Assembly (NCBI GenBank): GCA_016788565.1 | Contig: JAEUSP010000063.1 | Span: 71,919 to 135,918 of the forward strand | Direction of reading: 5' to 3' | DNA length: 64,000 bases | Source: Chlorobiota bacterium | GTDB taxonomy: Bacteria; Bacteroidota; Ignavibacteria; OLB7 | In this document: positions 1-64,000 of the stretch, in pieces | Layout: the number at the start of each line of letters is the position of its first letter | How positions within the stretch are numbered: the first letter of the stretch is position 1 | The notes under the pieces: generated by a model | Told to the model about the DNA's origin: nothing | Database searches by the model: none | What the model saw: the letters and a program-made list of their open reading frames with translations, nothing else | Position numbers and translations under genes: made by a program

Positions 1-1
1 A

Positions 2-184
2 GGGCGGTACTACGTGCAAGCGTGGCGTGGCTACTGCAGTGCGGTGGTGAACACCGGCGGCGATATTGCATCGTTGCAGCCATATCTATCCCAACTAAAA
101 ACCATCAACCACCCCGAACTTCGCGACGACGTGCGGATTGCGCTGGAGTCCATCAACAACCAAATGGTGGAGGGGGTGGAGTAG
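2..184 (+). CDS. 3' end of an unidentified protein-coding gene, truncated by the window start
   Basis: Frame 2 is open from nt 2 to TAG at 182-184 (..RYYVQAWRGYCSAVVNTGGDIASLQPYLSQLKTINHPELRDDVRIALESINNQMVEGVE*). Third positions are G/C-rich, as in real genes here. No domain recognised. The listed ORF 22..270 (frame 1) is Arg-rich and runs through the downstream repeat, so it is not preferred. Confidence 0.3.
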   Translation, partial: GRYYVQAWRGYCSAVVNTGGDIASLQPYLSQLKTINHPELRDDVRIALESINNQMVEGVE

Positions 185-201
185 ATATACTTCGAGCAAA
201 T

Positions 202-317
202 TATACTCCAAACAGAGTGGTTTGCGAAAAACTCAATCACTGTCATTCCCGCGAAAGCGGGAATCCATAGCGAACCTAGCCGAGTAGAGTTTCGCAAACC
301 AATTTGCGCCGAGTATA
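202..317. mobile_element. MITE-like miniature repeat, copy 1 (116 bp). It has terminal inverted repeats tatactccaaacagagtggtttgcgaaa / tttcgcaaaccaatttgcgccgagtata and a central hairpin tcccgcGAAAgcggga.
   Basis: About 95% identical to 44619..44734. Related diverged copies lie at 27049..27200 and 27843..27898. The TIRs and the GNRA-loop hairpin are visible directly. The overlapping six-frame ORFs (..WIPAFAGMTVIEFFANHSVWSI..) recur in both copies and are repeat artefacts. Confidence 0.7.
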
Positions 318-462
318 GTTTGCGAGAATCAGTCGGTGAGGACAAATGGAAGTTTCTGCCAAACTCATCGCCCCGTCATTGCGAGGAGTCTTCGACGAAG
401 CACCGCGAAGCAGCGGCGCAAGCCCATCCCGCGTATTTCTGGGAAGTCATCGGATACCTTCC

Positions 463-1602
463 TCACCCCTCCATCAACTTCCTCACAATCGCTTGCGCGG
501 CGTTTGGCTGCGCAAGCCGTTTGGCGTGTTGGCGCATTGCTGCAAGCCGTGTGGGGTCGTCCAGCAGGCGGTCAATTTTCCAGCCAAGCACCGGAAGGTT
601 GTTGCAGCGGATTGCCACCCCTTGCTCCAGCAAGTGATCGGAGTTCCGTTCCTCCTGCCCGGGGATTGGGTTCACAATCACAAAGCCAAGCCCACGGGCT
701 AACGCCTCGCTGGTGGTTAGCCCCCCCGGCTTCCCCAGCAGAAGGTCGCTGGCGGCCATCAGCTCATCCACCTGTGTGGTGAACCCCAGCGCGTGCACCG
801 CAACGTTCCCGTTTGCTGATCGCGCGGCTTGCTGCTCCACGCGCTCTTTCAGTTCGGGGTTGCGCCCACACAGCACCACAACTTGCGCCCGGTGCCGCAT
901 CGTCCCGATGGACTCAATCATGTGTTCCAGCGGCCCCACGCCAAACCCTCCGGCAGAAACCAGAATGGTGGTGCAATCTGGGGCAAGTCCATGTTTCTGG
1001 CGCATCTGGAGCGGGTCCTTTGGCGTGGCAAACACGGGGTCAATGGGGATTCCCGAAACGGTGATCTTCCCCTGCGGTATCCCAAGCAACCGAAGATGTT
1101 CGGCGGTTTCCTCCAGCGCAACAAAGTACCGCTCGTAATGGTGGCACAGCCACAGCGCGTGGATGTCGAAATCGGTGACAACAATCGCTTGGCGGCTGCT
1201 GATTTTTTCCTTTGCTTTCAGCCAGGAGATAATTTCGGCGGGAAGGAAGTGGGTGCAGACCACAATCTGCGGCTGGTACTGCTTCATCATCCGGATGAAA
1301 CGGCCAGCGTTCAGCTTATCGAACGCCAGCCGTATCCGTTCGTTCTGCCAGGGGCGGTCGGTTTGGTCGTACAGCCAACCAAGCACTTCCGGCGCGTTGT
1401 TGGCCGCCTCCAGATACCCCTGCGAGTAGAGCTTTCGGAAGAGCTTGTTGGTATATTGCAGCGTATCAATGTGGCGCACGTTCTGGGCCGCGCCAAGCTG
1501 GTGAAAGGCCTGCTCAATCGCCTGCGCAGCGCGGATATGCCCGGCCCCAGCCGAGGCCGAAAGGATCAAAACGTTATTGAACTTCATAGTGTTGAACATC
1601 AT
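463..1602 (-). CDS. GT28-family glycosyltransferase: monoglycosyldiacylglycerol (MGDG/UgtP-type) synthase
   Basis: N-terminal NVLILSASAGAGHIRAAQAI is the hallmark of the MGDG synthase / MurG-like GT28 N-domain. Length is 379 aa. A C-terminal GT-B domain (GKPGGLTTSEALARGLGFVIVNPIPGQEE) is present. Confidence 0.75.
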   Translation of the reverse strand: MMFNTMKFNNVLILSASAGAGHIRAAQAIEQAFHQLGAAQNVRHIDTLQYTNKLFRKLYSQGYLEAANNAPEVLGWLYDQTDRPWQNERIRLAFDKLNAGRFIRMMKQYQPQIVVCTHFLPAEIISWLKAKEKISSRQAIVVTDFDIHALWLCHHYERYFVALEETAEHLRLLGIPQGKITVSGIPIDPVFATPKDPLQMRQKHGLAPDCTTILVSAGGFGVGPLEHMIESIGTMRHRAQVVVLCGRNPELKERVEQQAARSANGNVAVHALGFTTQVDELMAASDLLLGKPGGLTTSEALARGLGFVIVNPIPGQEERNSDHLLEQGVAIRCNNLPVLGWKIDRLLDDPTRLAAMRQHAKRLAQPNAAQAIVRKLMEG

Positions 1603-1615
1603 GGGAGCAAGATAG

Positions 1616-2149
1616 ATGAAAAGTGACGCACTCCGGATTGGAATGAGCGTGAAGCATCCGATCTACGGAACCGGAACAGTCCGCGGACTAACAGAACAAA
1701 CCGTTGAAATTCGTTTCCAAGACGGCAACACCCGAACAGTGTCGCCCGAAGCCAGCGCGCTGCAACCCGCCGAACCGGTTGCAAGCGTGGAGGGGCTAGA
1801 GGTTCCGCTGGGGCAGTTTATCCGCCAGACAGCCGAAGCCGTTGTGGGCAGTTTAGGACTGCAGAAACCAGACTCCACGGTCCACAAATTGGGGAGCCGC
1901 TGGAACGGTGGGAAGATGCTGCTGCACCCGGCAGACACCACCTTGCAGCCGAAGGAAATTCCCATCGAGGTCTTCTTCCACAAAATTGTGATGATGCGGA
2001 ACCAGCTGCGGGTGCTGGAGCAAAAAATCAACGCCCACGAAGGGTTGAGCGATGGGGAGAAAGTGGAGTTCCAGCAATACGTCACCCGATGCTACGGCTC
2101 GATGACCACCTTCAACTTGCTGTTCAAGGAGAAAGAGGATTACTTTTAG
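1616..2149 (+). CDS. Hypothetical cytoplasmic protein with an N-terminal UvrD/PcrA C-terminal (Tudor-like) domain motif
   Basis: RIGMSVKHPIYGTGTV resembles the GxRVxHxxFGxGxV motif of the UvrD/Rep C-terminal domain. The remainder is unrecognised. Confidence 0.45.
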   Translation: MKSDALRIGMSVKHPIYGTGTVRGLTEQTVEIRFQDGNTRTVSPEASALQPAEPVASVEGLEVPLGQFIRQTAEAVVGSLGLQKPDSTVHKLGSRWNGGKMLLHPADTTLQPKEIPIEVFFHKIVMMRNQLRVLEQKINAHEGLSDGEKVEFQQYVTRCYGSMTTFNLLFKEKEDYF

Positions 2150-2329
2150 AGTTGGTGGGAAATGGAGTAGCAGAAAATTGCTTGCCGGCAATTCTCCGTT
2201 GCTGACTATCCATTATGTTTGCGCCCGCCTTTGCCGAAGCTATCGCGGTGGCGGTGAAGAAAGCGTGAGCGCAGAGTGCGGGCGATCCTGCAAAGGTTTT
2301 GCAGACGGAGTTCACAACAACACAGAGCA

Positions 2330-4267
2330 ATGAATCATCAATCGGCGCGGCGGCGGTTGTTCAACCGCAAGTTCAAGCTGTGGTTTTACGAGCGGCAGAT
2401 AAAAGAGGTTGAAGGACCTCACGGACAAGAAGGGCAACATCACCAACACCCCTGGTACAAAGTGATGTGCCTGACCGGTGTGGATTACTTCTCAACGCTT
2501 GGCTATCAACCTGGCATTGCGTTCCTTGCTGCTGGGTTCCTTTCGCCAATTGCAACCCTGATCCTAATCCTGCTGACGCTGTTCGGCGCGCTTCCGATTT
2601 ACAAGCGGGTTGCCGCGGCAAGCCCCCATGGCGAAGGCTCCATTTCGATGTTGGAAAACCTGCTTTCCCGCTGGAAGGGGAAGCTGTTTGTGTTGGTGCT
2701 GCTGGGGTTTGTGGCAACGGATTTCATCATCACCATCACCCTTTCGGCAGCCGATGCCACTGCGCACATTATCGAAAACCCGTTTGCCCCGCATTGGCTT
2801 GAGCATCCGGTGATTGTCACGCTGGTGCTGGTAACACTGCTTGGCGCGGTGTTCCTGAAAGGCTTCAAGGAAGCCATTGGAATGGCGGTGTTTCTGGTGG
2901 TGGCGTACCTGTTCCTGAACCTGATTGTGGTCAGCTACGGCATCTACGAAGTTGCCACCCATGCCACCGTGCTAAGCGATTGGACCAGCCACCTGTTTGA
3001 AACTCACGGCAATCCCTGGATGATGATCGGCCTTTCGCTGATCCTGTTCCCAAAACTTGCGCTTGGATTGTCCGGGTTCGAGACCGGCGTGGCGGTGATG
3101 CCACTGGTGAAAGGGGAAGATGGCGACACCTACAAAAAACCAACAGGGCGAATCCACAACACCCACAAACTGCTGATGTACGCAGCGTTGATTATGAGTG
3201 TGATGTTGCTGACCAGCAGCATCGTCACCACAACGCTGATCCCCCCCCAGGAATTCCAAGCTGGCGGCCAAGCCAACGGGCGCGCGCTGGCGTACTTGGC
3301 CCATAAATTTTTTGGCGATGGCTTCGGGACGCTCTACGACGTCAGCACCATTGCCATTCTCTGGTTCGCGGGCGCGTCGGCAATGGCGGGGCTGCTGAAC
3401 ATTGTTCCGCGCTACCTTCCGCGCTACGGCATGGCCCCGGAATGGGCGCGCGCCACCCGCCCGCTGGTGCTGGTTTATACCCTGATCGCTTTTGCCGTTA
3501 CCATCATTTTTAATGCCGACGTGAACGCGCAAGGGGGCGCGTATGCCACCGGCGTGTTGGTGCTGATGAGTTCCGCCGCGATTGCCGTCACGCTCTCCGT
3601 CTGGAAAAAAGGGAAAATCCGTTGGGCGTTTTTTCTGATCTCGCTGGTGTTTGGCTACACCACCATCGTCAATATCATCGAACGCCCCGAAGGCTTGAAA
3701 ATCGCTTCGTTCTTCATTCTTGCAATCGTCCTAAGCTCCCTCGTCTCCCGCGTGTTGCGCTCCACCGAACTTCGTGTTGAAGGGATTGAGCTGGACGATG
3801 CCGCAAGAAAGATCATCGAGGAGCTACGCGATGGTGATATCCGAGTTATCGCCAACCGCCGCGACCGTGGTGACGTTGAGGAATACCGATTTAAGGAGCA
3901 GGAAAAACGCGCCAACAATCATATTCCCGAAGATGACCCCGTGCTGTTTTTCGAGGTGATGCCCGGGGACGCTTCGGAGTTCACCGGAAAAATTAAAGTG
4001 AAAGGGAAGAAGATCGGGGAGTTCTCTGTGCTTCGCTGCCAAGCCCCTGCGGTGCCAAACGCCATTGCTGCGTTCCTGCTGCACGTTCGGAACAAAACCG
4101 GCAAAATCCCTCACGTCTATTTTGGCTGGACCGAAGGGAACCCTTTCAGCTACGTGCTTCGCTACATTGCCTTCGGCGAAGGGGACACCGCGCCAGTAAC
4201 CCACGAAGTGCTGCGCCAAGCCGAACACAACCCAAAACGCCGGCCCGCAGTGCATGTGGGAGGGTGA
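2330..4267 (+). CDS. Polytopic membrane permease (APC-superfamily-like, about 11-12 TM helices) with a C-terminal soluble domain of about 190 aa
   Basis: Long hydrophobic helices, a GFETG motif and an [17 protein letters not shown] segment. The start is uncertain: 2276 and 2330 (MNHQ) both precede the first TM helix, and an ATG at 2465 lies at the first helix. Confidence 0.5.
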
Positions 4268-4269
4268 TG

Positions 4270-4632
4270 GGAATGCCGAATGTCGAATGCCGAATGTCAA
4301 ATGTCAAATGTCAAATGTCAAATGTCAAATGTCAAATGTCAAATTGGTTCTTGCCACTGACCACTGACCATCAGTGAAGGAAATGCCAAATGTCAAATTG
4401 GTTCTTGCCACTGACCACTGACCACTGACCACTGACCATCAGTGAAGGAAATGCCAAATGTCAAATGTCAAATTGGTTCTTGCCACTGGCCACTGACCAC
4501 TGACCACTGACCATCAGTGAAGGAAATGCCAAATGTCAAATTGGTTCTTGCCACTGGCCACTGGCCACTGACCACTGACCACTGGCCACTGGCCACTGAC
4601 CATCAGTGAAGGAAATGCCAAATGCCGAATGA
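4270..4632. repeat. Composite tandem repeat array: a 65-80 bp unit repeated 4x. Each unit is built from heptamer sub-arrays (aatgtca)n and (ccactga/ccactgg)n separated by conserved cores attggttcttgcc and atcagtgaaggaaatgcc.
   Basis: Direct reading of 4261-4640. The heptamer copy number differs between units. The same unit occurs once, inverted, at 11493..11580. Confidence 0.9.
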
Positions 4633-4682
4633 GGAGAGAGGTGGGGAAATCAATAATCAATCATCAGAAGGAGTTCAGACCA

Positions 4683-5117
4683 ATGAAGCGTTTTCTCACG
4701 TTGCTTCCTGCCGTTTTGGCGCTTGCGCTGTTGTTTGGCGCGTGCGAAGAAAGCCCCACCGACAGCCCCGTTGATGGCAGCTTAACCGCAACCGTCGGCG
4801 GCACATCGTTCAGCGCAACCAGCAGCACGGTGACAGCACGGAAGGCTGGCGGATCCATCATCGTCACCGGCGACAGCGGCAATGGTGTCAGCATCAGCTT
4901 GACCTTTGCGGCCACAACCACCGGGTCGGTTACGGGAACAGCAATCTACACCGCTGGCCCCGGTGCCGACTTCACCTACGCCGCACCACTTGCCCAAGTG
5001 AACGTCACCAAATTGGATAACGCTACGGTGGAAGGAACGTTCTCCTTCACCGGGGTGAACTCCGCCGGAGCCAGCAAATCCGTCACCAACGGCAGCTTCT
5101 CAGCGGACTTCCAGTAA
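4683..5117 (+). CDS. Hypothetical lipoprotein (signal peptide plus lipobox ALLFGAC)
   Basis: MKRFLTLLPAVLALALLFGACEE is followed by a Thr/Ser/Gly-rich beta-type domain. The ORF-track start at 4629 is upstream of the signal peptide. Confidence 0.55.
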   Translation: MKRFLTLLPAVLALALLFGACEESPTDSPVDGSLTATVGGTSFSATSSTVTARKAGGSIIVTGDSGNGVSISLTFAATTTGSVTGTAIYTAGPGADFTYAAPLAQVNVTKLDNATVEGTFSFTGVNSAGASKSVTNGSFSADFQ

Positions 5118-5239
5118 GCAGGCATCGCTGACGCTGCGCGAACAAATTGGGGAGCCAGCAGCAGTGCTGGCTTCCTTTTCTTCCTTCTGCGCTTGCTCAC
5201 TCAAAAAAAACTTCACAACGCTATATCCATCCTCTGCAA

Positions 5240-6031
5240 ATGAATCTTGAGTTAAACAATAAAACTGCGGTGATTGCCGCAAGCAGCCACGGGCTGGGCA
5301 AAGCAACCGCAGCGCGGCTTGCCCGCGAAGGTGCCAACGTTGTGATTTGCGCACGCGGCAAGGAAGCGTTAATGAAGACCGCCGAAGAGATCAGCGCGGC
5401 CACGGGCCGGCGTGTGGAGTGGGTCCAGGCGGACCTTACCAAAGCCGATGACATCGAGATGTTGATGGATGCCACACGCATCGCTTTTGGCGGCGTGGAT
5501 ATTCTGGTCACCAACTGTGGCGGGCCACGGCGTGGCAGCTTCATCACCCTTGAAGACAAAGACTGGCGTGAAGCCACCGACCTTGTGTTGATGAGCGCGG
5601 TTCGGCTAATCCGCGCTGCAATCCCACACATGCGGACATCGGGAGGGGGAAGAATTGTGAACTTGATTTCCATTTCCGTGAAGCAACCGATTGAGCATCT
5701 GATGCTCTCCAACTCCTTGCGAAGCGCGGTGGTTGGCTTGGCAAAAACGTTATCTACCGAGCTTGCCCCGTTCGGCATTTTGGTGAACAACGTTGCCGCT
5801 GGCTACGCCCTCACCAACCGTGTGTACGATCTGGCAATCGAGGAAGCGCGCGAGCTTGGAATTTCGCATGAGGAAATTTTGGCCCGCTACCACGAGGACA
5901 TCCCCCTGAACCGAATGGCCCGCCCAGAAGAAATCGCCGACCTGATCGCTTTCCTTGCTTCGGCCCGTGCCAGCTACATCACCGGGGCAACAATCCCCGT
6001 TGATGGTGGCTACCACATGGGGATGATGTAA
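5240..6031 (+). CDS. Short-chain dehydrogenase/reductase (SDR) family oxidoreductase
   Basis: An N-terminal AVIAASSHGLGKATAARLAREGANVVI glycine-rich NAD(P)-binding motif and an NNVAAGY region. Length is about 263 aa from the ATG at 5240. Confidence 0.8.
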   Translation: MNLELNNKTAVIAASSHGLGKATAARLAREGANVVICARGKEALMKTAEEISAATGRRVEWVQADLTKADDIEMLMDATRIAFGGVDILVTNCGGPRRGSFITLEDKDWREATDLVLMSAVRLIRAAIPHMRTSGGGRIVNLISISVKQPIEHLMLSNSLRSAVVGLAKTLSTELAPFGILVNNVAAGYALTNRVYDLAIEEARELGISHEEILARYHEDIPLNRMARPEEIADLIAFLASARASYITGATIPVDGGYHMGMM

Positions 6032-6093
6032 AGAGCCTAGCCTACAACAACACACTGCGTTCTTCTTCGCGCAGTAATCATCATTTCCATCCA

Positions 6094-6136
6094 CCGGTAA
6101 CCGATCACTGGCAACCAATCACCGGCAACCGATTCC
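6094..6136. repeat. 14-nt tandem repeat (ggcaaccgatcacc-like) x3, immediately upstream of the AAC(3) gene
   Basis: ggtaaccgatcact ggcaaccaatcacc ggcaaccgattcc read directly from the sequence. Confidence 0.7.
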
Positions 6137-6141
6137 TTTCC

Positions 6142-6960
6142 ATGTCTGAACTTCCGCTTGTCACCAAAAGCCAGCTTGTCCACGACCTGCGTGCAATGGG
6201 GATTCACCCGGGCGAGCTTCTGATGCTTCATGTTTCGGTGAAGTCGCTTGGGTGGGTGATTGGGGGGCCGGAAGTGGTGCTGCAAGCCTTGTTCGATGTG
6301 CTGATGCCGGGGGGAACGTTGATGATGATCGCCAGCTGGGACAGTGCCGAAACCGCCTACAGCCTTAGTGAACTTCCCCCCGAGCATCGGCAAGCCTACT
6401 ATCAAGAACTTCCCGCCTACGACCCCCTTACTTCCCATGCTGATTGGCGTGGGATGAGCATCCTTGCCGAATACCTGCGGCTGTGGCCCGGAGCGCATCG
6501 CAGCGGCCACCCGTTCTCCTACGTTGCGGTTGGGTCGCTTGCCAAAACCATCACCGAAAAACAGCCGCTGAACTACCGCGACGGCGTTGGTTCGCCGCTG
6601 GCGAAACTTTGCCAGCTTGGCGGGCGCGTCCTTCAGCTTGGCTCTCCGTTGGGGGATATCACCCTGCTGCACCATGCCGAAACAATGGCAAACGTGCCGA
6701 ACAAACGGGTAGTCCGTTACTCCATGCCGCTGCTGCAAGCTGGCAAACGTGTGTGGGTCCAGATCGAAGAGTTCGACACCTTGCGCGGGATTGTTGATTG
6801 GCCAGAAAATTACTTCGAAGCGATTGCCCGCCAGTATCTGACTTCCGGCAGAGGGACGATGGGGAAAGTCGGTTCGGCAACCGCACGGCTGTACAACGCC
6901 GCCGACCTTGCTGCCTTCGGGATTGAATGGATGGAACGCAATTTTGCGAAGGGGGAATGA
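6142..6960 (+). CDS. Aminoglycoside 3-N-acetyltransferase, AAC(3) family
   Basis: LVHDLRAMGIHPGELLMLHVSVKSLGWVIGGPEVVLQALFDVLMPGGTLMM matches the AAC(3) N-terminal pattern (VHSSLxxLG ... GGxxxVxxALxxxLGxxGTLxMP). Length is 272 aa. Confidence 0.7.
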   Translation: MSELPLVTKSQLVHDLRAMGIHPGELLMLHVSVKSLGWVIGGPEVVLQALFDVLMPGGTLMMIASWDSAETAYSLSELPPEHRQAYYQELPAYDPLTSHADWRGMSILAEYLRLWPGAHRSGHPFSYVAVGSLAKTITEKQPLNYRDGVGSPLAKLCQLGGRVLQLGSPLGDITLLHHAETMANVPNKRVVRYSMPLLQAGKRVWVQIEEFDTLRGIVDWPENYFEAIARQYLTSGRGTMGKVGSATARLYNAADLAAFGIEWMERNFAKGE

Positions 6961-7020
6961 GGGGGGCAGGGCAGGGCTGTTACGTGCTCAAAGAAGGAGT
7001 AGCTTGAGGGCAAAAACTCA

Positions 7021-7130
7021 GGCGACGAATGTTAGGCGACGAATGTCAGGCGACGAATGTCAGGCGAAGCCTGACAGAGAAAGAAAAAATTCCCCTCCAG
7101 TGGAGGGGTGGCAGGCGAAGCCTGACGGGG
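7021..7130. repeat. 14-nt tandem repeat (ggcgacgaatgtca x3) followed by three GC-rich hairpins (gtcaggcGAAgcctgac, cccctccAGTggagggg, caggcGAAgcctg)
   Basis: Read directly. It lies between the AAC(3) stop (6960) and the next + gene (7311). The hairpins may act as a terminator or attenuator, but no clear T-tract follows them. Confidence 0.6.
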
Positions 7131-7310
7131 TGGTGGGCCTACGCATGAGGACAACTATGGCCGGAGCACTCTCACCGCCAAAAAAATACCCCGCCCTGGC
7201 GGGCACCCCTCCAAAGGAGGGGAATGGATAGATACCAGGTTTGGAGCAGGGATGATAAGCCGAGTTTCCACCCTGAACCAAGCTCTCCGCTCAATAATTT
7301 TCGCTGAGCC

Positions 7311-8192
7311 ATGATTGCTTCACCATTCCAACAACCTCACATTCTGGAATCGCCAGAGCATTTTCTTGCAAGAATCGGCACCATCTTCGCTCGGTTCGAT
7401 TCCGCCACCCAGGATTCTGGGAACATCTCCTACGGTGTGCAAATCGGCGGCGAACGCTGGTTTGTGAAAACCGCAGGCTTGGCCGATGATCCCGCCCCGT
7501 TGCTTCCTCACAATCAACGTGTTGAGCTTCTTCGCAACGCCGTGCGGCTGCACCGCTCGGTTGGTGAACATCCCACGCTTCCCAAACTCCATCAGGTCAT
7601 TGAATTTCCCGACGGCCCGTTGCTGGTGTATGGGTGGTGCAATGGTGAGCTTCTTTGGGCACCGCGCCACCTTCGCGATGATCCTGCTTCGGCCTTCCAG
7701 CGGTTTCGCCGTTTGCCAGCCGCCGCAATTTTTTCAGCCCTCGACTCACTCTTCAACCTCCATTTGATTGCTTCGCAGCGTGGATGGATTGCGGTTGATC
7801 TGTACGATGGCTCGCTGTTGTACGACTTCGCAACCTCACAACTCCATGTTGTTGATCTGGATCACTATCATCACGAGCCGTTCCGAAACACGATGGGGCG
7901 GATGTTCGGCTCGGCGCGGTTCATGGCTCCGGAAGAATTGCAGCTGGGGGAGATGATTGACCAACGAACAACGCTTTTCACGCTTGGCCGCATCGCACTC
8001 TGGCTGCTTGGCGACGGAGCCATCAATCCCCAAACATTTCGGGGAACATCGGCCATGCTTCAAGTGTTCCGGCAAGCAACCGAGCCGGAACCTGAGTTGA
8101 GATTTCAGAGTGTGGAGAGTTTTTGGAAGGAATGGAGAAAGGCAATTGAGGGATGTCGGATGTTGAATGCCGAATGTCGAATAGAAGAGTGA
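7311..8192 (+). CDS. Protein-kinase-like (ePK/APH fold) protein with an atypical catalytic loop
   Basis: A Gly-rich loop (SYGVQIGGERW), a VAIK-like WFVKT, catalytic-loop-like IAVDLYDGSLLYD (compare HRDLKPxNLL / HGDLHPGNLL), a DFG-like VVDLDH and an APE motif (FMAPEE). Confidence 0.5.
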   Translation: MIASPFQQPHILESPEHFLARIGTIFARFDSATQDSGNISYGVQIGGERWFVKTAGLADDPAPLLPHNQRVELLRNAVRLHRSVGEHPTLPKLHQVIEFPDGPLLVYGWCNGELLWAPRHLRDDPASAFQRFRRLPAAAIFSALDSLFNLHLIASQRGWIAVDLYDGSLLYDFATSQLHVVDLDHYHHEPFRNTMGRMFGSARFMAPEELQLGEMIDQRTTLFTLGRIALWLLGDGAINPQTFRGTSAMLQVFRQATEPEPELRFQSVESFWKEWRKAIEGCRMLNAECRIEE

Positions 8193-8314
8193 AGAAAGTT
8201 GGAGCTTCCGCCGCACACGGCTCGCTGCTCAAGCTGAAGCCTGTCGAAGTGTGGGCGGAGTTACCGGAATGTCGAATGCAGAGTGTCGAGTTGCTTGGGA
8301 AACTTCAACACACC

Positions 8315-9646
8315 CTACCGCAGCAGATGGAACGGGCGAACAAAGCTCACTCCATCAATCACCATCCGAAGAAACAGTAGCCCCGAAGGCTGCTGCCCCA
8401 GTGCCAACGGCAACTGCTGCCAACCTGCCGGAAACTCTTGCTCCGGTTGCACCAACCATTCTTCGCCAGTAACCGAAACAAGGCTTACACGAACACGCGC
8501 ACGCTGCGGAAGTTGGAACGAAACAACAGGAATCGCCCCCCCAACAACTGGGTTTGGGGAAAGCGCAAACGTGCTGGAAATTTGCGGCACATTTGCAACA
8601 CTGGTCGGATGCCCAACATAGCGCAGCACCCGTCCTAACGAGTGAACAATCACCCCATTGCTCCCAGGTTTATACGAAACACGAAGCCTGAAAAAATCAA
8701 CAGTATCCATGAACTCTCGTCGCCAATGTTTTCCGCCGTCGGTGGTGCGAAGAATTTTCTCCGGGCCAACCGCAAGCCCATGCAGCGAATCGGCAAAGGA
8801 AAGATCGCTAAGGCCCCAGCCGGTAGGGATCAAAGAATCAAGCTGAACATGCCACGTTATGCCACCATCGTAGGTGCGGGCAATAATGTCACGTAGCGCG
8901 CTGGTTGCAGTTTTTCCGCCAGTGGACATCCATCCGTTAAGGCTGTCAATAAAATAAAATCGTGCATCTCTTCCACGGGGAGCATTCCACTGATATGTCC
9001 ATGTTTTTCCTCGGTCGGATGACCGCACGATGATTGTGCTATCCTTCCAATACAAGGAGCAAAGAAAGACAGTAGGGGAAGGAGCAAACACATTTTCAAG
9101 ATAGCCAAATTCCCAATTTGGTGGTCTGGAGATACCAATAGAATCCCAGGTAATTCCACTATCAGCAGTAGCTAATAAATATTCAGGGTAGGTGCCATCC
9201 ACCTGAATAATTCCATATTGTGGAGTGGTCATCTGAATTTTCAGGAGTTTTTGCCACTTTGGAGTAATCACAGAAGTTTTCCAAGTTTTGCCACCATCGG
9301 TGGTGCGGACAAAGGTGCCGCTATCGCCGCAAGCCATAATGATATTTTCCGTTGGATAGGCAACGCTGTGGTAAACCGGCAACCCAATTGGAGATGTATC
9401 TTGCTTATGAATATAGTGCCATTGTAGCCCACCATCAGTTGTCTGGAAAACAGTATTGGAAAATCGAATTCCCCACGATTTTACGAAAACACAACGCAGA
9501 GAATCAAGGCAATCAACATCATTCAGAAAACTACCCTCAGGTATGGAATAATTGATAATGGAAATCCAATCAATTTGCTGGGCGCGAAGTGGTGTTCCCA
9601 TCAGATAGATGCAGCAGCAGAAAAGTAGAATATGGTGAAGTCGCAT
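8315..9646 (-). CDS. Secreted BNR/Asp-box (Ycf48/sortilin-like) beta-propeller protein with a T9SS C-terminal sorting-domain-like tail
   Basis: A signal peptide. Repeated [ST]xDGGxTW Asp-box motifs (TTDGGKTW, SSDRGKTW, TYDGGITW, TTDGGKHW). The C-terminal approximately 80 aa ends ..LLFLRMVIDGVSFVRPFHLLR. Confidence 0.6.
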   Translation of the reverse strand: MRLHHILLFCCCIYLMGTPLRAQQIDWISIINYSIPEGSFLNDVDCLDSLRCVFVKSWGIRFSNTVFQTTDGGLQWHYIHKQDTSPIGLPVYHSVAYPTENIIMACGDSGTFVRTTDGGKTWKTSVITPKWQKLLKIQMTTPQYGIIQVDGTYPEYLLATADSGITWDSIGISRPPNWEFGYLENVFAPSPTVFLCSLYWKDSTIIVRSSDRGKTWTYQWNAPRGRDARFYFIDSLNGWMSTGGKTATSALRDIIARTYDGGITWHVQLDSLIPTGWGLSDLSFADSLHGLAVGPEKILRTTDGGKHWRREFMDTVDFFRLRVSYKPGSNGVIVHSLGRVLRYVGHPTSVANVPQISSTFALSPNPVVGGAIPVVSFQLPQRARVRVSLVSVTGEEWLVQPEQEFPAGWQQLPLALGQQPSGLLFLRMVIDGVSFVRPFHLLR

Positions 9647-9786
9647 AGAGGAAATGATGGATTGTGGTTAAGGATGGTTGGCATCGCGTAGCGTGTGGGG
9701 AATCAGGAAAAAAATAAGAAGGGAAGATGGGGAGCAATACCCCCCATCTTCCTTCCTGTCATTTTTATTCACTGATAATGCTCAGC

Positions 9787-10659
9787 TTATTGTACTACCG
9801 TAAACGACCCGGTAGCAATGGCTGTTGTTTCGGCAACGATGCGGTAGTGGTAAGTTCCAGCAGGGAGTTTGGCAACATTGATTTCCAGCTCCACCGTGCG
9901 ATCGGCATTGGGGGTTCCTTTTGTTGTGGCAACCACTCCGCCTTGCAGGTCAATAATTTCTGCTGTCACCTCCGGTGCTTCCACTGCTGTGCAACGGAGC
10001 CTTGTTTTCCCACTTGCTGGATTGGGAATTACCGTAACCCCTGAGCTTTCTGGCAAAGATTGTGAAAGAGCACGCTTGGCAGCTATGGGGTCGTAGAATG
10101 GGATGTATCCACAAAAGGATTCGCATGGTGGTGTGCAGGTAGTGGTCGTTCCTGTTGAGCCAATCTGCTCAAATGTGACGTTGTCGTTACCATCACGGCA
10201 GAAGCGGTATTCAGCAATACAGCAATCAGCCAAAAATGGGGCACCTGGACAGTGCTGATAATATGGAGGTTTTGTGAGAATGTTGATTAACTCATAACAT
10301 CCCCCAATCAATAATCGCCAATTGGTGACACACTCTCCTTTACTAGGTTGGCAATTGCTTGGCAATTGTTGCCAGTAACGAAGGAAAAGATCAGCAATGG
10401 CAGATTTGAACATATCGCCAGGGGCGCATGTGCAGTTGGGATTATCCATGTCGATTTTTTCAACATAAATATCACAACTTCCGTCGCAATTCCGGGTTCT
10501 GACATAAATTTTGCCTGTGCATCCGTTACAGTGGCCGTAAAGATCGAACCGTACTGGGAATACCGAGACAGCACTCCAAGAATTATCTGGGCAATTTGGA
10601 TCAGGACAAGGATTAGTTTGCGCAATAGTGGTTGGCGTTCCAGCAATTGCTAATACCAT
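9787..10659 (-). CDS. Cys-rich secreted protein of unknown function with a T9SS C-terminal sorting-domain-like tail
   Basis: More than 20 Cys in 290 aa. The C-terminus ends ..KLPAGTYHYRIVAETTAIATGSFTVVQ. The reading frame is open upstream of the listed Met (..KHRARWIICYAAFIMVLAIAG), so a non-ATG start giving a proper signal peptide is likely. Confidence 0.5.
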   Translation of the reverse strand: MVLAIAGTPTTIAQTNPCPDPNCPDNSWSAVSVFPVRFDLYGHCNGCTGKIYVRTRNCDGSCDIYVEKIDMDNPNCTCAPGDMFKSAIADLFLRYWQQLPSNCQPSKGECVTNWRLLIGGCYELINILTKPPYYQHCPGAPFLADCCIAEYRFCRDGNDNVTFEQIGSTGTTTTCTPPCESFCGYIPFYDPIAAKRALSQSLPESSGVTVIPNPASGKTRLRCTAVEAPEVTAEIIDLQGGVVATTKGTPNADRTVELEINVAKLPAGTYHYRIVAETTAIATGSFTVVQ

Positions 10660-10944
10660 GATAAAAGCCGCATAGCAAATAATCCACCGTGCTCGATGCT
10701 TTAGTAACGTGCGGCTGTTACTGGGAACTGGGAACTGGATGGTACTGTGAACATTGGTTCCTCCGATGGGAGTAATGATGAGAGAAAAGTGCGAAAACCA
10801 TTACTGGCAATCGCGTTACATGTGCAAGGTTATAGGAATAGGATCATGGATGCCGACACGCAAAAGTACAATGGGTTATTTGCAGTTGCAAGGGGTGAGA
10901 GCTAAAAATATTTTTTATGGTATTCATTGCTATGTTAATGGCAA

Positions 10945-11487
10945 GTGAAGTTTTGCAGAACGATGCTAAAACCAGAAGAAATCATCATCCGCCGCTACCG
11001 CCCCGGCGACTCCATCGGCCAGATCACAACACTGCTGCATGAAGCCTACGGCCAACTTGCACGGATGGGGTTGCGATTCTTGGCCACCCACCAGGACGAA
11101 GCAACAACTCTGGATCGTATAACCAGCGGGGTTTGTACGTTTGTGGCGCAACGGGGGGAAACGATTGTTGGAACGCTGACGTTGTACGGACCGCATCCCA
11201 CTTCTTCCGCGTTGTGGTATCGCCAGCCAACGGTGTTTCATTTTGGGCAATTTGCGGTTCAGCCGGGGCTGCAACGTAATGGCATCGGGCTGCAAATGCT
11301 GCGGATGGCCGAAGCGGAAGCGCGCAGCGTAGGAGCCACCGAGCTTGCTCTGGACACCGCCGAACCAGCCGAGCATCTCTGCCGTTGGTATCAGCAGCTT
11401 GGGTTCCGGTTTGTTGAGTATGTTCAGTGGGATGTGACCAACTACCGAAGCGTGATTCTTTCTAAACGGCTTATCGGGGAGTGTTGA
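10945..11487 (+). CDS. GNAT-family N-acetyltransferase
   Basis: FGQFAVQPGLQRNGIGLQMLRMAEAEARSVGATELALDT matches the acetyl-CoA-binding core (Q/RxxGxG/A). Confidence 0.75.
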   Translation: MKFCRTMLKPEEIIIRRYRPGDSIGQITTLLHEAYGQLARMGLRFLATHQDEATTLDRITSGVCTFVAQRGETIVGTLTLYGPHPTSSALWYRQPTVFHFGQFAVQPGLQRNGIGLQMLRMAEAEARSVGATELALDTAEPAEHLCRWYQQLGFRFVEYVQWDVTNYRSVILSKRLIGEC

Positions 11488-11492
11488 ATGCC

Positions 11493-11580
11493 TTCACTGG
11501 TGGTCATTGGTCATTAGTCATTAGTCATTGGTCATTTGCAAGAACCAATTCGGCATTCGGCATTCGACATTTCGACATTC
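11493..11580. repeat. Single inverted copy of the composite heptamer element seen at 4270-4632
   Basis: The reverse complement reads (gaatgyc)n-attggttcttgc-(aatgacc)n-accagtgaaggca. It shares the cores attggttcttgc and cagtgaagg. The heptamer variant is TTGGTCA. Confidence 0.75.
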
Positions 11581-11591
11581 ACACAAAATCA

Positions 11592-12893
11592 ATGCTTTCA
11601 CAACTTTCTCTCTTCATCGCTCTTCTGGTGGTTGCCTGCGGGGTTGCTGGTGCGCAATCCACCAAGGGGACGTTTGCGCTCACCAACGCCCGTATCCAAA
11701 CTGTGACGAACGGGGTTATCGAGCGTGGCGTGCTGGTGATCCGCGACGGGAAAATTGCTGCAATTGGCCCCGACGTTTCCGCGCCAGCAGATGCCACCAC
11801 GATTGACTGCAACGGCTTGACGCTTTACCCCGGCATGATTGATGCCGGAACCCAGCTTGGCTTGATTGAAATCGGCTCGCTTCCCGAAACCCGCGACAAC
11901 CACGAGCTTGGGCAAATCGCGCCGCAGATGCGCGCACTGACCGCCATTAATCCCAACTCTGTCAGCATTCCCGTCACCCGCGTCAGTGGCGTAACCACCG
12001 TGCTCACCGTCCCGAACGGAGGCTTGTTCCCGGGAACCGCCGCGCTGATTAACCTGAACGGCTACACCCCCGAGCAGATGAGCGTTTCCGGCTGGCAAGC
12101 GGTTGCCATGAACTTCCCTTCAACAGGCCGCCGTGGCTGGTGGGACGACCGCCCCGAAGAGGAGGTGGAGAAAGAAGCAAGAAAGGCCCGCGAGCGGTTG
12201 GATGATGTCTGGAAAAGCGCGCTACTCTACGCCAAAATTGATTCCGCCCGCCGTGCTAATCCCGACCCCAAGCGGCTTCCGGAATATCTTCCCGAAATGG
12301 ATGCGCTGCTGCCAGCCGCCACCCGCCGCGCGCCGCTGCTGATTGAGGTGAACGCTGCGCGCGATATTGATTCAGCAATCGCATGGGTGAAGCAGAACAA
12401 CGTGCTGGCAATTTTCACCGGGGTTGATGAAGGCTGGCGCGTGGCCGATAAACTTGCTGCTGCCAACATCCCCTGCATTGTTGGCCCCGTTCTCAGCATC
12501 CCCAACCGCCCTAGCGACCGCTACGACCGCGCCTACGGAAACGCTGGCTTGCTCCGCGCAGCGGGGGTGAAAGTGGCACTGCGCACCAACGACGAAGCCA
12601 ACGTCCGCAACCTCCCGTTCCACGCCGGTTTTGCGGCGGCCTACGGGATGGGCCGCGAAGAAGCCTTGCGTGCGGTGACGATTGTCCCCGCAGAAATTTT
12701 TGGCGTTAGCAACCAGCTTGGTTCGTTAGAAGTTGGCAAGCAAGCCACACTCTTTGCCGCCGACGGCGATCCCTTCGAGCCAGCAACCAACATCCGCCAC
12801 CTTTTCATTGATGGGTACCAGATACCGATGACCAGCCGCCACACCGAACTCCACAAAGAATTTCTGAACCGCCAACCGGGATTGAAGGAGTAA
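11592..12893 (+). CDS. Secreted amidohydrolase-family metal-dependent hydrolase
   Basis: A signal peptide (MLSQLSLFIALLVVACGVAGAQS). Amidohydrolase N-terminal pattern (VLVIRDGKIAAIGP ... TIDCNGLTLYPGMIDAGTQLG) and a C-terminal beta-sandwich. About 433 aa. Confidence 0.7.
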   Translation: MLSQLSLFIALLVVACGVAGAQSTKGTFALTNARIQTVTNGVIERGVLVIRDGKIAAIGPDVSAPADATTIDCNGLTLYPGMIDAGTQLGLIEIGSLPETRDNHELGQIAPQMRALTAINPNSVSIPVTRVSGVTTVLTVPNGGLFPGTAALINLNGYTPEQMSVSGWQAVAMNFPSTGRRGWWDDRPEEEVEKEARKARERLDDVWKSALLYAKIDSARRANPDPKRLPEYLPEMDALLPAATRRAPLLIEVNAARDIDSAIAWVKQNNVLAIFTGVDEGWRVADKLAAANIPCIVGPVLSIPNRPSDRYDRAYGNAGLLRAAGVKVALRTNDEANVRNLPFHAGFAAAYGMGREEALRAVTIVPAEIFGVSNQLGSLEVGKQATLFAADGDPFEPATNIRHLFIDGYQIPMTSRHTELHKEFLNRQPGLKE

Positions 12894-12899
12894 CGCACA

Positions 12900-13535
12900 A
12901 TGCCACGCCCAGTCCGTTGGACGCTGCTTGCGCTGTTGCTTCTGCTGGTTGTGCTGCTGCCGTTTGGGTTGTTCGGGGAATCGCTGGAGGCTTGGACGGC
13001 CACGTTTATTGCAACAACTCGGAATCAGCCAGTCTTCACCGGCTTGGTGTTGGGCTTGCTGCTGGTGTCGGATATTCTGCTGCCAGTTCCCAGCAGTATT
13101 GTGAGCACGGCCGCTGGATATTTGTTAGGATTTATCGGTGGGTTGCTCACATCATTTCTGGGGATGAGCGTTGGAAGCCTGCTGGGATATTGGCTGGGGA
13201 AACGCGCCGGACGCGGGGCCGCTACTTGGATTGTTGGGGGGCAAGAACTTGAGCGGTTTCGGGTGATCGCACAGCGTTGGGGCGTTTGGGGGATCATCAT
13301 TGCGCGCCCAATTCCGGTGTTGGCCGAAGTCTCCGCGTTTGCTGCGGGAATTGGGGGGATGGATCTGAAGCAATATCTGCTATTAAGCAGCCTTGCCAAT
13401 CTTGGAATTTCGGCAGTCTATGCCGCTACCGGGGCGTTTGCTGCCAGCAGCGATGCCTTCTTTTTTGCATTTGGTGCATCGCTGCTGCTGCCGGGGTTGG
13501 GGATGATAGTCGGAAAAAAGTGGGGAGGGGAATGA
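12900..13535 (+). CDS. DedA/TVP38/TMEM64-family membrane protein
   Basis: LLPVPSSIVSTAAGYLLGFIGGLLTSFLGMSVGSLLGYWLGKRAGR is the DedA-family core motif. Four to five TM helices. Confidence 0.75.
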   Translation: MPRPVRWTLLALLLLLVVLLPFGLFGESLEAWTATFIATTRNQPVFTGLVLGLLLVSDILLPVPSSIVSTAAGYLLGFIGGLLTSFLGMSVGSLLGYWLGKRAGRGAATWIVGGQELERFRVIAQRWGVWGIIIARPIPVLAEVSAFAAGIGGMDLKQYLLLSSLANLGISAVYAATGAFAASSDAFFFAFGASLLLPGLGMIVGKKWGGE

Positions 13536-13634
13536 GCCGTGGTGCTTAACAAATGCTGGCAAGTGCTATTTTATCCAGAAGAACTTCCGTGCTGTGGCTG
13601 ATAGCATATCAATCAATCAACCTTCTCAAGCCCT

Positions 13635-15464
13635 ATGAAGCCTTTCTCCATCATGTTCTGGATACTCCTATCCGTTTGCCTGTTTCATCAATCTTCATTT
13701 TCCCAAGAAGCGGATATTGGGCGAAAGGAGGAGCATTTTTTTTATGTTGGGTATAACGGAATGGAGTTTTACTTAACGTCCAGAAGTACGGTTGAGCAGA
13801 CTTATTATTCAAAACGCTCAACCGAGTACAATACCTTCTATATTCACGAGAATTTTTTTGATAGAGTAAAGTCTATCAAGGGAGAATATGATGATGATGA
13901 TATTAATGAACGTTCAATATCAGCGATAAACCCCGAAAATGAAGATGTCTTTCTATCAGATTACCGCATCCATAAAATTTCTTTTCCTGACAAAATTGAG
14001 GTTGGAAAGTCAGGTTTTTATAGATATGAGAGGGAGTATAAGGATATAGCCTACTTCCCAATAATGTTCGTCCCTAACCTGAATAGAGTTGACAGTTACG
14101 CAATCATTGTCGAGCATCCTGATGGCGTTCAAGTAGATTTTGATATTTATTTCACGGCTAAAAACATCCCCTATACTCTAGATACTACTGATCCCGAACG
14201 AACAATTCTGAACTTTAGTGCCATTGAGCGTTTCGATAAGCTGCCCTACTACCCATTCGATGGGTTTCATGCCGCAATTTTTACTTCTGTACGCTATCAA
14301 GGAAATATCAATCCAGTAACTCCTGCGGATTTTTTGCGGTGGTATTCTAATCTTCTTGACTCCTCGATTTATTCGATAAACTACAGCGACCCTGCGCTAC
14401 ATTCTGCGATTACTACTGCGTCCAGCAACCGCGACAAGGTAAAAATGATCTATGATTACGTGCGAAAAAATGTGCGTTACATTGCCGAGGAGCAAAATTT
14501 CAACGCCATTGTCCCTCGCAGCCCAACAACAGTATTTACACGGAAGTATGGCGATTGCAAAGACAAAGCATTCCTAATTTCGGCATTAGCAAAAAAATAT
14601 GGAGTGACAGTGTACCCGGTTCTGGTGTCAACAACCCCCGAACCTCCGTTTCAAGAAACGCATCCAACGCAGTTTAACCATGTGATCTGTTTGTACGAAG
14701 AAGGGAACGAACGAATATATTTTGATCCAACCAGCATGTATTCTGAGTTTGGAGACTTGCCACAAGGTGATATGCAGGCGCAAGGGTTAATTTTAAACAA
14801 GTTAAAGCCTGAACAGGTGATTGTACCACATCAATTTTCCGATCCTACACTTGAGATCAGTATAGAGGGTGACATAGAACAACCAAAGCAAGCAAAAGCA
14901 CGGGTGATTTTGCGAAACGATTACTTATCAACCGCATTGCGGGCTAAAGCTGAACTTACTGGTATTGAATTAGAAAACACGCTATCTAATTTAGTCACGC
15001 ATCATTTTCAAAAAATATCGTTCGATTACTTTACGTTCGAGTCAGAATCAGATAGCCAGATTGTTTTTACTGCCAACGCTGACATGAAAGACTTTATTAT
15101 TGCTTCCACAGAAAAGCGTTATATCCCCCAAATGCCGTTTTCGATGATAGATAACAGCATCTTGAAACGTGAGGCAGATAGCCAAGCAATTTACCTTGAG
15201 GAGGTTACATCGCTAAAACTCGATGTCTCACTTCGTACGCCTGCCTTGAAAATTCAGTCTAAAACGGCAGAGTTTGGCGATCCATCCGTTGCATCCTTTA
15301 AAGGGGAAGCGAGGCAAGGTGATAATGGGAATATCAACCTTTCTTATTCGCTACAGAATGACAGGAAAACACTAACAGGCAATGCACGCGCTGCCTTTGT
15401 TAGCTTTGCCAAAGATTTTCTCAAAAGCAAAAAAAACATGTTCACTATAACCCAAAACCAATAA
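13635..15464 (+). CDS. Secreted DUF3857/transglutaminase-like cysteine-protease-domain protein (low-GC island gene 1)
   Basis: A signal peptide. Transglutaminase-core-like KYGDCKDKAFLISALAKKYGVTVYPVLV (GxCxDxAxLxxALxRxxGIPAR pattern). AT-rich coding sequence. Confidence 0.6.
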   Translation: MKPFSIMFWILLSVCLFHQSSFSQEADIGRKEEHFFYVGYNGMEFYLTSRSTVEQTYYSKRSTEYNTFYIHENFFDRVKSIKGEYDDDDINERSISAINPENEDVFLSDYRIHKISFPDKIEVGKSGFYRYEREYKDIAYFPIMFVPNLNRVDSYAIIVEHPDGVQVDFDIYFTAKNIPYTLDTTDPERTILNFSAIERFDKLPYYPFDGFHAAIFTSVRYQGNINPVTPADFLRWYSNLLDSSIYSINYSDPALHSAITTASSNRDKVKMIYDYVRKNVRYIAEEQNFNAIVPRSPTTVFTRKYGDCKDKAFLISALAKKYGVTVYPVLVSTTPEPPFQETHPTQFNHVICLYEEGNERIYFDPTSMYSEFGDLPQGDMQAQGLILNKLKPEQVIVPHQFSDPTLEISIEGDIEQPKQAKARVILRNDYLSTALRAKAELTGIELENTLSNLVTHHFQKISFDYFTFESESDSQIVFTANADMKDFIIASTEKRYIPQMPFSMIDNSILKREADSQAIYLEEVTSLKLDVSLRTPALKIQSKTAEFGDPSVASFKGEARQGDNGNINLSYSLQNDRKTLTGNARAAFVSFAKDFLKSKKNMFTITQNQ

Positions 15465-17395
15465 TGAAACGAATCTACCTGCTAATCGCTGCTGCCGCAA
15501 TCTGCCTTGCCGGATGCAATATCTCCTATCGAACAATGTACTTTACCGAGTTCAAACCTGAAGATATAAACGTGGATAGCGTAAATATCCAAGAGTATGA
15601 AAAGAAGTATGGTAAGTATGATGGCGTTATCCTTCATAATGATTATTCGCTTGAACAGGCTTCAACGACCTTGCGTTCTTCTTATACACTTGTAAGAATG
15701 CGGTATATGGTTTTAAATCCTAACGCTCAATGGCTTACTACACTTAATCTGAATGTTGGCAGTGGAAGCCTTAATGAGGCATACGTGTACATTATTTATC
15801 CAAATGGTCAAAGAAAGAAGTTCGGGATTGATGATTTTATTTATGAGGTAAATAATGGAAAAGGAGTATATAAATTTGCTTATCCAGAAATAGTGAAGGG
15901 AACAATTATTGAAGAATCTTATGAAATAGAGCGATCTCTTGATTTCGTTATTAATCATAGCGCGGTGCTGCAATTCTCAATTCCTTGCGAATCAAATCAT
16001 TTTCAATGCGGTTCCCACTCACTTTGGGCTGTAAAATTAAAAACTGATAGCACGAAATTACCAGGACTTACTGTTGTAGATGATGAAGACTACAATAAAC
16101 AGATCGTCGAGTATCGTGGAACTAATATCCCTGCATACGTTGATGAACCATATTCCAGCTTGCAGCAAGAAAATATTCGAAAAATTGAATTTATGTACAC
16201 AACCCTAGCAGCAAGAAGGGCATATTGGTCGTCATCTTCTACTTGGGAAGAAATATCAAACAGATATGCTGAATGGGTGGTGCGTGAAGAACCTGACGAG
16301 GATTTAGCTGAAGAAGTTCAGGAAATTATCAAATCTGCTTCTGATGATGAAGCAAAACTACGTTCTATTGCCTCGCATGTTCAGCAGAACTACAAGCTTG
16401 TTAATTGGAGCAACAATGATATTGATGTCGTTTTTGAAAAAAAACGCGGAAGTGATGATGAGCTTTGCGCGCTAACACGGGAAATGCTTCAGGCCGCCAA
16501 CATCCCAGCAGAAATGGTTCATGTGCACTCTGCTTATGATGGCCAATTTGTTGAGTCCTATGTGAACATTTACGAAATCCGTAATCCTGCTGTATTGGTA
16601 ACCATTAAAGGAAATCAGTACATGGTGTTCCCTTATGTTAAAAATTACCCTGTTGATCTTATTCCACAACATCTTCAGGAACAGAAGGCTTTAGTGGTTC
16701 AGGAAGGTGAAAAGGCCAAATTCGTAACCACGCCAGCGGGCAGTATGGCGAACAACACCGTCACCGAACAGTATAAATTGAATATCAATGATGAAGGAGA
16801 AATTGAGGTGCAGGAAGAGAAAACTCTAACTGGGCAGGGCGCGTATCGGATACGTGAAATGCTAACAGAGATGAAAGCCGATGAGATTGATAAAGTTCTA
16901 AAAGAACTGCTAACCTACTCCGAAGGTGATGTCAAGATCGTCTCCCACGAAATAATTAACCAAAGTGATTACACCAAACCCCTAATCATAAAACTGGTGT
17001 ACAACATTGATAACCTTGTGACAGTGACACCAGATGAGGTGATCTTTCAGACAGGAGGGCTGTTCTCGCCATCCTCAAATGTGAAGACGAAGATTGATAC
17101 CGAGGAACGAGTAAACCCAATACGGATTTATTCGGATGAAAAGTATATTAAAAATATCAGCATTGAGTTCCCCAAAAACTGGGCACTGACCTCTACGCTG
17201 AAAAATCTTGAGAAGGAGAATGAGTTCGGTAAAATCAAGGGAGTTTATACTGTAAATCCTGGGAACATTCAAGTTGCGCAGGAGCGATTGCTACTAAAAT
17301 CCCACAAACCGAAGGAAATGATTGATGAGCTTCTGGAAATCACCGGAAGGAAGTCGCAGCTGTATATCCCTACAATGATTTTTAAGATCAATTAG
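15464..17395 (+). CDS. Lipoprotein paralog with a transglutaminase-like domain (low-GC island gene 2)
   Basis: Lipobox LAGCN. GSDDELCALTREMLQAANIPAEMVHV matches the transglutaminase-like core. The start overlaps the stop of the upstream gene (taATGa). Confidence 0.55.
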   Translation: MKRIYLLIAAAAICLAGCNISYRTMYFTEFKPEDINVDSVNIQEYEKKYGKYDGVILHNDYSLEQASTTLRSSYTLVRMRYMVLNPNAQWLTTLNLNVGSGSLNEAYVYIIYPNGQRKKFGIDDFIYEVNNGKGVYKFAYPEIVKGTIIEESYEIERSLDFVINHSAVLQFSIPCESNHFQCGSHSLWAVKLKTDSTKLPGLTVVDDEDYNKQIVEYRGTNIPAYVDEPYSSLQQENIRKIEFMYTTLAARRAYWSSSSTWEEISNRYAEWVVREEPDEDLAEEVQEIIKSASDDEAKLRSIASHVQQNYKLVNWSNNDIDVVFEKKRGSDDELCALTREMLQAANIPAEMVHVHSAYDGQFVESYVNIYEIRNPAVLVTIKGNQYMVFPYVKNYPVDLIPQHLQEQKALVVQEGEKAKFVTTPAGSMANNTVTEQYKLNINDEGEIEVQEEKTLTGQGAYRIREMLTEMKADEIDKVLKELLTYSEGDVKIVSHEIINQSDYTKPLIIKLVYNIDNLVTVTPDEVIFQTGGLFSPSSNVKTKIDTEERVNPIRIYSDEKYIKNISIEFPKNWALTSTLKNLEKENEFGKIKGVYTVNPGNIQVAQERLLLKSHKPKEMIDELLEITGRKSQLYIPTMIFKIN

Positions 17396-17430
17396 TTGTA
17401 GCGTTATCCAAATCCAGAAAGGATTGCGTA

Positions 17431-17466
17431 ACAGGGGGTGGCAATGGCCACCCCCTGTTGTTTTTC
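17431..17466. terminator. Bidirectional rho-independent terminator between convergent genes
   Basis: The hairpin acagggggtggcAATggccaccccctgt has an 11-bp GC-rich stem. It is followed by tgttttt and preceded by A-rich sequence. Confidence 0.8.
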
Positions 17467-17540
17467 AGGAAACATGAATGGAATCACCAAATAGGAACTT
17501 GCGCTGTTGCTCATGGTGCTTTATCACCAAATCTTCGCAA

Positions 17541-20378
17541 TTACCGCAAATCCAATTTCCTCACCGCTGCTGGCTGCTGCGGGGCGGCGGTTGTTGTGCC
17601 GAATGGGCGAATTGGGAAACGGTGAAACGAAAATGCCCCAACCCCGCGCCGGTTGACTATCCAAGGCCCTTCGTAAACAACGGATGTTCCGGCATACGAC
17701 TGGTCAGGGATGTAGCTGATCCGTGCGCCGGGATAGGAAGCGTTTAAATTCACCAGCACGGTATCGCCCAGCACCTGAACCGAACGAACTGCCTGCACGG
17801 TGTCATTCAGCAGAAATGCGTCACTCATGGTGCGGATGCTTCCGCCGATGGTGGCATCTGGAGTAACCAGCAACCCATGCTGGGCATTGCTAAACACAAG
17901 CGCGATTTGGTTCGATTCAGGAGTGGTGAACAATGCTGCTCGGATATTCGGCGAGCCAATATCCACTGTGTCGGTGGCCCCCAAAAAATCGCGGGCGAAT
18001 AATCGGAATAATTGCACGCCAATGGTGTCGTAGCCGGCGGCGGCGTAGTGGCAGCCATCGTGGCCAACAACGCCCATTGGCGAGTAGGTGACAACATCCG
18101 GGAAGCTGTCGGAAAGTGTGCGCTGAAGCTCGCGTAGTTCGCGGTGCGGCCCGGCAGCGCACCCCGGGCGAATTTGCACCACATACAGCTTCGTCAGTTG
18201 CGGGTAATCCTCCAGCCAATCGTTCCGCAACGCACGGAAGTTTGTGGCATAGTTGTTCACCGTGTTCGACTCACCCTGATACCACATCATTGCCCGCGCG
18301 TGCGCTGCCAGCCCAGATTTTTTTACGCGGTAGAGCATACTGCCGTAGATGGTGGAAAGCGTCTGCGGCGCGGCATCATTCCGTTGGTGCTGCTCGATAG
18401 CCGTTCCCCCAACCCCTCCATTGATAACGCAAAGTGGAACACCAGTTTCCTCCACGTACAGCCGCGCCAGCCGCATTCCCCACGCGCCAATGTTCGGGCC
18501 ACCGCCGGACCCAACTCCGCTTGCTACGGCCCAGAGCGTGTCGCGCTGGTTCTGCGAGAAATTCAAACCGTACGTCCGGCAGAACTCACTTTGCCCGGCA
18601 CCCTGGCCGCCATGCCCAAAAATGGAGTTCGATTGGCCGCAGATCAGCAGCACATCCCCGCAAGTAATGCTGTCGCGTGTGGCGATTACGCTATCTCGAG
18701 CGGCACCTCCATTGCCAGCCGCACGCAGCCTGACGGTAAAATGATATTCGGCAAGGGCCGCGGCAATGCGGGGCGCAAACGCGAACGGCGCGCTTCCGGC
18801 GGCGTACTGCAATGGGGCTGATAATCGCTCCCAACTGCTGTCGGCACGGGCAACTTCAACCACAATCGAATCCCACCCAGCAACGCGAACTATGCCAGTA
18901 ATCGGCACACTTGCCAAATTATCGTCCCCCCGTGGGAACAGTTGAAGCGGTGCGGGAATTGCGGTGAATGTTGAGTCCGGTTTTGGGGGAGCGGGGGGGA
19001 TGGGAATGCCATATTTGCGGAAAAGATACTCCTCGGTTCGCGCCCGCTCGCTGGGGGAAAGCTCACGGCGGTAAAGGATCACTTCGGCAATATCCCCCAC
19101 CAGCACGTTCCCCCCCTGAAATGCTCCCAAGTAGATTATGGAATCCAAGTTTTGCGGAACAGTTGCGCTGTCGGCAGCGTGGCTGTTGATGAAGAACGCG
19201 ACCCTGCGGCGCGCATCCTGATAGGCCATCGTGACAACCGAAAATTCCCCTTGCTGCACCGGAATGGAAGCCACCGCCTGTGCGTTGAAATCGCCATGCA
19301 GCACTTTGGCGTACTCTGCCCCGCCAAACCAGTGGGCGTGGGTGATGCCGGAGACGACGTTGTTGTTTGCGTTCAGGTTGTTCAATCGCACCACAAACGT
19401 CAGGGTGTAATCGGAGCGAGTTGGGAAGACTGAGGTTGCTTGCATGAAATTTCCGGCCCCGGCGAACCGGACTGCGGGAAGGTTAAATCGGGCGTTTGGC
19501 AGCAACACTGGTTGCCACTGAGCCGAGTCTTGCCAGGCGGAATAATTATTTCCGCTGCAATCGTTCCAGCGCGTCACCTTGCCATCGGCGGCTGGGGTGG
19601 TGATGCCGCTATCAGCCTTCAGCCAAAGGAGTGGTTTTTCGGCAGGGGTGGAGTAGGGGAGTGGGACGGGAACGCGATACCGCGCTATCCAGCTTGATTG
19701 CAGGCCCGATACCTCCGTTGGTGTTAGCACACGATCAAAGATGACCGCCTCGGCAATATCGCCGGTTAAAAAATTGGCTTGAGCATAAGCCCCTAAGTAG
19801 ATTGCCGGATCGGTGTTTGCAGGAACTTGGGCTGTGTCGGCAGCAAAACCGTTGATGATGATTGTTGCCGTGCGGGATGATTCGGTGTAGGTCACCACCG
19901 CAACGTTCATTGCACTCGTCACGGCGATGGCAGCGGTTGCTTGCTGGCTGAAGTTTCCGCTGTGCAGCACTTTCAGATATGGCACCCCGCCGAAGTAGTG
20001 CGCACGGTTGTTCCCCGAGATCACGTTGTTTGAGGTCCCGTATGAGTTCACCCGAACAGCAAACGCCACGGTGTAATCGCTCCCAACCGGGAAGACGGCT
20101 GAAGCCGTCATGTACTGTGCCCCGTTGAACCGGATTGCTGGCTGGCCCCCAGCCACATTCTGGATACGCTGCGGTTGCCTTTCGGTTTGGTTCTGCACGG
20201 CATCGTTGTTGTTGCCGCTGATGTCCTTCCATCGGGCAACAGCCCCGCCAACAATCACCACCCCGCTATCGGCACGAAAATGGAGTAACGAGCCGCTGGG
20301 AACTTGAGCAAGAAGCTGGGCCGCAAGCCCCAGAAAAAAGCTAATCAGCAGAATGGAGAAGGTTGTGAATCGCTGCAT
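17541..20378 (-). CDS. Large secreted protein: 3x LamG/concanavalin-like lectin repeats plus a SASA (sialate O-acetylesterase-like, SGNH) domain
   Basis: A signal peptide. The LamG-like motif GDIAEAVIFDRVLTPTEV occurs three times. The SASA motifs LLICGQSNSIFG and MMWYQGESN are present. There is no T9SS C-terminal domain. Confidence 0.55.
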   Translation of the reverse strand: MQRFTTFSILLISFFLGLAAQLLAQVPSGSLLHFRADSGVVIVGGAVARWKDISGNNNDAVQNQTERQPQRIQNVAGGQPAIRFNGAQYMTASAVFPVGSDYTVAFAVRVNSYGTSNNVISGNNRAHYFGGVPYLKVLHSGNFSQQATAAIAVTSAMNVAVVTYTESSRTATIIINGFAADTAQVPANTDPAIYLGAYAQANFLTGDIAEAVIFDRVLTPTEVSGLQSSWIARYRVPVPLPYSTPAEKPLLWLKADSGITTPAADGKVTRWNDCSGNNYSAWQDSAQWQPVLLPNARFNLPAVRFAGAGNFMQATSVFPTRSDYTLTFVVRLNNLNANNNVVSGITHAHWFGGAEYAKVLHGDFNAQAVASIPVQQGEFSVVTMAYQDARRRVAFFINSHAADSATVPQNLDSIIYLGAFQGGNVLVGDIAEVILYRRELSPSERARTEEYLFRKYGIPIPPAPPKPDSTFTAIPAPLQLFPRGDDNLASVPITGIVRVAGWDSIVVEVARADSSWERLSAPLQYAAGSAPFAFAPRIAAALAEYHFTVRLRAAGNGGAARDSVIATRDSITCGDVLLICGQSNSIFGHGGQGAGQSEFCRTYGLNFSQNQRDTLWAVASGVGSGGGPNIGAWGMRLARLYVEETGVPLCVINGGVGGTAIEQHQRNDAAPQTLSTIYGSMLYRVKKSGLAAHARAMMWYQGESNTVNNYATNFRALRNDWLEDYPQLTKLYVVQIRPGCAAGPHRELRELQRTLSDSFPDVVTYSPMGVVGHDGCHYAAAGYDTIGVQLFRLFARDFLGATDTVDIGSPNIRAALFTTPESNQIALVFSNAQHGLLVTPDATIGGSIRTMSDAFLLNDTVQAVRSVQVLGDTVLVNLNASYPGARISYIPDQSYAGTSVVYEGPWIVNRRGVGAFSFHRFPIRPFGTTTAAPQQPAAVRKLDLR

Positions 20379-20542
20379 TGCGTTGGTAAGGCTGTTGCAT
20401 GTGTGTGTGTGTGCGCGGAGTTTCCGGCGGGGTTAGAAGATAGCCAGATACCAGAATCCGCAGCACAGATAGACCCATGCAAAAAAAACGCCCACCTTTC
20501 GGCGGGCGTCCTCTCTGTTCAACGCATCCAGGAGTTTCTTAC

Positions 20543-23500
20543 TCAGTTGGCCACCGTCAAGCCACGACTCACAGCCTCTCCTGTTGCCGTAGCCAAACGG
20601 TAGCGGTATGTCCCACCTGGAAGTTTGCTAACGCTGAAGCTCACTTCGTGTTCTCCAGCCGATTTAAATCCTTCATCAATCCGTGCCACTTCGCGGCCCA
20701 ACGCATCGAACAGCGTCAGGGTAACGGTTGTGGCTGTCGCAATCCGGTAGCTGATGCGTGCTTGGTTGGAAGCCGGGTTCGGCATCGCCTGCGACAGGCT
20801 GATTCCGCCAACACCATCAACCGATTCCACTCCGCTGGTTCCTGATTCACTGCTTCCTCCAATCCCGTTTGCCACCCCGCCCAAATTGATAATCTGCGCC
20901 CCGTTCACGCCGTTGCTGTTAATGGTCAAGGTGGCCGTCGAGGTCCCGCGGTTCAGCGGGCGGAAGGTCACTTGCAGGTACTCCGTTTGCCCAGGGGCAA
21001 GGGTAAGCCGTGGCAGGCGGCCCAGCGTGTAGTCGGTGGCGTTCGGGCCGGTGACGGTGGTTGCCCCAAGCTGTAGCGGAAGCGTGCCGTTGTTGGTAAT
21101 CATCACGCTGCGGCGTGCAATTTTCCCGACGGCAACCGAGACATCGTCGAACAAGGTTGCTGGCCCTGCGGTGATGGTGCGGCTTCCGGCCTCACCGTTC
21201 AGCAGAATTTCCAGCGTGTCGCCATTGTTGGAAATCAGCAGAAGGCTTGCTTCGCGTGGCCCCGGTTGGCTTCCGGCCGCGGGGGTGTGAATCACCGAGA
21301 AACGCATCTGATCCCCCGGCAAGAAATCGAACGGAAGCACTGGCCAGGGGGCGGTTGGGTTCATCCCAAACTCGGCGGCATCGGGGCCAACAATCACTGC
21401 GTTCACAATCGTGACCTTTTCGGTTGCGGTGTTTTCCACGGTTGCGTTGGCAACGGCGTTGTTTGCTGCTGGGCCATCAATCACCGATGGGCCAAGCGTC
21501 ACCTGTTGGGTGTTTAGCCCAATGGTTCCAACGCCAACCACATCCCAGTAGTATGCGCCGGTTTCCATGTTCGGCAGGTGGCGGGCGGAATCGTTGGTTT
21601 GCAGGTACAACCCAGCGCGGCGCGAGCCGGTGCGGATCGGAGTGAAGCGAACGGTGATGGTGGAAGAGCCACCAGCCGGGATGATGTAATCGTTGCTTTG
21701 CGGATCAACGGTTGCGTTGGCAAACGCGCTGATGATCTGGAAATCGCGAACGTCACCATCGGAAATCCGGAAATCATCCTTGCTGATGCGAAGGTCGCAC
21801 GCGCCGGAGTTCCACACCGTGATGGTGGATTCTTGGCTTTGGCGAAGCCGTGTTGGCTGGAACGACAGCGACTGCAATTCCGCGCCCTCGGCGTTGCTTG
21901 CCAACTGCGCCCCCAAGCCTTTCCCGAACATATCCACCGACACCAAACCGTCGGTTCCAACACCCTCGGCATTGGCTGATGCAAAATTCAGTGCGTTGGT
22001 GGGGATGAACAATCGCGCCAAGCGTTTGCCCGGGCGTTGCGGTGCAAAGTTGATGTAGAAGGTGCGCGATTCCCCCGGCTTCAACACCATCGGGAACTCC
22101 GTCAGTGCATTGCTGGCAACTGGGGCAGTGCCTGGGAAATCGGTGATGAAGTAATCGCTTGCCGAAATCGGTTGGTTGTTCTGGTCGCGAAGCAGTGGGT
22201 AGCGCGGAACCCCTTGCCCGTAGATGGAATCGGTGCGGAAGAAATCTGCCGAGCCGATTGTCAGCGTCTGGTTTCCAACGCTGCGGACAGTAATGGCAAT
22301 GGAGTTCGCCGAAACGCCGCTGCACTCGAACACTTTGCTGAACAACGATTCGCCCGAACCAAGGGGCGCGCCGTTGGCGGTGAACTCGCCACCGGCACCC
22401 ACAACGGTTGCTTCCAAGGTGAACGTCCGTTTCTCGCAATCTCCCTCAATCGTTAGGGTTGCCGTCTGTTTGCCAAAGCGGCGCGATACGAAGGTGATGG
22501 TTGGCGTGCTGGTCTCCCCATTCATCAGCGTCGCGCTTGCGGGGCTGATGCGGAACTGTCCGCTGGGGTCGTTCAGCGTGTAGGTCACGTCCACCGCAGC
22601 GGTTTTTTTCGGTTCATCGGATTTCATTTCCGCAAGCATAGTCAGCGGCGTAAAAGTCCGCTGTTGGCCGTAGGTGACAGATGGATTTCCCAACAGCGTT
22701 GCGCCGTTCGGCATTCCATCCACACCACCATCTTCCAAGTTGCCGATCCATTCCAAACGGGAAGCTCCGCTGGCTTCTAACTGGTAGGTTGCGGTAAATC
22801 CGTTTGGCCCAGTGATCGTAAGCGTTGCCGGGCGTGGCCCAGTGCAAGCGGGGGTGAACGTGATTGTTGGCTCGATCATATCATCCGGGCCAACGCCAAT
22901 CTCGGCTGGCTCCACGCTGTACTCGTCGGCATACTGGCCGGTGATTGCAAACCGCACAATTTGCTTGGTGCAGTTCGAAGCAAGGTACATCTGGAATGGG
23001 CGCAGCGAGCGGGAGGTAGTATTCGGGGTTTGGATATTGCTGAGCAGCTTATCACCATCGAACATCTCGGAGGTTCCACCTTCGTCGGGATTCCCAGCAA
23101 ACTTGTAGCCGCAAGGCTGTGGCTGGAAGGTGATAAGGGTGTTTTCGGAGATTGAGTTGCTGGCCAAATCCGTGGCTTGGGTTGAGCTGAAATCAACGTA
23201 AAACTCCCCTCCGCTGAAATAGCCGCTGGCAAAATTTCCGCCGTCGGCAGCCGCGCCGATTTTTGCGTAGGTGTTGGTCCACGTCGCCATGCTTCCGTAC
23301 CAAAACTCGATGGTGTTGGAGTATTCGTACAAGCGAACCTGGAAGTGGTAGGTGTTATCCTTCGATTCCCCTTCGTAGCGGTGAAAGGCTTCCCAATCAA
23401 CAACCAACACACGCCCTTGCTTGCCATCCACCACTTGGTAGCGGACGCCGTTGTTGATGGTGATAAGCTCATCCCAAAACGGAGCAATCACGGGATAGAT

Positions 23501-23848
23501 GTCGGTACCATCGAAGGTCTGCCAGCCGTAGGGGGTGACATCGCTACCACCCAACCCTAACAACCCGTTGGAGTTCACGGAGAATTGGGAGTACATCACG
23601 CCATCGAACTCGAAGTCGAACCCGAGATCAATCACCCCCGAGGTGGCATCGTAAGCATCGGGGTAGATGATCTGTTTCGCGTCGTCCATCGTGAACGGCT
23701 TGCCGCTTCCGGTGGAGTACTTGTAGTCGTATAAGGAAGCTGCCGAAGGAGCAGCCATTGCAATCCAGAGCAGCAGCAGCAGCGGAAGCCGCCGAACCGC
23801 ACCGCCGTATGCCGTGGCGCGGAAACATGGTAACAGTGGTTGTAGCAT
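20543..23848 (-). CDS. Giant cell-surface protein with multiple choice-of-anchor-D / HYDIN-like Ig repeats and a T9SS C-terminal sorting-domain-like tail
   Basis: The signal peptide is taken from MLQPLLPCF..RRLPLLLLLWIAMAAPSAAS (the ORF track extends to 24007). Repeats are of the FDDVSVAVGKIARRSVMITNNGTLPLQL type. The C-terminus ends ..LPGGTYRYRLATATGEAVSRGLTVAN. Confidence 0.55.
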   Translation of the reverse strand: MLQPLLPCFRATAYGGAVRRLPLLLLLWIAMAAPSAASLYDYKYSTGSGKPFTMDDAKQIIYPDAYDATSGVIDLGFDFEFDGVMYSQFSVNSNGLLGLGGSDVTPYGWQTFDGTDIYPVIAPFWDELITINNGVRYQVVDGKQGRVLVVDWEAFHRYEGESKDNTYHFQVRLYEYSNTIEFWYGSMATWTNTYAKIGAAADGGNFASGYFSGGEFYVDFSSTQATDLASNSISENTLITFQPQPCGYKFAGNPDEGGTSEMFDGDKLLSNIQTPNTTSRSLRPFQMYLASNCTKQIVRFAITGQYADEYSVEPAEIGVGPDDMIEPTITFTPACTGPRPATLTITGPNGFTATYQLEASGASRLEWIGNLEDGGVDGMPNGATLLGNPSVTYGQQRTFTPLTMLAEMKSDEPKKTAAVDVTYTLNDPSGQFRISPASATLMNGETSTPTITFVSRRFGKQTATLTIEGDCEKRTFTLEATVVGAGGEFTANGAPLGSGESLFSKVFECSGVSANSIAITVRSVGNQTLTIGSADFFRTDSIYGQGVPRYPLLRDQNNQPISASDYFITDFPGTAPVASNALTEFPMVLKPGESRTFYINFAPQRPGKRLARLFIPTNALNFASANAEGVGTDGLVSVDMFGKGLGAQLASNAEGAELQSLSFQPTRLRQSQESTITVWNSGACDLRISKDDFRISDGDVRDFQIISAFANATVDPQSNDYIIPAGGSSTITVRFTPIRTGSRRAGLYLQTNDSARHLPNMETGAYYWDVVGVGTIGLNTQQVTLGPSVIDGPAANNAVANATVENTATEKVTIVNAVIVGPDAAEFGMNPTAPWPVLPFDFLPGDQMRFSVIHTPAAGSQPGPREASLLLISNNGDTLEILLNGEAGSRTITAGPATLFDDVSVAVGKIARRSVMITNNGTLPLQLGATTVTGPNATDYTLGRLPRLTLAPGQTEYLQVTFRPLNRGTSTATLTINSNGVNGAQIINLGGVANGIGGSSESGTSGVESVDGVGGISLSQAMPNPASNQARISYRIATATTVTLTLFDALGREVARIDEGFKSAGEHEVSFSVSKLPGGTYRYRLATATGEAVSRGLTVAN

Positions 23849-24310
23849 AGTTGTGATTCCGATTAATCGTGTAACGTTGGCATGGCGGCATAGCTGCCGC
23901 ATGGGAATGTGCCGAACAAGGCATCCCAAATGATACTTTTTGCGTGGATTGAAATGGATGAAGTGTGGTACATCCGGCAAAGGCGCGTGGCAGAGAGGTA
24001 TCAGCACGCCATGGGGGGAAGCACAGACTTCATGCAGGGAATGGCTCCCTGCCTATGATTGTGTTTTTGCTTACAAGAGCACAAGAAGCGTGAGCTGCGT
24101 ATTGCTGCGTTTGGTAGCTTCGTGTCGTCATCGCGAACACCAGCATAACGGATCAGCGTAGGCAAACATCACACTCGCCAGAATTGTTCGCGCATCGGTT
24201 GGCGATATTTCTCGGCCTTGATATATAAAAGAACCTTTGAGGTGGGCAAAGGTCACACTCAAGAAGGTTAATTTCTGTTCATCTGTCCACGTACTCACTT
24301 CGCAACAGCG

Positions 24311-24754
24311 ATGCCAATGAAACGAGTTTCAACAACACACACCATCGCCGCACTGCTGATCTCCCTGTTTATTGGGGCTTGCGGTTCATCTCAATCCACA
24401 ATCACGCCAGCGGGAAAACCACCATTCGATGGCGTTCAATCGGTGCGGACCGAGCTGTACTTCGGAATGCGAAAACGGGACAACGGAGTGGTGGGGCTGC
24501 GCGATTGGCGCAAGTTTCTGGATAGCCTTATCACCCCACGATTTCCCAGCGGACTAACCGTGATTGATGCCAACGGCCAATACCAAATGGCCAATGGAAC
24601 CATCAAGCCGGAAATGACCAAAGTTGTTCTGCTACTCCACGACGACACCCCCGCGCAAAGCAACGCCATTGACTCCATCCGAAAGGAGTATTGCGCCATG
24701 TACGACCAGGAGTCGGTGTTGCGCGTAAGCCAGTACGTGACGGTTTCTTTTTGA
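24311..24754 (+). CDS. Small hypothetical lipoprotein
   Basis: A signal peptide plus lipobox (LLISLFIGACGSS). 147 aa. No catalytic motif recognised. Confidence 0.5.
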   Translation: MPMKRVSTTHTIAALLISLFIGACGSSQSTITPAGKPPFDGVQSVRTELYFGMRKRDNGVVGLRDWRKFLDSLITPRFPSGLTVIDANGQYQMANGTIKPEMTKVVLLLHDDTPAQSNAIDSIRKEYCAMYDQESVLRVSQYVTVSF

Positions 24755-24771
24755 TTTTTCAGCCCGCTTTC

Positions 24772-25758
24772 ATGCCGATTTTTCCATCAACGTTTCGCCC
24801 TCCATTGCTCCTCTCCGAAGGGCATCTGCAGACTATCCTTCCAACGTTGCTTCGCCGTGTAACCGGGGTGAAGTATCGCCGCCAGCGTATCGCCACACCC
24901 GATGATGATTTCCTTGATCTTGACTGGGCAACCGTTGGCAGCAACCGGCTGGTGATACTTCAGCACGGGCTGGAAGGGAACAGCACACGCCCATATATTT
25001 TGGGAATGGTTCGCGCTTTTAATGCCGCCGGGTGGGATGCGCTGGCGTGGAATTTCCGTGGGTGCAGCGGCCAGTTGAACCGCCAACTTCGGTTCTATCA
25101 CAGCGGAGCCACCGATGACCTTCACACCGTTATCGCCCACGTGGTGGCGCAACAAACCCACACGCAGATTGGATTGGTGGGATTCAGTTTGGGGGGGAAT
25201 GTGACGCTGAAATATCTGGGGGAGCAGGGGAGGGATACCTTCCCCGAACTTGTTGGTGCCGCCACCTTTTCCGTCCCGTGCGACCTTGCCGGAAGCGCGG
25301 CGCGGCTGGCCGAACCCGCCAACCGCATTTACATGAAACGCTTCATTGACTCGCTGCGAAACAAGGTGCGCCAGAAGATGCAGGCAATGCCCGGAATGCT
25401 GGAAGATCACGGCCTGGATCAAATGCGAACCTTTGCCGAATTTGACGACCGCTACACCGCGCCGCTGCACGGGTTCCGCAACGCCGACGATTACTGGAGC
25501 CGTTGCAGCAGCCGCCAGTTTATCCCGCACATCCAGCTTCCAACACTCCTTGTCAACGCTGCCAACGATCCTTTTTTAAGCCGCTCCTGTTTTCCCCTTC
25601 CTGAAGCAACAGCAAGCAGAACGGTTACTCTCGAGGTTCCTGCCTCAGGGGGGCATGTGGGGTTTATGGGGCTGGGGGGCACCTACTGGTCCGAGCGCCG
25701 AGCGGTGAGTTTTTTGGGGGAGCTTCTGCTTCAGCAACCAGCGGCTGCCCCTTTGTAA
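24772..25758 (+). CDS. YheT-type alpha/beta-fold hydrolase
   Basis: The N-terminus FRPPLLLSEGHLQTILPTLLRR matches the YheT-family start (FxPPxWLxNGHLQT). The nucleophile elbow GFSLGGN is present. Confidence 0.7.
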   Translation: MPIFPSTFRPPLLLSEGHLQTILPTLLRRVTGVKYRRQRIATPDDDFLDLDWATVGSNRLVILQHGLEGNSTRPYILGMVRAFNAAGWDALAWNFRGCSGQLNRQLRFYHSGATDDLHTVIAHVVAQQTHTQIGLVGFSLGGNVTLKYLGEQGRDTFPELVGAATFSVPCDLAGSAARLAEPANRIYMKRFIDSLRNKVRQKMQAMPGMLEDHGLDQMRTFAEFDDRYTAPLHGFRNADDYWSRCSSRQFIPHIQLPTLLVNAANDPFLSRSCFPLPEATASRTVTLEVPASGGHVGFMGLGGTYWSERRAVSFLGELLLQQPAAAPL

Positions 25759-25864
25759 CGCCCTGCTAACCGCCGAAGTGTGGGGGGGCGTTTTGCGTAG
25801 TTTTGCCCCACGTTATTCAATTCGGTCAAGGGGTAGAACTCAGTTCATAATCGCAGGAGCAATC

Positions 25865-26413
25865 ATGTTGGATAGGAACCACACAATGCTGGTTGTTGTT
25901 GATGTCCAGGAGCGAATGATGCCGGTCATCCACCAGGGAGATCAGGTGATTCAGGAAGTTGTTCGGTTGGTGAAGGGATGCCGTGCGTTGGGCTTGCCGA
26001 TCCTTGTCACCGAGCAATATCCACAAGGGCTTGGGGCCACCGTGCCGGAGGTGAAGGAGGCGTTGGGGGAGTGGTATCGCCCTGTGGAAAAGATGACGTT
26101 CTCGGCAGAAGGGAACCTGCGATTCATGCAGCAGTTGGAAGCTGCCGGAAAATCCAAAGTGCTGGTGTGCGGTGTCGAGACTCACATCTGCGTCTATCAA
26201 ACCGCACGCGACCTTCGGAATTTTGGGCATGATGTTGACGTTGTGGCCGATGCCGTTTCTTCGCGGCGGGAAGCCAGCCACACAATCGCCCTGCAACGGC
26301 TAACACGCCACGGCGTTGAACTGACAACCGTTGAGCTGGCACTGTTCGATATGCTGGAAAGTGCCGACACCAAAGAGTTCAAAACCATTTCCGCGATTGT
26401 CAAACCACTGTAG
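25865..26413 (+). CDS. Isochorismatase-family (cysteine) hydrolase
   Basis: MLVVVDVQERMMP ... GLPILVTEQYP ... VLVCGVETHICVYQTARDL is the isochorismatase-like fold signature (catalytic Cys in VCGVETHIC). Confidence 0.75.
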   Translation: MLDRNHTMLVVVDVQERMMPVIHQGDQVIQEVVRLVKGCRALGLPILVTEQYPQGLGATVPEVKEALGEWYRPVEKMTFSAEGNLRFMQQLEAAGKSKVLVCGVETHICVYQTARDLRNFGHDVDVVADAVSSRREASHTIALQRLTRHGVELTTVELALFDMLESADTKEFKTISAIVKPL

Positions 26414-26444
26414 AATAACCTGCTGAACCGAACCTCTCACTTTT

Positions 26445-26966
26445 ATGGTCTCTCCAAAACTTATCCTTGGTCTTATCATCCTGTTGGTTGTTGGTGGCGC
26501 GGGAATGCTGGTGGCGCAGTGGTGGATTGCCGGCGGAATTGTGCTGGCACTTGGCGTTGGTCTCTACTATTTCTGGTGGCGGATGAATCAACTGCTGCAA
26601 GTCACTAACTCACTGCAACGCCAGGACTGGGACGACGCACGCAAACGGCTTGGCGCAATCCGTTCCCCCGAAAAACTGAACCCATATTCCCGAACCTACT
26701 ACTACTTCTTCCAGGGGATTGTGGAGACGCAAGGGCAGAACTGGAAAGCCGCACGGCAAGGTTTCAAAACCGCGCTGGATACCGGATACTTCCGCTCGGT
26801 TGATGAAAAAGCAACCGCGCTGATGTACATGGCACAGTTAGATATGCGTGGCCGCAACACCGAAGGGGCGCGCCGCTACCTTCGCGAAGCCCGCGAGCTT
26901 GACCCCAGCGACCCAATCCGCGAGCAGATTAACATGATTGTGAAGCAATCACGAATCCGGCTGTAA
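26445..26966 (+). CDS. Membrane-anchored TPR-like repeat protein of unknown function
   Basis: Two N-terminal TM helices, then a helical-repeat region (..ARQGFKTALDTGYFRSVDEKATALMYMAQLDMRGRNTEGARRYLREARELDP). Confidence 0.45.
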   Translation: MVSPKLILGLIILLVVGGAGMLVAQWWIAGGIVLALGVGLYYFWWRMNQLLQVTNSLQRQDWDDARKRLGAIRSPEKLNPYSRTYYYFFQGIVETQGQNWKAARQGFKTALDTGYFRSVDEKATALMYMAQLDMRGRNTEGARRYLREARELDPSDPIREQINMIVKQSRIRL

Positions 26967-27000
26967 AAGCGGAAGGGGAAGAACCCAACATCATAGATTC

Positions 27001-27048
27001 CAAAAAACCTTCATATTGACCTTATGTGGTCAGTATGAAGGTTTTTTT
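27001..27048. terminator. Bidirectional rho-independent terminator
   Basis: aaaaaa-ccttcatattgacc-ttatgt-ggtcagtatgaagg-ttttttt. The stem is about 14 bp with one mismatch, with flanking A and T tracts. Confidence 0.7.
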
Positions 27049-27200
27049 GTGATAGATATACTCCAACGAAAGTGGTTTGCGACAAAACCCGCGCTGTCAT
27101 TCCCAGTTTACCCCGACCAGTCGGGGCGAAAGCGGGAGCCATAGGCCTGCGAAGCGCATCCATGCTGTCTATTTCCGCAAACCACTTTGTTCGGAGTAAA
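27049..27200. mobile_element. MITE-like repeat, diverged copy 3 (152 bp)
   Basis: TIRs tatactccaacgaaagtggtttgcg / cgcaaaccactttgttcggagtaaa. The central hairpin motif ..gtcattcc..cgaaagcgggag is interrupted by a 23-bp secondary hairpin (cagtttaccccgaccagtcgggg). Confidence 0.6.
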
Positions 27201-27203
27201 CAA

Positions 27204-27716
27204 TCAGGATTCTGTTGTGGTATCGAAAGGGATAGTTAGCCGAACTCGAAGATTAGGGCTGTTGAACTCCGGAGCGTTATGGTTAAGTAGTCGGATGTTC
27301 CAGCCAATTGCCCCATGGATGTATAGAAACCCAATGGGAATTTCGCCAGTTCCAATTTCTGGACGAATGTAGAAACAACTATTGGCAGAAAAATTTGTGT
27401 AGTATCCAGCATTGATTCCCATTCCAAACAATCCCTCTCCCCAAAGCGAAGCCTCAAAGGCATACATGGTTGTATCACCAAGCTCTATTCGGCTGGTAAG
27501 GGCATAGCTACGGCTTGCCCACCAACCCATATGTGGTAAATCGTAGTACCCATACGTGAAACTCCCTACACCAATTTCAATAGCTGAGTGGTTAAGTCCA
27601 TGCAAGCCAGCATGGGCAGCGATCCCCTGAGTTTTTATCTTATGGATATGGGTAAACATACAGCCAGAAAAAATTGGCAGTAGTAGGCACAAAAGGTAGG
27701 AGTTCTTTTTTCTCAT
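27204..27716 (-). CDS. Hypothetical lipoprotein with reduced GC, flanked by MITE copies
   Basis: MRKKNSYLLCLLLPIFSGC lipobox. Gly/Tyr/Trp-rich beta-type composition. Local GC is clearly lower than the surroundings. Confidence 0.45.
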   Translation of the reverse strand: MRKKNSYLLCLLLPIFSGCMFTHIHKIKTQGIAAHAGLHGLNHSAIEIGVGSFTYGYYDLPHMGWWASRSYALTSRIELGDTTMYAFEASLWGEGLFGMGINAGYYTNFSANSCFYIRPEIGTGEIPIGFLYIHGAIGWNIRLLNHNAPEFNSPNLRVRLTIPFDTTTES

Positions 27717-27842
27717 CTGAAACCTTGTTAGAACATTTTGGATGATTTCTGCAACCGTACAGAATCACCGCCGTGTTGGGTTTGTATGTTGTGACTTCAA
27801 TATGGCCAGGAGAAACAGGGAGTGCAGTGCGAAAGCACTCAT

Positions 27843-27898
27843 ATATTCGGAGCAAATTGGTTTGCGAAATTCTACTTTGTTCGGAGTAAAAACATCAT
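27843..27898. mobile_element. MITE-like repeat, minimal or solo-TIR copy 4 (about 56 bp)
   Basis: tatattcggagcaaattggtttgcgaaa (compare the reverse complement of the copy-1 right TIR) joined to tttgttcggagtaaa (compare the copy-3 right end). Confidence 0.45.
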
Positions 27899-27909
27899 CA
27901 CTTTCCTTT

Positions 27910-28368
27910 ATGAAAACAAATTCCTCACTTCCGCAAAGTCGCCCGGGCGACTTCCTTCCACGGCTTGGTGCCGGCGTGTTGCTGCTGATTGGCGTGCTGA
28001 TTGCCAGCATGGAGCTTGCCCACTTTATCATCCGCTCCGGCGGTGTCTTTGCGTTGATGTTCAACGGGTTGATCGGTGCCGGGTTTGCGGTCTGCGGGGT
28101 ATTTTGGCTTCGTTACATTGCCGCGCTGGAACAAACCCGCAGACGGCTGTACGTGGAGAAAGAGGTTCTGAGTGCCGCTGCTCACCTGGGCGGATATGCC
28201 ACGCTTGCACAAATCGCGCTTGATTCACCGATAACCATCGGCGAGGCGCAAGGGGCTATCGAGGAACTGTGCCGGCATGGCGTGGCGCACCCCGAACTTA
28301 CCGATGATGGAACCGTGGTCTATCGCTTCCACGGATTGCGTGCCGGGAAAAATCTTCCCGGTGGATGA
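27910..28368 (+). CDS. Small two-TM membrane protein with a C-terminal cytoplasmic (possibly winged-helix-like) domain
   Basis: ATG at 27910 (MKTNSS..). The upstream part of listed ORF 27742 is repeat-derived. Two hydrophobic helices, then ..ATLAQIALDSPITIGEAQGAIEELCRHGVAHPELTDDGTVVYRF. Confidence 0.45.
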   Translation: MKTNSSLPQSRPGDFLPRLGAGVLLLIGVLIASMELAHFIIRSGGVFALMFNGLIGAGFAVCGVFWLRYIAALEQTRRRLYVEKEVLSAAAHLGGYATLAQIALDSPITIGEAQGAIEELCRHGVAHPELTDDGTVVYRFHGLRAGKNLPGG

Positions 28369-28401
28369 TAACCTCACTTCTGTTTCGGTGTTCATTGCAA
28401 C

Positions 28402-31400
28402 ATGGCAAGTCATTTCCCCGCCGATTCTTTCACTCACGGATTCTTGCTTCGGTTCCGAACGTTGCTGTTTGGAATGGGAAGCTGCCTGCTGATGCTACTC
28501 CTGATAAGCCAGTGGGGAATTTCTCAACCGATCTTGACGCTTGGCCCGATTGACACGACTGGATTCCCCAACCTAACGCTCCCGTTCTTCCTGTCCGATA
28601 GTTCAGGAACACCTCTTTCCGGCATCACCGCTTCCGACGTTGCCCTGACCGAAAACGGAGAACCCCGAATCGTGACCGGAATTGACTGTCCACCTATCAC
28701 CGCCCCGCGTGACCTCTCCTCGGTGCTTGCCATTGATGTCTCCGGCTCGATGTTCTACGGTGCGCCCGGTATCCTGATTGCTCGGGCGGCGGCCCAGGCT
28801 TGGGTTGAGCTTCTTCCGCTTGGTGGCTCGGAGTGTGCCGTCACCAGCTTCGATCATGCGGCCTACCTCAATCAAGATTTCACCACCGCACGCTGGAAAC
28901 TTCTGGAGGCAATCGAGCAGTTGCAGCCCCAGGGGGGAACCAGCTACGATAGCGCGTTGCTGGCAACCCCGTTCGGCGCGTTGAACATTGCCACCCGGGG
29001 CCAGCACCGCCGCGTGATTGTTCTGCTGACCGATGGCCAATCGGACATTGATGAAGGGGTGGTGATTGCCCGCGCAAACGCCGTTAGCGCAACCATCTAC
29101 TGCGTGACGATTGGCCTTGACGCGCCCCCGCCGCTGCAACGCATTGCCACGCAGACCGGGGGCTTCTGCATCCAAAATGTCAATAACGAAGCCGAAGCCC
29201 GCCAGGCGTACCGGCTGATACTTGGCCACGCGCGGTTTGGTGGGCTTTGCACAATTCGCTGGCGAAGCGGTTCGGCGTGCAGCCCGCAGCGCGATCTCCA
29301 AATTTCCATCCCCAGGCTGAAGGCCAGCGGGCGCGCTTCCTACCGTGCGCCGGCAATCGCGATTACTCAGGCAACCGCAATCCCCACCGGAATCCTTTTT
29401 CCGCCAACTCCACCCGGCCAATTCCGCGACACCACGATTGAGCTTGTTGCTGGCGATGCTCCAATTACTGTAACCGATATTGCAATTGGGAATTCTCAAT
29501 TCAGCGTGGTTGGTGGTGGCGCGCCGCCAGCGTTCACAATCCCTGCGGGCCAACGCCGAACCCTCACTCTCCGCTATCGCCCCACCGATTCGCTGCAAAC
29601 GTTTGCGACCGTTCGGGTGAGCGGAACGCCGTGCGGGGGAACCACAATTTTCCTGAGTGCCGGCTTCCCCGGACGCAACCCCGCAACCCCGTCGGTTCGT
29701 GTGGTGATGCCGAACGGAGGTGAGAAATTGGTGGTGAACGATTCGGTTGAGTTGCGGTGGGAAGGGGTGCTGCCAACCGACCGGGTTCGGTTGGAGTTTA
29801 GCACCGATGCCGGAGCTGCATGGAGCCAGATTACCGACAGTGGGGTTGGGCTGCGCCACGGCTGGCGCGTTCCCGATATGCCTTCGGAACGTTGCCTGCT
29901 GCGCGCCACGCTGCTTAGCCGCGACACAGTGGTGACGCTGCGCGGACACCAGCGTGCGGTGGTGCGTGCTGTCTTCAGCCCCGACGGCAAGCGCGCAGCA
30001 ACCGCCAGCTTGGATAGCACCGTTCGGGTGTGGGATAGCTACACCGGAGCCGAGTTGCTGAAGCTGGAACATCCCGCTCCTGTCCGTTCGGTGGCAATCA
30101 GCCCCAATGGAGCGTTGATTCTTAGCACCGCCACCGATGGCCAGGGGCGGCTGTGGAATGCCAACACTGGCCAGCTTGTTCGCCAGTTGTTCATTCCAAC
30201 GCGCCCGTTTGGTGATGGAACATATGCCAGCTTCAGCCCCGACGGAGCCGTTGCCGCCACCAGCGGAGTTGGAGCCAAGCCGGACAACGATGCCGAACTC
30301 TGGGACGTTGCCACCGGAACTCTGCTCCGCACCCTGAAGGGGCACACCAACTACATCACTCACATTGCCTTCAGCCCCGACGGCTCCCGAATTGCCACCT
30401 CGGGGGGATACGACCGCACGGTCCGAGTGTGGGATCGTTTCACCGGAAACGAACTGCTTCGCCTCACCGGTTTCACCGCCATTGTTCACACGGTGGAATG
30501 GACTCCCGACGGAACAATGCTCATCACCGCCAGCACCAGCGTGCAGCTGTGGAATGCCGCAACCGGCGCGGCCGTTGCACAATTCCCCGAAGGAGGTTTT
30601 TCCGCCAGCGTCAGCCCCACCGGAACTCAGGTTGCTATCAGCACGTTTGGACCGGTAGGAAATGGGGGATATGTGACGCTGTGGGAGCGGCAATCGGGGG
30701 CGTTGGTTGCCACGTTCGGCGGGGCGGATGTGCTTTCGCTCGGCTCCGATTTTAACGGCAACGGCCACCGAATTATCAGTGCCCAGCAGGACAGCACCGC
30801 CCGCATTTGGAATATCTCCCCCGAACCTGTCCAAAGCGATCAATCCGATAGCCTTTGGAGTATCGTCCGCGCCGCGCCGGAGCTTCGGCTGATTGATTTC
30901 GGGAAAGTGTTTGTTGGAAGCCGCCGCGATTCAGTCTTGACCGCGTGGCTCTGCAACCGCTCGGCAGCAACGATTGTGGTGGATTCCATCACCGTTGTGG
31001 CCGGGGATGTGGCTCAATTCTCGGTGGTGTCGGCGCGGTTGCCGGTGGTGTTGCCGCCGGGGGCTTGCCAACAGATTGAGTTCCGGTTTGCCCCGCAAGC
31101 TGTGGGAATCAGAAATGCCACGGTTCAGCTTCGCGGCAATTTTGGCAGTGCCGCCGCCCAGCTTCGGGGGGAAGGAATTTTGCCGGAGCTGACGCTAAAC
31201 GGAAGCATCGTTGATTTCGGAACAGTGCGTTTGGGAACCAGCCAAGATGCCGCTGCCACGGTGATGCTATCCAACAGCAGCCCCGCGCCGGTTCGGCTGG
31301 TCTCCATCAGCGCAATCGGCCCCGACACTCTGCAATTTTCCCGGCTGGCAGGCTGGCTTCCGATCACTCTTCTTCCTGGGCAATCTCACTCCATTCCTCT

Positions 31401-32208
31401 TCGTTTCAGCCCCACGCGGCTTGGGTTAGCAAATGGCCGGATGAACGTGATGGCTTCCCGCGAATCAGGTGAGCCGCTTGATGCCGTCATCATTCCATTA
31501 GTTGGGGAAGGAGTCTGTGCCGATATTGCCGCGGTTGTCACGGTTGCCGTTCCCGACACGCTGAGGGTGAAGGCGGGTGAGGTGGTGGCGGTCCCGGTGG
31601 TTCTGCGGAACGCCAGCAACGTCGCCGAATCTGGAGTTCGCCGTTTCAGAATGGTGTTGCGCTGCAACGCTTCGGTGTTGCTACCGATTGATTCCGGCGC
31701 GGCAAGCAGCATCGCCGACGGCCAACGAACCATCACGGTTCACGGCATCTGGAACGGAGCAAGCGATACGTTGTTGGTTCTGAATATGGTCGCGGGTCTT
31801 GGAAACGCCGAGTGGTCGCAACTCAGCATTGACTCGCTGCGCTGGGATATCGAGTGTCCCGTTGAAGCAACGTTGCAGCCCGGGGAAGTTCAGCTGTTGG
31901 ATTTGTGCAAAGATCAAAACGTCACCCGCCTGTTCAACCCCGATGCCCGGTTGTTCCTGCGCCCAGGATTCCCCAACCCGGCTGGCGATTATGTGGTGGT
32001 GGAGTTCAGCTTGCTGGAACCCGGTAAAACCATCCTGACGCTCTGGAACAGCAACGCCCAGCAGCTTCAAACCGTGTTCAGCCAGCAGATGCAAGCGGGG
32101 GAGCACTCCCTCGTCATCCCGACAGAAGCCTTGCCGAACGGCATCTACTTCTACAAACTGGAAACCCCAACAGCGCGATTGACACGTAAGTTTGCGGTGC
32201 AACGGTAG
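28402..32208 (+). CDS. Giant secreted VWA-domain / WD40 beta-propeller / choice-of-anchor-D repeat protein with a T9SS C-terminal sorting-domain-like tail
   Basis: The signal peptide is probably from MGSCLLMLLLISQ (28474). A VWA domain with MIDAS (LAIDVSGSM ... VIVLLTDGQSD). At least six WD40 repeats (LRGHQRAVVRAVFSPDGKRAATASLDSTVRVWD, LKGHTNYITHIAFSPDGSRIATSGGYDRTVRVWD ..). Three or more CoA-D-type Ig repeats. The C-terminus ends ..LPNGIYFYKLETPTARLTRKFAVQR. Confidence 0.65.
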   Translation: MASHFPADSFTHGFLLRFRTLLFGMGSCLLMLLLISQWGISQPILTLGPIDTTGFPNLTLPFFLSDSSGTPLSGITASDVALTENGEPRIVTGIDCPPITAPRDLSSVLAIDVSGSMFYGAPGILIARAAAQAWVELLPLGGSECAVTSFDHAAYLNQDFTTARWKLLEAIEQLQPQGGTSYDSALLATPFGALNIATRGQHRRVIVLLTDGQSDIDEGVVIARANAVSATIYCVTIGLDAPPPLQRIATQTGGFCIQNVNNEAEARQAYRLILGHARFGGLCTIRWRSGSACSPQRDLQISIPRLKASGRASYRAPAIAITQATAIPTGILFPPTPPGQFRDTTIELVAGDAPITVTDIAIGNSQFSVVGGGAPPAFTIPAGQRRTLTLRYRPTDSLQTFATVRVSGTPCGGTTIFLSAGFPGRNPATPSVRVVMPNGGEKLVVNDSVELRWEGVLPTDRVRLEFSTDAGAAWSQITDSGVGLRHGWRVPDMPSERCLLRATLLSRDTVVTLRGHQRAVVRAVFSPDGKRAATASLDSTVRVWDSYTGAELLKLEHPAPVRSVAISPNGALILSTATDGQGRLWNANTGQLVRQLFIPTRPFGDGTYASFSPDGAVAATSGVGAKPDNDAELWDVATGTLLRTLKGHTNYITHIAFSPDGSRIATSGGYDRTVRVWDRFTGNELLRLTGFTAIVHTVEWTPDGTMLITASTSVQLWNAATGAAVAQFPEGGFSASVSPTGTQVAISTFGPVGNGGYVTLWERQSGALVATFGGADVLSLGSDFNGNGHRIISAQQDSTARIWNISPEPVQSDQSDSLWSIVRAAPELRLIDFGKVFVGSRRDSVLTAWLCNRSAATIVVDSITVVAGDVAQFSVVSARLPVVLPPGACQQIEFRFAPQAVGIRNATVQLRGNFGSAAAQLRGEGILPELTLNGSIVDFGTVRLGTSQDAAATVMLSNSSPAPVRLVSISAIGPDTLQFSRLAGWLPITLLPGQSHSIPLRFSPTRLGLANGRMNVMASRESGEPLDAVIIPLVGEGVCADIAAVVTVAVPDTLRVKAGEVVAVPVVLRNASNVAESGVRRFRMVLRCNASVLLPIDSGAASSIADGQRTITVHGIWNGASDTLLVLNMVAGLGNAEWSQLSIDSLRWDIECPVEATLQPGEVQLLDLCKDQNVTRLFNPDARLFLRPGFPNPAGDYVVVEFSLLEPGKTILTLWNSNAQQLQTVFSQQMQAGEHSLVIPTEALPNGIYFYKLETPTARLTRKFAVQR

Positions 32209-32262
32209 GCAGCCAAGCCCTGTGTTGCCAAGCGGAGGGGAGCTTTAACCAAGAACCAAGGA

Positions 32263-35200
32263 TTGATACCCACAATGGGCCAACATAAATTTCCAACCGT
32301 CGGAATTATTGCGGTGGCATTGCTACTGCTGGTTGCCAACAGCGGCAGTGCGCAGCAGTTCGGCAAAAATAAATTGCAGTACCGCTCATTTGTCTGGAAA
32401 TACATTCAGACTGACCATTTTGATGTTTACTACTACGACGAAGCGGGGCTGAATTTGGCAAAATTCACGGCGAACGTCATCGAGCACGCACTGGCCGAAA
32501 TTCAGGAGCATTGGCGGTACCGCATCAACGCCCGCGTTTCCATCATCCTCTACAATTCCAAAAACGACTTCCAGCAAACCAACGTCATCGGCGAATATCT
32601 TCCCGAAGGAGTGGGAGGGGTGACGGAGCTGTTCAAAAACCGGGTGGTGGTTCCGTTCGAGGGTGACTGGGAGAAATTTCGTCATGTTATCCACCACGAG
32701 CTTGTTCACGCTGTGTTGAACGATAAATTTTATGGTGGATCCATTCAGCAGCTTATCAGCAACAACGTCCAGTTCATGCTTCCAATTTGGATGAACGAAG
32801 GGCTTGCCGAATTCGAGTCGCAAGGTGGGTATGACATCGAAACGGATATGTTCATCCGTGATGCCGTTATCGGGAATTACCTCCCCGATTTGCAGGAGCT
32901 TGGCGGATATTTTGCGTACCGTGGCGGGCAAGCCTTCTACTGGTATGTGGAAAAAAACTACGGTCGCGAAAAAATTGCTGAACTGCTGAACAACTGCAAG
33001 TCAGCCGGAAATCTTGATGAAGCCTTCCGAACATCGTTTGGGAAAGATGTAGAAGAGTTTAACGAGCAGTGGAAACACGACCTAAAAAAACAATACTGGC
33101 CCGACATTGCCGACCGCAAACGCCCTGTTGATTTTGCCAACAAACTGACTAACCACAAAAAAGAAGGTTCCTTTTTCAACACTTCCCCTTCCATTTCTCC
33201 CGATGGTCGCCGATTCGCATTTATCAGCGACCGCGACGGCTTCCGTTCGGTGTATGTTGCCGACATTGACAAGCCAGAAAAAGCGGAACAAATTTTTGAA
33301 GGTGAGAGCGACGTGAATTTTGAGGAGCTTCATCTTCTTACTCCATCCATTGCCTGGTCTCCCGATAGCCGTCGTATTTCGCTATCAGTAAAATCAATAG
33401 GGAGAGACGCAATTTTTATTTTTGACTTAAAGACTAATGATGAGCAAAAGTTGGAGTTTGATATGGATGCCATCTATTCGGTGGCTTGGTCGCCGGATGG
33501 CGAACGTTTGGCATTCCAGGGGATTAAGGGGGATCAGTCGGATATTTACGTCTATGAGCTGAAATCGCGTGATTTGGTCAATATCACCGACGATATTTAC
33601 AGCGACCACGACCCGCAATGGGAGCGCGATAACCGCACGATCTATTTTGTGAGCGACCGCCGCGATAACCCGGTTGGGGCTGCAAACCGCCGCAACATGC
33701 TGATCTGGAACTACGATTATCATTCCAGTGATATTTACTCCATCGGCATTGATGGTCGCGATTTAACGCGCATCACAAACACACCAACAATTATTGAAAA
33801 ATCCCCAACACCCGGGGTTGGTGGAAACTTGCTCTATATTTCCGACCGCAGCGGTATCAACAACATTTATCTGCGTGATTCCAGCGGAGCCACCCGTGTG
33901 CTCACCAACTCCATTTCTGGCATTGACCAGCTTGCGATTGCCAGTGATGATTCAAAATTGCTTTTTAATGCCTGGAACGACGACGGCTACGACATCTTCC
34001 TTCTGCGGCTTCCATTTACGCTGAAATACGAAACCGATACCCTGCCGCAAACAAAATTCTTGGATGAACGGCAAGTGGCTGCCGGGGCAACCAGCATGAA
34101 GGCCGACACTGTCGCTCCGGAAGTTGCTGTCACCACAGTTACATCGGTTGATGGATATGGCTCGGTACGGATTGACCCTGACGATGCTGTTGCCGCTCTT
34201 CCTCCATCGGGCGGTGGAGCATCGGATATTCCAGCAGCGGTGCGAACAAGTGTGGATAAACGGGTGGATTCTGGTGACTTTGCCAGCAAGGACTACAAGG
34301 TAAAATTCAGCTCCGATTTTGTGCAAGCCGGTGGAACCTACGACCCGTTTTATGGCCCGCAGGGGATGATTCAAATGCTGTTCAGCGACGTGCTTGGCGA
34401 CCACCAGATATTTGCAACAATCAACCTGCAAACGGATCTGAAGAACAGTGATTTTTCGGTGAGTTATTTGTATCTGCCAGATAGAATGGATTATGGAGTT
34501 GGCGTTTTTCAAAATTCTGCTTTTGGATATCTGCCGGGGGTGGATGGCTACTATTACCTTACCCGTTTCCGCCAGCTTGGATTGCAAAGCCAAGCCGCAT
34601 ATCCGTTCGACCGATTTACGCGGTTGGATTTAGGACTTTCGGTCATGCACATCAGCCGCGAAGCAATGGAATCAGGCGGCCCACAGGGCAGCCCACAGCC
34701 GGATGAAGGGAAAATGATGTTTATCCCATCATTTAGCTATGTGTTCGATAATTCTTCCCCATGGTTTTTTTCGCCAAATAAAGGCTCACGCTACAATATC
34801 ACTGCCCAGGGCAGCCCGAAATTAGGGAATGCTGGCATTGGATTCTACTCACTGTTGGGTGATTTCCGTCACTACATTCCGTTCGACCGCGACGGCTTTT
34901 CCAGCTTGGCACTTCGCTTTGCTGGCGGGGCAAGTTTTGGCGCAAACCCGCAGAAATTTTTTCTGGGTGGGCAAGAGGGGTGGTTGAATTATCAGTTCAG
35001 CGACCAAGGGTCGTTTGAAAGCCCGGAAGACTTTTTCTTTTTTACACCAGGCTATCCCATGCGTGGCTTCAATTTTAGCGAAGAGGTGGGGAATAAGTAT
35101 GGCTTAGCAAATGCCGAACTTCGGTTCCCGTTGCTGCAAGCGATTGTTGGTGGGGCGGTTCCGTTGTACTTGCAGGGTAATATCTTCACCGATATTGGCG

Positions 35201-35400
35201 CTGCATGGAACTCCACGCTAAATCTTACCAAGCAAGATGCTGCTGGAAACACCATCACCGATGATCTGTTAATCGGCACTGGGTTTGGGTTTCGCACATA
35301 TTTGTTCGGCCTTCCTGCACGGCTTGATGTAGCGTGGAGCTATAATCTGGAATCGTGGAGCCCCCCAAAATATTATTTTTCGTTGGGGTATGATTTTTAG
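32263..35400 (+). CDS. Fusion protein: signal peptide / gluzincin (HExxH...E) peptidase-like domain / TolB-like PD40 beta-propeller / C-terminal Omp85 (bacterial surface antigen) beta-barrel
   Basis: HHELVHAV ... WMNEGLAEF (HExxH then an NEG-type Glu, M1/gluzincin-like). PD40 repeats (FNTSPSISPDGRRFAFISDRDGFRSVYV, WSPDSRRISLS, WSPDGERLAFQG). C-terminal barrel motifs FFLGGQEGW..RGF..GLANAELRFPL..LDVAWSY, ending ..YFSLGYDF. Confidence 0.6.
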   Translation: MIPTMGQHKFPTVGIIAVALLLLVANSGSAQQFGKNKLQYRSFVWKYIQTDHFDVYYYDEAGLNLAKFTANVIEHALAEIQEHWRYRINARVSIILYNSKNDFQQTNVIGEYLPEGVGGVTELFKNRVVVPFEGDWEKFRHVIHHELVHAVLNDKFYGGSIQQLISNNVQFMLPIWMNEGLAEFESQGGYDIETDMFIRDAVIGNYLPDLQELGGYFAYRGGQAFYWYVEKNYGREKIAELLNNCKSAGNLDEAFRTSFGKDVEEFNEQWKHDLKKQYWPDIADRKRPVDFANKLTNHKKEGSFFNTSPSISPDGRRFAFISDRDGFRSVYVADIDKPEKAEQIFEGESDVNFEELHLLTPSIAWSPDSRRISLSVKSIGRDAIFIFDLKTNDEQKLEFDMDAIYSVAWSPDGERLAFQGIKGDQSDIYVYELKSRDLVNITDDIYSDHDPQWERDNRTIYFVSDRRDNPVGAANRRNMLIWNYDYHSSDIYSIGIDGRDLTRITNTPTIIEKSPTPGVGGNLLYISDRSGINNIYLRDSSGATRVLTNSISGIDQLAIASDDSKLLFNAWNDDGYDIFLLRLPFTLKYETDTLPQTKFLDERQVAAGATSMKADTVAPEVAVTTVTSVDGYGSVRIDPDDAVAALPPSGGGASDIPAAVRTSVDKRVDSGDFASKDYKVKFSSDFVQAGGTYDPFYGPQGMIQMLFSDVLGDHQIFATINLQTDLKNSDFSVSYLYLPDRMDYGVGVFQNSAFGYLPGVDGYYYLTRFRQLGLQSQAAYPFDRFTRLDLGLSVMHISREAMESGGPQGSPQPDEGKMMFIPSFSYVFDNSSPWFFSPNKGSRYNITAQGSPKLGNAGIGFYSLLGDFRHYIPFDRDGFSSLALRFAGGASFGANPQKFFLGGQEGWLNYQFSDQGSFESPEDFFFFTPGYPMRGFNFSEEVGNKYGLANAELRFPLLQAIVGGAVPLYLQGNIFTDIGAAWNSTLNLTKQDAAGNTITDDLLIGTGFGFRTYLFGLPARLDVAWSYNLESWSPPKYYFSLGYDF

Positions 35401-35457
35401 TGTGAGTGAGTTTGTTGCTTGGGGACTATTTATGGTTAGCGTGCGAAAATCTCCCTC

Positions 35458-35506
35458 CGCTCATGCTGAGCCCCGTCGAAGTATGAGCGGAGGCCACCGA
35501 ACCTCT
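35458..35506. repeat. Short hairpin repeat element (ccgctcat-N18-atgagcgg plus ggccaccgaacc), also present inverted at 49829..49878
   Basis: cgctcatgctgagccccgtcgaagtatgagcg is nearly identical to the reverse complement of 49841-49878. Confidence 0.6.
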
Positions 35507-35623
35507 AACACTCGCCCCCCTGCTTCGCTCTGGCGAGCTTCGCATCCCCCCAAGTCTGGGGGGAAGATGTAGAGGGAGATGGAATTTCCCCCTTTGCACA
35601 CCAACTACAAATAGGTGAGCCAA

Positions 35624-36226
35624 TTACTCACCTAAATATCCATGCGCTGCCAAACGCTTTCCTGCGTTCACGTAGCTTGCTTCGTCTTCCGGTGCCCATG
35701 TTCCCAGCCCATCAACATAGCGGTTGAACATGCAGAAGGCGGCTGCAATCAGCACGGTATCGTGCAACTCAACATCGCTTGCTCCGGTTGATTTTGCGCG
35801 GTTAATTATTTCTGCTGTCACAGCTTTCCCGGTTTTTTGGACGGCGGCAGCAACGGCCAATAATGCTTTCATTTTTTCCGAAATATCTGCACTCTCTGCG
35901 TCCTGCTTTACTTGCGCCATCAGGGTTCCATCGTCGTTCAGCAGGCATTGCGCTGCGCCGATGTGGCAGCCGGTACAAAAACGGCAGTTATTCAGGTGGG
36001 AGACGTAGCCAGCAATTAGCTCCCGTTCACCCTGCGGTAATGGCGATTCACCCCGAAGCAGTGTTTCTGCAAGGTGATTTAATGGGGCTGCCGTAACTGG
36101 ACGGAACGCTAATAGCCCGGAAATTCCAGGATATGGATTGTTGAGTTCGATGTGAGCCATACGTGATAGATATTTTGTTGATAAGTAAGGTTCGTCGGCT
36201 GCAATATCATAGTATTTTACCGGCAA
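35624..36226 (-). CDS. AhpD-like / carboxymuconolactone-decarboxylase-family peroxidase-related protein
   Basis: [16 protein letters not shown] carries the CxxC-containing signature of the AhpD/CMD 'peroxidase-related enzyme' subfamily. 200 aa. Confidence 0.65.
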
Positions 36227-36285
36227 ACGAAAAGGGAAGGAACGATTTCACCGTAAATCACCAACGCCCAACCCCAAGCTCTAAC

Positions 36286-36340
36286 AACCGATCCCCGACA
36301 ACCGATCCCCGACTCCCGATCCCCGACAACCGACAACCAA
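36286..36340. repeat. 14-nt tandem repeat (caaccgatccccga x3-4) immediately upstream of the aminotransferase start
   Basis: caaccgatccccga caaccgatccccga ctcccgatccccga caaccgacaacc read directly. Confidence 0.7.
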
Positions 36341-36348
36341 TTCCAAAC

Positions 36349-37458
36349 ATGATCGCACAATTCAATCCTCCGCAACGCTTACTTCTTGGCCCCGGCCCCA
36401 GCATGGTTCCGCAGTCGGTGCTTGACGCAATGGGGCTTCCACTGCTTGGCCACCTTGATCCGCTGTTTGTTGGATTGATGGAGGAGGTGAAGGGGATGCT
36501 CCGCACAGTCTTCCAAACAACCAACCCGATGACCTTCCCGGTCAGCGGCACGGGAAGTGCGGGGATGGAGTTCTGTTTTGTGAACCTGATTGAGCCGGGG
36601 GATGAGGTGGTGATTGGCATCAACGGAGTGTTTGGCGGAAGAATGGCCGAGGTTGCCGAGCGGTGCGGGGCAACGGTAATCCGCGTTGAAGCAGAGTGGG
36701 GGCGAATCATTGAGCCAGAACAAATTGCCCAAGCGTTGCGCGGGCGTTCGCCAAAACTGGTTGCGGTTGTCCATGCCGAAACCTCGACCGGGGTGCTAAC
36801 GCCAGTTCAGGAGATTGCCCAGATAGCCCACAATGCCGGAGCACTGATGTTGATTGACACCGTGACCTCGCTGGGGGGCGTGCCAGTCTGCATTGATGAA
36901 TGGGGGATTGACGCGGCTTACAGCGGAACACAAAAATGTTTGAGTTGCCCGCCAGGGCTTGCTCCGGTAACGCTTAGCTCACGGGCGATGGAGGTTGCCA
37001 CAAACCGCCGCACCAAAGTGCAAAGCTGGTACTTGGATGTGAATTTGTTGAACGGATATTGGGGAAGCGATAGGGCCTACCACCACACCGCGCCAATCAG
37101 CATGAACTACGCCCTGCATGAAGCGCTGCGGCTGACGTTGGAAGAAGGGCTGGAATCGCGGTGGTTGCGGCATCAGGAGAACCACCTGCTGTTGGCAGCC
37201 AAGCTGGAGGAAATGGAGATGACCCTAACCGCACAAGCAGGCCACCGGCTTCCGCAGCTCAACTCCGTTGCCGTTCCAGCTGGATATGACGATGCCGAAA
37301 TTCGCCGCCGGCTACTGAACGATTTCAACATTGAAATTGGCGCAGGGCTTGGCCCGCTGAAAGGAAAAACAATGCGGATTGGATTGATGGGGGAGAGTTC
37401 GTCGGCGGAGAATGTGGGAAGGTTGGTGGGGGCATTGAAGGCAATACTTCCTGCCTAA
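36349..37458 (+). CDS. Class-V aminotransferase (alanine-glyoxylate / serine-pyruvate aminotransferase family)
   Basis: N-terminal [19 protein letters not shown] ... GHLDP plus a PLP-lysine region ([15 protein letters not shown]) typical of the AGXT/SgaA family. About 370 aa from the ATG at 36349. Confidence 0.8.
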
Positions 37459-37597
37459 CTCCTTCCGCCTCTGGAACGCCTTGTTGCCCGAAAAACCTTG
37501 CCCGATTTTTCTCGCTGTCGGAATTTGCTGCGCTTGTAGCATTCAATCATGCCTGCAATGGGCTTTTGCAACGCAGTAACGCGGACATTTTTCTCGT

Positions 37598-39448
37598 ATG
37601 AACAAACAACTTGCTTTTAACCCTCGGCTTCGGAACATCGCCATTATCGCTCACGTGGATCATGGCAAAACCACTCTGGTGGATCACCTGTTCCGGCAAA
37701 GCGGGGTGTTCCGTACCGGCCAAAGCGTGGAAAATCGCGTGATGGACAGCATGGACCTTGAACGTGAACGTGGCATTACTATCGCCGCTAAAAATTGCTC
37801 GGTCCATTGGGAGGATGTGAAAATCAACATCCTTGACACCCCCGGCCACGCCGATTTTGGCGGCGAAGTGGAGCGTGCGCTGATGATGGTGGATGGCGCA
37901 ATCCTGCTGGTGGATGCCAGCGAAGGCCCGCTTCCACAAACCCGATTTGTGCTGAAAAAAGCCCTTGAAGGGAAGAAGAAAATCATTGTTGTGGTGAACA
38001 AAATTGATCGCCAAGATGCTCGCCCGCAAGAAGTGCTGAACGAGGTTTATGACCTGTTCATTGACCTTGATGCCACCGATGAACAAATTGATTTCCCCGT
38101 GCTGTACGCCATTGGACGCGACGGCATTGCACAGACGGAGCTGGAGGGAAGCGGCGATTCCTTGAAGCCATTATTCGAGGCCATCGTCCGCGAAATCCCG
38201 GCCCCGATGTACGACCCCGACGAACCCTTCCAGCTTCTGGTAAGCGACCTTAGCTACAGCGATTATGTTGGCCGCTTGGCAATCGGCAAAGTGATTAACG
38301 GCTCGGTGAAATCCAACGAGGAATTGGTCTGCATTGGCGAGGAAGGAACCACCGCCCTGCGGGTTTCCAAGCTGCAAGCCTACGACGGCATTACCATGGC
38401 CGATGCTTCCTTTGTGGAAGCTGGCGACATCGCCATTCTTGCGGGAATTGAGGATGTTCACATTGGCGACACCATCTGCGCCAAATCTGCGCCGAAGGCC
38501 CTGAAACGGATCACCGTGGACGAGCCAACCATCTCCATGATGTTCTCCATCAACACCTCCCCATTTTCTGGCCGCGAGGGGAAGCATGTGCAAAGCGGAA
38601 AAATCCGGGATCGCCTTCAGCGCGAGACGTTGCGGAACGTTGGCATCCAGTTTGAGCAAGCCAGCGACCGCGACAGCTTTATGGTGAAAGGGCGCGGCGA
38701 ATTCCAGATGGCAATCCTGATTGAGACCATGCGCCGCGAGGGCTACGAACTGAGCGTTGGCCGCCCGCAAGTGATCTACCGCCGGAAAGAGGGGAAACTG
38801 ATTGAGCCAATCGAGCACCTGTTCATTGATTGCGATGAAGCCTTCATCGGCGTTGTCAGCGAAAAACTTTCGCGACGGAAAGGGCGGATGATTAACCTGG
38901 TGAACCACGGCACCGGGCGCGTCCGGATGGAGTTTTCCATTCCCTCACGTGGGCTGATTGGATACCGCAATGAGTTCCTGACCGACACCAAAGGGACCGG
39001 AATTATGAACAGCTACTTGCAAGGATATGAGGAGCATCGGGGTGAGTTCGCAACCCGGCTTACGGGGTCGTTGGTAAGCGACCGCCAGGGTGAGGCCACC
39101 GGCTACGCGCTGTTCAATCTGGAACCACGCGGCGTGCTGTTTGCTGTCCCCGGCGAACCGGTGTATGAAGGGATGGTTGTTGGCGAACACAATAGGGATA
39201 ACGACCTGAACGTTAATGTGGTCAAAGCCAAAAAACTGACGAACATGCGTGCCAGCGGGAAGGATGACGGCATCCTTCTGACCCCCGTCACGCCGATGAC
39301 GCTGGAACGCGCCATTGAGTTCATCAAGGATGATGAGTGGGTGGAAGTCACCCCAAAAAGCATCAGGCTGCGCAAGGCAATCCTTTCGGCAACGGCGCGT
39401 GGATCCTACAAACCAGGCAAAGGGGTCGAAGTTGATGATGATGAGTGA
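37598..39448 (+). CDS. typA: Translational GTPase TypA/BipA
   Basis: [17 protein letters not shown] (G1) and DTPGHADF (G3) motifs with EF-G-like domains. 616 aa. Confidence 0.9.
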
Positions 39449-39465
39449 GTAACCAAAAAAATCTG

Positions 39466-39500
39466 CGGTGGGGGGAGTGAACGGTCATTCCCCCACCGCA
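39466..39500. terminator. GC-rich hairpin between typA and the downstream gene (possible terminator or attenuator)
   Basis: aaaaaaa-tctgcggtgggggg-N15-cccccaccgca. A 10-bp stem preceded by an A-tract, but no T-tract on the + strand. The function is uncertain. Confidence 0.35.
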
Positions 39501-39511
39501 ATACATCAGCA

Positions 39512-42004
39512 GTGAACATGGCAAAAAAAACGACCACTGTTTCAGCTATTGTTTCCGATACCGCCTCGGTTCCCCCAGTCTCTTCTGGGGATTGCGACAC
39601 CACCACCACCACCACCACATTCCAATTCCCGTTCAACACGGTTCTCAGCTTCGCACCGCTGATTGAGTACGCCAACCAGAATTTCGGCGGGGAACGCTCC
39701 AGCCTTCGCTCGCTGGTTGCTGAACTGAACCAGCGGTTATCGGCATCGCCGCAGCTGCAAGAACCGATCGAGGACCTTTCACTGCTTGACCAGCACCGCG
39801 AAAGCGTGGATTGGCTGATGTCCATGGTCTTCCCGCCAGCGTTGTGGGATCAAGATTATTCCATGGCGATTGCCCCCTTCAAACTTGCCCCGTTTTACTC
39901 CACCCCAGCGTTTCGGCGGACATTTCTTCAGGGGGGGAACGGTGAAAAATTAGCTCAGGAATTTGCCAACGAAGCCAAGATTCGCTACCGTGCGATTGCT
40001 GCGTATGTGAAAATTGCCCGGCAGTTTTTCAACTTCACGATTGACTTTCCTGGCCTATCGCTAAAGGCTTCTGCATCCGATCCAGAAAGTGGCACAAGTC
40101 GGTACTACCGGTTTACGTTCGATATGCGGTTCATCCGCTTTGTTCCAACCGGACCGCTTCCGGAACTCACCGACCAGCAACGCCAGCAAATCCTCTACAA
40201 TCTTACCGATCTGGAGACTTGGCAGTCCATTATTCCCCCCGACCTGTTCCGGATTGAAGGCTTTGTGCTGATTAACGCCACCGATATCAGCGACAATGAG
40301 TTTGTTGGCGTGCTGGAACGTGAGCTTGTCGAAAGTAGCAGCAGCATCCTGGCGATGGAAGGTTTCCAACGGCTTCAGCAGATTATCCGGGCGTATCTGC
40401 GGCAGAAAGATTTGGTGCTGGGATTGGTGGCAATTGATGGCGATACCATCATGGTGCTGAACTACGGCGCACAGTTGCCAAATGGCCAACCCAAAACTTG
40501 CTTGCTCAATCAATCCTATCACTTCCTCCGCAGCCAGCTTGCCGGATCCACCATCGAGCAGGCGTTGCTGAACGGCAAACCGCAAGTGATTGAAGATGTG
40601 CTTCAGCTTCCCACACCACGCGCAGCCGGCGATGAAGCGCTGATCGGAAAGGGATTCCGCAGCGCGTACTTTGCGCCGCTGAACTACAACGGCGCGTTGA
40701 TTGGCGCTCTGAACATTTACTCACCCAACGCAGGCGACCTGACCGAACTGAACACCCTGAAACTGACCAACCTTCTCCCGCTATTTTCGATGGTGGTTCG
40801 CCGCAGTTTGGCGGATATGGAGAACCAGGTGCAAGCGGTGATTCGCCAGCAGTACACGGCGGTGCATCCGTCGGTGGAGTGGAAGTTCCGCGAAGCCGCA
40901 AAAGGGTTTCTCACCCGCCAGGGAATGGTTGCCGAAAACCAGATTGAGCCGATTGTTTTCCACGATGTTTACCCACTGTTCAGCGTCAGCGATATTCGCG
41001 GGTCATCGGATCACCGCAACCAAGCCATTCAGCAAGATTTAATCGAGCAACTCAGCCTAGCTTGGGGGGTGTTGGATTCCGCACGCGCCGCGCGCCAGCT
41101 TCCAATTCTGGATCACCTTCTGTTCCGGGTTCACGATAAAATTGCCCACATCGAATCAGGGTTGCATTCCGGTGATGAAGCCGGGGTGTTGGATTTTTTG
41201 CGCCACGAAGTTGAGTCGTTGTTTAGCCACATCGGCGATTTTGGCCCAGCCGTTGCCCAGCGGATTGATGACTACAACGCAACGCTGGACCCTGAAATCA
41301 AAGCGGTCTATCAGAAGCGAAAAGAGTTTGAGGAGAGCGTCACGGCAATCAATCGGGTGATTGCTGCATTTGTGGAATCGGAGGAGGAGCGGGCGCAGGG
41401 GATGTTCCCCCACTACTTTGAAAAACACCAAACCGACGGCGTTGATTTTGGCGTGTATGTTGGCCAATCGTTGGTGAACGACCGCCAGTTCAGCGACCTG
41501 TACCTTCGCAATTTGCGGCTGTGGCAACTGCTGGTGATGTGCGGCGCGGCGCGCTTGGCCAACGAAGTAAAATCCACCCTCACCGTCCCGTTGGACACCA
41601 CGCATCTTGTGCTGGTGCAAACCACACCGCTCTCGATCAGCTATCGTTTGGATGAAAAGCAGTTTGATGTTGATGGAGCCTACAACATCCGCTACGCAAT
41701 TATGAAAAAGCGGATTGACAAAGCGGAAATTAAGGGAACGGGGGAGCGGCTAACCCAGCCCGGGAAATTGGCCATCGTCTATTCCCAACCGCGCGAGGCG
41801 CAGGAGTACCGGCAGTATCTGGAATACCTGGTTGCCAGCCGGATGATTGAGCCAGAGATTGAAGACCTTGACCTTGACGACCTGCAAGGCGTTCACGGCC
41901 TGAAGGCGTTACGGGTGAACGTGGTGCTGCAACGTGCCGCCGGTGATGTTGAAGTTCCAGAAGCCATCGAGCGTGCGATTCGGGAGTTTTCGGAAGGGGG
42001 GTGA
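39512..42004 (+). CDS. Large cytoplasmic GAF-domain-containing protein of unknown function
   Basis: A GAF-like segment (..LVLGLVAIDGDTIMVLNYG ... EALIGKGFRSAYFAPLNYNGALIGALNIYSPNAGDL). No kinase, HD or GGDEF motif recognised. The last 12 codons lie in a 62-bp sequence that is duplicated at 44543. Confidence 0.45.
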   Translation: MNMAKKTTTVSAIVSDTASVPPVSSGDCDTTTTTTTFQFPFNTVLSFAPLIEYANQNFGGERSSLRSLVAELNQRLSASPQLQEPIEDLSLLDQHRESVDWLMSMVFPPALWDQDYSMAIAPFKLAPFYSTPAFRRTFLQGGNGEKLAQEFANEAKIRYRAIAAYVKIARQFFNFTIDFPGLSLKASASDPESGTSRYYRFTFDMRFIRFVPTGPLPELTDQQRQQILYNLTDLETWQSIIPPDLFRIEGFVLINATDISDNEFVGVLERELVESSSSILAMEGFQRLQQIIRAYLRQKDLVLGLVAIDGDTIMVLNYGAQLPNGQPKTCLLNQSYHFLRSQLAGSTIEQALLNGKPQVIEDVLQLPTPRAAGDEALIGKGFRSAYFAPLNYNGALIGALNIYSPNAGDLTELNTLKLTNLLPLFSMVVRRSLADMENQVQAVIRQQYTAVHPSVEWKFREAAKGFLTRQGMVAENQIEPIVFHDVYPLFSVSDIRGSSDHRNQAIQQDLIEQLSLAWGVLDSARAARQLPILDHLLFRVHDKIAHIESGLHSGDEAGVLDFLRHEVESLFSHIGDFGPAVAQRIDDYNATLDPEIKAVYQKRKEFEESVTAINRVIAAFVESEEERAQGMFPHYFEKHQTDGVDFGVYVGQSLVNDRQFSDLYLRNLRLWQLLVMCGAARLANEVKSTLTVPLDTTHLVLVQTTPLSISYRLDEKQFDVDGAYNIRYAIMKKRIDKAEIKGTGERLTQPGKLAIVYSQPREAQEYRQYLEYLVASRMIEPEIEDLDLDDLQGVHGLKALRVNVVLQRAAGDVEVPEAIERAIREFSEGG

Positions 42005-42030
42005 GGTGCGGAAAAGTGAGTGAGTGCCGT
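41969..42030. repeat. Left copy of a roughly 62-bp direct repeat bracketing the RM cassette
   Basis: gagcgtgcgattcgggagttttcggaagggggtgaggtgcggaaaagtgagtgagtgccgt compared with 44543..44606 (one SNP and one 4-nt indel). Confidence 0.85.
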
Positions 42031-42106
42031 CTGCCACTTGTTGTTTCGGCAGACAACTGACGGACGCGGAAGAAATTAGGTTAGGATTACAACCGGAGAG
42101 AACGGA

Positions 42107-43591
42107 TTGCAGCCAGACATTGAACAGACCCGGTTGCGGGTATCCAGAGAGACAAACGCCACGAAGAAGGCACAATTCGGCCAATTCCTTACGCCACAAC
42201 GGATTGCGGCTTTTATGGCAAGCCTGTTCCCGCCCGCCGGGGGAATCTGCCGTTTGTTGGATGCGGGGGCTGGCATTGGTTCGCTTTCTGCAGCGTTTCT
42301 GGAGCGGTGGCGTGCTGGCAATTTTCAATTTCAGCGCGTCGAGCTTGACGCATTCGAGGTAGATGATTCCTTGCACGCTGAGTTATCGCGAACATTCTTG
42401 CAGTATCGAAGCGAATCATTCAGCCTGCATCTTCATGGTGATGACTTCATCCACGCCGCAGTGAGCGCGCTTTCCGGCGGACTTTTTTCAAAGGCACTGC
42501 AGGGGTACAGCCACGCCATACTCAATCCGCCGTACAAAAAAATCAATAGCACGTCGGCGCACCGTTTGGTACTGCGTGAGATTGGGATTGAGGCGGTCAA
42601 TCTTTACTCAGCTTTTGTTGCGTTATCGCTGGCACTTGTTATTCCGGGCGGGCATATCGTTGCAATCATTCCACGCAGTTTCTGCAACGGGCCATACTAC
42701 CGTCCATTCCGTGATTCCATTCTTCGCCAATCGGCTATCCGTCACCTCCATTTGTTCAACTCGCGCAGCAAGGCGTTCAAGGATGATGATGTTTTGCAGG
42801 AGAATATCATCATTCTGTTGGAACGTGGTGGCCGCCAGGAATCGGTGACTGTTTCAACTTCGACCGATGATACTTTCGCTGATCTGACCCAGCACAACTA
42901 TCCGTTCAGCCGGATTGTCTCCCCCGATGATTCAGAGCGATTCATTCATGTCCCCACCTCACCTGCACCAACTTCCCTTGAGTTATTGCCGGCGATTCGG
43001 CACACCCTTGCTGATGTTGGCATCAGCGTATCAACCGGGCCCGTGGTTGATTTCCGAGTAAAGGATCACCTGCGCGATATGCCAGGATCAAGCACTGTGC
43101 CGATGCTGTACCCCTGCCACTTCATTGGGCAAAGTATCCGATGGCCGATTGAGGGAATGAAGAAGCCCAACGCAATCGAGCGCAACTCTGCTACTGAAAA
43201 ACTGCTCTATCCAATCGGGTTTTATTGCTTGGTGCGGCGTTTCTCTGCCAAAGAAGAATCACGCCGCATCGTTGCAAGCGTTGTTGAGCCAGCCACGTTT
43301 GGCCAGGCATCCATGCTCGGCTTGGAGAATCACGTGAACGTCTTCCATGAGGATAAACAGGGGTTGCCGGAGCCATTGGCTCGCGGGTTGGCTCTGTTCC
43401 TGAACACAACCGCTGTTGACCAGCAGTTTCGGCAGTTCAATGGCCATACCCAAGTCAATGCCGCCGATCTGAAGTTGATGAAATATCCAAGCCGCAACGC
43501 CCTGATCCAACTTGGCTTGTGGGCAATGCAGCAAAAGGAAGCACCCACGCAAGCCCAGATTGATTCCACGTTAGAAACCCTGGCCGAATGA
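42107..43591 (+). CDS. Gamma-class N6-adenine DNA methyltransferase (Eco57I/M.BsuBI-M.PstI-like) of a type II RM system
   Basis: Motif I LLDAGAGIGSLS and motif IV NPPYKK, in gamma-class order. Length 494 aa is similar to M.BsuBI/M.PstI. A 4-bp ATGA overlap joins it to the downstream endonuclease gene. Confidence 0.75.
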   Translation: MQPDIEQTRLRVSRETNATKKAQFGQFLTPQRIAAFMASLFPPAGGICRLLDAGAGIGSLSAAFLERWRAGNFQFQRVELDAFEVDDSLHAELSRTFLQYRSESFSLHLHGDDFIHAAVSALSGGLFSKALQGYSHAILNPPYKKINSTSAHRLVLREIGIEAVNLYSAFVALSLALVIPGGHIVAIIPRSFCNGPYYRPFRDSILRQSAIRHLHLFNSRSKAFKDDDVLQENIIILLERGGRQESVTVSTSTDDTFADLTQHNYPFSRIVSPDDSERFIHVPTSPAPTSLELLPAIRHTLADVGISVSTGPVVDFRVKDHLRDMPGSSTVPMLYPCHFIGQSIRWPIEGMKKPNAIERNSATEKLLYPIGFYCLVRRFSAKEESRRIVASVVEPATFGQASMLGLENHVNVFHEDKQGLPEPLARGLALFLNTTAVDQQFRQFNGHTQVNAADLKLMKYPSRNALIQLGLWAMQQKEAPTQAQIDSTLETLAE

Positions 43592-44544
43592 GTACCAACA
43601 CAAAGCGCGATCCTCTGAAGGAAGCTGAGCACATCCTTGCTTTGTTAGGGCTGCCTGTGGTGCAGCAGAACGAACGCTCCGCGCTTTGCCTGCTCTCTCT
43701 GTTGGACCTTCGTCCGGGTAAGGCTTGGAACAAGGCAAGGAACCCACTACTGGGGATCACCCCGATGATGGACTGGATGCGCAAGCACTACAACAAGGAT
43801 TACGCGCCAAACACCCGCGAAACAGTGCGTCGCCAGACCATGCACCAGTTTGTGGCTGCTGGGATTGCCCTGTACAATCCCGACAATCCTGACCGTCCGG
43901 TGAACAGCCCAAAAGCTGCTTACCAGATAGAGCCTGCCACACTTGCTTTGCTACGCAGTTTTGGCACCAAGCAATGGCACAGTAATCTGGTAAATTACTT
44001 GGCGATGCGCCAGACGCTGGTTGCCCGTTACGCCAAAGAACGCCAGCAAAGCCGCGTGCCGGTCAAAATTGCACCGGGTAAACAGATTACCCTAAGCCCC
44101 GGTAAACATAGCGAGCTGATTCGGGCAATCATCGAAGACTTCGCCCCACGTTTTGCGCCGGATAGTCTGCTGGTGTATGCCGGTGATACTGGCGACAAAT
44201 GGGGGTACTTCGATGCGGAGCTATTCCAAGAGTTGGGACTTACGGTTGATCCCCACGGCAAAATGCCCGATGTGGTGTTGTATTACGCACACAAAAACTG
44301 GTTGCTACTGGTGGAGTCCGTCACCAGCCACGGGGCAGTTGATGGGAAACGCCATGCAGAGCTTACCAAACTGTTTGCTGGATCACGGGTTGGTTTGGTG
44401 TATGTCACTGCTTTCCCAAACCGAGCTACTCTCAGCCGCTACTTGGGCGAAATTGCATGGGAAACTGAGGTGTGGATTGCTGATGCGCCTTCTCACCTGA
44501 TTCATTTTAATGGATCGCGCTTCTTGGGGCCATATCCTGCATGA
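43588..44544 (+). CDS. Type II restriction endonuclease, BsuBI/PstI family (probable)
   Basis: 318 aa, translationally coupled to the methyltransferase in the same M-then-R order as BsuBI. The family assignment is from overall length and organisation plus remembered similarity, not a search. Confidence 0.55.
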   Translation: MSTNTKRDPLKEAEHILALLGLPVVQQNERSALCLLSLLDLRPGKAWNKARNPLLGITPMMDWMRKHYNKDYAPNTRETVRRQTMHQFVAAGIALYNPDNPDRPVNSPKAAYQIEPATLALLRSFGTKQWHSNLVNYLAMRQTLVARYAKERQQSRVPVKIAPGKQITLSPGKHSELIRAIIEDFAPRFAPDSLLVYAGDTGDKWGYFDAELFQELGLTVDPHGKMPDVVLYYAHKNWLLLVESVTSHGAVDGKRHAELTKLFAGSRVGLVYVTAFPNRATLSRYLGEIAWETEVWIADAPSHLIHFNGSRFLGPYPA

Positions 44545-44606
44545 GCGTGCGATTCGGGAATTTTCGGAAGGGGGATGAGAGGTGCGGAAAAGTGAGTGAG
44601 TGCCGT
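44543..44606. repeat. Right copy of the direct repeat bracketing the RM cassette
   Basis: See 41969..42030. The endonuclease stop codon (44542-44544) sits at the repeat boundary. Confidence 0.85.
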
Positions 44607-44618
44607 TCCCAGATATGT

Positions 44619-44734
44619 TATACTCCAAACAGAGTGGTTTGCGAAAAACTCAATCACTGTCATTCCCGCGAAAGCGGGAATCCATAGCGCACCTGGCTGA
44701 GTAGATTTTCGCAAGTCAATTTGCGCCGAGTATA
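44619..44734. mobile_element. MITE-like repeat, copy 2 (116 bp), immediately after the RM cassette
   Basis: About 95% identical to 202..317, with the same TIRs and GAAA hairpin. Confidence 0.7.
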
Positions 44735-44823
44735 ATCAACAGACAGCCTTCTGCAATTCGTTGAAAAATTGCAGAAGGCTGTGCTCTCTCTCCCTACTCA
44801 CTCTTCCCGTGATTTTTCTCTGT

Positions 44824-46593
44824 CTATTCCCCGTCCTCGGCCAACTCACCGTACCACAGCTGCTGCATCTCATCGCTGCCGGCCAGCAGTTCATCCAGCG
44901 TCCCTTCCGATGCAATGCGGCCATCTTTCAGCAGGATGATGTGGTCGGCACGTTGCAGCGCGGCGCGGCGGTGCGATGCCACAAGGCAGGTTGCCTCTCG
45001 CTGCTGGAAAATCTGCTCCCACAACGTCCGCTCGGTTTCCACATCCAGCGCGCTGGAAAGGTCGTCGAAGACGTACAACTCCGGTTGCAACGCAAACATT
45101 CTTGCGGCTGCGGTTCGCTGCATCTGCCCGCCAGATAGCTTCACCCCGCGTGGACCAACGGTGGTTTGCAGGCCCTGCTCCAGCAACCGCAAGTCGTGCT
45201 CCATCACTGCAAGGTGGATTGCCTCGGCCACTTGGTCGGCAGGCATTGGTTGCCCCAGTGTGATGTTGTCCAGCAACGTATCGCTGAACAATCGCGGGGT
45301 CTGCGGTGTGTATGCCGTCCGTGGCGGCGACATGAAAATGGCTGGGTCCTGCACCGGTTTTCCGTTCCAGTATATCTCCCCGTTGTCGCGCGGGAGCAAC
45401 CCCAGCAGGACTTTCAGCAACGTGGTTTTCCCCGCACCAATCCGCCCGGTGATAACCGTGAAGGAACCACGCCGCACCCGCAAGGAAATATCCTCAATCC
45501 CACGCCCAGTATCTGGATGCTGGTAAGATAGGCCCACCCCTTCCAGCGTGTAGAGCTTGTGCCGTGTGCCACGGGTGATGGGGGTAACGTCCGGCAGCGT
45601 ATCGTGCAGATAGACCGGCGCGTGTTCCATCAACTTCTCTACGGGCGCGTTCTGCATCAGCTCGTTCATCCGCTCCACCGAAACCCCAGCGCGGCGATAT
45701 TCGGAGATCATGTTCCCCACAAACCTCATGCTTCCGCTGATGCGCCCCAGGTAGATCACGAACAACGCAAAATCCCCCACGGTGAACGCTCCCGTCCGCA
45801 TTGTTTGGCTGGCCAGCAGCAGAACAATCCCAATCCCGATGTTCGCCATGTTCTCATTGACGCTGTTGATTAACTCACGCGAGAGGGTGTCCTTCAGTGC
45901 CGCGCCGCGCCGGACCTCGTTCAGTTTTGCGAAGTGATTCATCATCTGCTCTTCTGCCGCCGCCACCTTCACGGTTCCAACGGCGTTGAACGTCTCGCCG
46001 ATGAACGAAGTCACCCTTCCGGTTGCTTGGCGGTGTGCGCGGCGGTATTTGCGGGTGCGCCCACCCATGCGGTAGCTGAAGTAGCTGATCACCGCCAGCG
46101 GGGCCAACGCAACCAGCGTCATCTGGGTGTTGATCGTGGCCATGATGATGATGCTGATGACCAGCGACACAATGAACCCGGTGGCATCGGTTCCCGATTC
46201 CACAAAGCCCATCACATCCTCAACGTCGTCGCGGAAACGGTTGACGGCTTCGCTGGGTGAGTCCTTCAGCCGGCGCGCGCCGGGGCCTTGCACCAACCAC
46301 TCCAACATATTCCGGCGCATCAACGCCTCGATGGTGTACAGAAAGGTGGACCAAGCGTGGATGCCAAGCCGCATCACCCCAAGCCGCGCCCCGGTTGCCA
46401 CCACCAGCAAGGCAAGCAGTGTCCATAAACCAAGCTCGGCTGGGCGTTGCCCGCTTAACGTGTCGAAAATTGCTTTGGTGATAAGCCCAAAGAAAATCGG
46501 GGCACTGTGAAAAAGCCCCCAGCACAGGCAGTTCAGCGCGAACAGCCAGGGGCGGTAGCGGATGAACCCAATGATGTATGTTCCAGTTGTCAT
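44824..46593 (-). CDS. ABC exporter permease/ATPase subunit (type I exporter, canonical site)
   Basis: Six N-terminal TM helices. Walker [10 protein letters not shown], signature LSGGQMQR, Walker [13 protein letters not shown]. Confidence 0.85.
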
Positions 46594-48335
46594 GCTAACT
46601 CCTTTTCTAATCCGGTTTGCAGCAGTGCGTAGTAGCGCGATGTCGTATCTGTTTCCAGCAAGGCGCGCTGGCCATGCTCGCGCAGTCGTCCATCTTCAAG
46701 AATCATAATCTCGTCGGCGCGTGCCACCGTCGAAAGGCGGTGCGCGATGATGATCGCCGTGCGGTTCTCCGTCAGCCGCGCCATTGCTCCTTCCAGAAGC
46801 TGCTCGGTGGCGCGGTCTAATTTGGATGAAGGCTCATCCAGAATCACCAAGCCGGGATCGCGAAGGAACAGCCGCGCAAAACTGAGCAACTGCGCTTCCC
46901 CCGCCGAAAGCCCTCCGCCGCCAGCCGCCAGCACCGTATCCAGTCCCTCGGCAAAACGGCTGAACCAGTCGTGCAGCCCCAGCAGATCCACCACTTCCCA
47001 GATTTTGCTATCGGGGATGGAGTCGTCGAACCAGGTCAGGTTTTGGCGGAGCGTGGCGTGGAAGAGTTGCACATCCTGCGTCACCATTCCAATGCCGCGG
47101 CGAAGGCTGCTGAATCGGATGTCGCGAAGGTCGTTCCCATCAATCAGCACCGCCCCTGATGTTGGATCGTACAGCCGGAAGAGCAATCGTGTCATGGTGG
47201 ATTTTCCGCTTCCGGTTCGCCCCAGCAGCCCAACAACGGTGCCTGGTTTCAGCGTGAAGGCGACTTCCTTCAGCACTGGCCGCTGGCCGTAGGCAAAGGT
47301 GACGTTGTGGAATCGAACCTCCATTGCGCCGTTGTGATGAAGCGGCAGGTGGCCATCCTTCATGCTGGTGGTTTCCCGCATCATCTGCTCCACACGGCCA
47401 ACCGCCGCGCCGGCTTTCTGCAGGTCCTGCATCTGGTGGGTGATATTCTCAATCGGCGTGCGGAGCAGATCGGTGTACTGAAAGATCAGATAGACCGTGC
47501 CGATAAGGATTGTTCCCCCCTGGAACAACCAGATGCCCAAGCCCAGCGCGATGGTGTCGCCAATGGCAAACAAGCCCATCACCGCCACCCACATGATGGA
47601 GCGTTTCAGCCAGGCGTTTTTTCCGGTTTTGGCAACTTCCCCCATCACCCGGTGGAACCGGCGCATGGTGTAGCTTCCGCCGCCGTTTGCGCGGATGTCG
47701 TCAATGCCGGCAAGCCGTTCTTCAAGGAATCCGTACAGGTCGGCGCTGGCCTGGCGTTCTTGGGCAGATGCTTGCACAGCGTAATCACGAAGGCTGTTCA
47801 GAATGAGCGCGGCGCAGATGGTGAACGCGGTCAGTGCCACGCCAACAATCGTGTCCTCGCGGAAGAGCATCACCAGCGCGCCAACCAGAAGCAGCGCGCT
47901 TCCCAGGACTTTCACCACGAATTGGGAGAAGAAGTTGGAAAGGGCGGTGATGTCGCCATCAATCCGCTCGATCATTTCGCCTGGGGTGCGTTCGTTGTGG
48001 TAGCCCATGTCAAGCCGCAGGGCGTGTTCGGCCATATCTTGGCGAAGCATGTTGGTTGCGCGCCAGCCAACATCGGCCCCCACGTAGGTGGCCAGCGTGG
48101 AAAGGACTTGCGTGCCAAGCGCGGCAGCAAGAAACAGCAGGGCGGTGAAGACCAATTCGGTTCCATCCCCCGCTCCGGTTTGAACGGTGTTGATAAAGTG
48201 CCGCAGAATTTGCGGGTTTAGTAGCTGCAAGCCAATTCCGGAAAGAAGCAGTGCAAAAAGGAGCGCAGCTTTTTTCCGTTGTGGGCGCAGATATTTCAGA
48301 AAAATGTCAGCGTATCGCCGTAAGGATATCTTCAT
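46590..48335 (-). CDS. ABC exporter permease/ATPase subunit, heterodimer partner with a degenerate signature motif
   Basis: Walker [10 protein letters not shown], a degenerate signature LSAGEAQ, Walker [14 protein letters not shown] 4-bp overlap with the downstream partner. The start is taken at MKISLRRY (48335); the ORF track extends to 48635 without a plausible N-terminus. Confidence 0.8.
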
Positions 48336-49084
48336 AGAAGCGTCTCTCTTTTCTCCAGATGTTGGTGTGAAAAAAAACAGCGGAGTCGTGCACAGCAATG
48401 GCACAGCCCGTGCCGAAGCGTCACGATGTTCAATCCGGGCAACGTGTGTGTGATGCCGGTTGCGATGGTAGTGGAGTTCCGTCAGTCGGTCGAAGAGAGC
48501 GGCGTTTGTTGGCGGCGAATGCTCAAGCAGAAGAAGGTATGCCAGAAGGCAAGGCCCGCAGCGAAGGGTTGGTGTTCTGCGGCAGGTGTACTGTTGGTAC
48601 AGTTGGGTTGAAGCTGCGGAATGCAGCGGATACAACGCCGTTGTGGCCTGCGAAGAACAGCCCCCCGAACGTTGTAGCCAAAAGAAAAACTGAGTCTTCC
48701 GTTGAACCTACGCCCAGAGCGCCATGACCGAGTTGTGTGGTCGCGAAGCGAATGCAGTGGTAAGAATGTTGGTAAATAACATTGTCGAAGTCCTCCTGTG
48801 AATTTGAACGCGTTCAACGTTCGTGAACAGCCCCGGCTCATGGCGCACTCGCACCCGCCCCGGCAGCGTGATGCACCCCAAACACAAAAATCAGGCCAAA
48901 GTTTCCGGGGGAATAATCAGGTAGTAAGATGCGGAACATCACTTTCCGCTCATGCTACGTGCTGGATGTGTCGAAGCATAAGCAGATGCCACCACGAACG
49001 GCAACGCCTTGCAAGCCAATCCCGCAAGTGGCAGCGTGTCCGATGCTTTCCAAGAAGCGCGCAAGATCGCTTCATCGAAAACCC

Positions 49085-49125
49085 CTCGCGATGACGAGGG
49101 CGCGGTTGCTTCTTATTTTTCCCCT
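49085..49125 (-). terminator. Putative rho-independent terminator downstream of the yjbQ-like gene
   Basis: The minus strand reads ccgcgccctcgtcatcgcgaggggttttcg: a 6-7 bp GC stem, then GTTTTC. Confidence 0.35.
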
Positions 49126-49143
49126 TCTCTTATCTCCTCACTC

Positions 49144-49572
49144 CTATTGCATTGCGCCCATCACCGTTGCCACTACCTTTCGCGTTCCGCCGTGGTTTCT
49201 GTGCTCGCAGAGGTAGATGCCTTGCCATGTTCCAAGCAGCAATCCCCCGTTGGCAATGGGGATGGTTAGCGCGCTTCCAATCAGCACTGCTTTGATGTGT
49301 GCTGGCATATCGTCGGGGCCTTCGTCGGTGTGGCGGTAGTGGCGGGCGTGTTCGGGGGCCAAAATGTTGAAATGCCCCTCAAGGTCGCTACGAACGTCGG
49401 GGCTTGCGTCCTCGTTGATTGCCAACGATGCCGAGGTGTGCTGGATGAAAAGATGCAGCACCCCCACGCTGCAATCCCGAAGCTGGGGCAACGCCGCCAA
49501 CACTTCGTCGGTGATGATGTGGAACCCACGCGAACGCGGGCGCAAGTTGATCTGCTGTTGTGTCCATTCCAT
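49144..49572 (-). CDS. YjbQ/UPF0047-family protein (secondary thiamine-phosphate synthase-like)
   Basis: 142 aa. HIITDEV ... HTSASLAINE ... EGPDDMPAHIKAVL ... LGTWQGIYLCEH matches the UPF0047 pattern. Confidence 0.8.
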   Translation of the reverse strand: MEWTQQQINLRPRSRGFHIITDEVLAALPQLRDCSVGVLHLFIQHTSASLAINEDASPDVRSDLEGHFNILAPEHARHYRHTDEGPDDMPAHIKAVLIGSALTIPIANGGLLLGTWQGIYLCEHRNHGGTRKVVATVMGAMQ

Positions 49573-49589
49573 GATGTGAAAATAGGGGT

Positions 49590-49645
49590 GTGGTGGTGAT
49601 TGGTGATTGGTGATTGGTGATGGTCAGTAGTCAGTAGTCGGTGGG
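49590..49645. repeat. Heptamer tandem array (ggtgatt)x3-(ggtcagta)x2
   Basis: Read directly from the divergent intergenic region. Confidence 0.8.
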
Positions 49646-49690
49646 GGCTTCTGTTTTGTATTACTCCGTGCTTCAGCGCGGAGATTTCGC

Positions 49691-50105
49691 GCCACCTCAC
49701 ATTTCACTCTTCCCACCTCACTCTTCACTCTTCGCTTTGGCCCCCCTCTCCCACTCGACGAATGTGAGGCAACCAGCACTATCACACATTTGGGAGAGGG
49801 CGGGGGGTGAGGGCAGGCGGCGGCGGCTGAGTTCGGTGGCTCACGCTCATACTTCGACGGGGCTCAGCATGAGCCGAGGGCTGGGTTCGCGGTGGTCATT
49901 GGGCAGTGGTCAGTAGTGAGTTTCCGGCTTTGTCTTCATTTCACTCTTCCCACCTCACTCTTCACTCTTCGCTTTGGCCCCCTCTCCCACCCGACGAATG
50001 TGAGGCAACCAGCACTATCACACGCTTGGGAGAGGGCGGGGGGTGAGGGCAGGCAGCGACAGCGGCTGTGTTCGGTGGCTTGGCCGCAATCCGTCGCAAG
50101 GTATT
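49691..50105. repeat. Two direct copies (about 170 bp each, about 240 bp period) of a segment containing the conserved motif tcactcttcccacctcactcttcactcttcg and a long imperfect hairpin (cccctctccca-N40-tgggagaggg)
   Basis: 49691-49850 compared with 49930-50090: nearly identical apart from a few SNPs. Copy 1 additionally carries the 35458-type hairpin element. Confidence 0.8.
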
Positions 50106-50162
50106 GGGCGCGCCCAGAATCCATTGCCACACGGACTGCCCCGTTGTATAATTGCCGCATCT

Positions 50163-52253
50163 ATGACCTTCCTTAATCCTCTGATTCTGATAGCCCTTGC
50201 TGCGGCAGCAATTCCGTTGCTGCTTCATCTGCTCAACCTGCGCAAACTTCGCACGGTTGATTTCTCCTCGCTCCGTTTTTTGAAGGAGCTTCAGAAAAGC
50301 CGCATCCGCCGCCTGAAGCTGAAGCAGTTGTTGCTGCTGCTGCTTCGCATTGGGCTGGTGGTTTTTGCTGTGCTGGCGTTTGCCCGCCCCGCGTTGCGAA
50401 GCTCGTCGGTGCTGCCGGGGGCGCACGCTGCGGCCACCGCTGTTATCCTGATTGACAACTCCTTTTCGATGACCCTGCGCGACGACCAGGGAACCCGATT
50501 CACCCAAGCCAAGCAGGCCGCGTTGGATATTGTGGAGATGCTGGAGGAGAACGACGAAGCCTACATCATCCCGATGACCGACCCGAAAGCCGCCATCAAC
50601 GCCCAGCCGACACGCAACCGCGAGGTGCTGCGGCAGTTGGTGAACGGGCTTGGGCTGAACTTCCGCCGTGCCGATCTGGACGATGCCTTGCGCGCCGCCG
50701 CCACGGTGCTGGATCGCTCCCAAAACATCAATCGCGAACTCTACATCATCACCGATGCCCAACAATCCAACGCCCGTGGGGGAACCGATTCGCTGAAGCT
50801 CTTCACCGGCGATACCCGCATCTACCTTCTTCCCATCGGGGCCAATCATGGGCTGGCCGGAAGCAACCTTGCGCTCGACTCCATCCGTGTGCTTACCTCA
50901 CTGTTTGAACGCGACCGCCCGGTGGAACTTCGCGCTTGGGTGCGCAACTACGGCCAGCGCGATGTTGAAAACGCAACCGTCAGTCTGTATATCGAAGGGA
51001 ATCGTGTGGCGCAATCCGGGGTGGAGGTGAAGGCGGGGGGGAACGCAGTAGTGGAGCTTTCCGCGCCGCCAAAACGGAGCGGGTTGGTGAGCGGACATAT
51101 CCAAGTGGAGGGGGACGATTTTGATTCCGATAACAAACGGTGGTTTGGCTTCCCGGTGGTGGAGCGGATGCGTGTGGCGATTGTTGGAACCCCAGAAAAC
51201 ACCGCCCCGCTTGGGCTGCTGTTCGGCCTGTACGGAACCACACTCACTGCCGACCGCGCCGCCGGAATCGGTGGCTTGGATATGGGCGCGTACTCCACCA
51301 TCATCCTGGCTGACGCGCCCGTGACCCCAGCCGATGCCCGCCGGCTGGGCCAGTTTGTGGAAGAGGGTGGGGGAGTGGTGATCTACGCAGGGCCTTCAAC
51401 CAACCGGGATGCGTTCAACACGGGGTTGGGGGTGAGTTTGGGAATTGGTTTGGGCACGCCAGTAACCGCCACCGACCCATCGGCACCGCTAACGTTTGCT
51501 GCTGTCGAGAAGGAGCATCCGATGTTCAGCGGGGTGTTCGATCCGGCAAACCCGGGCAACATGGTGGAATCCCCCGAACTCACCACAGTTCTTCCCGCAT
51601 CGGGAGGGGAAACCCTGATTCGGCTGACGAACGGAAGCGCGTTTATGAGTGAGTTCCGCAGGGGGCGGGGGCGGGTGGTGTATGTTGGCGCGCCCCCCAG
51701 CGGGGCTTGGGGAAGCCTGGCAACGCGGGGAATTTTTGTGCCGATTGCGTTGCGCAGCGCGCTGTACGTTGGGGCCACCTCCGATCCCTTCCCGCAAGGA
51801 ACCGTTGGCGAAGCAATCACCGTTCCGCTTGCCGCCGCGCAACTGCCAGACCAGGTTCGCGTGACCGGGCCAAACAACCTTGAGCAATTTGTGCCGGTGC
51901 GGAAATATCCATCGGGGGCATCCATCCAAGTGGATAACGCAACCGAGCCGGGAATCTACCGCGTGGATGCTGCGGGAAAGGAGCTGACGTTGTTTGCCGC
52001 CAACATGGGGAGCGGCGAAAGCGACCTAACACCGATGACCGAAAAAGCCTTGCAGCAAGCGATTGGCGTGCGGATGACAAACCCGGCCAACCTCCGCCAG
52101 CTTCAATCCAGCGGAAGCAATTTCGGCGCAGCAATCATCGAATCCCGTTTCGGCCTAGAGTTGTGGAAGTACATGCTTGCGCTGGCCTTACTCTGTGCGT
52201 TTGCCGAGATGTTTGTGGGGAGGGTTCCAAAAAATGCTGAAGCAGGGGGGTGA
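50163..52253 (+). CDS. BatA-N (double-TM aerotolerance-type N-terminal domain) plus VWA-domain membrane protein
   Basis: MTFLNPLILIALAAAAIPLLLHLLNLRKLRTVDFSSLRFL matches the BatA N-terminal double-TM domain. A VWA-like region (AVILIDNSFSM). A C-terminal TM helix. About 697 aa from the ATG at 50163. Confidence 0.6.
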   Translation: MTFLNPLILIALAAAAIPLLLHLLNLRKLRTVDFSSLRFLKELQKSRIRRLKLKQLLLLLLRIGLVVFAVLAFARPALRSSSVLPGAHAAATAVILIDNSFSMTLRDDQGTRFTQAKQAALDIVEMLEENDEAYIIPMTDPKAAINAQPTRNREVLRQLVNGLGLNFRRADLDDALRAAATVLDRSQNINRELYIITDAQQSNARGGTDSLKLFTGDTRIYLLPIGANHGLAGSNLALDSIRVLTSLFERDRPVELRAWVRNYGQRDVENATVSLYIEGNRVAQSGVEVKAGGNAVVELSAPPKRSGLVSGHIQVEGDDFDSDNKRWFGFPVVERMRVAIVGTPENTAPLGLLFGLYGTTLTADRAAGIGGLDMGAYSTIILADAPVTPADARRLGQFVEEGGGVVIYAGPSTNRDAFNTGLGVSLGIGLGTPVTATDPSAPLTFAAVEKEHPMFSGVFDPANPGNMVESPELTTVLPASGGETLIRLTNGSAFMSEFRRGRGRVVYVGAPPSGAWGSLATRGIFVPIALRSALYVGATSDPFPQGTVGEAITVPLAAAQLPDQVRVTGPNNLEQFVPVRKYPSGASIQVDNATEPGIYRVDAAGKELTLFAANMGSGESDLTPMTEKALQQAIGVRMTNPANLRQLQSSGSNFGAAIIESRFGLELWKYMLALALLCAFAEMFVGRVPKNAEAGG

Positions 52254-52263
52254 GATTCTGTGG

Positions 52264-52400
52264 GTGGTCAGTTGTCAGTTGTCAGTTGTCAGTTGTCATT
52301 AGTCAGTTTCCGGCTTTGACTTCATCTCACTCTTCACTCTTCACTCTTCACTTTGGCTTTGGCTTCGTTTCACTCTTCCCAACTCACTCTTCACTCTTCG
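52264..52400. repeat. Heptamer arrays (gtcagtt)x4 and (cactctt)x3 ending in the conserved tail ttcactcttcccaactcactcttcactcttcg, upstream of ubiE
   Basis: Read directly. The tail motif is shared with 49704, 49940 and 54033. Confidence 0.85.
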
Positions 52401-52584
52401 ATGCCGCAGGTGTGTGAGCAGTGAACGCTATAGTTTCTATTTCCTACTTCCTATTTCCTCCCCTCCCCCCACCCGGGATGCAATTTGGAAACCTTCACCC
52501 GTGAAGGATTCGGCAAGTTTGCGGCGGTGTTCGGCAACGGGGTTGCCGCGCCACATCTTCATTCAGGACAATCACAACGCCTTC

Positions 52585-53274
52585 ATGTCCGAGCAAGTTC
52601 GCTTGATGTTCACGGAAATTGCCGAGCGGTACGATGCCGGCAACGACGCGCTCTCCTTTGGCACTCATCGCCTTTGGAAACGCCGATTGATCCGCCGCGC
52701 CGCTGTCCGCCCCGGCGCGCAGGTGCTGGACGTTGCCACCGGAACCGGCGACATCGCGCTCCGGTTTGCCGATGCTGTTGGTCCGCAGGGGAGCGTGGTG
52801 GGGGTTGATTTTTCTGCCAAGATGATCCAGCAAGCCAAGCAACGCCCCAACAACCAAAAGCCCAACCTCAGCTTTGAAGTCGGCGATGCCATGGGCCTCC
52901 GCTTCCCCGATAACAGCTTCGATGCAACCTCCATCTCCTTCGGCATCCGCAACGTTGATGAACCCGTGGTCGCGCTTCGCGAAATGCGCCGCGTTGTGAA
53001 ACCCGGCGGGCGTGTTCTGGTGATGGAGTTCGGCCAGCCGCGTGGATTGTTCGGGGCGTTGTACCGTTTCTACATCAGCAACATCGGTCCGATTATCGGC
53101 GGCATTATCAGCGGCAAACGCTACGCCTACCAGTATCTGGATCGCACCGCGGCTGCGTTCCCCGCCGGCCAAGCGTTTCTGGAGTTGATGAAACAAGCCG
53201 GGTTCCAAAACCCAACAAAAGAAGCGTTGTTCGGGGGGATTGCCTACATCTACATTGGGGTGAAAGAGAATTGA
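52585..53274 (+). CDS. ubiE: Demethylmenaquinone/ubiquinone C-methyltransferase UbiE/MenG
   Basis: MFTEIAERYDAGNDALSFGTHRLWKR ... VLDVATGTGDIA (SAM motif I) ... ending ..GGIAYIYIGVK, typical of UbiE/MenG. Confidence 0.85.
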   Translation: MSEQVRLMFTEIAERYDAGNDALSFGTHRLWKRRLIRRAAVRPGAQVLDVATGTGDIALRFADAVGPQGSVVGVDFSAKMIQQAKQRPNNQKPNLSFEVGDAMGLRFPDNSFDATSISFGIRNVDEPVVALREMRRVVKPGGRVLVMEFGQPRGLFGALYRFYISNIGPIIGGIISGKRYAYQYLDRTAAAFPAGQAFLELMKQAGFQNPTKEALFGGIAYIYIGVKEN

Positions 53275-53290
53275 AAATGGAGAATTGAAA

Positions 53291-53911
53291 ATGGAGACTG
53301 AGTTGATGTTGCGGCATTCCATCACCGTCGGTATTTCTGGCGGAAGCGGCGCGGTGTATGCGGTGCGACTTCTTGAAATACTTCCACGGTACTACCGCCG
53401 TGTGAACATCGTCATGTCGAACGCTGCGCGCCAGGTGCTTGCCCAGGAGGTTGATGTTGTGGCCCCGGCAGCCGGCGCGTGGGGGTTGCCAAACGCCACG
53501 CCGGAAGAAGCCGAACGGGTCCTGATCTGGAACAACCAGAACTACAACGCGCCGTTTGCCAGCGGAAGCAATTGCCCCGACCAGATGGTGATTGTCCCGT
53601 GTTCGATGAGCACCGTTGCAAGCATCGCCCACGGCATTGACCAAAACCTGATGCACCATGCCGCAGCGGTGATGCTGAAGGAGAAAAAACAACTCATTCT
53701 TGTCCCCCGCGAGACTCCGCTGTCGGCCATCCACCTGCGAAATATGCTCACGCTGGCCGAGCTGGGTGTGACGTTGGTTCCGGCAATGCCCGGCTTCTAC
53801 AGCGGCCAATCAACCTTCGATGACCTTATCAACTTCGTCCTGCAGAAAGTGCTGAACCAACTGAACATTGATCTGAAACTTAGCAGGAAATGGGGGGAGG
53901 GAGGGGGGTGA
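53291..53911 (+). CDS. ubiX: UbiX/Pad1-family flavin prenyltransferase (possibly an MqnM-type role in the futalosine pathway)
   Basis: ITVGISGGSGAVYAVRLLE ... LVPRETPLSAIHLRNMLTLAELG is the UbiX signature. The first ATG is at 53291; the ORF track starts at an upstream TTG. Confidence 0.8.
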   Translation: METELMLRHSITVGISGGSGAVYAVRLLEILPRYYRRVNIVMSNAARQVLAQEVDVVAPAAGAWGLPNATPEEAERVLIWNNQNYNAPFASGSNCPDQMVIVPCSMSTVASIAHGIDQNLMHHAAAVMLKEKKQLILVPRETPLSAIHLRNMLTLAELGVTLVPAMPGFYSGQSTFDDLINFVLQKVLNQLNIDLKLSRKWGEGGG

Positions 53912-53924
53912 TGAATGTGGTCAG

Positions 53925-54065
53925 TGGTCAGTGGTCAGTGGTCAGTGGTCAGTGGTCAGTGGTGAGTGGTCAGTGGTGAGTGGTGAGTGGTGAGTGGTGA
54001 GTGGTGAGTGGTGAGTGGTTGGTGTTGGCTCTATCTCACTCTTCCCATCTCACTCTTCACTCTTC
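53925..54065. repeat. Heptamer arrays (gtggtca)x6 and (gtggtga)x7 plus the conserved tail tctcactcttcccatctcactcttcactcttcg, upstream of the MqnC/E-like gene
   Basis: Read directly. Confidence 0.85.
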
Positions 54066-54141
54066 GACATGGGTGAGGGTTGGCAGCGACGGCGAGCAGC
54101 ACAAAAAAGATCAACAACTAAAACAGTTTTTCCAGACCTCC

Positions 54142-55224
54142 ATGTCTTCCAAACTCCTATCCCGCGTTCGCTCCTTGCTTGAACGGCAGGAACGAATCGG
54201 CGTTGATGATTGCCAGGAATTATTCCAGGTGAAGGACCTTGCGGCGATTGCCACGCTTGCCCGCATCCCACGCGAACGCCGCCACGGCCGCAACGCCCAC
54301 TATCGCGCCATTGTCCCGCTAACCGTTGCCACCGTTGATGACCTTGCCCAAGCTGGCGGCCAGTTGGAACCTGAGTCCGGGGCGGTTGGGATTGCGGTTC
54401 GGCCTGATGGCCAGGCTGCCGCCACGCTGGGGGCGTTGATGGAGCTGCAATCCGCCATGCGATTGCTTCCGTTGCCCGCTACTCTCTTCATTTCTGCAGG
54501 AATCATTGCACGCGCTGCCGAAGCCACGGGAAGCTCAATCCCCGAAGCAGTGCAAGCGTTGGCGGGTGGTGGCGGGGTGTTCATCAACGGCGACGAAGCC
54601 GAGCTTTCCGACGCGACGTTCCGCACGGCGCACACCGCCGCTGCAATCCCATTTCCGCAGTGGCTTGCTGTTCACCGCGCCGCCCATGCCGCAGGGCTGA
54701 AAACTGGTGCTTCAATGCTCTACACCGTCCACGATCGCCCAGCGGAATATGCCGCACATCTTCAGGCGATTCGCCAGCTTCAGGATGAAACCAACGGCTT
54801 CGTTCAGTTTGTGCCGATGGGGGTCCAAAACAGGGATGTTGCCGAGTGGTATCTGGTTGCGCCAACCGCAGCGCAATCGCTTCGTGTGGTGGCGGTTGCG
54901 CGGATGTTCTTGGATTCCATCCCCCACATCGCCGTTGCCCCGTCGTTGATTACCAGCGAAGAATCGTTTGTGGCCTTAAGCTACGGAGCCAACATGGTGG
55001 ATTCCACCATCGCCGTTGGCGACGTTTGTTCCGATGAAGGTTTGGGCGTTGCCGCTGCGGAGGGGGCTTCGCTTCCGGTGATTGCCGCATCCACGGCGCG
55101 CCAGCGTGGCGGAATCCTTCCGCGAACTATTCACAGCCGGATTGTTGAATCCCGCCACATCCCGGTTCCGATGGACGCGGCCTTCGGCGAAATTTCATCC
55201 CTGACTATTCTTGCCCAGCAGTAA
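54142..55224 (+). CDS. MqnC/MqnE-family (radical-SAM-fold) paralog that lacks the CxxxCxxC cluster-binding cysteines
   Basis: It aligns along its whole length with the C-terminal half of the next gene (shared GxGAEI..D.VR, WL.VHR, MLY, IRQLQDE motifs). At the cluster-binding site it reads RNAHYRAIVPLTVATVDD where the neighbour has RNINYTNVCNVDCGFCGF. Confidence 0.55.
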   Translation: MSSKLLSRVRSLLERQERIGVDDCQELFQVKDLAAIATLARIPRERRHGRNAHYRAIVPLTVATVDDLAQAGGQLEPESGAVGIAVRPDGQAAATLGALMELQSAMRLLPLPATLFISAGIIARAAEATGSSIPEAVQALAGGGGVFINGDEAELSDATFRTAHTAAAIPFPQWLAVHRAAHAAGLKTGASMLYTVHDRPAEYAAHLQAIRQLQDETNGFVQFVPMGVQNRDVAEWYLVAPTAAQSLRVVAVARMFLDSIPHIAVAPSLITSEESFVALSYGANMVDSTIAVGDVCSDEGLGVAAAEGASLPVIAASTARQRGGILPRTIHSRIVESRHIPVPMDAAFGEISSLTILAQQ

Positions 55225-55247
55225 CAACCCAGAACGGAGAACATTCC

Positions 55248-57245
55248 ATGCCAACACTTGCACCTTCCCGAAAAAAACTGCGCGTGGTCGCGGCGGACTT
55301 CCTGAACTCGCTTCCACTAACCGTGGAAATGGCCGAAGATGAGTTGTTCAATTTCGAATATGTGATCCCCAGCGAAGGGGCGCGCCGAATGATGGAGCAG
55401 GAAGCCGACATCGCTTTGTTGCCGGTGGCGGCCGTGGCCGAGATTGGCGGCTTGGAGGTTGTCCCCGGCCCTTGCATCGGCGCAAACGGAAGGGTGGAGT
55501 CGGTGGTGATTGTCAGCCAGGTTCCGCTGGATAAGGTTCAGCGATTGCTGATTGACAACGCCAGCCGGACCTCGGTGGTGCTGGCAAAAATTTTCATGGA
55601 TTCGGTGGGGAAAGGTGACATCCCATTTATTCGGATGCCGGGCCAAGCGATTCCGGCAAACGTGAAAGGGACTGATGCTGGCCTTCTGATTGCCGACATC
55701 GCTTTCCGCGAATCGAAGCAGTTCAAATATCGCCACGACCTTGCCGATGCGTGGAAACGATTAACTGGCGAACCGTTTGTTTTTGCCGTCTGGGCTGCGC
55801 AGCCCGGGGTGCTTACTCCAGAGTTGGTGGAGCGAATCAACCGCCGGTTTTGGGATGGGATTGCCCGCAAGCATCAGATTATTGAGGAGTGGGCCGCGAA
55901 ACATGGAATGCCAAAAGCTGAGGTGGCCGATTATTTGGATGAGCGCATTCAGTTCAATCTGAACAAATCCGCGTGGTACGGAATGCAGGAATTTTTCCGG
56001 TTGGGAAGCAACATGCGATTGCTTCCCGATGCACGGGTGGAATTTGCCACGCCGCAGGAACCGCAAAACGGCATCAACACCTTCGGCAAATTTGTGCCGG
56101 AGGTTGTCCCCTACAGCCGCAGCTATGGCGTGGATCGAATTTTGGCGCGCGCCGATGCTGGCCGCCGCATCAGCATCCACGATGCCGAACGGCTCTATCT
56201 GGAGGCGGACTTGACCGACATCGGTGAGGTTGCCAACAACATCCGCAATCGGATGAACCCTGGCGGGCGTGTCAGCTACATTATTGCCCGCAACATCAAC
56301 TACACCAACGTCTGCAATGTGGATTGCGGTTTCTGCGGATTCTACCGCAGCGATGACCCCAAGCGCAAAGGCCACAACGAAGGCTACGTCCTGACCCGCC
56401 AGCAGCTCCGCGAAAAAATGGATGAGCTTGCCGACGGCGATGGTGTGCAGGCATTGGTGCAAGGTGGGGTGAACCCAAATTTGCCGCTGGAATACTACAC
56501 CGACTTGCTCCGTTGGATGAAACGTGAGTGGCCGCAAATCCAGCAAAACAGTTTCAGTGCCGACGAGGTTCTGGGGCTGTGTCCGAACACAACTCCGCAA
56601 GAAATTTCCGCCGTGCTGCACGCCTTGCGCGATGCTGGTTTGGACACCTTTGCTGGTGCCGGGGCGGAGATTCTGGTAGATAAAGTTCGCAAGCGGGTAA
56701 GCTACAAGAAGAGCCGCTCGGCGGTGTGGTTAGAGGTGATGCGGCAGGTGGGGATCATGGGGATGAAGGCCTCGGTGACGATGCTGTACGGCATGGGAGA
56801 AACCACCCGTGATAAGTTTGCGCACATGGCAAAAATTCGCCAGTTGCAAGATGAAGTTTCCCCGTTTATGGTGTTTATCACGTGGCCGTACCAGAAAGGC
56901 CCTGAGCAGAAAATTAAATCGTTCGACCAAGCCGGGGCAACGTATTTACGGGTGCAGGGGATTTCGCGAATTTTCTTCGATAATATCCAGCACATCATGT
57001 GCAGTTGGGTGACACAAGGCCCTGACATCGGCCAGACCGCGCTTTATTATGGAGCCGATGATTTTGGGTCGGTGATGTTCGAGGAGAACGTGGTATCGGC
57101 CAGCGGAACCACCTACAAAATGAACGCAAACTCCATGGAGCATTGCATCCGCGAAGCAGGCTTTATTCCATTCCGCCGCAAAGGGGATTTTAGCGAGTGG
57201 GACTTGGTGGAGCATCAGATGCTGCAAAATACTCGCGTACTATGA
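55248..57245 (+). CDS. Fusion of MqnA (chorismate dehydratase, PBP-like fold) with a radical-SAM MqnE/MqnC-type enzyme (futalosine menaquinone pathway)
   Basis: The N-terminal approximately 270 aa are MqnA-like (LRVVAADFLNSLPL..). The C-terminal approximately 380 aa carry NINYTNVCNVDCGFCGF (Cx3Cx2C) and MqnC/E/CofH-like motifs. Which of MqnC or MqnE it is cannot be decided by eye. Confidence 0.65.
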   Translation: MPTLAPSRKKLRVVAADFLNSLPLTVEMAEDELFNFEYVIPSEGARRMMEQEADIALLPVAAVAEIGGLEVVPGPCIGANGRVESVVIVSQVPLDKVQRLLIDNASRTSVVLAKIFMDSVGKGDIPFIRMPGQAIPANVKGTDAGLLIADIAFRESKQFKYRHDLADAWKRLTGEPFVFAVWAAQPGVLTPELVERINRRFWDGIARKHQIIEEWAAKHGMPKAEVADYLDERIQFNLNKSAWYGMQEFFRLGSNMRLLPDARVEFATPQEPQNGINTFGKFVPEVVPYSRSYGVDRILARADAGRRISIHDAERLYLEADLTDIGEVANNIRNRMNPGGRVSYIIARNINYTNVCNVDCGFCGFYRSDDPKRKGHNEGYVLTRQQLREKMDELADGDGVQALVQGGVNPNLPLEYYTDLLRWMKREWPQIQQNSFSADEVLGLCPNTTPQEISAVLHALRDAGLDTFAGAGAEILVDKVRKRVSYKKSRSAVWLEVMRQVGIMGMKASVTMLYGMGETTRDKFAHMAKIRQLQDEVSPFMVFITWPYQKGPEQKIKSFDQAGATYLRVQGISRIFFDNIQHIMCSWVTQGPDIGQTALYYGADDFGSVMFEENVVSASGTTYKMNANSMEHCIREAGFIPFRRKGDFSEWDLVEHQMLQNTRVL

Positions 57246-57377
57246 TTTTAATGATTGAATGAGGACTATGATTTATTTTGATGGGGGTGAGCTGTAGAAG
57301 GCATGCATTTTTTACAGGATAAATTGTTCGTGTATTAAGAAAGAATAGTGGGATAACCAATTTAATGGAGGGATGTT

Positions 57378-57797
57378 GTGATAAAGCCAGAATATCAGGA
57401 TAGCGAGCTGACAGGCAAAATCATTGGCTGTGCTATGGAGGTTCATAAGTATTTGGGCAATGGTTTTCAGGAGGTGATTTATCAGCGGTCATTAGCTATT
57501 GAAATGCGATTGCAGGGGCTATCTTTTGAGCGAGAGTTTGAAATGCCTTTGTTTTATAAAGGTGAGAGTGTAGGTTCAAGGCGTGTGGATTTTTTTGTGG
57601 AAGGGAAAATAATGGTTGAATTAAAAGCCGTTATCCAGTTAGAAGATGTGCATTTGGCACAAGCCATCAATTATCTGGAGGCATATAAAATGAAAATCGG
57701 ACTTCTCATCAATTTTGGCAATAGAAGTCTGCAATTTAAAAGGGTTATGAAGCCAAGCGGAAAAAGTCAAAGCTCATCAAAAAAACAAACACAATAA
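57378..57797 (+). CDS. GxxExxY-family protein (PD-(D/E)xK-like), in an AT-rich islet
   Basis: GKIIGCAMEVHKYLGNGFQEVIYQRSL contains the GxxExxY motif. 139 aa. GC is markedly lower than the flanks. Confidence 0.75.
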   Translation: MIKPEYQDSELTGKIIGCAMEVHKYLGNGFQEVIYQRSLAIEMRLQGLSFEREFEMPLFYKGESVGSRRVDFFVEGKIMVELKAVIQLEDVHLAQAINYLEAYKMKIGLLINFGNRSLQFKRVMKPSGKSQSSSKKQTQ

Positions 57798-57860
57798 GAA
57801 TCGGGCTTCTCATCAACTTTGACAAAAGAAGCCTGCAATTGAAAACGGCTATGAGTCCAA
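57795..57860. pseudogene. Remnant duplicate of the 3' end of a GxxExxY-family gene
   Basis: aatcgggcttctcatcaactttgacaaaagaagcctgcaattgaaaacggctatgagtccaagc is about 80% identical to 57695-57760 (the end of the intact gene). Confidence 0.5.
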
Positions 57861-57978
57861 GCAAAGAAATCATAGCCAATCAAATAATCACATACAATCA
57901 TAGTCAAAGATACAAGGGGGCAACAGCACAACTGTTGCCCCCTTGTTGTTAAAACAATCAAATGCTTGATACTTACCC

Positions 57979-59493
57979 CTACCACAGCTTGCTAAACGCC
58001 GGATAAAAAAGCAATCCAAGCCGTGGCTGGCTTAGGAAAAATTCTGTTTTCCGGCGTGGCAGTACCCGCTCGGACATGATTTTTGAGACGTACCATTCTG
58101 CCGTTGGGGCAACAATGCCGAAGGGTGTTTTGATATTGATAGCAATCCCAAACGCCCCGCTAAGCCCCAAGCCTGTTTCCACAAATTCTTTGTAGTTAGT
58201 GTCGCGCACTTCTTCAACCAGCCATTGCTCCAAGCCATAAGAATTTCGGAAATACGTTAGCCCAAGCGAGGCGTGAAGGTTAATCACCGACATCGGGTTG
58301 CCGGTGAACCGGAAGTTAAACCCAAATTGTTGGTGGTCGTTCGGCGGTGCAAATTCTTTCCCCGTTACGTTGGTGTAGGTGGTGTCGTACAGGATGGTGT
58401 TACGGCTTTGGGTGTAGGTAAGGTCTAACTGCAACCAATGGACATCCAAACTGCGGAGCGGCGTTCCGCTTAGCCAGATGCCGTAGCCAGGAACAGCGTT
58501 GGCATCAGTAAGCGACCCGCTGATGATGGAGGTGGAAGCAAAATGCCCCCCAAAACCAAACCACTTCTCGTATGGCTCCGAAGGTTTTGCCCGGGCAGTA
58601 ACGGAGTCTGCCGGCGATGCCGGAAGGGGAAGGGTGAGCGATGAAATATCAGCAGGCGGCTGCCGATTGCTGGTAGCTGATTGCTGCGCTACGGCTGGCA
58701 CGCAAGCCAACATCATCAGCAGTAACATCAGTTGAAAAAAACGCTTGGCGTTTGCTGTTGTCGTCGTCATAATTTCCTGTAAAGTCGTGCCTCGAAGTTC
58801 GGCCATCTTCTGTGCAACCAATTCCACAAATGCTGGCTCGTTCCGCTTGCCACGGTGTGGGATCGGGGTCATGTAGGGGGCATCGGTCTCAATCATAATG
58901 CGGTCGTCGGGAACAGCGCGCACAACTTCATCCAACGCCCCCTTGCTGAAGGTGATGTTTCCGGTGAAGGAGATCATCCCCCCCAGCCCTACGGCTTGTT
59001 CCAAAACATCCATTCCGCTGCTGAAGCAATGCAGTTGGAATCGCAAGCTGCCATCCTGTTCTTCCTCCAATATCCGCAGCACGTCCTCATCCGATTCCCG
59101 GTTGTGAATCACCGCCGGAAGCCCAACGGCTTTTGCAATCTGAAGTTGCCTGCGGAACACTTCATGCTGCCGAGGCCTGGGGGCGAAGTCGTAATGGTAG
59201 TCCAAGCCAATCTCCCCAACAGCAATTCCGTTCCCCTGTTGCAGCAGCTCCTGAACCTGATCCAGATCGCTGTCGGCAATTTCGGCAGCATGGTGCGGGT
59301 GAACCCCAATGGCAACATGAATCTGCGGAAACCGCTTGGCCAGCTGCAACGCCGGCTGGAATTCCTGTGGCTTGGTGGCCGGTATCACCACCGCTTCCAC
59401 CCCGGCTTCAGCTGCGCGCGCCAGCACCTGCTCGATGTCGTCGGCAAAACGACCAACGTACAGATGGGCGTGGGTATCAATCAGCGAGCGCAT
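57979..59493 (-). CDS. tatD: TatD-family metal-dependent hydrolase fused in-frame to a signal-peptide-bearing beta-barrel-like domain
   Basis: Residues 1-255 are TatD (IDTHAHL, GVHPHH, GEIGLDYH, VIHNRE, METDAPY). At residue 256 an internal Met opens a canonical signal peptide (MLLLMMLACVPAVAQQ). About 245 aa follow, rich in Gly/Tyr/Thr/Phe and ending ..FYPAFSKLW. No stop separates the two parts. Confidence 0.55.
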   Translation of the reverse strand: MRSLIDTHAHLYVGRFADDIEQVLARAAEAGVEAVVIPATKPQEFQPALQLAKRFPQIHVAIGVHPHHAAEIADSDLDQVQELLQQGNGIAVGEIGLDYHYDFAPRPRQHEVFRRQLQIAKAVGLPAVIHNRESDEDVLRILEEEQDGSLRFQLHCFSSGMDVLEQAVGLGGMISFTGNITFSKGALDEVVRAVPDDRIMIETDAPYMTPIPHRGKRNEPAFVELVAQKMAELRGTTLQEIMTTTTANAKRFFQLMLLLMMLACVPAVAQQSATSNRQPPADISSLTLPLPASPADSVTARAKPSEPYEKWFGFGGHFASTSIISGSLTDANAVPGYGIWLSGTPLRSLDVHWLQLDLTYTQSRNTILYDTTYTNVTGKEFAPPNDHQQFGFNFRFTGNPMSVINLHASLGLTYFRNSYGLEQWLVEEVRDTNYKEFVETGLGLSGAFGIAINIKTPFGIVAPTAEWYVSKIMSERVLPRRKTEFFLSQPRLGLLFYPAFSKLW

Positions 59494-59935
59494 TCAAAAC
59501 CTCCTGGACATGGCCTTGTACTTTCACTTTTGGGAAGATATGCTTGATCCGCCCCCGTTTGTCAAGGATAAACGTCGTCCGCTCCACCCCCATGTACTTT
59601 CGCCCGTACATGCTTTTCTCCACCCAGACCCCATACCGGTTCACAAGCTCCTTCTGCGGGTCGGCCAGCAACGGAAAATTCAGCGATTCTTTGTCGGCAA
59701 ATTTTCGGTGGCTTTTCACGGTGTCGGGGCTAACGCCAAGCAGCACCACGTTGCCCGCTGCTAATCGGTTCAAGTTGTCGCGGAAGTCGCAGGCTTGCGT
59801 GGTGCAGCCGCTGGTTAAGTCTTTTGGGTAGAAGTAGAGCACCACCGTTTGGCCACGGTACTGCTTCAGACGGTGTGTGTTTCCGTCTTGGTCTTCTGCG
59901 GTGAAGTCGGGGGCGATGTCGCCAACATTCAGCAT
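59477..59935 (-). CDS. bcp: Peroxiredoxin Bcp (thiol peroxidase, AhpC/TSA family)
   Basis: GDIAPDFTAEDQDGNTHRLKQYRGQTVVLYFYPKDLTSGCTTQACDF with peroxidatic Cys in TSGCT. 152 aa. Confidence 0.85.
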   Translation of the reverse strand: MLNVGDIAPDFTAEDQDGNTHRLKQYRGQTVVLYFYPKDLTSGCTTQACDFRDNLNRLAAGNVVLLGVSPDTVKSHRKFADKESLNFPLLADPQKELVNRYGVWVEKSMYGRKYMGVERTTFILDKRGRIKHIFPKVKVQGHVQEVLNALAD

Positions 59936-59956
59936 AGTGTGGTGTGGTTGATCCGG

Positions 59957-62047
59957 TTATCGTTTGCCGCCAAATTTTTTCCCGCCGCCAGGTCGCCCTC
60001 CGCCAAATCCTTTGTTGAAGTCGCGGCGTGGCCGTTCGCCATCGTTGCGGCGGTCGCCAAACGGGCGGCGGTTGTCATCGCGTTTCCCGAAGCTCCGTTC
60101 GCCAAAATCGTGGCGTGGCCGTTCGCTATCGTTGCGGTCGTTGAAGTTGCGGCGTGGCCGTTCGCCATCGTTGCGGTCGTTGAAGTTGCGACGTGGGCGG
60201 TCGCCGTCGTTGCGGTCGTTGAAATCACGGCGTGGTCGGTCGCCAAATGGGCGGCGGTCGTCATCCCGTTTCCCGAAACTCCGTTCGCCGAAATTGCGGC
60301 GTGGCCGTTCGCCATCGTTGCGGTCGTTAAAGTTGCGGCGTGGCCGTTCGCCATCGTTGCGGTCATTGAAATCACGGCGTGGTCGGTCGCCAAATGGGCG
60401 GCGGTCGTCGTCCCGTTTTCCGAAACTCCGTTCGCCGACATTGCGACGTGGCCGGTCGCCATCATTGCGGTCGTTGCGGTCGTTGAAGTTGCGACGTGGC
60501 CGATCTCCATCGTTGCGGTCGTTGAAATCACGGCGTGGTCGGTCGCCAAACGGGCGGCGGTTGTCATCCCGTTTCCCGAAGCTCCGTTCACCGAAATTGC
60601 GGCGTGGGCGTTCGCCGTCGTTGCGGTCGTTGAAGTTGCGGCGTGGGCGGTCGCCGTAGGGCCGACGGTCGTCGTTTCTTGCTTCCGAGCTGCGGCGTGG
60701 GCGGCTTTGGTCTCCACGTTCTTCAAACTTGCGGCGTGGCCGTTCGCCTTCTTGCTCACCTTGCTCCATCTCCGGTTTCCCCCCTTCATCATCGTGCGCC
60801 ACGAACCGCTCGGCACTCCGTTTCCGAATCGGGCGGTTGCCCCCTGTTTCGGCTCCTGCGTCTTCTTCGGCTTCTTCGGCCACACGCTCTTCTCCCCAAA
60901 TTGTTTTGTACGTTGTTGCGGGTTCGGGCCAAGCGGTATCATCATCTTCCTCCATTTCCAACTCCAACTCTTCTTCATCAAGCTCGGAGTGCGGCCCCAG
61001 CACCACAACAAATTCGCCACGGAATTTTTTCTCAACGAACCGCTCGTTCAGCCCTGCAAGGGTGTCGTGCAGCACTGCTTCGTTCGGCATGGTGAGGTTC
61101 ATGGCCAACGCGGCGGGGCGCAGTGGCATGGCATCGGCAAGGATGGAGAGAAGGGAGCGAAGGCGGTAGGGAGTTTCCAGGATGACCACCGTGCGGGTGC
61201 GGAGGCGCAGTGCTCGTGCGGCAAGTTCCCGTTCGCCAATTTTGCGGGGAAGGAACCCAACCATATCGAATTCATCAATCCCAAAACCGCTGACCATCAG
61301 GGCTGTGGTGATGGAGCTTACGCCCGGGATGACCGTTGGCCGCAACTTGAGTTCGCGCAGTTTCTGGACTAACGTTGCGCCTGGATCCGCCACCAGCGGC
61401 AATCCGGCATCGCTGATAACGGCAACGGTTTTTCCGGCGTTCAGCAGTGCGATCACTTCTTCGGTGGCTTCTTCCTCGTTGTGTTCGTTCATCTCCATCA
61501 GCTTTGCGCTGATGTTGTGAGTTCGCATGATTCGCGCACCAACTTTTGCTTCCTCGCAAACCACAACATCGGCGTTGGCAAGGGTGCGGATTGCCCGCAG
61601 CGTGATGTCGCCATCGTTGCCGATGGGGACCCCAACAAAAAAGATATTCCCGGAGCGTTTGATCCGTACTGCTTCGGTTTCTTCTTCCGTCTCTTCCTCG
61701 CTTGTGGCCTCATCTTCGTTCGGCTGGTCAATCTCCGCAGCATCTGCCAAGCTGGCTTCGGTCTGTTCGGCCTCTTCTTCCTTCGGCTCATCCCGCTCGT
61801 CAGCGTCCGCCATGCTAATTTCTTCCAAGCTGCGTTCGGTCTGCTCGGCTTGTTCTTCCATTGCGGGTTCCTCGGTTCCGGCGTTGCCGGTGGGTGTGTC
61901 GCTCGTTTCTGGGATGAAGGTTGCGTCCTCTATCTGCAGAGGTTGTTGCACCGGCTGTTCGCTTGGTATCGTGGTCTCTTCCGCGTTATCTGGTTGGTTG
62001 GTCATGGATTGCGTTGATGAAAAAAAATCTGAGTCACTCTCGTGCAC
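59957..62047 (-). CDS. rsmI: 16S rRNA 2'-O-methyltransferase RsmI core, with an acidic N-terminal extension and a roughly 330-aa C-terminal Arg/Asp-rich tandem-repeat tail
   Basis: Core: IFFVGVPIGNDGDITLRAIRTLANADVVVCEE ... AGLPLVADPG ... ETPYRL (tetrapyrrole-methylase fold, RsmI). Tail: about 10 copies of the RPRRNFNDRNDGE(R) / FGERSFGKRDDNRRPFGD units. The start is uncertain: the listed start is GTG inside a 14-nt tandem array. Confidence 0.65.
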   Translation of the reverse strand: MHESDSDFFSSTQSMTNQPDNAEETTIPSEQPVQQPLQIEDATFIPETSDTPTGNAGTEEPAMEEQAEQTERSLEEISMADADERDEPKEEEAEQTEASLADAAEIDQPNEDEATSEEETEEETEAVRIKRSGNIFFVGVPIGNDGDITLRAIRTLANADVVVCEEAKVGARIMRTHNISAKLMEMNEHNEEEATEEVIALLNAGKTVAVISDAGLPLVADPGATLVQKLRELKLRPTVIPGVSSITTALMVSGFGIDEFDMVGFLPRKIGERELAARALRLRTRTVVILETPYRLRSLLSILADAMPLRPAALAMNLTMPNEAVLHDTLAGLNERFVEKKFRGEFVVVLGPHSELDEEELELEMEEDDDTAWPEPATTYKTIWGEERVAEEAEEDAGAETGGNRPIRKRSAERFVAHDDEGGKPEMEQGEQEGERPRRKFEERGDQSRPRRSSEARNDDRRPYGDRPRRNFNDRNDGERPRRNFGERSFGKRDDNRRPFGDRPRRDFNDRNDGDRPRRNFNDRNDRNDGDRPRRNVGERSFGKRDDDRRPFGDRPRRDFNDRNDGERPRRNFNDRNDGERPRRNFGERSFGKRDDDRRPFGDRPRRDFNDRNDGDRPRRNFNDRNDGERPRRNFNDRNDSERPRHDFGERSFGKRDDNRRPFGDRRNDGERPRRDFNKGFGGGRPGGGKKFGGKR
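59975..60700. repeat. In-frame DNA tandem repeats (about 105-bp super-unit made of about 30-bp sub-units) encoding the RD-rich tail
   Basis: Repeated ..cgttgcggtcgttgaagttgcggcgtggccgttcgccatcgttgcggtcg.. blocks are visible across 60000-60660. Confidence 0.8.
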
Positions 62048-62104
62048 TCACTCTCGTGCACTCACTCTCGTGCACTCACTCTCGTGCACCCACTCTCTCA
62101 CTCG
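62035..62104. repeat. 14-nt tandem repeat (cactctcgtgcact x4-5) at the 5' end of the rsmI-like gene
   Basis: Read directly. Confidence 0.85.
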
Positions 62105-62165
62105 TACAACAGTTGTGGCCGATGCTGCGTTCCCGCAGGCATTGGCGCGCATGGTTTTGCGGATG

Positions 62166-63512
62166 TCATCCTGAAGAATGGCCGCCGATTGGGTTGTGTT
62201 GCGCCACCGAGCGTTGGTACCATTCGCGCAGAAGCATCATCATCACGGCGGTGATGGGGACGGCAACCACCAGCCCAAAAAATCCAAAGAAGTGAGCAAA
62301 CACAAACAGCGAAGCGATCATCACCACTGGGTGAAGTCCAACGCTTTCGCCGATGATGTTAGGCTCAATCAAGTAGGCGTTCAGCGCGTGCAGCCCGCCA
62401 ATCATTCCGGTAGTGATTAATGTGTGCATCCAGAAATCCCCCGGGGCGAACAGGTAGAACACCATTGCAACCCCCAAGTTCATGAACATCCCGATGGTTG
62501 GGATGAAGTTGCAAACCCCGGTAAGAATCCCGATCACCACGGCGTAGGGGACATCGAACAGCACCAGCGTTGTGGTGGCCAGCACCGCCACAATGGAGCT
62601 GGTGGTAAGAATGCCGCGAAGGTAGCTGCTGATGATGTGGTCGGTGCGGCGAACCAAGTGGACGTACCGCTTGTTGTCGCGCAGCAACACGCGCCGCACA
62701 AACCCCCGCAACCGCTCGAAATCCAGCATTATGTACAACGCCAGCACCGGAATGGCAATCAGGTTGAAGACACCTTCCAGCACGGTTGTTAGGTTTTTCA
62801 CCACTTCGAACAAGGAGTTGGCAAGCCACAGGCCAAGCCCTTTCAGTTGTGGCAATATCTGGTTCACCACAAGTTCTTGCGCCTGCTTTTTGGGGATTCC
62901 CAATCGGGTGAGTTGCTCGGTCAGCCTGTCTTTTTCCAGCAGTTTATTGGCATCCCGCAGCATTGCTTGGGCCGAAACCCACAGGTTGTGGATTTCATCA
63001 ATCACCGGCGGGATCACGTAGAAACCGATCAGCACGTAGCCGCCAATAATCATCAGCACCACGGTGACTGAGGTAATCCACCGGGGAATCCCCCGGCGCT
63101 GGAACCAGAGCACCATCGGCGAAAGGATGTAGGCAATGATAAACGCCGCGATGAACGGAAACAGCACCCCCATCAGCGTGGTGCAAAGCCACAGCAAAAA
63201 AGTGCCAACCCCCAACTGCATCACCCTCCGCGAAACGATCTCGTGGCGGAATGGATAGAGCAAAAACACCAACGCTGCCACCACAAAAAAATCAATCACC
63301 AAGCCGTAGTTGGCACTGATTGTGAACAGCAGCAAGCCATACAACGCAAACCCACCCACCAGCGCAAACATCTCCTGGGGGCGGATTGTGCGGCGCAACG
63401 CAACGTGCGGGCGGCGCACCTTCCGAACATGATACTCTGCTTGCGGTTCTGCCATGTCCGTCCCCTCTGCTGGGGAAGTGGGTTGTGGTGTTTCCTCCTG
63501 CCGGTGTTCCAT
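62166..63512 (-). CDS. AI-2E family (UPF0118, PerM/TqsA-like) transporter
   Basis: Eight TM helices with the family-typical C-terminal region ..GFFGLVVAVPITAVMMMLLREWYQ. The true start may lie downstream of 63512 (a His/Pro-rich N-terminal extension). Confidence 0.7.
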   Translation of the reverse strand: MEHRQEETPQPTSPAEGTDMAEPQAEYHVRKVRRPHVALRRTIRPQEMFALVGGFALYGLLLFTISANYGLVIDFFVVAALVFLLYPFRHEIVSRRVMQLGVGTFLLWLCTTLMGVLFPFIAAFIIAYILSPMVLWFQRRGIPRWITSVTVVLMIIGGYVLIGFYVIPPVIDEIHNLWVSAQAMLRDANKLLEKDRLTEQLTRLGIPKKQAQELVVNQILPQLKGLGLWLANSLFEVVKNLTTVLEGVFNLIAIPVLALYIMLDFERLRGFVRRVLLRDNKRYVHLVRRTDHIISSYLRGILTTSSIVAVLATTTLVLFDVPYAVVIGILTGVCNFIPTIGMFMNLGVAMVFYLFAPGDFWMHTLITTGMIGGLHALNAYLIEPNIIGESVGLHPVVMIASLFVFAHFFGFFGLVVAVPITAVMMMLLREWYQRSVAQHNPIGGHSSG

Positions 63513-63564
63513 CTGCCCTTCGGTTACTCACTCTCTGTGTGTGTTGTTGATCTCTTCGCTTGCC

Positions 63565-64000
63565 TTAGCCAGCGCCGGTGCTTCCAAACCCGCCTGTTCC
63601 GCGTTGGCTTGTTTCAAGCTGGGCCTGCTCATCCCACTCAATCCGTTCGTAGCGTGCAATCACGGCTTGGGCAATGCGGTCGCCACGTTGGATGGTGAAC
63701 GGTTCGTTTCCCAAGTTCACCATCAGCACCTGAAGCTCGCCACGGTAGTCTTCATCAACCGTTCCCGGGGCGTTAATCATGGTGATGCCGTGGCGGATTG
63801 CAAGCCCGCTGCGGGGGCGCACCTGGCACTCGTATCCAGCCGGCAACGCAATGGCAACCCCGGTTGGGATTGCTGCCCGCTCCATCGGCTGAATCGTCAC
63901 CGGGTTGGCGACCGCTGCGCGAAGGTCCATTCCGGCCGCGCCGGCGGTGGCGTAGGTCGGGAGTGGGAGGTCGTCGAACCCCTCCCGAACGCGAAGAATT
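63565..64000 (-). CDS. dut: dUTP diphosphatase (dUTPase); the 5' end runs off the window
   Basis: ..[20 protein letters not shown] ... [46 protein letters not shown] ... [10 protein letters not shown] are the conserved dUTPase motifs. The frame stays open to nt 64000. Confidence 0.85.

Follow-up and report, generated by a model that had tools for sequence, protein, structure and literature searches.

Within the 64,000 nucleotides of DNA that were analyzed here (the window), a 645-aa ORF and a DUF6252 lipoprotein-like gene are separated by a 415-nt spacer, which is taken up by a non-coding higher-order tandem repeat made of heptamer microsatellites. This locus (locus 1) changes by single-heptamer and by whole-unit steps, and it does so much faster than its flanks change by substitution. 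Taking the evidence together, we consider that the element is probably a young, lineage-specific mosaic minisatellite that serves no dedicated cellular function, and that it is one member of a genome-wide set of STRR or long-SSR heptamer arrays located in intergenic DNA. The same module recurs in inverted orientation at 11.5 kb (locus 2) and once more just outside the window (locus 3), so that it forms a small dispersed family of three copies in ~75 kb, present in both orientations.

Architecture of the composite repeat and its copies

The array at positions 4271-4633 consists of four composite units with the structure (RAATGYC)n – AAATTGGTTCTTGC – (CACTGRC)n – CATCAGTGAAGG, of which the heptamer arrays are designated A and B and the linkers C1 and C2 (Table 1). 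The first A array begins 4 nt past the TGA stop codon (4265-4267) of the upstream ORF, and the short A arrays that follow the C2 copies contain 2, 3, 2 and 2 heptamers. The A (..GTCA) and B (TGAC..) arrays are opposed across C1, C2 closes the unit, and 3-8 iterations are found depending on the strain. The B heptamer is the reverse complement of GTGGTCA-type heptamers that are present elsewhere in the window, and linker C2 itself contains one inverted B heptamer (TCAGTG). TRF reported a higher-order period of 68/75 nt (3.2 copies, score 379) with period-7 arrays nested inside, and the core ATTGGTTCTTGC has four + strand copies at locus 1 and a single − strand copy, at 11538-11549. With at most one mismatch allowed, this core has 6 matches in the window versus 0.48 expected, a number that was reached in 0 of 100 shuffles.

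The two genes that flank the array lie within a run of co-directional + strand genes. A neighboring gene encodes a Por_Secre_tail (T9SS) domain, the window proteins (MBL79877xx) correspond to an NCBI MAG labelled Chlorobi bacterium, and more distant protein homologues carry the names Kapabacteria, Kapaibacterium, Bacteroidetes and Rhodothermales. For the gene at the right edge of the window (62166-63512) the look-up gave no record.

Table 1. Positions of the repeat components and adjoining features in the window.
Feature	Positions	Strand	Description
Upstream 645-aa ORF	2330-4267	+	without Pfam match; ends in GGAGGGTGA
First A array	4271-4340	+	ten heptamers: GAATGCC/GAATGTC x4, then AAATGTC x6
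Linker C1, AAATTGGTTCTTGC	4341-4354, 4395-4408, 4470-4483, 4538-4551	+	four copies
B array, unit 1	4355-4368	+	CACTGAC x2
B arrays, units 2-4	4409-4436, 4484-4511, 4552-4600	+	x4, x4 and x7 (the last mixed CACTGGC/CACTGAC)
Linker C2, CATCAGTGAAGG	4369-4380, 4437-4448, 4512-4523, 4601-4612	+	four copies
Higher-order repeat	4369-4612	+	C2-to-C2 distances of 68, 75 and 89 nt (three periods), with C2, A(2-3), C1, B(4-7) in every one
Terminal A heptamers	4613-4633	+	AAATGCC AAATGCC GAATGAG
Leader	4634-4682	+	49 nt, with GAAGGAG ribosome-binding site
DUF6252 lipoprotein-like gene	4683-5117	+	144 aa
Terminator-like hairpin	5149-5176		good; after the lipoprotein gene
Locus 2 module	11486-11580	−	single, diverged, inverted; occupies the 104-nt GNAT-amidohydrolase spacer
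Locus 2 GAATGCC		+ strand reading	overlaps stop codon at 11485-11487
Locus 2 CCTTCACTG	11491-11499	+ strand reading	reverse complement of C2
Locus 2 B heptamers	11500-11534	+ strand reading	five: GTGGTCA/TTGGTCA/TTAGTCA
Locus 2 GCAAGAACCAATTC	11538-11551	+ strand reading	reverse complement of C1
Locus 2 A heptamers	11552-11580	+ strand reading	GGCATTC/GACATTT

At locus 2 the parts follow the same order as at locus 1, A-C1-B-C2, and the alignment is 82% complementary over 57 nt. The GNAT acetyltransferase and amidohydrolase genes around it are both on the + strand, like the genes at locus 1, and the orientation of the module relative to the genes is therefore opposite at the two loci. The third A-C1-B module was found by extending the search 10 kb past the left edge of the window in a 242-kb metagenome contig (L056), where it occupies positions 19955-20092, ~8.4 kb to the left of the first window position. 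Its sequence is (GAATGYC)4 – AAATTGATTCTTGC – AACTGAC, TAACGAC, TAATGAC x4, CACTGAC x4. C1 is thus present as the variant AAATTGATTCTTGC, C2 is absent, and both B heptamer types, that of locus 1 and that of locus 2, are held by a single array. The spacer in which it sits is a divergent one, with genes for an MFS transporter and a glycosyltransferase on either side.

These observations bear on an earlier note that was made from the sequence of the window alone. Its description of a fourfold composite heptamer unit at 4270-4632 agrees with both the exact parse and the TRF periods of 68/75, and the inverted copy of the same architecture that it placed near 11.5 kb is borne out by the order of the parts and by their complementarity. 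The note had also stated that the cores are kept in this copy, which holds for the C1 core; of the second core only CAGTGAAGG is shared, and the full 16-mer CAGTGAAGGAAATGCC is missing at locus 2. The 'different heptamer' TTGGTCA of the inverted copy proved to differ by a single base from CCACTGA in reverse complement (TCATTGG vs TCAGTGG). That the element is a defined and re-used module is supported by the two copies in the window and the third just outside.

The composite repeat is embedded in a landscape of simpler heptamer arrays. Perfect tandem arrays with three or more copies are present in the window at period 7 (nine) and at period 14 (one); at periods 5, 6 and 8-13 there are none, and Markov shuffles yielded no such arrays. 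As many as 26 of the 30 TRF rows of period 7 or 14 fall in intergenic DNA, which makes up 13.7% of the window, and heptamer arrays are present in 12 of the 35 spacers, these counts resting on an approximate gene map and the sampled DNA amounting to 64 kb plus ~10 kb. Each of the 12 spacers with arrays lies ahead of one or more gene starts, and arrays are missing from all 6 convergent spacers (hypergeometric probability ~0.06). The confinement of arrays to spacers with a gene start is an observation that could hint at a role at the 5′ end. The genes that adjoin these spacers include unrelated housekeeping genes (UbiE, UbiX, BatA). A period-7 row at 24569 was set aside because of its low identity and its location inside an apparent unannotated ORF of the 24008-24690 spacer, and a possible degenerate C1 at 10751-10764, beside (ACTGGGA)2.7, was a weak and unconvincing match.

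Almost all heptamers in the window have a GTCA or GTGA core in common (AATGTCA, GTGGTCA, TTGGTCA, GTTGTCA, GTGGTGA and AGAGTGA, the last counted as the complement of TCACTCT). Such a shared core is not predicted by a purely mutational model. Opposed pairs of arrays with a linker between them occur in several spacers (4271-4368, 11500-11580, 53917-54065). The structure (nnnGTCA)n – TTTCCGGCTTTGNCTTCAT – TCACTCTTCCCANCTCACTCTTCACTCTTCG defines another composite family, which was found at 49594-49740, 49885-49975, 52264-52402 and 53917-54068.

Variation among assemblies and relatives

A lipoprotein sequence identical to the one downstream of the array is listed in 88 assembly-collection blocks. 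Most short-read contigs break within the array, and in 6 contigs the lipoprotein gene starts at position 89, a pattern that might be taken to mean that the array is an assembly artefact. We regard this reading as hardly credible, because at least six independent assemblies span the array and agree on unit order and internal A/G pattern; the 4-unit build with the same B-array A/G patterns recurs in the independent assemblies L001, L004 and L007, as the earlier note's view of a genuine array would have it.

Locus 1 has at least four alleles, and where the flanks were compared, among the window, L001 and L014, they are 100% identical over 4.2 kb. With the length of the first A array given as its number of heptamers, the window carries A10 and 4 units, L001 A11 and 4 units, L007 A13 and 4 units, and L003 and L014 A13 and 3 units, exactly unit 3 (75 nt) being lost from the last two; since short-read assemblies may collapse alleles, the differences in unit number are less secure than the heptamer counts. 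Depending on the assembly, the first A array was found to contain 10, 11, at least 12, or 13 heptamers. In a lineage with ~99% identical flanks (GCA_963170195.1, L027) the array has 8 units and the spacer is 617 nt long, and partial contigs provide more variants. Thus, the first array and the unit number do vary between populations, in line with the copy-number variation that had been envisaged in the note.

Further out, in a lineage whose flanks are 88-92% identical (GCA_020850315.1 plus seven further contigs, L019-L026), the spacer measures ~100 nt and holds GAACGTC GAATGTC GAATGAC only, without linkers and without a B array. The leader at 4634-4682 has a recognizable counterpart in this array-less relative, with substitutions and small indels. 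In two relatives with 71-74% identity (L059 and L060), no real period-7 arrays were detected in 13-15 kb. A scan for ATTGGTTCTTGC-N{10,40}-CAGTGAAGG yielded 3 matches in GTDB representative genomes and 5 in JGI metagenomes, none of them beside heptamer arrays and all chance-like, and the exact cores therefore appear to be private to the lineage of the window; exact-match scans of this kind overlook variants, the linker ATTGATTCTTGC of locus 3 among them.

The history of locus 2 differs from that of locus 1. Its sequence is identical across five assemblies of the window's lineage, and in the 99% lineage it shows two additional A heptamers and one substitution. In an 86%-identical relative (L048), (TTGGTCA)5 comes straight after the GNAT stop codon, the flanks differ, C2 is absent, and CGAAGAACTTCTTCGC stands where C1 would be. 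Five B heptamers are thus retained at locus 2 in three lineages, a constancy that could reflect constraint. The next relative out (L058, 89% amino-acid identity) has the same GNAT-amidohydrolase synteny and no array. The locus 2 array appears to be older than the locus 1 array, and locus 1 most likely gained the module secondarily and amplified it afterwards. Overall, this type of array is abundant in the window's lineage and absent from more distant relatives, and its variability within the lineage together with its absence farther out indicates that it is young and lineage-specific.

The allele series suggests how such a mosaic minisatellite may have been built. The starting blocks would be two oppositely oriented heptamer microsatellites (RAATGYC and CACTGRC) joined by the linkers C1 and C2. 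Slipped-strand mispairing would then add or remove single heptamers, and unequal recombination or slippage among the 68-89-nt units would alter the number of units (0, 3, 4 or 8). The heptamer-step and unit-step changes themselves are observed in the allele series, and we infer that slippage and unequal recombination are their cause. In a third step, ectopic recombination or gene conversion, primed by the heptamer arrays that the spacers have in common, may copy the A-C1-B module from one spacer to another; such copying would account for both the inverted 11.5-kb copy and the copy ~8.4 kb left of the window, and gene conversion is the route by which we suppose the module to have spread. The sole direct effect of the element is most likely a lengthening of the spacer between the 645-aa ORF and the DUF6252 gene from ~100 nt to 360-620 nt.

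This gives a natural series at one bacterial locus, with 0, 3, 4 and 8 units and with 10 to 13 heptamers, partly on identical flanks, which shows a higher-order repeat arising from microsatellites in a bacterial spacer. On the practical side, short-read assemblies break at such arrays, and the arrays are potentially sensitive strain markers. The finding on its own reveals no new function.

Evidence on RNA, regulatory and mobile functions

To be a structured RNA, whether a 5′ leader, an sRNA or an array of mRNA-stabilizing hairpins, the element would be expected to fold, and each unit can indeed form one recurrent hairpin, of 6 bp (CACUGA-CCA-UCAGUG). However, the fold of the whole array is not more stable than that of shuffled sequences (z-scores of +0.92 for the + strand and −0.40 for the − strand), the z-scores of single units range from −0.4 to −1.7, and 2 of the 6 pairs of the hairpin are lost without compensation in the locus 2 copy, where the module is also reversed with respect to the genes. 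Rfam gave no match to the array at the gathering score or at E≤1, and a tRNA/tmRNA scan detected no genes. No terminator-like site was found inside the array or anywhere else between the 645-aa ORF and the DUF6252 gene, so that the array is probably transcribed within the operon; this is a point in favor of an RNA-level role, which we nonetheless judge to be very improbable. The structured 5′ leader or sRNA that the earlier note had contemplated is therefore not supported, given the fold statistics, the blank Rfam search and the broken hairpin of the inverted copy. A coding function is also disfavored, as each of the six frames of the array contains 5-8 stop codons.

Two other types of element were considered and rejected. 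A Rho-utilization site needs untranslated RNA that is C-rich and G-poor, and the array, at 26% C and 21% G, has an unremarkable composition. In a CRISPR array, the 'spacers' would have to be low-complexity heptamer runs of 14-49 nt that are common to the units, and no cas domains were found nearby.

The rapid and real length polymorphism between otherwise identical genomes, and the position of the array 50 nt upstream of a gene for a surface-type lipoprotein with a good ribosome-binding site, raise the question whether this is a contingency locus. Copy number would then switch or tune the DUF6252 lipoprotein and the co-directional genes through the intercistronic or 5′-UTR length, by analogy with the AGAT repeat of Moraxella uspA2, and the restriction of arrays to spacers that hold a gene start would fit such a role, as would the probable transcription of the array within the operon. 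A promoter-like site was, however, found neither in the array nor beside it: the scan of 3800-5200 for sigma-70-like promoters detected none, the promoter type of the host phylum being outside the model of the scan. The length is under no phase constraint, with steps of 7 nt and 75 nt, and in the relative the same gene functions with a ~100-nt spacer. Moreover, the orientation of the module is reversed at locus 2, its spacer at locus 3 is a divergent one, and similar arrays occupy twelve spacers, including those of the housekeeping genes named above. We conclude that the contingency reading has a small, though appreciable, probability. A link to genes for signal-peptide proteins, as the earlier note had pictured it, is not supported by the comparison of the copies, given their opposite orientations at loci 1 and 2, the location of locus 3 between the MFS transporter and glycosyltransferase genes, and the absence of the array from the orthologues in relatives.

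The heptamers might instead be iterated binding sites for a nucleoid-associated or regulatory protein, in a manner resembling the BIMEs of Escherichia coli, which have a mosaic layout of the same kind and are bound by IHF and gyrase (PMC2817692, PMC3333891). The GTCA/GTGA core in nearly all heptamer types of the window, the conservation of the linkers among dispersed copies, and the inverted arrays around a linker at the three positions given above speak for such a protein-binding array. Nevertheless, a candidate protein was not found, sites repeated every 7 bp do not stay in phase with the DNA helix, and the copy number is unconstrained. Relatives at 70-89% protein identity are without arrays, which means that no conserved regulon is implied. 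On balance we consider a binding array unlikely.

Mobility was weighed as well. A non-autonomous element of the MITE or REPIN kind, in which A-C1-B(-C2) is moved in trans by a transposase and targets heptamer arrays, is suggested by the three dispersed copies within ~75 kb in both orientations. It is also suggested by the location of the locus 1 module inside an A-heptamer tract that is empty in the relative, so that direct A heptamers flank it. Against this, the copies have no terminal inverted repeats and no REP-type hairpin, and they differ in their parts, with C2 lacking at locus 3. No inverted repeats were detected inside the array, in contrast to the palindromic units of BIME and REP elements; no RAYT or Y1 transposase was present among the genes called in the DNA covered here, and no transposase was seen beside any of them. 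At locus 2 of the relative, a C1-homologous sequence is found in situ, which points to a local origin followed by recombination. A transposase-driven element is thus an improbable explanation.

Finally, the module and the GTCA/GTGA vocabulary might mark a trans-acting DNA-binding or strand-transfer system that seeds modules in spacers or copies them from one to another, an idea to which we likewise attach little weight. If it were true, it would account for the recurrence of nearly the same heptamers in Cyanobacteria, Beggiatoaceae, Bacteroidota and a Chlorobi-like lineage and for the preference for a period of seven, and the arrays would be traces of a mobile or repeat-generating mechanism that is as yet undescribed, and not of passive slippage by the polymerase. 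Because of the GTCA core, the gene-start spacers and the five-heptamer count, a functional or trans-acting explanation retains a low probability, and the lack of a functional signal in the above scans does not in itself demonstrate that a function is absent. The minisatellite without a dedicated function is the reading that we carry into the comparison below.

Relation to known repeat families

With its period-7 excess, its many occupied spacers and its 7-nt length steps, the window displays the defining features of the intergenic heptamer SSR class. The arrays resemble the cyanobacterial STRR sequences of Calothrix, Nostoc and Anabaena, which are also intergenic period-7 arrays at many loci with several heptamer types per genome. 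The heptamer TTGGTCA, present at 11507-11534 of the window, is reportedly one of the STRR heptamers of Mazel et al. from 1990. Unlike the STRR sequences, the arrays described here have a Chlorobi/Kapabacteria-like MAG as their host and not a cyanobacterial (heterocystous) one, and amplification has produced copies of a higher-order unit of 68-89 nt that comprises two arrays and the linkers. The assignment to the STRR or heptamer-SSR kind in a T9SS-bearing genome, first made in the earlier note, is upheld by the Por_Secre_tail protein and the Chlorobi label. At least as cited in PMC4692102, three tandem heptanucleotides are known from Calothrix PCC 7601. According to Mrazek (2007), in the form in which that work is quoted in PMC4679880 and PMC4692102, heptamers are the commonest long SSR in many bacteria and are attributed to polymerase slippage.

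Arrays of GGGAATC and GGGGAYT in Xanthomonas and Nostoc vary extensively among close relatives and sometimes have an inverted arrangement (Rehm 2015, PMC4692102). The arrays of the window resemble them in being over-represented, intergenic, variable in length among close relatives and sometimes inverted. They differ in that they are not G-rich, have no G-quadruplex potential, and are mosaics with linkers.

The resemblance to the BIMEs of E. coli (PMC2817692, PMC3333891) is one of architecture only. Both have two alternating repeat types, short conserved linkers, a variable tandem number and a dispersed intergenic distribution, but the blocks are heptamer microsatellites here and REP palindromes of 20-40 nt in BIMEs, and no significant hairpin is formed by the former. 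SSR contingency loci, such as the AGAT repeat of Moraxella uspA2 and those of Haemophilus (PMC4679880, PMC12721329), likewise have a hypermutable repeat upstream of a surface-protein gene; in contrast to these loci, the array described here lies in no promoter or reading frame that we found, and similar arrays adjoin housekeeping genes.

Parallels are also found with the TAACTGA repeats and mixed heptamer assemblages that were described for Beggiatoaceae, Cyanobacteria and five Bacteroidetes (MacGregor 2015, PMC4679880), where 7-nt indels between strains, contigs ending in arrays and array-less close relatives were reported. All of these features are found here as well, as are mixed heptamers within one spacer (PMC4679880). 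Near-identical assemblages occur at more than one locus in Elizabethkingia (PMC4679880), and likewise in the DNA studied here. The heptamers GTCAGTT and GTCAGTA of the window are 1-2 bases off the reverse complement of TAACTGA. Unlike the TAACTGA repeats, the arrays of the window are built from other heptamers and show no preference for a forward-oriented position directly upstream of a start codon. The tandem amplification of a composite unit, as seen at locus 1, is not described for the repeats in PMC4679880, and with the present arrays the range of intergenic heptamer repeats as a class comes to include a Chlorobi/Kapabacteria-like lineage.

Composite modules within and beyond the window

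The A-C1-B module, in which an array of RAATGYC-type heptamers (A) is joined by the short linker C1 to an array of CACTGRC-type heptamers (B), was found in a third copy on a 242-kb metagenome contig reaching left of the window (L056). This copy has the linker variant AAATTGATTCTTGC, combines TAATGAC and CACTGAC heptamers in one array, and is devoid of the second linker, C2. Divergently oriented genes for an MFS transporter and a glycosyltransferase flank the spacer in which it lies, and an identical module is carried by a second assembly (L057).

We also identified a second composite repeat family with the layout (nnnGTCA/GTGA)n – linker TTTCCGGCTTTGNCTTCAT – TYTCACTCTTCCCANCTCACTCTTCACTCTTCG, every copy of which precedes + strand genes (BatA/VWA, UbiE and a 407-aa ORF). 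Its GTGGTCA array, of 14.7 copies, has an identical counterpart in the sole other assembly that spans it, and for the + strand RNA of 53960-54070 a long G-U-rich hairpin is predicted to be possible (z = -2.0).

Features of the window and its left flank
Feature	Position	Strand or setting
Third A-C1-B module	L056 (ena:ERZ27258503:k141_408339) 19955-20092	~8.4 kb left of window position 1
Second composite family	49594-49740, 49885-49975, 52264-52402, 53917-54068	+ at all sites
GGRGGGTGA, final nine bases of four genes	4259-4267, 41996-42004, 52245-52253, 53903-53911	+
A-type heptamers (GRATGYC)	8153-8182, 8261-8295	within 3' end of ORF 7311-8192 and shortly past it
14-nt (2 x 7) tandem arrays	6092-6130, 7018-7067, 36284-36338, 62034-62097	intergenic; last overlaps gene end
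Tandem repeats of 39, 147 and 156 nt	59950-60760	inside - strand ORF 59957-62047 (696 aa)
Low-GC island	13635-17395	GC 0.40-0.45 vs ~0.55
Restriction-modification gene pair	42215-44544	
50-nt repeat	35453-35502, 49831-49880	mutually inverted, 92% complementary
117-nt repeat, internally palindromic	201-317, 44618-44734 (full); 27057-27086, 27842-27876 (partial)	

Repeats at gene ends and within genes

The window contains GGGGGTGA 11 times, compared with an expectation of 2.7, and 10 of these copies are on the + strand. In three of the four genes ending in GGRGGGTGA, a heptamer array begins within 4-13 nt of the gene end. Since UbiX in the window has a G-rich tail and is 5 aa longer than some members of its cluster, gene 3' ends may be contributed or remodelled by repeat sequence. 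The product of ORF 7311-8192 has 293 aa, compared to 284 aa in most cluster members, and the A-type heptamers there are followed by AGAGTGAAGAAAG, which is similar to C2.

The 14-nt units are, in order of position, CACCGGCAACCAAT, TCAGGCGACGAATG, ACAACCGATCCCCG and TCACTCTCGTGCAC, the array at 7018 being one unit shorter in the 99%-identical lineage (L052). ORF 59957-62047, with its strong AT skew (-0.32), presumably encodes a repeat-rich protein.

Variable genes and other dispersed repeats

The low-GC island, which encodes two neighbouring paralogous transglutaminase-core proteins (609 and 643 aa), may have been horizontally acquired. In the equivalent region, the 88-92% relative (L048) lacks both genes and also the pair of - strand genes at 8315-10659. 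The restriction-modification pair comprises a BsuBI/PstI-type endonuclease and an Eco57I-type methyltransferase, the ORF of the latter measuring 458 or 494 aa depending on the assembly.

A sequence related to the 50-nt repeat (CCCTCCGCTCATGCTGAGCCCCGTCGAAG....) is present in a spacer of the 88-92% relative (L048, ~925-960). The 117-nt repeat has no relation to the heptamers; its two full copies are 95% identical to each other, and the element looks MITE-like or REP-like.

Follow-up and report, generated by a model that had tools for sequence, protein, structure and literature searches.

Proteins of the Omp85 superfamily such as BamA, TamA and TamL share a 16-stranded barrel with a (V)RG(F/Y) motif in loop L6, an FxDxG motif in strand β13 and an aromatic C-terminal residue. 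Within it, Heinz and Lithgow (2014, Front Microbiol 5:370; PMC4104836) catalogued a 'WD40-like Omp85' subfamily, in which PF07676 repeats with a TolB propeller match are joined to a PF01103 barrel that matches BamA and TamA and is devoid of POTRA domains; their Tables S2 and S3, which list TolB and peptidase fold matches, hold the three-part description. Ten years later, the family was still stated to be uncharacterised (Hanson et al. 2024, PMC11116518). Our literature searches for Omp85 with PD40, or with a β-propeller and a metallopeptidase, found nothing functional, those for TolB-like proteins returned just TamL and BAM papers that do not mention the family, and no experimental work on the subfamily since the 2014 listing was found. 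The subfamily occurs widely, with strict conservation of its catalytic and barrel motifs, and in 2024 it was still described as poorly characterised; knowledge of its role would reveal how the Omp85 scaffold came to serve purposes other than protein insertion.

Organization of the locus

The locus described here occupies positions 27910–35400 (+ strand) of a 64-kb stretch of DNA (the window) from a chromosome of the Kapabacteria/Chlorobi group. Open reading frames and public gene calls bear out an earlier note on this DNA, according to which three genes follow each other in the same orientation with short gaps:

27910–28368, +: small membrane protein, 152 aa (public gene calls)
28402–32208, +: secreted VWA / WD40 / Ig-like / T9SS-tail protein, 1268 aa (public gene calls, profile matches, motifs)
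28576–29142, +: VWA domain, aa about 59–247 (PF13519; TIGR03436 partial match)
29914–30816, +: seven-bladed WD40 propeller, aa about 505–805 (PF00400)
30889–31512, +: Ig-like ASH / HYDIN / choice-of-anchor-D repeats, aa about 830–1037 (NF012200; PF15780, PF22544, PF22073)
31969–32205, +: T9SS type A C-terminal sorting domain, aa 1190–1268 (TIGR04183, PF18962)
32275–35400, +: fusion protein, WD40-like Omp85 subfamily member, 1041 aa
32275–32352, +: Sec signal peptide of the fusion protein, aa 1–26, ...SGSA/QQ cleavage (sequence, hydropathy, N-terminus alignment)
32359–33144, +: gluzincin (thermolysin-like) metallopeptidase domain, aa 29–290
32695–32709, +: HELVH, residue 141, in the peptidase domain
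32794–32811, +: NEGLAE, residue 174, in the peptidase domain
33172–34014, +: six-bladed TolB/PD40-type β-propeller, aa about 300–580 (PF07676, TIGR02800 partial matches)
34015–34290, +: linker, aa 581–672, with a helix (aa 594–608) and a disordered part (aa 607–660)
34291–35397, +: 16-stranded Omp85/BamA-type barrel, aa about 673–1041 (PF01103, AlphaFold2, Foldseek, motifs)

The start of the fusion protein is probably the ATG at 32275 selected by gene callers; a TTG at 32263 would yield 1045 residues (32263–35400). The first two genes are separated by 33 bp, and the secreted-protein gene and the fusion gene by 54 or 66 bp depending on this start, with no terminator-like site in the latter gap. 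The GC3 values of these two genes differ (0.67 vs 0.54), a difference that is not decisive for horizontal transfer as the origin of the pair.

The fusion protein as a WD40-like Omp85

The signal peptide of the fusion protein carries no lipobox cysteine. The domain that follows scores 55.6 bits against Peptidase_MA_2 (cutoff 32.4) and displays the HExxH motif, downstream Glu ligand and thermolysin-like fold of clan MA(E) gluzincins; it does not conform to the M1 aminopeptidases, as defined by GxMEN, an N-terminal β-domain and HExxH-X18-E spacing, and its best fold match is to the M9 collagenases. The single, six-bladed propeller is recognized by PD40 (PF07676; 50.9 bits, cutoff 20.9), by PDB TolB profiles at E 3e-16 and by Foldseek, which returned TolB, and the strand pattern of the AlphaFold2 model agrees with these matches. 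The fusion protein also has precomputed Pfam matches to the Tricorn_N and Tricorn_2nd propellers. The TolB equivalog TIGR02800 reached 120.1 bits vs a cutoff of 343, with the propeller part alone matching, and the N-terminal domain of TolB is missing. The PD40 six-bladed propeller, or its joining to a peptidase, is shared with TolB, DPP-IV/S9 and Tricorn, but in the two latter enzymes the catalytic domain is a serine peptidase and not a gluzincin.

The C-terminal region, whose score as an Omp85 barrel had been set in advance as a test, matches PF01103 with 37.2 bits (gathering score 24). In the AlphaFold2 model (pLDDT 82, pTM 0.79), 16 barrel strands span residues 679–1037, and the best matches among solved structures are BamA barrels (TM about 0.6, normalised to target) and TolB. 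The motifs of the Omp85 superfamily are in place: RGF at residue 930 (35062–35070) in L6, FTDIG at 971 (35185–35199) in β13, and a C-terminus that reads ...GYDF. Unlike BamA, TamA and TamL, however, the protein bears an enzyme and a propeller at its N-terminus and no POTRA. No POTRA family was among its Pfam matches at E ≤ 0.1, and no POTRA fold was seen in the linker, where residues 607–660 have pLDDT values <50 and correspond to variable alignment columns. With a helix and disorder in place of POTRA domains, the protein does not belong to BamA, TamA or TpsB, and the NCBIfam BamA equivalog scored 12.9 bits vs a cutoff of 1050.

In 66 homologues with identities as low as 45%, the catalytic residues of HExxH and NEGxAE are invariant, as are R930, F971 and D973 of the barrel, while G931 and G975 are nearly so. 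The highly conserved barrel interior suggests that the barrel does more than anchor the protein.

The earlier note had thus called every domain of the fusion protein correctly (HExxH...NEGxAE gluzincin, PD40 propeller, Omp85 barrel ending in Phe, absence of POTRA), but had put the combination forward as a candidate novelty. This does not stand, since the PD40/TolB-like propeller, the POTRA-less barrel and the N-terminal aminopeptidase/collagenase-like domain are those of the WD40-like Omp85 subfamily, and a search for homologues gave 4604 matches, with at least 558 species genomes. We consider the fusion protein to be a Kapabacteria-lineage member of this known subfamily with no architectural difference from it, an assignment that is based on domain and fold matches compared with the tables of PMC4104836. 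The window adds one more member and a lineage-limited neighbour, but no new system, and the locus should not be filed as a novel T9SS-linked module.

The secreted protein

The 1268-residue protein has a hydrophobic N-terminus and, with a signal peptide and a type A tail, the features of T9SS cargo. All of the domains proposed for it in the earlier note score above their cutoffs: VWA_2 (PF13519) 41.1 bits (cutoff 27), with DVSGS at residue 112 as the DxSxS motif of the MIDAS; choice_anch_D (NF012200) 89.2 bits (cutoff 45); and the T9SS type A sorting domain (TIGR04183) 29.4 bits (cutoff 23), with PF18962 giving 32.8 bits (cutoff 27) on the C-terminal fragment. The WD40 match (PF00400) amounts to 128.6 bits (E 4e-38), and seven blades, each with a W[DNE] end (WD, WN or WE), could be counted where at least six had been announced. 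No T9SS machinery genes were found within the 64-kb window. From its sequence, the protein is predicted to be a cell-surface adhesin-like T9SS cargo; T9SS would export it, and its MIDAS-containing VWA domain and seven-bladed propeller would be borne on Ig-like stalk domains. The family is multi-copy, and tandem arrays are usual.

Conservation of the gene pair

The earlier note had also proposed that the secreted protein and the fusion protein form a dedicated pair, the fusion protein being responsible for anchoring or processing the secreted one, or for assisting its export in parallel with T9SS. The two genes are co-oriented and the short gap between them lacks a terminator. Among the related loci, a VWA-WD40 homologue adjoins the fusion gene only in the clade of the window (L005, L089, from CHB2, and L006, where the genes overlap by 4 bp) and in one other lineage (L031/L034), where it is downstream instead of upstream. 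It is missing from most of the other related loci, the close L007, L008, L009 and L010 (55–60% identity) among them. Of eight VWA-WD40 homologues at greater distance, seven are found apart from the fusion gene, as a rule next to paralogues; in two genomes (JAXLVN01, with L057 and L087, and CAYVWR01, with L007 and L090) both genes are present, on separate contigs. Proteins with a T9SS tail are not significantly enriched beside the fusion gene (11/152 vs 32/830, P = 0.08), the GC3 values of the pair differ, and no accessory partner of the VWA-WD40 family, such as an AAA ATPase, is shared by L031 and L085. The subfamily list appears to include Ignavibacterium and Melioribacter members, and also lineages without T9SS, such as Vibrio, Geobacter and Anaeromyxobacter, which argues against a dedicated pair.

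Neither of the results that the earlier note named as refuting was obtained, since the C-terminal region scores as an Omp85 barrel and the two genes are adjacent in some other genomes; a dedicated pair appears improbable to us. Its version as a two-partner-like export device is unlikely as well: two-partner secretion combines an exoprotein that has a TPS domain with an FhaC-type barrel that has two POTRA domains, whereas neither domain was found among the Pfam matches of the two proteins (for the secreted protein, the best 25 of 48 families), and the secreted protein has a T9SS tail instead. Since adjacency occurs in two arrangements and the gap in the window is terminator-free, the fusion protein and its VWA-WD40 neighbour may nevertheless be functionally linked in a lineage-specific manner.

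Placement and possible role of the fusion protein

The earlier note had asked whether structure prediction would place the propeller in the periplasm or at the surface. Because L6 lies between strands 11 and 12 in the model, as in BamA, strand 1 and the N-terminal module should be on the periplasmic side. A precedent is provided by PlpD, an Omp85 protein whose N-terminal enzyme domain, a hydrolase, is kept in the periplasm (Hanson et al. 2024, PMC11116518) and which likewise illustrates reuse of the scaffold beyond insertion, although PlpD is a dimer with a lipase domain and one POTRA, whereas in the fusion protein a zinc peptidase is combined with a propeller and POTRA is lacking. By analogy, strand topology and this precedent together make a periplasmic module the probable arrangement.

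Our preferred reading, in which our confidence is somewhat above even, is that the two genes are neighbours, possibly co-transcribed, and do not form a two-part device: one would encode a T9SS surface protein, the other a periplasmic propeller-metallopeptidase anchored in the outer membrane and serving envelope proteolysis. Peptidase and propeller would be suspended in the periplasm by a flexible linker, about 70 residues long, as an outer-membrane-tethered zinc peptidase whose propeller may admit only peptides or unfolded chains, in the manner of DPP-IV or Tricorn-type enzymes. A part in envelope proteolysis, or in the quality control of outer-membrane proteins, would be analogous to the action at BAM of BepA, an M48 periplasmic zinc peptidase with a protein-interaction (TPR) domain. 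The analogy, of a periplasmic zinc peptidase beside an Omp85 barrel, is functional and implies no homology, since BepA belongs to another peptidase family, has a TPR accessory and exists as a soluble protein of its own, with no barrel attached. A housekeeping envelope role fits the very wide distribution of the family better than a cargo-specific one, and the neighbourhood of the fusion gene, which is not conserved, argues against a dedicated device.

Other roles were weighed against this one. Heinz and Lithgow (PMC4104836) suggested that such proteins assemble outer-membrane proteins, as a BamA-like insertase to which the propeller would add an integral, BamB-like platform; the peptidase would then be accessory or inactive. 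The BamA-like barrel with its conserved L6 RGF and FxDxG motifs is in keeping with this, but we regard it as unlikely: POTRA domains, which bind substrates and partners in BamA, TamA and TpsB, are missing, the propeller is of the type seen in TolB and in PD40 repeats associated with peptidases, not of the BamB type, and the invariance of the catalytic residues argues for an active peptidase. Alternatively, the barrel could act in type V-like fashion and export the N-terminal part of its own chain as a passenger, with peptidase and propeller scavenging protein at the cell surface; in favour of this, the linker between propeller and barrel is long and flexible, gluzincins such as the M9 collagenases are typically extracellular, and PlpD was formerly modelled in this way, as type Vd. 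The PlpD passenger is now known to be periplasmic and export of folded domains through an Omp85 barrel is held to be unfavourable (PMC11116518), the conserved L6 RGF implies that the lumen is occupied as in BamA, and a module of ~550 residues that includes a propeller would be a poor passenger, so that self-export has little to recommend it.

Gene order offers a further possibility. TamB is encoded within four genes of the fusion gene in 37 of the 82 related loci (about 45%, mostly labelled Ignavibacteria), typically two genes upstream, in a co-directional cluster of heptose-type kinase, cytidylyltransferase, TamB, RNase R and, last, the fusion gene; its junctions are overlapping or 24 bp, and it persists as fusion protein identity falls to 49%. 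This tight cluster might mean that the fusion protein is an alternative, POTRA-less outer-membrane partner of TamB, with a part in the homeostasis of outer-membrane lipids or proteins. Yet POTRA domains, which the fusion protein lacks, are the presumed docking site of TamB, the RNase R gene separates the two, the linkage is missing in the window and its clade, and the group appears to possess TamL-type lipoprotein Omp85s already, judging by an accession in the 'Lipo' list of Omp85s that we take to be of Melioribacter type; we hold such a partnership to be quite improbable. Slightly less so, while still doubtful, is a self-contained outer-membrane quality-control machine that would unite BamA and BepA in one polypeptide. 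Here, the barrel would capture the β-signal of outer-membrane proteins that have stalled or misfolded, or else the C-terminal domain of T9SS cargo, and the captured chains would pass to the tethered gluzincin, to which the propeller would govern access. In the window's Kapabacteria clade, the fusion protein would be co-transcribed with its substrate, the neighbouring surface protein, and it would be co-expressed with TamB in an outer-membrane biogenesis operon in Ignavibacteria-type loci.

The small membrane protein

No Pfam or NCBIfam match above cutoff was obtained for the 152-residue protein. Hydropathy indicates two hydrophobic spans in its N-terminal part, as the earlier note had proposed, and possibly a third, followed by a soluble C-terminal domain. 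Homologues are located upstream of the fusion gene in L005–L008 and L089, at distances of up to about 7 kb.

Organisation of the locus

The three co-oriented genes with short gaps that an earlier note had described are present, as shown by open reading frames and, for the start choices of genes 1 and 3, by public gene calls on identical contigs:

27742/27910-28368, gene 1, small membrane protein, 152-aa form in public calls
28402-32208, gene 2, secreted VWA-WD40 protein, 1268 aa
32263/32275-35400, gene 3, peptidase-propeller-Omp85 fusion, 1041 aa from the ATG at 32275 in public calls

Genes 1 and 2 are separated by 33 bp and genes 2 and 3 by 54-66 bp; no terminator-like site was found between the latter. 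The 1041-aa form of the fusion is identical to a database protein (P0001).

The VWA-WD40 protein

All domains proposed for the gene 2 protein, namely VWA_2, WD40, choice-of-anchor D and a T9SS type A sorting domain, scored above curated cutoffs, and the MIDAS DxSxS motif lies at residue 112. The earlier count of "at least six" WD40 repeats was conservative, since seven blades are present. The product is best read as a predicted adhesin-like surface protein exported by the T9SS. In some members of the family an OmpA domain replaces the terminal T9SS tail, and cellular location therefore varies across the family. These members (about 1550-1650 aa) carry a peptidoglycan-binding OmpA domain and no T9SS tail. 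In Kapabacteria-type genomes, VWA-WD40-Ig genes form tandem arrays of 2-5 paralogues (loci L085, L086, L087, L088, L090 and L091).

The fusion belongs to a catalogued Omp85 family

The gluzincin peptidase, PD40 propeller and Omp85 barrel assigned to the fusion were borne out by Pfam scores above cutoffs (Peptidase_MA_2, PD40 and PF01103) and by the motifs HELVH, NEGLAE, L6 RGF, beta13 FxDxG and a terminal Phe. In an alignment of 66 homologues, with identity down to 45%, H141, E142, H145, E175 and E179 are invariant, as are R930, F971, D973 and many further barrel residues. The AlphaFold2 model built with this alignment is confident (pLDDT 82, pTM 0.79) and contains the following elements:

aa about 36-290, helical/sheet domain
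aa about 300-580, about 22 strands, read as a six-bladed propeller
aa 594-608, helix
aa 607-660, disordered stretch
aa 679-1037, 16 barrel strands

The protein has a signal peptide that lacks a lipobox, and its gluzincin active-site signature is intact. A flexible linker follows the TolB-like propeller, and the motifs that face the lumen of the BamA-like barrel are conserved. RGF is carried by a long loop joining barrel strands 11 and 12, placed as is L6 of BamA.

The earlier note had put this architecture forward as a candidate novelty, a claim that does not hold. The Omp85/TpsB superfamily was split in 2014 into ten subfamilies, including a "WD40-like" one with about 95 members (Table S3) and a signature of PF07676 repeats and PF01103 (Table S2; Heinz and Lithgow 2014, PMC4104836). 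Among the candidates scored, 4604 matched the fusion significantly, and at least 558 stretches of a one-genome-per-species collection were confirmed as relatives, mostly labelled as Ignavibacteria, Kapabacteria, Chlorobiota or Bacteroidota MAGs. From their accessions, whose origins we assume, Ignavibacterium and Melioribacter proteins are apparently among the WD40-like members of Table S3. The fusion is a further member of this already catalogued family, not a new one. In 2024 the family was still not well characterised (Hanson et al., PMC11116518), and our literature search found no functional study of it; it is a good experimental target, to which the window locus adds little.

The contig of the related locus L006 also carries, at 766-3750, a highly diverged second gene with this architecture (994 aa, 23% identity, motifs HEFTH and NEGTA), upstream of a TonB-dependent receptor, a VWA-WD40 gene and the orthologous fusion.

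A possible role in the envelope

With a strand register as in BamA, the chain would enter barrel strand 1 from the periplasm, which would place the peptidase-propeller module in the periplasm, anchored to the outer membrane. The joining of propeller to peptidase follows a logic shared with DPP-IV/S9 and Tricorn enzymes, in which the propeller restricts access to peptides or unfolded chains. The most economical reading is that the enzyme would take part in proteolysis in the envelope or in quality control of outer-membrane proteins, a putative function for which BepA at BAM is an analogue. In the related Omp85 protein PlpD, the N-terminal enzyme is periplasmic and not secreted (Hanson et al. 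2024, PMC11116518).

Adjacency of genes 2 and 3

Genes were called in 84 related loci and their neighbours clustered. A VWA-WD40 member adjoins the fusion only in the following loci:

L001-L004, same species, adjoining
L005, 93% fusion identity, adjoining
L006, 63% fusion identity, upstream with a 4-bp overlap
L089, Chlorobi bacterium CHB2, adjoining
L031 and L034, about 45% fusion identity, downstream

In L007-L010 (55-60% fusion identity) this neighbour is absent and TonB-dependent receptors take its place. In the reverse look-up, only the 75%-identical one of eight VWA-WD40 homologues placed on contigs lies beside a fusion; the other seven (30-37% identity) are elsewhere, mostly beside paralogues. 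Fusion and homologue are on separate contigs in JAXLVN01 (L057 and L087) and CAYVWR01 (L007 and L090). T9SS-tail proteins, whatever their type, occupy 11/152 positions next to the fusion versus 32/830 other flank positions (odds ratio 1.9, P = 0.08, the loci being non-independent), and GC3 is unequal between genes 2 and 3 (0.67 versus 0.54). Taken together, these data show that the adjacency is real, lineage-limited and close to chance expectation for a multi-copy family; it defines no module. The earlier note was right about the domains, but its claims of novelty and of a dedicated partner pair are not borne out.

The L005 contig (JADZEY010000068.1), with gene order as in the window, is labelled Armatimonadota; since its relatives carry Chlorobi or Kapabacteria labels, an error in binning or labelling is probable.

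A TamB cluster in related genomes

Of 82 related loci, 37 have TamB no more than four genes away from the fusion; most of these carry an Ignavibacteria label (L013, L015, L017-L024 and others, such as L015:1767-13099). The usual order, in a tight co-directional cluster, is PfkB-type sugar kinase, cytidylyltransferase (HldE-like halves), TamB (about 1500 aa), RNase R and, last, the fusion, with overlapping or 24-bp junctions, and it is kept while fusion identity drops to 49%. The cluster, absent from the window, hints at an outer-membrane biogenesis context and may be an operon for this process.

Other features of the window

Many secreted or surface proteins are encoded at 8315-10659, 17541-24007 and 50043-52253:

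8315-9646, BNR/sortilin-like protein, no visible T9SS tail
9787-10659, T9SS-tail protein, 290 aa
17541-20378, laminin-G/SASA esterase, no visible T9SS tail
20543-24007, T9SS-tail Ig/ASH protein, 1154 aa
50043-52253, BatA-type VWA protein

At 13635-17395, two adjoining paralogues with a transglutaminase core (609 and 643 aa) have about 40% GC and a GC3 of about 0.40, against about 55-60% in the rest of the window; they may form an island gained by horizontal transfer. At 42107-44544, the gene for an Eco57I-family methylase precedes one for a BsuBI/PstI-family endonuclease, and the two make up a type II restriction-modification pair. A minus-strand ORF with a TP_methylase domain (59957-62047) contains a 39-nt (13-aa) tandem repeat at 60051-60655, where AT skew is strong (-0.3 to -0.6); the repeated tail that it encodes is rich in Arg, Asp and Asn. 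Just past the upstream end of this ORF, at 62034-62097, is a different repeat, with a 14-nt unit in 4.6 copies.

What the first reader, a model, noticed from the sequence alone, without database searches (positions are those of the whole stretch)
41969..44734. Type II RM cassette (gamma-class N6A MTase plus BsuBI/PstI-like REase) inserted at the 3' end of a gene, bracketed by ~62-bp direct repeats, with a MITE copy abutting it
The 62-bp sequence containing the last 12 codons and stop of the 830-aa GAF protein gene (..IERAIREFSEGG*) is repeated immediately after the endonuclease gene. There it supplies that gene's C-terminus and stop (..HERAIREFSEGG-like reading; stop at the repeat edge). The 2.5-kb segment between the repeats is exactly the M and R genes (ATGA-coupled). 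This matches RM gene complexes as mobile units that insert with long target duplications or between pre-existing repeats. A 116-bp MITE copy lies 13 bp beyond the right repeat. No integrase or transposase is present.
Basis: partly seen in the sequence, partly recalled or inferred. Interest (0 to 1): 0.6.

Follow-up and report, generated by a model that had tools for sequence, protein, structure and literature searches.

The report
PstI-type restriction-modification cassette flanked by repeats
A two-gene restriction-modification defence cassette sits just after a conserved gene and is bracketed by a 62-bp repeat of that gene's end, a known signature of mobile restriction systems, but related genomes show that the cassette is much older than the repeat.

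Summary
A 62/64-bp direct repeat (41969-42030 and 44543-44606) contains the last 36 nt of the GAF gene plus 26 nt downstream. It brackets a 2.5-kb unit: a 76-nt leader, a gamma-class m6A methyltransferase (42107-43591) and a BsuBI/PstI-family endonuclease (43588-44544), ATGA-coupled. A 117-bp MITE lies 11 bp beyond the right repeat. One detail is wrong: the repeat gives R only the last two bases of its stop codon, not a C-terminus.

The enzymes are 63% (M) and 75% (R) identical to the E. coli EcoGIII-type system, so the predicted site is CTGCAG.

No empty-site allele was found. Every contig of the species carries the cassette. Two sister lineages (L025, L197) carry it at the same site with no repeat. 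Its synonymous divergence (dS 0.72-0.85) is similar to that of the flanking genes (0.47-0.57), whereas 80 other homologues are saturated. So the cassette predates the nearly intact repeat.

The right junction lies in imperfect microhomology, which suggests a later illegitimate-recombination event. The most likely one is re-installation into an RM-free sibling chromosome.

Six of 54 unrelated homologous cassettes also carry locus-specific flanking repeats; controls gave 0 of 84.

[quoted passage not shown] Interest is modest.

The parts
39518..42004 (+). GAF-domain protein gene (828 aa from the ATG; 830 aa from GTG 39512). It is the target or anchor gene, and its last 36 nt form the coding part of the repeat.
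   Evidence: ORF. Weak Pfam GAF_2/GAF hits. An identical 828-aa product is called in 30 blocks of public assemblies. Orthologues follow BipA in relatives.
41969..42030 (+). Left direct repeat (62 bp): GAF codons ERAIREFSEGG, the stop, and 26 nt of downstream non-coding DNA.
42031..42106 (+). Leader between the left repeat and M. Positions 42031-42075 are specific to the window lineage and hold a small hairpin, TCTGCC..GGCAGA. From about 42076 on, including the RBS GGAGAG at 42095-42100, the leader is shared with the L025/L197 cassettes. No terminator or sigma-70-like promoter was detected.
42107..43591 (+). M gene: gamma-class N6-adenine DNA methyltransferase of 494 aa with a TTG start. Motif X FGQFLTP, motif I LLDAGAGIG, motif IV NPPY. 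Predicted product CTGC(m6A)G.
   Evidence: Homologues align from residues 1-6. It is 63% identical to the E. coli EcoGIII-type M.
43588..44544 (+). R gene: BsuBI/PstI-family Type IIP restriction endonuclease of 318 aa. Its ATG overlaps the M stop (ATGA). Its TGA stop straddles the edge of the right repeat.
   Evidence: It is 75% identical to the E. coli EcoGIII-type R.
44543..44606 (+). Right direct repeat (64 bp). It differs from the left copy by two substitutions, both synonymous in the GAF frame (GAG>GAA, GGG>GGA), and a 2-bp insertion just after the former stop. It begins in a patch of microhomology with the 3' flank of R seen in relatives.
44618..44734 (.). MITE-like element (117 bp) with terminal inverted repeats TTATACTC..GAGTATAA. 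It is multi-copy, and short-read contigs of the species break inside it.
   Evidence: (I1).
44743..44782 (.). Perfect 16-17-bp stem hairpin. It is the likely bidirectional terminator for the GAF-M-R transcript and for the convergent ABC operon.
   Evidence: I10; z = -6.9.
44824..46593 (-). Convergent ABC transporter gene (589 aa), first of a pair. It is the downstream neighbour only in this lineage.

Best explanation
What it is (shown): an intact PstI/BsuBI/EcoGIII-type Type IIP restriction-modification operon. M is a gamma-class m6A methyltransferase. R is a BsuBI/PstI-fold endonuclease.

How the operon works (inferred):
- The predicted specificity is CTGCAG. M would methylate the adenine and R would cut unmethylated sites.
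- R translation is probably coupled to M through the ATGA overlap.
- The cassette has its own RBS. No promoter or terminator was detected between the GAF stop and M, so it is probably transcribed by read-through from the GAF gene and terminated at the hairpin at 44743-44782.

History (shown by comparison): the cassette already lay directly after the GAF gene before the window species split from the L025/L197 lineage. Those genomes have it at the same site, in the same orientation, without any repeat.

Origin of the repeat (inferred): the 62/64-bp repeat arose later, in the window lineage only. The 3' flank of R was joined by illegitimate recombination, at an imperfect microhomology, to codon 818 of a window-lineage GAF allele. 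Relatives read TAGGGCGTGGGCGAT after R. GAF reads TCGAGCGTG--CGAT.

The simplest route is re-installation. A GAF-tail-M-R segment from an RM-bearing sibling entered an RM-free sibling chromosome whose GAF gene ran straight into the terminator and the convergent ABC operon. This could happen by homology-facilitated illegitimate recombination. It could also happen by single-crossover integration of a circularised fragment.

That route yields a left repeat from the donor allele and a right repeat from the recipient allele. [quoted passage not shown]

Consequence (inferred): the repeats now allow precise RecA-dependent excision, which would leave an intact GAF gene, or tandem amplification.
For: RM identity:
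-.
- M is 63% and R 75% identical over their full lengths to the E. coli Stx-prophage system. Close homologues of that system are reported to methylate and cut CTGCAG (PMC6602927).

The cassette is old at this site:
- L025 and L197 show BipA-GAF-M-R with identical junctions and no flanking repeat.
- Between window and L025, pS is 0.47 (M) and 0.51 (R), giving dS 0.72 and 0.85. The flanking genes give dS 0.47 (BipA) and 0.57 (GAF).
- All 80 other homologues are saturated (pS 0.69 or higher).
- M is 81% identical to the L025 M and at most 70% identical to any other.
- A sliding-window pS scan shows no step between GAF and RM.

The repeat is young and lineage-specific:
- It differs by only 2 substitutions and 1 indel in 62 nt, with 26 of 26 non-coding positions identical.
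- By contrast, non-coding DNA between window and L025 cannot be aligned.
- The right copy carries the window-type states (T at repeat position 6, G at position 24, codons GGG GGR TGA), not the L025 states.

Junction and flank:
- The microhomology is visible.
- Both substitutions between the copies are synonymous in the GAF frame. The right copy has the derived GAA where all four lineages have GAG. This is what two functional alleles would show.
- The right copy is followed by a strong terminator shared with a convergent operon, which looks like a natural gene end. There is no terminator between GAF and M.

Mobility:
- No mobility genes lie nearby.
- The family is horizontally mobile. Homologues about 77% identical occur across phyla and on plasmids.
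- Six of 54 other loci have locus-specific flanking repeats of 27 to about 170 bp, against 0 of 54 and 0 of 30 in two controls.
Against: - No RM-free sibling allele (GAF tail, 26 bp, MITE, ABC) was found, so the proposed recipient is hypothetical.
- The same structure could come from other routes: an ancient target duplication kept alike by gene conversion, or a tandem duplication followed by deletion.
- Two synonymous substitutions are weak evidence. The chance probability is roughly 0.06 if the right copy drifted freely.
- The similarity 'GCGTG..CGAT' in L025/L197 could instead be a relic of a lost right repeat rather than the substrate of a later joining.
- The promoter scan covers only sigma-70-type sites. 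The source is labelled 'Chlorobi bacterium', and the scan may not apply to it, so co-transcription with GAF is only an inference.
- Enzyme activity and specificity were not measured.
Confidence: 0.5

Rival explanations
1. The repeat is the original footprint of the cassette's insertion. On this view the cassette entered the common ancestor of the window and L025/L197 lineages with a 62-bp target duplication. Gene conversion has since kept the two copies alike in the window lineage. The L025/L197 lineage lost the right copy, and part of the left flank, in later rearrangements.
For: - The architecture fits the published class exactly.
- L025/L197 keep 'GGGCGTGGGCGAT' right after the R stop, which could be the first 11-13 nt of a former right repeat.
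- The downstream neighbour differs in every lineage, so rearrangements here are frequent.
Against: - With dS of about 0.6-0.8 between the lineages, a free-drifting 64-nt copy should carry roughly 15-20 changes. It has 3.
- The right copy carries the window-specific GAF C-terminal codons and a 26-nt non-coding tail that L025/L197 lack.
- Conversion between 62-bp tracts 2.5 kb apart has to be assumed. There is no evidence for it.
Confidence: 0.2
2. The repeat arose by in-situ tandem duplication and then partial loss. Unequal exchange between sister chromosomes, at the microhomology between the R flank and the GAF tail, duplicated the segment GAF-tail-M-R. A second deletion or rearrangement, possibly linked to the adjacent MITE, removed the second M-R copy and brought in the ABC locus. 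This left a solo 64-bp copy.
For: - The microhomology at the junction.
- RM units flanked by repeats are known to amplify (Furuta 2010 discussion).
- The MITE lies 11 bp from the end of the repeat, and the locus is a synteny breakpoint.
Against: - It needs two independent events with an arbitrary second breakpoint.
- The 11 nt after the right copy do not match the sequence after the left copy.
- It does not explain why both differences between the copies are synonymous.
- No contig shows a tandem state.
Confidence: 0.12
3. The 62-bp repeats are attL/attR of a site-specific recombination event. A tyrosine or serine recombinase encoded elsewhere would have acted in trans, as for a satellite island.
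For: - Direct repeats at the 3' end of a gene are typical of integrase-made islands.
- One homologous unit (L166) sits at the 3' end of tRNA-Arg with a 35-bp repeat.
Against: - No recombinase lies within about 10 kb in the window or next to L166.
- The left edge of the right copy coincides with a microhomology to the R flank of relatives rather than with a conserved core site.
- The repeats of the seven repeat-flanked loci share no sequence.
- The cassette exists at the same site without repeats in sister lineages.
Confidence: 0.05
4. The repeat is a chance similarity or an assembly artefact.
For: None beyond the general risk in metagenome assemblies.
Against: - The flank comparison gives E = 3e-22, with 0 matches in 100 shuffles.
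- The identical structure appears in independent ENA, NCBI and Logan assemblies from many samples.
Confidence: 0.01

Closest known systems
[quoted passage not shown] 2000; Furuta, Abe and Kobayashi 2010, NAR 38:2428, PMC2853133). An example is the Haemophilus influenzae 86-028NP Type II system NTHI1459/1460, with 46-bp repeats that overlap the 3' end of a gene.
   Same: - An R+M-only insert of a few kb.
- No transposase or integrase.
- A locus-specific direct repeat longer than 30 bp that overlaps the 3' end of the upstream gene and so leaves that gene intact.
   Different: - No empty-site genome is available here.
- Sister lineages carry the same cassette at the same site without the repeat, so the repeat post-dates the first arrival of the cassette.
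- The right junction shows imperfect microhomology.
EcoGIII / PstI / BsuBI Type IIP RM systems (CTGCAG), with SdaI (CCTGCAGG, PDB 2ixs) as the structural relative.
   Same: - Both BsuBI/PstI endonuclease domains.
- A gamma-class m6A MTase of about 490 aa.
- M then R in tandem.
- 63% (M) and 75% (R) identity to the E. coli Stx-prophage system. CTGC(m6A)G methylation is reported for that enzyme type.
   Different: - The location is chromosomal, downstream of a housekeeping-type gene in an uncultured bacterium labelled 'Chlorobi bacterium'. In E. coli the system sits in a lambdoid prophage immunity region, and elsewhere on small plasmids.
- Specificity was not measured here.
Homology-facilitated illegitimate recombination during natural transformation (de Vries and Wackernagel 2002; Prudhomme et al. 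2002).
   Same: One end is anchored by homology (BipA-GAF). The other end is joined at a short GC-rich microhomology. No dedicated recombinase is needed.
   Different: - Those experiments are recalled as giving mostly insertion-deletions. A duplication of recipient sequence, as needed here, is my inference.
- Competence of this organism is unknown.
Amplification of RM units flanked by long direct repeats (cited as ref. 84 in PMC2853133).
   Same: An RM unit bracketed by direct repeats that could support unequal crossing-over or excision.
   Different: The repeats here are only 62 bp. No amplified or excised form was seen in any contig.

Membership tests
Type IIP RM system of the PstI/BsuBI/EcoGIII family | Endonuclease with the BsuBI/PstI N-terminal HTH domain and C-terminal catalytic domain | tested here: met
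   Pfam PF17728 at 6e-54 and PF06616 at 1e-62, both full length. SdaI 2ixs at 1.6e-77. PADLOC REase_II at 6e-152.
Type IIP RM system of the PstI/BsuBI/EcoGIII family | Adjacent gamma-class N6-adenine MTase (motif order X, I, IV NPPY, with a C-terminal target recognition domain) | tested here: met
   FGQFLTP at residues 24-30, LLDAGAGIGSL at 50-60 and NPPY at 140-143 in the translation. Pfam Eco57I. PADLOC MTase_II at 1e-196 over 8-487 of 494. The M stop and R start overlap.
Type IIP RM system of the PstI/BsuBI/EcoGIII family | Recognition of CTGCAG with m6A methylation and cleavage | not testable with these tools
   Inferred from 63% (M) and 75% (R) identity to the E. coli EcoGIII-type pair and the literature. 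Site counts are uninformative: CTGCAG O/E of 0.35 equals the median of all 6-bp palindromes.
[quoted passage not shown] | Both R and M homologues lie inside the repeat-bounded segment, which is shorter than 20 kb | tested here: met
   The 2,512 bp between the repeats hold only the leader, M and R.
[quoted passage not shown] | Direct repeat longer than 30 bp that is not a dispersed repeat family | tested here: met
   The repeat is 62/64 bp. It has exactly two copies in the 64-kb window and includes single-copy coding sequence. Whole-genome copy number could not be tested.
[quoted passage not shown] | No linked mobility gene | tested here: met
   The Pfam listing of called genes within about 10 kb on either side shows no integrase or transposase.
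[quoted passage not shown] | A related genome with the empty site: one copy of the repeat, contiguous with both flanks | tested here: not met
   - All contigs of the species carry the cassette.
- The sister lineages L025 and L197 carry the cassette without the repeat.
- The RM-free relatives L026-L029 have GAF followed by an HtrA-like gene.
- ABC loci of relatives are never next to GAF.
- Absence in the data searched is not proof of absence.
Integrase-mediated genomic island | Tyrosine or serine recombinase within or next to the repeat-bounded unit | tested here: not met
   None is present.
MITE (the element at 44618-44734) | Short, non-coding, with terminal inverted repeats, and multi-copy | tested here: met
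   Terminal inverted repeats (I1). Two copies about 94% identical in the window. Hairpin z = -5.8. Contigs break inside it. No target-site duplication was resolved.

The most novel reading that the evidence does not exclude
The PstI/EcoGIII-family M-R pair may be a recombinase-free mobile unit in its own right. On this reading it repeatedly lands at the 3' ends of genes or tRNAs and creates locus-specific duplications of 27 to about 170 bp. Seven of 55 surveyed loci in unrelated organisms show such repeats, against 0 of 84 controls. The movement would run through breaks made or provoked by its own endonuclease, followed by microhomology-mediated repair. The window locus would then be a re-homing event of that process. 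The set of natural junctions found here would make the long-unexplained mechanism of 'long target duplication' directly testable.
Probability: 0.15. Interest if true: 0.65.

Novelty: new member of a known kind. Interest (0 to 1): 0.35.

Why it matters
[quoted passage not shown] The mechanism behind them is still unknown.

This locus adds a case outside the usual model bacteria. It also adds something the catalogues seldom have: sister lineages with the same cassette at the same site but no repeat. That separates the age of the cassette from the age of the repeat. It also exposes a microhomology at the junction, which points to illegitimate or homology-facilitated recombination rather than a transposase-like staggered cut.

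The side survey gives a small natural series for one highly conserved RM family (6 of 54 homologous cassettes with unrelated, locus-specific flanking repeats).

For annotation purposes the region is simply a probably active CTGCAG-type RM system next to a MITE.

Tried and rejected
1. Empty site within the species. Exact-protein look-ups of GAF, R and ABC returned 20 or more contigs. All are 99.9-100% identical and all carry the cassette. Short contigs simply break in the MITE.
2. Genome-collection scan with GAF. It returned only relatives at 49% identity or less and missed the clade, so it gave no useful context.
3. ABC-side search for a GAF-ABC adjacency. Relatives at 89-94% identity have a Por-secretion-tail gene, enolase or a contig end next to ABC, never GAF.
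4. Test for a recombination mosaic. Sliding-window synonymous divergence across BipA-GAF-M-R against L025 and L027 shows no step.
5. CTGCAG avoidance as evidence of specificity or residence time. O/E is 0.35, but the median for all 6-bp palindromes is also 0.35, so the test is uninformative.
6. RM remnants in RM-free relatives. None were found.
7. RNA explanations for the repeat or leader. There are no Rfam hits in the whole window, and neither repeat copy nor the leader folds better than shuffles.
8. The L017 contig. It leaves the window sequence inside the left repeat (at 41983) and runs into 117 bp of 38% GC DNA. That sequence matches nothing in the window or the fetched loci (only two chance 14-nt matches) and nothing in viral contigs. 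It cannot be told apart from an assembly chimera.
9. Pre-existing dispersed repeat. Rejected, because the repeat contains single-copy coding sequence and has only two copies.
10. E. coli genomes as a source of empty-site comparisons for this family. There the system sits in the lambdoid prophage immunity region, so it says nothing about the repeat mechanism.

Full report
**The observation**

The window contains a direct repeat at 41969-42030 (62 bp) and 44543-44606 (64 bp). The two copies differ by two substitutions and one 2-bp indel. Each half of the repeat occurs exactly twice in the 64-kb window, and 100 dinucleotide-preserving shuffles gave no matches.

The left copy is the last 11 codons and the stop of an 828/830-aa GAF-domain ORF (..ERAIREFSEGG*), plus 26 nt of downstream DNA.

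Between the copies lie three things:
- a 76-nt leader with the RBS GGAGAG at 42095-42100;
- a 494-aa ORF starting at TTG 42107;
- a 318-aa ORF at 43588-44544, whose ATG overlaps the previous stop (ATGA).

R ends ..GPYPA, with TGA at 44542-44544.

Eleven bases beyond the right copy lies a 117-bp element with terminal inverted repeats (44618-44734). A second, roughly 94% identical copy sits at 201-317, and the element folds as a hairpin with z = -5.8. A perfect hairpin terminator follows at 44743-44782 (z = -6.9), and then a convergent ABC transporter pair.

GC content does not set the cassette apart. GC3 is a little lower in M and R (0.58-0.59) than in BipA and GAF (0.64-0.66).

**What the genes are**

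R carries both BsuBI/PstI endonuclease domains over their full length (1e-62 and 6e-54). It matches the SdaI crystal-structure sequence at 1.6e-77 and a PADLOC REase_II model at 6e-152.

M hits Pfam Eco57I and a PADLOC MTase_II model end to end (1e-196). Its translation shows FGQFLTP, LLDAGAGIGSL and NPPY in that order, followed by a long C-terminal region. That is the gamma-class arrangement. Homologues align from residues 1-6 of the 494-aa form, which supports the TTG start over the shorter ATG call used by some pipelines.

The pair is 63% (M) and 75% (R) identical over full length to the M-R pair in the immunity region of E. coli Stx prophages. For that enzyme type (EcoGIII and 99%-similar copies in strains 95JB1 and 95NR1, both among my hits), methylation and cleavage of CTGCAG are reported (PMC6602927). 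The predicted specificity is therefore CTGCAG. This is an inference, not a measurement.

Site counting does not help. CTGCAG is under-represented (9 observed, 25.7 expected, O/E 0.35), but that equals the median for all 6-bp palindromes in this window. Non-palindromic hexamers have a median of 1.00.

**Distribution in the species and in relatives**

Exact-protein look-ups found the cassette in the same context in an NCBI MAG (GCA_044224645.1, labelled 'Chlorobi bacterium'), in three ENA assemblies and in many Logan assemblies. The 5.5 kb around it is 99.9-100% identical everywhere, both repeat copies included. Short contigs end inside the MITE. No empty-site allele was seen.

The closest GAF orthologues, at 77-82% amino-acid identity, fall into two groups:
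- L025 (GCA_020850315.1) and L197 have BipA-GAF-M-R followed immediately by a convergent TPR gene. They have no flanking repeat, and only 6 nt plus the shared leader separate the GAF stop from M.
- L026 and L027-L029 have BipA-GAF followed by an HtrA-like protease gene, with no trace of M or R.

Pairwise synonymous divergence makes window and L025 the closest pair. Their dS is 0.47 for BipA and 0.57 for GAF, against 0.61-1.6 to the others.

**Age of the cassette and age of the repeat**

The R family is unusually conserved. Thousands of homologues at about 77% identity occur across phyla, and some are on small plasmids. Amino-acid identity alone therefore says little.

Synonymous sites do discriminate. 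Window against L025 gives pS 0.47 (M) and 0.51 (R), that is dS 0.72 and 0.85. All 80 homologous loci fetched from metagenomes are saturated (pS 0.69 or higher). M is 81% identical to the L025 M and at most 70% identical to any other. A sliding-window scan shows no discontinuity from GAF into M and R.

Taken with the identical position and orientation, this means the cassette was already downstream of GAF before the two lineages split.

The repeat is much younger:
- It has 3 differences in 62 nt, and 26 of 26 non-coding positions are identical.
- Non-coding DNA between the lineages cannot be aligned.
- The right copy carries the window-specific states of the GAF tail (T at repeat position 6, G at position 24, codons GGG-GGR-TGA) and not the L025/L197 states.

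So the repeat is not the scar of the cassette's first arrival at this locus, unless gene conversion has kept the copies alike.

**The junctions**

Right after the R stop, L025 and L197 read TAG GGCGTGGGCGAT. The GAF tail reads ATC GAGCGTG--CGAT. The window reads T GAGCGTGCGAT, so the new R stop codon (TGA) is a hybrid formed at this point. This imperfect microhomology of 11 of 13 positions is where the 3' flank of R was joined to codon 818 of GAF.

The two substitutions between the copies are both synonymous in the GAF frame. The right copy has GAA where the left copy and all four lineages have GAG, and the only indel lies just after the stop. That is the pattern expected if the two copies come from two functional GAF alleles, although with two substitutions the evidence is weak.

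The right copy is followed by 11 nt, the MITE, 8 nt and then the strong shared terminator. With the MITE removed, this looks like a natural gene end facing a convergent operon. No terminator lies between the GAF stop and M.

**Best explanation and rivals**

My preferred reading (about 0.5) is a secondary, recombination-made duplication. A GAF-tail-M-R segment from an RM-bearing sibling was installed into an RM-free sibling chromosome. It was anchored by homology on the BipA-GAF side. It was joined at the microhomology on the other side, or integrated as a circularised fragment by a single crossover in the 62-bp homology. Either route yields a donor-type left repeat and a recipient-type right repeat. 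This is a concrete mechanism for the published class 'insertion with long target duplication'.

The rivals are:
- an ancestral target duplication homogenised by conversion and lost in L025/L197 (about 0.2);
- an in-situ tandem duplication followed by deletion, perhaps MITE-associated (about 0.12);
- a recombinase acting in trans (about 0.05);
- an artefact (about 0.01).

The hypothetical RM-free allele was not found. Relatives' ABC loci sit next to other genes.

**Comparison with what is known**

[quoted passage not shown] R and M lie inside an insert under 20 kb. The duplication is over 30 bp. No other mobile element is linked. An empty-site genome is available for comparison. They report cases in which the repeat overlaps the 3' end of a gene, for example 46-bp repeats in H. 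influenzae. They state that the mechanism is unknown and may involve double-strand breaks, and that such units can amplify (PMC2853133).

The window meets every criterion except the empty site.

**Survey of homologous cassettes**

I compared 500-bp flanks of 54 other M-R units of this family. Six have significant direct repeats bracketing the unit: L135 (115 bp), L115 (126 bp), L130 (63 bp core, about 170 bp in all), L167 (48 bp, perfect), L166 (35 bp) and L119 (27 bp). Controls gave 0 of 54 mismatched flank pairs and 0 of 30 shifted pseudo-units. The repeats share no sequence with one another.

They derive from local sequence:
- the 3' end of tRNA-Arg(CCT) in L166, with no integrase nearby;
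- the inside of lpxB, 100 bp before its stop, in L167;
- the 3' part of an ATP-grasp gene on the opposite strand in L115.

In L167 the native lpxB C-terminus follows the left copy, not the right one. A simple staggered-cut target duplication does not predict this. It fits better with import of a gene-tail-plus-RM segment.

**Verdict**

This is a real, probably active CTGCAG-type RM operon with a real flanking repeat of the upstream gene's end. It is a new member of a known kind.

The added value is threefold. The cassette is older than the repeat. The junction lies in microhomology. Locus-specific flanking repeats recur in this RM family. Interest is modest (0.35).

Noticed in passing
window 1-64000: The window shows extreme general avoidance of 6-bp palindromes. 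The median observed/expected ratio is 0.35 for the 47 palindromes with an expectation of 5 or more. It is 1.00 for 3,442 non-palindromic hexamers (5th percentile 0.58). Examples: GGCGCC 0 observed / 24 expected, AAGCTT 1/23, ATCGAT 0/11, TGATCA 1/18, GAGCTC 0/8. Among 4-mers, CTAG is 9/61 and GATC 166/370. This suggests a long history with many restriction systems.
   Followed up: partly
window 44618-44734 and 201-317: A 117-bp MITE-like element with terminal inverted repeats TTATACTC..GAGTATAA and a central GTCATTCCCGCGAAAGCGGGAATCCA stem. Two copies in the window are about 94% identical. Logan contigs of the species end inside it, so it is multi-copy in the genome. Its core was found only in loci of the same species.
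   Followed up: partly
L017:7996-8112 (ERZ27258486 k141_1418928), joined to window 41983: One assembly leaves the window sequence inside the left repeat and continues into 117 bp of unrelated 38% GC DNA at the contig end. That sequence matches nothing in the window or the fetched loci beyond two chance 14-nt matches, and nothing in viral contigs. It is either an assembly chimera or a variant left junction of the cassette.
   Followed up: partly
L166:435-511 and 3139-3173: A homologous 2.66-kb M-R unit sits at the 3' end of tRNA-Arg(CCT) and is flanked by a 35-bp repeat of the tRNA 3' end. There is no integrase in the unit, and the next gene is a molybdopterin oxidoreductase.
   Followed up: partly
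L167:1085-1132 and 3710-3757: A homologous M-R unit starts 2 bp after the lpxB stop and is bracketed by a perfect 48-bp repeat that lies inside lpxB, 100 bp before its stop. The native lpxB C-terminus follows the left copy. A simple target-site duplication does not predict this.
   Followed up: partly
L189:2227-4101 and L191:38-1909: In relatives, the orthologous ABC transporter pair is preceded by a GmrSD-type (Type IV) restriction gene and a small GAF protein. The neighbourhood of this ABC locus seems to collect defence genes.
   Followed up: no
L001 vs L002, about 5.6 kb beyond the ABC pair (locus coordinates about 16450-18700): Two assemblies of the same species are identical through the cassette but differ further downstream. 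One has a BatA/VWA gene where the other has a TPR-GerE regulator gene.
   Followed up: no
L205:3875-7102 (E. coli O157:H7 chromosome) and plasmid hits H1-H12: The same RM family (75-77% identical R) sits in the immunity region of lambdoid Stx prophages in 140 of 5,426 complete E. coli genomes. It also occurs on small plasmids, some carrying qnrS2, in Aeromonas, Pseudomonas and Citrobacter. PADLOC also holds an 840-aa fused M-R model of this family.
   Followed up: partly
L130:3821-4717 and L119:2703-3104: Other repeat-flanked copies of the cassette lie next to a SMODS (CBASS-type) gene and a PemK/MazF toxin gene, that is, in defence or toxin-antitoxin islands.
   Followed up: no

Follow-up and report, generated by a model that had tools for sequence, protein, structure and literature searches.

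A probable mosaic of slippage-driven heptanucleotide arrays and REP-like palindromes, rather than a shared promoter, upstream of BatA and menaquinone genes in a Chlorobi-group genome

The divergent genes yjbQ and BatA of an uncultured Chlorobi-group bacterium are separated by a gap of 590 bp, in which a preliminary description of the 64,000-nucleotide stretch of DNA analyzed here (the window) had recognized a heptamer array followed by two copies of a longer segment. The existence of this region and its array was borne out, with coordinates and sequences matching after small corrections (Table 1). The question raised by the locus is whether its repeats constitute a promoter or conserved upstream element shared with other genes, or whether they belong to a class of intergenic repeats. 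At a probability of about 0.7, we favor the reading that slippage-driven heptanucleotide arrays of the STRR/LSSR type and REP/BIME-like palindromes form mosaic intergenic repeats here, and not a shared promoter.

Table 1. Positions of the genes, repeat parts and conserved block in the window.
Feature	Position	Strand	Remarks
Mini-mosaic at a gene 3' end, between convergent genes	8153..8253	minus	
hp2, intact palindrome CCTCCGCTCAT / ATGAGCGGAGG	35453-35502	minus	11-bp stem; downstream of a gene
yjbQ (UPF0047)	49144-49572	minus	
Heptamer arrays adjoining the yjbQ start	49594..49639	+	TRF
Tail copy 1, 31-nt G-free TCACTCTTCCCACCTCACTCTTCACTCTTCG	49704-49734	+	
hp1 copy 1	49735..49809	+	RNA fold -35.2 kcal/mol, z -3.3
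G-rich "post" segment GGGTGAGGGCAGGCGGCGGCGGC	49805..49830	+	
hp2, degenerate copy	49832..49885	+	Weak fold, z -0.1
Short mixed heptamer array (GGTGGTCATTGGGCAGTGGTCAGTAGTGAG), then spacer TTTCCGGCTTTGTCTTCAT	49891..49939	+	
Tail copy 2	49941-49971	+	Identical to copy 1
hp1 copy 2 and post segment	49972..50066	+	Fold z -2.0
Conserved BatA-proximal block	50082..50162	+	Outside the repeats; homology to relative B resumes at 50082
BatA/VWA gene	ATG 50163	+	
Module upstream of ubiE	52267..52400	+	Without hp1
Tail copy 3, upstream of ubiE	52370-52400	+	
(CTATTTC)3.3 array and C-rich run, closing the ubiE-upstream insert	52437..52475	+	Absent in relatives B and C
Module upstream of the 360-aa gene	53917..54096	+	Without hp1
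Tail copy 4, upstream of the 360-aa gene	54036-54066	+	

Adjoining the start of yjbQ, TRF resolves the arrays into (TGGTGAT)4 at 49594-49621 and (GTCAGTA)2.4 at 49623-49639. The remainder of the spacer holds a two-unit repeat: positions 49700-49745 equal 49937-49982 over 46 nt (100% identity), 49737-49827 match 49973-50063 at 91%, and 49817-49841 match 50056-50080 at 88%, the offset between the duplicate blocks being 236-239 bp. From these matching blocks and their spacing it follows that the near-identical part measures ~142 bp and that the period is ~237 bp; the duplication had thus been described correctly, while its length had been overestimated at ~170 bp. The copies had also been said to end in the tail and a hairpin; in the actual order, the tail opens each copy and the hairpin comes after it. 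Because at least five other samples yielded the same two-unit structure in independent assemblies, an assembly artefact was rejected.

The tail is a 31-nt G-free sequence, TCACTCTTCCCANCTCACTCTTCACTCTTCG, with four occurrences, all on the plus strand and all inside 4.4 kb. In heptamer register, tail copy 1 reads TCACTCT, TCCCACC, TCACTCT and TCACTCT, and the tail is an array of four TCACTCT-type units, one of which is the fixed variant TCCCANC. This variant unit is kept in every tail copy, including one on another metagenome contig (L046), and its constancy could reflect constraint and not recent copying. The tail is far commoner than chance, its 15-mer core being matched 8 times with no more than 2 mismatches where 0.13 matches are expected; in the other ~80 kb examined (the window plus 10 kb on either side), no further full 31-nt tail or hp1 copy was found. 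A genome collection that does not include the source genome was scanned with CTCACTCTTCACTCTTCG and returned 39 scattered loci in unrelated phyla, with one match each except for one locus with two, and many of these loci fall within other (CTTCACT)n arrays. The single match of a metagenome scan with the 29-mer tail was L046, and three scans of viral contigs, with the tail, the hp1 loop and hp2, gave no match.

Following the tail, hp1 begins with CTTTGG and continues with the arms CCCCCCTCTCCCA and TGGGAGAGGGCGG (copy 1). The preliminary description had reported a hairpin with a loop of 40 nt and had proposed a prediction of its fold; the hairpin is present, with the predicted folds given in Table 1, and its dimensions are corrected to arms of 13 nt, 92% complementary and 37 nt apart, the 37-nt interior containing a further AATGTG/CACATT stem. 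The hp1 set known so far comprises the two copies in the window, a variant in L002, one copy in L046 and a variant with the same stem in L064-67. The hp1 copies are 96% identical, loops included, and hp1 is bracketed by TTTGG direct repeats. The post segment comes after hp1, and also after the fourth tail, where hp1 is absent. In the same lineage, an ISAs1-like element and a MITE derivative are active and insert beside such G-rich sites; the genuine MITE of this lineage has GCAGGGYTGTTAAG ends and looks quite different from the module. The second palindrome, hp2, is present in one intact and two degenerate copies in the window and in one copy in L046; the degenerate copy in the yjbQ-BatA spacer has the structure GTTCGGTGGC..CGCTCAT-ACTTCGACGGGGCTCAGC-ATGAGC..GAGGG. 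Together, hp1 and hp2 can be viewed as a second kind of repeat, small palindromes comparable to REP elements, next to the heptamer arrays, whose words may be grouped into the families GTGGTCA/GTCAGTN/GGTGATT, AATGTCA/AATGTCG and TCACTCT.

Parts of this layout recur at two further sites. Upstream of ubiE, the order is (GTCAGTT)6, the spacer TTTCCGGCTTTGACTTCAT, (TCACTCT)3.7, two CTTTGG and tail copy 3, and upstream of a gene for a 360-aa protein, (GTGGTCA/GTGGTGA)14.7 is followed by tail copy 4 and a post-like GGGTGAGGGTTGGCAGCGACGGCGAG at 54071-54096. Of the proposed element of array, spacer and tail, the spacer motif TTCCGGCTTTGNCTTCAT is present in two of the four tail instances and missing from the other two. 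The gene next to tail copy 4, which had been described as MqnC/E-like, encodes instead the 360-aa hypothetical protein, with its true ATG at 54142, and precedes an MqnA/MqnC fusion at 55248-57245. The gene calls for BatA, ubiE and a "407-aa" ORF all extend too far, into arrays. Likewise, the tail lies on the coding strand in all four cases, as had been noted, but these represent only three independent sites in 4.4 kb, and related arrays can run either with or against the downstream gene (CCACTGA at 4354-4602 versus GTGGTCA at 53917). At site 3, the 360-aa gene, the array and tail fold better than every shuffle (z -3.15), and at site 2, ubiE, the module shows no stable fold (z -0.4). Pairing between array and tail RNA as a general rule was rejected on these two values.

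The full-length tails cluster around BatA and the menaquinone genes and lie on the strand of the downstream gene, a pattern which is unexpected for a purely random repeat family, although local copying can yield the same pattern. It is this clustering of four same-orientation tails at functionally related plus-strand genes that invites the rival explanation of a cis-regulatory module, in which array, spacer and tail, with or without the hairpin, would act as an operator or UP-type DNA site or as a 5'-UTR RNA element and co-regulate BatA with the menaquinone genes (ubiE-ubiX, and the 360-aa gene with the MqnA/C fusion), and in which heptamer copy number might tune expression. The G-free, pyrimidine-rich tail, which would be unstructured as RNA, and the stable fold at site 3 are consistent with such a role, as are the regulatory proposals made for heptamer repeats near promoters and start codons in Nostoc (bioRxiv 10.1101/2022.06.06.494920) and for those of Beggiatoaceae (PMC4679880), and the phase variation driven by intergenic simple sequence repeats in Haemophilus influenzae (PMC12721329). 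Nevertheless, the lack of a stable fold at site 2 and the small number of independent sites speak against it, and the comparison with related genomes renders it unlikely.

Three relatives were compared: relative A, a strain with 97-98% DNA identity, relative B with 85% and relative C with 80%. Between the strains, the arrays lengthen and shorten in steps of 7 nt. The yjbQ-side array between the same anchors measures 46 nt here and 53 nt in relative A (5 TGGTGAT-type copies), the TCACTCT array upstream of ubiE 25 versus 32 nt, and the array upstream of the 360-aa gene 103 versus 40 nt, so that all differences (7, 7 and 63 nt) are multiples of 7. This variation of copy number among strains is what a tunable regulatory module would also display. 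In the sister species, however, the module itself is missing: BLAST alignments with relative B stop at 49585/50082, 52253/52475 and 53893/54140, precisely where the modules begin and end, and the yjbQ-BatA spacer of relative B is only 118 bp long. Arrays and tail were not found at the orthologous yjbQ-BatA and ubiE sites of relatives B and C, both of which lack the whole ubiE module; in relative C, both ubiE and the 360-aa gene are without upstream arrays and the latter is also without a tail, whereas at the 360-aa gene relative B carries different arrays, with the tail heptamer reversed (GAAGAGT, the reverse complement) and with GAAGGAT, CCAATGA and CCACTGA arrays on the coding strand. TCACTCT-type arrays are thus reversed in relative B, and also at 8184-8198 in the window. 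Both relatives retain the promoter-proximal blocks and synteny. A gene-cassette or integron-like reading, in which the tails would be direct repeats flanking BatA and ubiE-ubiX, was rejected because relatives without tails keep the same gene order.

The sequences which are conserved lie closer to the start codons than the repeats. The only sigma-70-like site returned by a promoter scan of 49400-54300 is located outside the repeats, at 50124-50152, and consists of TTGCCA (50124-50129), a spacer of 17 nt and TATAAT (50147-50152), with 11 of 12 positions matching; relative B keeps it as TTGCCG-17-TATAAT. This promoter-like site would give BatA an almost leaderless mRNA, with a predicted transcription start near 50158-50160. 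Counted from the ATG, the two BatA tails are found 192 and 429 bp upstream, distal to this conserved near-consensus promoter, and a conserved block of ~110 nt separates the module from the ATG of ubiE. The repeats themselves contain no -35/-10 hexamers (sigma-70 scan, 49400-54300) and no promoter or terminator signal, and neither a promoter nor an intrinsic terminator flanks the unit of tail, hp1 and post segment. The blocks are distal to the conserved core promoter or leader sequences and absent in sister species. The modularity claimed in the preliminary description was upheld, as array, spacer, tail and hairpin do turn up in varying combinations, but the reading of the repeats as a promoter or conserved upstream regulatory element is not supported.

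Combinations of array, spacer, tail, hp1, post segment and hp2 are copied as blocks, which are found as two tandem units at yjbQ-BatA, in partial form at ubiE and the 360-aa gene, and as a two-unit composite on the other contig. There, in L046, the same composite (87% identity over 279 bp) sits directly 3' of the stop codon of an unrelated ABC-ATPase gene, and this position after an unrelated gene is again at odds with a cis-regulatory module. The first L046 unit lacks hp1 and joins CTTTGG directly to GAGAGGG, where the other copies read CTTTGG-hp1-TTTGG and then GAGAGGG. In other relatives, the orthologous ABC gene is followed by an hp1-like palindrome with the same stem and a different loop; when the ABC-ATPase protein was used to look for the L046 locus in the window species, its copy was not found, and the relatives' contigs end in repeats or lack them. 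Within the window, gene 3' ends carry repeat parts at 35.4 kb (hp2) and at 8.2 kb, where the mini-mosaic unites AATGTCG-type heptamers with a tail-like CTTTCTTCACTCTTC (8184-8198, minus) and an hp2-like stretch (8227-8253, minus). All strict period-7 arrays (9/9) fall in the non-coding 10.7% of the window, and in TRF, arrays of 7 or 14 nt occupy 11 of 29 intergenic gaps of at least 50 bp in these 64 kb. None of six convergent gaps has a TRF array, one case at a gene 3' end being additional, and this near-absence hints at a preference for regions that hold a gene 5' end.

The presence of the composite at a second locus raises the possibility that a unit of ~240-480 bp, or hp1 alone, is a non-autonomous mobile element of MITE or REP/RAYT type, with a transposase encoded elsewhere. 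Such an element would account for the presence or absence of hp1 between TTTGG direct repeats, for the 96% identity of the hp1 copies including their loops and for the assembly breaks (many assemblies break in the tail or hp1, and several independent ones within tail copy 1), and the ISAs1-like element and its MITE derivative are active in this lineage. However, deletion by slippage across a palindrome accounts equally well for copies in which hp1 is missing from between the TTTGG repeats. Furthermore, terminal inverted repeats and a target-site duplication are both lacking at the module ends, which differ between instances, and the boundaries are inconsistent, since a tail may occur with or without spacer, hp1 and post segment. 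Neither stem, hp1 or hp2, is preceded by the GTAG typical of a REP head, no Y1_Tnp (RAYT) domain was found among the genes annotated in ~84 kb around the window, and no further copy is present in 84 kb of the genome. We consider a mobile element quite improbable.

A more speculative reading takes the tail with its invariant TCCCANC unit not for a slippage product that became frozen but for a putative recognition site of a protein that would bind heptamer repeats as single-stranded RNA or DNA and couple BatA to menaquinone expression. We regard this as very doubtful; if true, the protein would be part of a machinery that also explains very similar words (GTCAGTN, TGGTCA, TAACTGA) in the intergenic DNA of Cyanobacteria, Beggiatoaceae, Bacteroidetes and a Chlorobi-group lineage.

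Nothing reached Rfam gathering thresholds in the whole window, a search of 49400-54300 with E up to 5 gave only two eukaryotic families (a microRNA precursor and a snoRNA), far below gathering scores, and a tRNA/tmRNA scan found none. Among 8 hp1 copies, a covariation test revealed no compensatory change, the copies being too alike (96%), and three stem-breaking substitutions. That the unit of tail, hp1 and post segment is a small structured RNA (an sRNA or riboswitch-like leader) in two tandem gene copies is hardly credible, even though hp1 copy 1 beats its shuffles and the predicted fold of unit 2 pairs the tail through G-U with the G-rich post segment and so lengthens the hp1 stem, for besides these results and the missing promoter and terminator, the whole units fold unremarkably (z -1.2 and -2.2), hp1 is dispensable in three module instances and sister species lack the unit.

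We therefore return to mosaic intergenic repeats. Array length would change by replication slippage, and the blocks would spread by local duplication, gene conversion or recombination between arrays, and not by a transposase with defined ends. Such repeats are probably devoid of sequence-specific function, and a sequence-specific regulatory role would not need to be assigned to the blocks. They may still tune spacing or mRNA structure: indirectly, the blocks could alter the spacing of the divergent yjbQ and BatA promoters, and blocks transcribed inside the ubiE-ubiX-X-mqn gene string could add secondary structure to the mRNA.

With this locus, an uncultured Chlorobi-group lineage joins the scattered bacteria whose intergenic DNA is full of related heptanucleotide arrays, and arrays and palindromes form higher-order repeats copied between loci. 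These repeats break metagenome assemblies, may create chimeric joins, for example the junction of tail, hp1, a MITE and a TPR/GerE gene in L002, and mislead gene callers. In searches for regulatory motifs in such genomes, the repeat layer should be subtracted first, and the candidates for regulation are the conserved blocks proximal to start codons, not the conspicuous repeats.

Several known systems share features with the module. MITEs and Correia-type elements (Neisseria; Nezha-type in cyanobacteria) are ~100-250 bp long, form hairpins, lie upstream of genes, vary among strains and break assemblies. The module resembles them in size, hairpin potential, upstream position, strain variability and assembly breaks, and differs in having neither terminal inverted repeats nor a consistent target duplication and in its varying composition. 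REP/BIME elements of enterobacteria are short imperfect extragenic palindromes arranged in mosaics with other motifs, with a composition that depends on the site; they lie between co-transcribed genes and at gene 3' ends and can stabilize or structure mRNA. Similarly, hp1 and hp2 are imperfect extragenic palindromes that appear dispersed, in mosaics that are also found at gene 3' ends and between presumably co-transcribed genes. In contrast to REP elements, hp1 is longer, with its 13-nt stem around a conserved 37-nt interior, both copies are direct and do not alternate in orientation, neither a GTAG head nor, in the ~84 kb annotated, a RAYT gene was found, and a count of two hp1 and two or three hp2-like copies in 84 kb suggests that they are few. 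With the simple sequence repeats that underlie phase variation in Haemophilus (PMC12721329), the tracts share a location near promoters or start codons and a strain-variable copy number. Here, however, nothing places the tracts between -35 and -10 or in the 5' UTR of a surface or contingency gene; the flanking genes have housekeeping functions (menaquinone synthesis, BatA, YjbQ), and the tracts are far longer and mixed.

The closest parallels lie with the STRR/LSSR class of cyanobacteria, marine Beggiatoaceae and some Bacteroidetes, whose 7-nt units stand head to tail in at least three copies between genes. One spacer may mix several heptamer families, and the class also shows indels in 7-nt steps between strains, absence from the same site in close relatives and assembly breaks. 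All of this is seen here, the tandem 7-nt units showing an intergenic preference (as judged from 64 kb), unit-step polymorphism and rapid turnover. The words themselves are related: GTCAGTT and GTCAGTA match TCAGTTA, the reverse complement of TAACTGA, at 6/7 positions, and GTGGTCA and TGGTCAT are similar to TTGGTCA, a heptamer word of cyanobacterial STRRs. Beggiatoaceae, Cyanobacteria and Bacteroidetes have been described as carrying intergenic heptamer arrays which close relatives lack at the corresponding sites and which show 7-nt-step indels, their origin and function being still unexplained (PMC4679880); the TAACTGA repeats of Beggiatoaceae are treated there, in a source that also summarizes Mrazek et al., 2007, and STRR hairpins have been described in Nostoc (PMC2670836). 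The present host, an uncultured Chlorobi-group MAG, belongs to a lineage outside the PMC4679880 list, and its arrays differ in being joined to a fixed 31-nt variant array and to palindromes in a higher-order repeat of ~237 bp.

The repeats around the divergent pair yjbQ and BatA, which are separated by 590 bp in the uncultured "Chlorobi/Chlorobiota bacterium" (NCBI name; proteins MBL79877xx; G+C of the window 54.5%), are best explained as a mosaic that combines REP-like palindromes with heptanucleotide arrays prone to slippage and that would be copied as blocks between intergenic sites, near and distant. At the left end of the yjbQ-BatA spacer, (TGGTGAT)4 and (GTCAGTA)2.4 arrays and a unique 64-nt stretch lead to the first tail, a 31-nt G-free motif (TCACTCTTCCCACCTCACTCTTCACTCTTCG), which is followed by hp1, a palindromic hairpin element with 13-nt arms and 37 nt in between, and by a G-rich segment termed post. 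Then follow hp2 (a second palindrome, degenerate), a short array of mixed heptamers and the spacer TTTCCGGCTTTGTCTTCAT, after which a second unit repeats tail, hp1 and post. The units are offset by 236-239 bp and share 88-100% identity across ~142 bp. Independent assemblies of several samples contain this two-unit structure, and an assembly artefact is thereby ruled out. Further tails, both preceded by heptamer arrays, lie upstream of ubiE (site 2) and of a hypothetical 360-aa protein gene ahead of the MqnA/MqnC fusion gene (site 3). Given this recurrence and eight matches to the 15-mer tail core at ≤2 mismatches (0.13 expected), sequence comparison confirms the duplicated units and recurring tail of the preliminary description.

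Positions of features in the window
Feature	Position	Strand	Remark
Second large mosaic	4268-4683		between two + strand genes
MITE-related copy	~6967-7240
14-mer array	7018-7067
Miniature mosaic	8153-8253		gene 3' end
Intact hp2	35453-35502	minus	downstream of a gene
Small palindrome family	35530-35600	minus	adjoins hp2
Gap	48336-49143		808 bp, between ABC-transporter gene start and yjbQ 3' end
119-aa ORF	48482-48841	minus	in this gap
yjbQ (UPF0047)	49144-49572	minus
BatA promoter-like site	50124-50152		TTGCCA-17-TATAAT
BatA/VWA gene	ATG 50163	plus
Third tail	52370-52400
ubiE upstream block	52476-52584		~110 nt, non-coding
ubiE	ATG 52585
Fourth tail	54036-54066
360-aa protein gene	ATG 54142
TP_methylase-domain ORF	59957-62047	minus	in-frame tandem repeats at 60051-60655

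The tail is not abundant: the 84 kb read from this genome contain four copies, all inside 4.4 kb. Its register (TCACTCT TCCCANC TCACTCT TCACTCT) makes it a heptamer array itself, and 20 nt ahead of the third tail comes a plain (TCACTCT)3.7 array. As seen across the 64-kb window, this genome habitually carries heptamer or 14-mer arrays: all nine strict period-7 arrays fall inside the non-coding fraction (10.7% of the window), and TRF detects arrays in 11 of 29 intergenic gaps measuring at least 50 bp. The words fall into a small number of related families, namely GTGGTCA (rotated, GTCAGTG), GTCAGTT, GTCAGTA, GGTGATT, GTGGTGA, AATGTCA/AATGTCG and TCACTCT, and can face either way with respect to the gene that follows, as with CCACTGA at 4354-4602 versus GTGGTCA at 53917, both upstream of + strand genes. 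The second large mosaic starts with (AATGTCA)9 and continues with a higher-order unit of 68-75 bp, present in 3.2 copies and made of CCACTGA arrays, CCATCAGTGAAGGAAATGCC and AATGTCA repeats. In the 14-mer array, (TCAGGCGACGAATG)3.6, the stretch CGACGAATGTNAGGC matches the hp1 interior (49755-49770) at 14 of 15 positions, and the palindromes thus seem to consist of the heptamer words that make up the arrays.

An 18-mer scan of a genome collection found (CTTCACT)n arrays in many phyla, including unrelated ones (among them Prevotella, Lachnospiraceae, Chitinophagales, Planctomycetota and Paenibacillus; loci L009, L014, L019, L022, L027, L032, L038, L040 and L041). Some of these form inverted pairs around a ~40-60-nt spacer, and other heptamer arrays adjoin small hairpins (L035/L042, L044, L031, L020). 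Elsewhere in the window, the repeats in the TP_methylase-domain ORF have periods of 39, 147, 156 and 186 nt, and the protein is called at 564, 626, 633 or 669 aa depending on strain or sample. The gap beside yjbQ holds no called gene and no arrays, only the 119-aa ORF.

Orthologous loci, fetched by exact-protein look-ups, came from relatives A (97-98% DNA identity), B (85%; GCA_020850315.1) and C (80%). Relative A keeps all modules, meaning the combinations of array, spacer, tail and palindromes, and its array lengths are changed between identical anchors (46 nt in the window versus 53, 25 versus 32, and 103 versus 40), always by multiples of 7. In relative B, homology breaks and resumes at 49585/50082, 52253/52475 and 53893/54140, which are the exact module boundaries; its yjbQ-BatA spacer measures 118 bp, and no arrays separate BatA from the ubiE gene that follows. 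Different arrays are found in other spacers of relative B; one of them, GAAGAGT on the coding strand, is the tail heptamer in reverse complement. Relative C lacks arrays at the ubiE and 360-aa-gene sites. The modules are absent from relatives B and C, and the stretches between modules and start codons are conserved in all the relatives; the modules are therefore insertions or expansions of recent, lineage-specific origin that lie distal to the conserved control regions.

Block-copying between loci would proceed by local duplication, gene conversion or recombination between arrays. The sole metagenome match to the tail, L046, contains the same two-unit composite (array, spacer-like stretch, tail variant, post, hp2, array, TTTCCCGCTTTGTCTTCAT, tail, hp1, post) directly 3' of an ABC-ATPase gene stop codon, 87% identical to the window over 279 bp. 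Its first unit lacks hp1, with the gap exactly between two TTTGG repeats, which could mark an empty site or a deletion caused by slippage. At the ABC locus of other relatives, a palindrome with the hp1 stem (CCCTCTCCC/GGGAGAGGG) has a different loop and TTTCCGGCT ahead of it, and their contigs end within it; many contigs of the window species likewise end inside tail 1 or hp1. Dispersal is also indicated by the intact hp2 downstream of a gene and by the miniature mosaic, which combines AATGTCG-type heptamers with tail-like and hp2-like stretches. The MAG contig L002 departs from the window sequence in a variant hp1, followed by a MITE and a different gene, and reflects either a genuine rearrangement or chimeric joining across a further hp1 copy. 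This MITE-like derivative shares its ends with an insertion sequence in relative A (L047 1-260, L053 1-290), presumably ISAs1-like from its transposase N-terminus, which lies just after the BatA stop (equivalent to window ~52253), has ends GCAGGGCTGTTAAG and seems to have duplicated 10 bp of its target (GGGGGGTGAG). The small palindrome family, CCCCCCAG(A/G)CTTGGGGGG, also occurs in relative B (L051 ~6400-6440).

The fold prediction proposed for the hairpin gave hp1 more stable than shuffles (z -3.3 for copy 1, -2.0 for copy 2), while whole units were unremarkable (z -2.2 and -1.2) and array plus tail folded well at site 3 (z -3.15) and not at site 2 (z -0.4). Among eight hp1 copies, identity including the loops is 96%, and there are three stem-breaking substitutions and no compensatory changes, a pattern indicative of recent copying, not of a conserved fold. 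Rfam gave no match in the window, 49400-54300 included, nor a family for the ubiE upstream block.

The preliminary description read the repeats as a modular upstream element. Their location upstream and on the same strand at three independent sites would fit a regulatory role, as would the clustering of tails near BatA and menaquinone genes, the tail's conserved variant heptamer unit, and published proposals that heptamer repeats affect expression (bioRxiv 10.1101/2022.06.06.494920; PMC4679880), but we consider such a role improbable because the element is missing from sister species whose gene order and conserved promoter blocks are the same. A scan of 49400-54300 found no promoter or terminator consensus in the repeats. 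The only sigma-70-like promoter there (11/12 matches) lies in the 81-nt conserved block proximal to BatA, is matched by TTGCCG-17-TATAAT in relative B (L051), and ends 10 nt before the ATG, which would imply a leaderless or nearly leaderless BatA mRNA. The ubiE upstream block, kept in relatives down to 80% identity with GGATGCAATTTGGAAA and GCAAGTTTGC invariant, may represent a leader, or else a promoter that includes operator sites. Gene calls, whether longest-ORF or public, place starts within the repeats, at 50043 (BatA), 52414/52519 (ubiE) and 54001 ("407-aa" protein), and starts based on the relatives shorten BatA from 736 to 696 aa, ubiE from 286 or 251 to 229 aa, and the "407-aa" protein to 360 aa, as annotated by NCBI; calls for the latter range over 345-416 aa, mainly because start placement and array length differ.

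For a block-copied mosaic of arrays and palindromes, the enterobacterial REP/BIME elements would be the nearest parallel as regards palindromes and mosaic composition. Cyanobacterial STRR arrays are among the closest described phenomena (PMC2670836). Furthermore, intergenic heptamer repeats have been described in Beggiatoaceae, Cyanobacteria and Bacteroidetes (PMC4679880), and the window arrays resemble them in their words, in indels of 7 nt, in being missing from the corresponding site of close relatives and in breaking assemblies.
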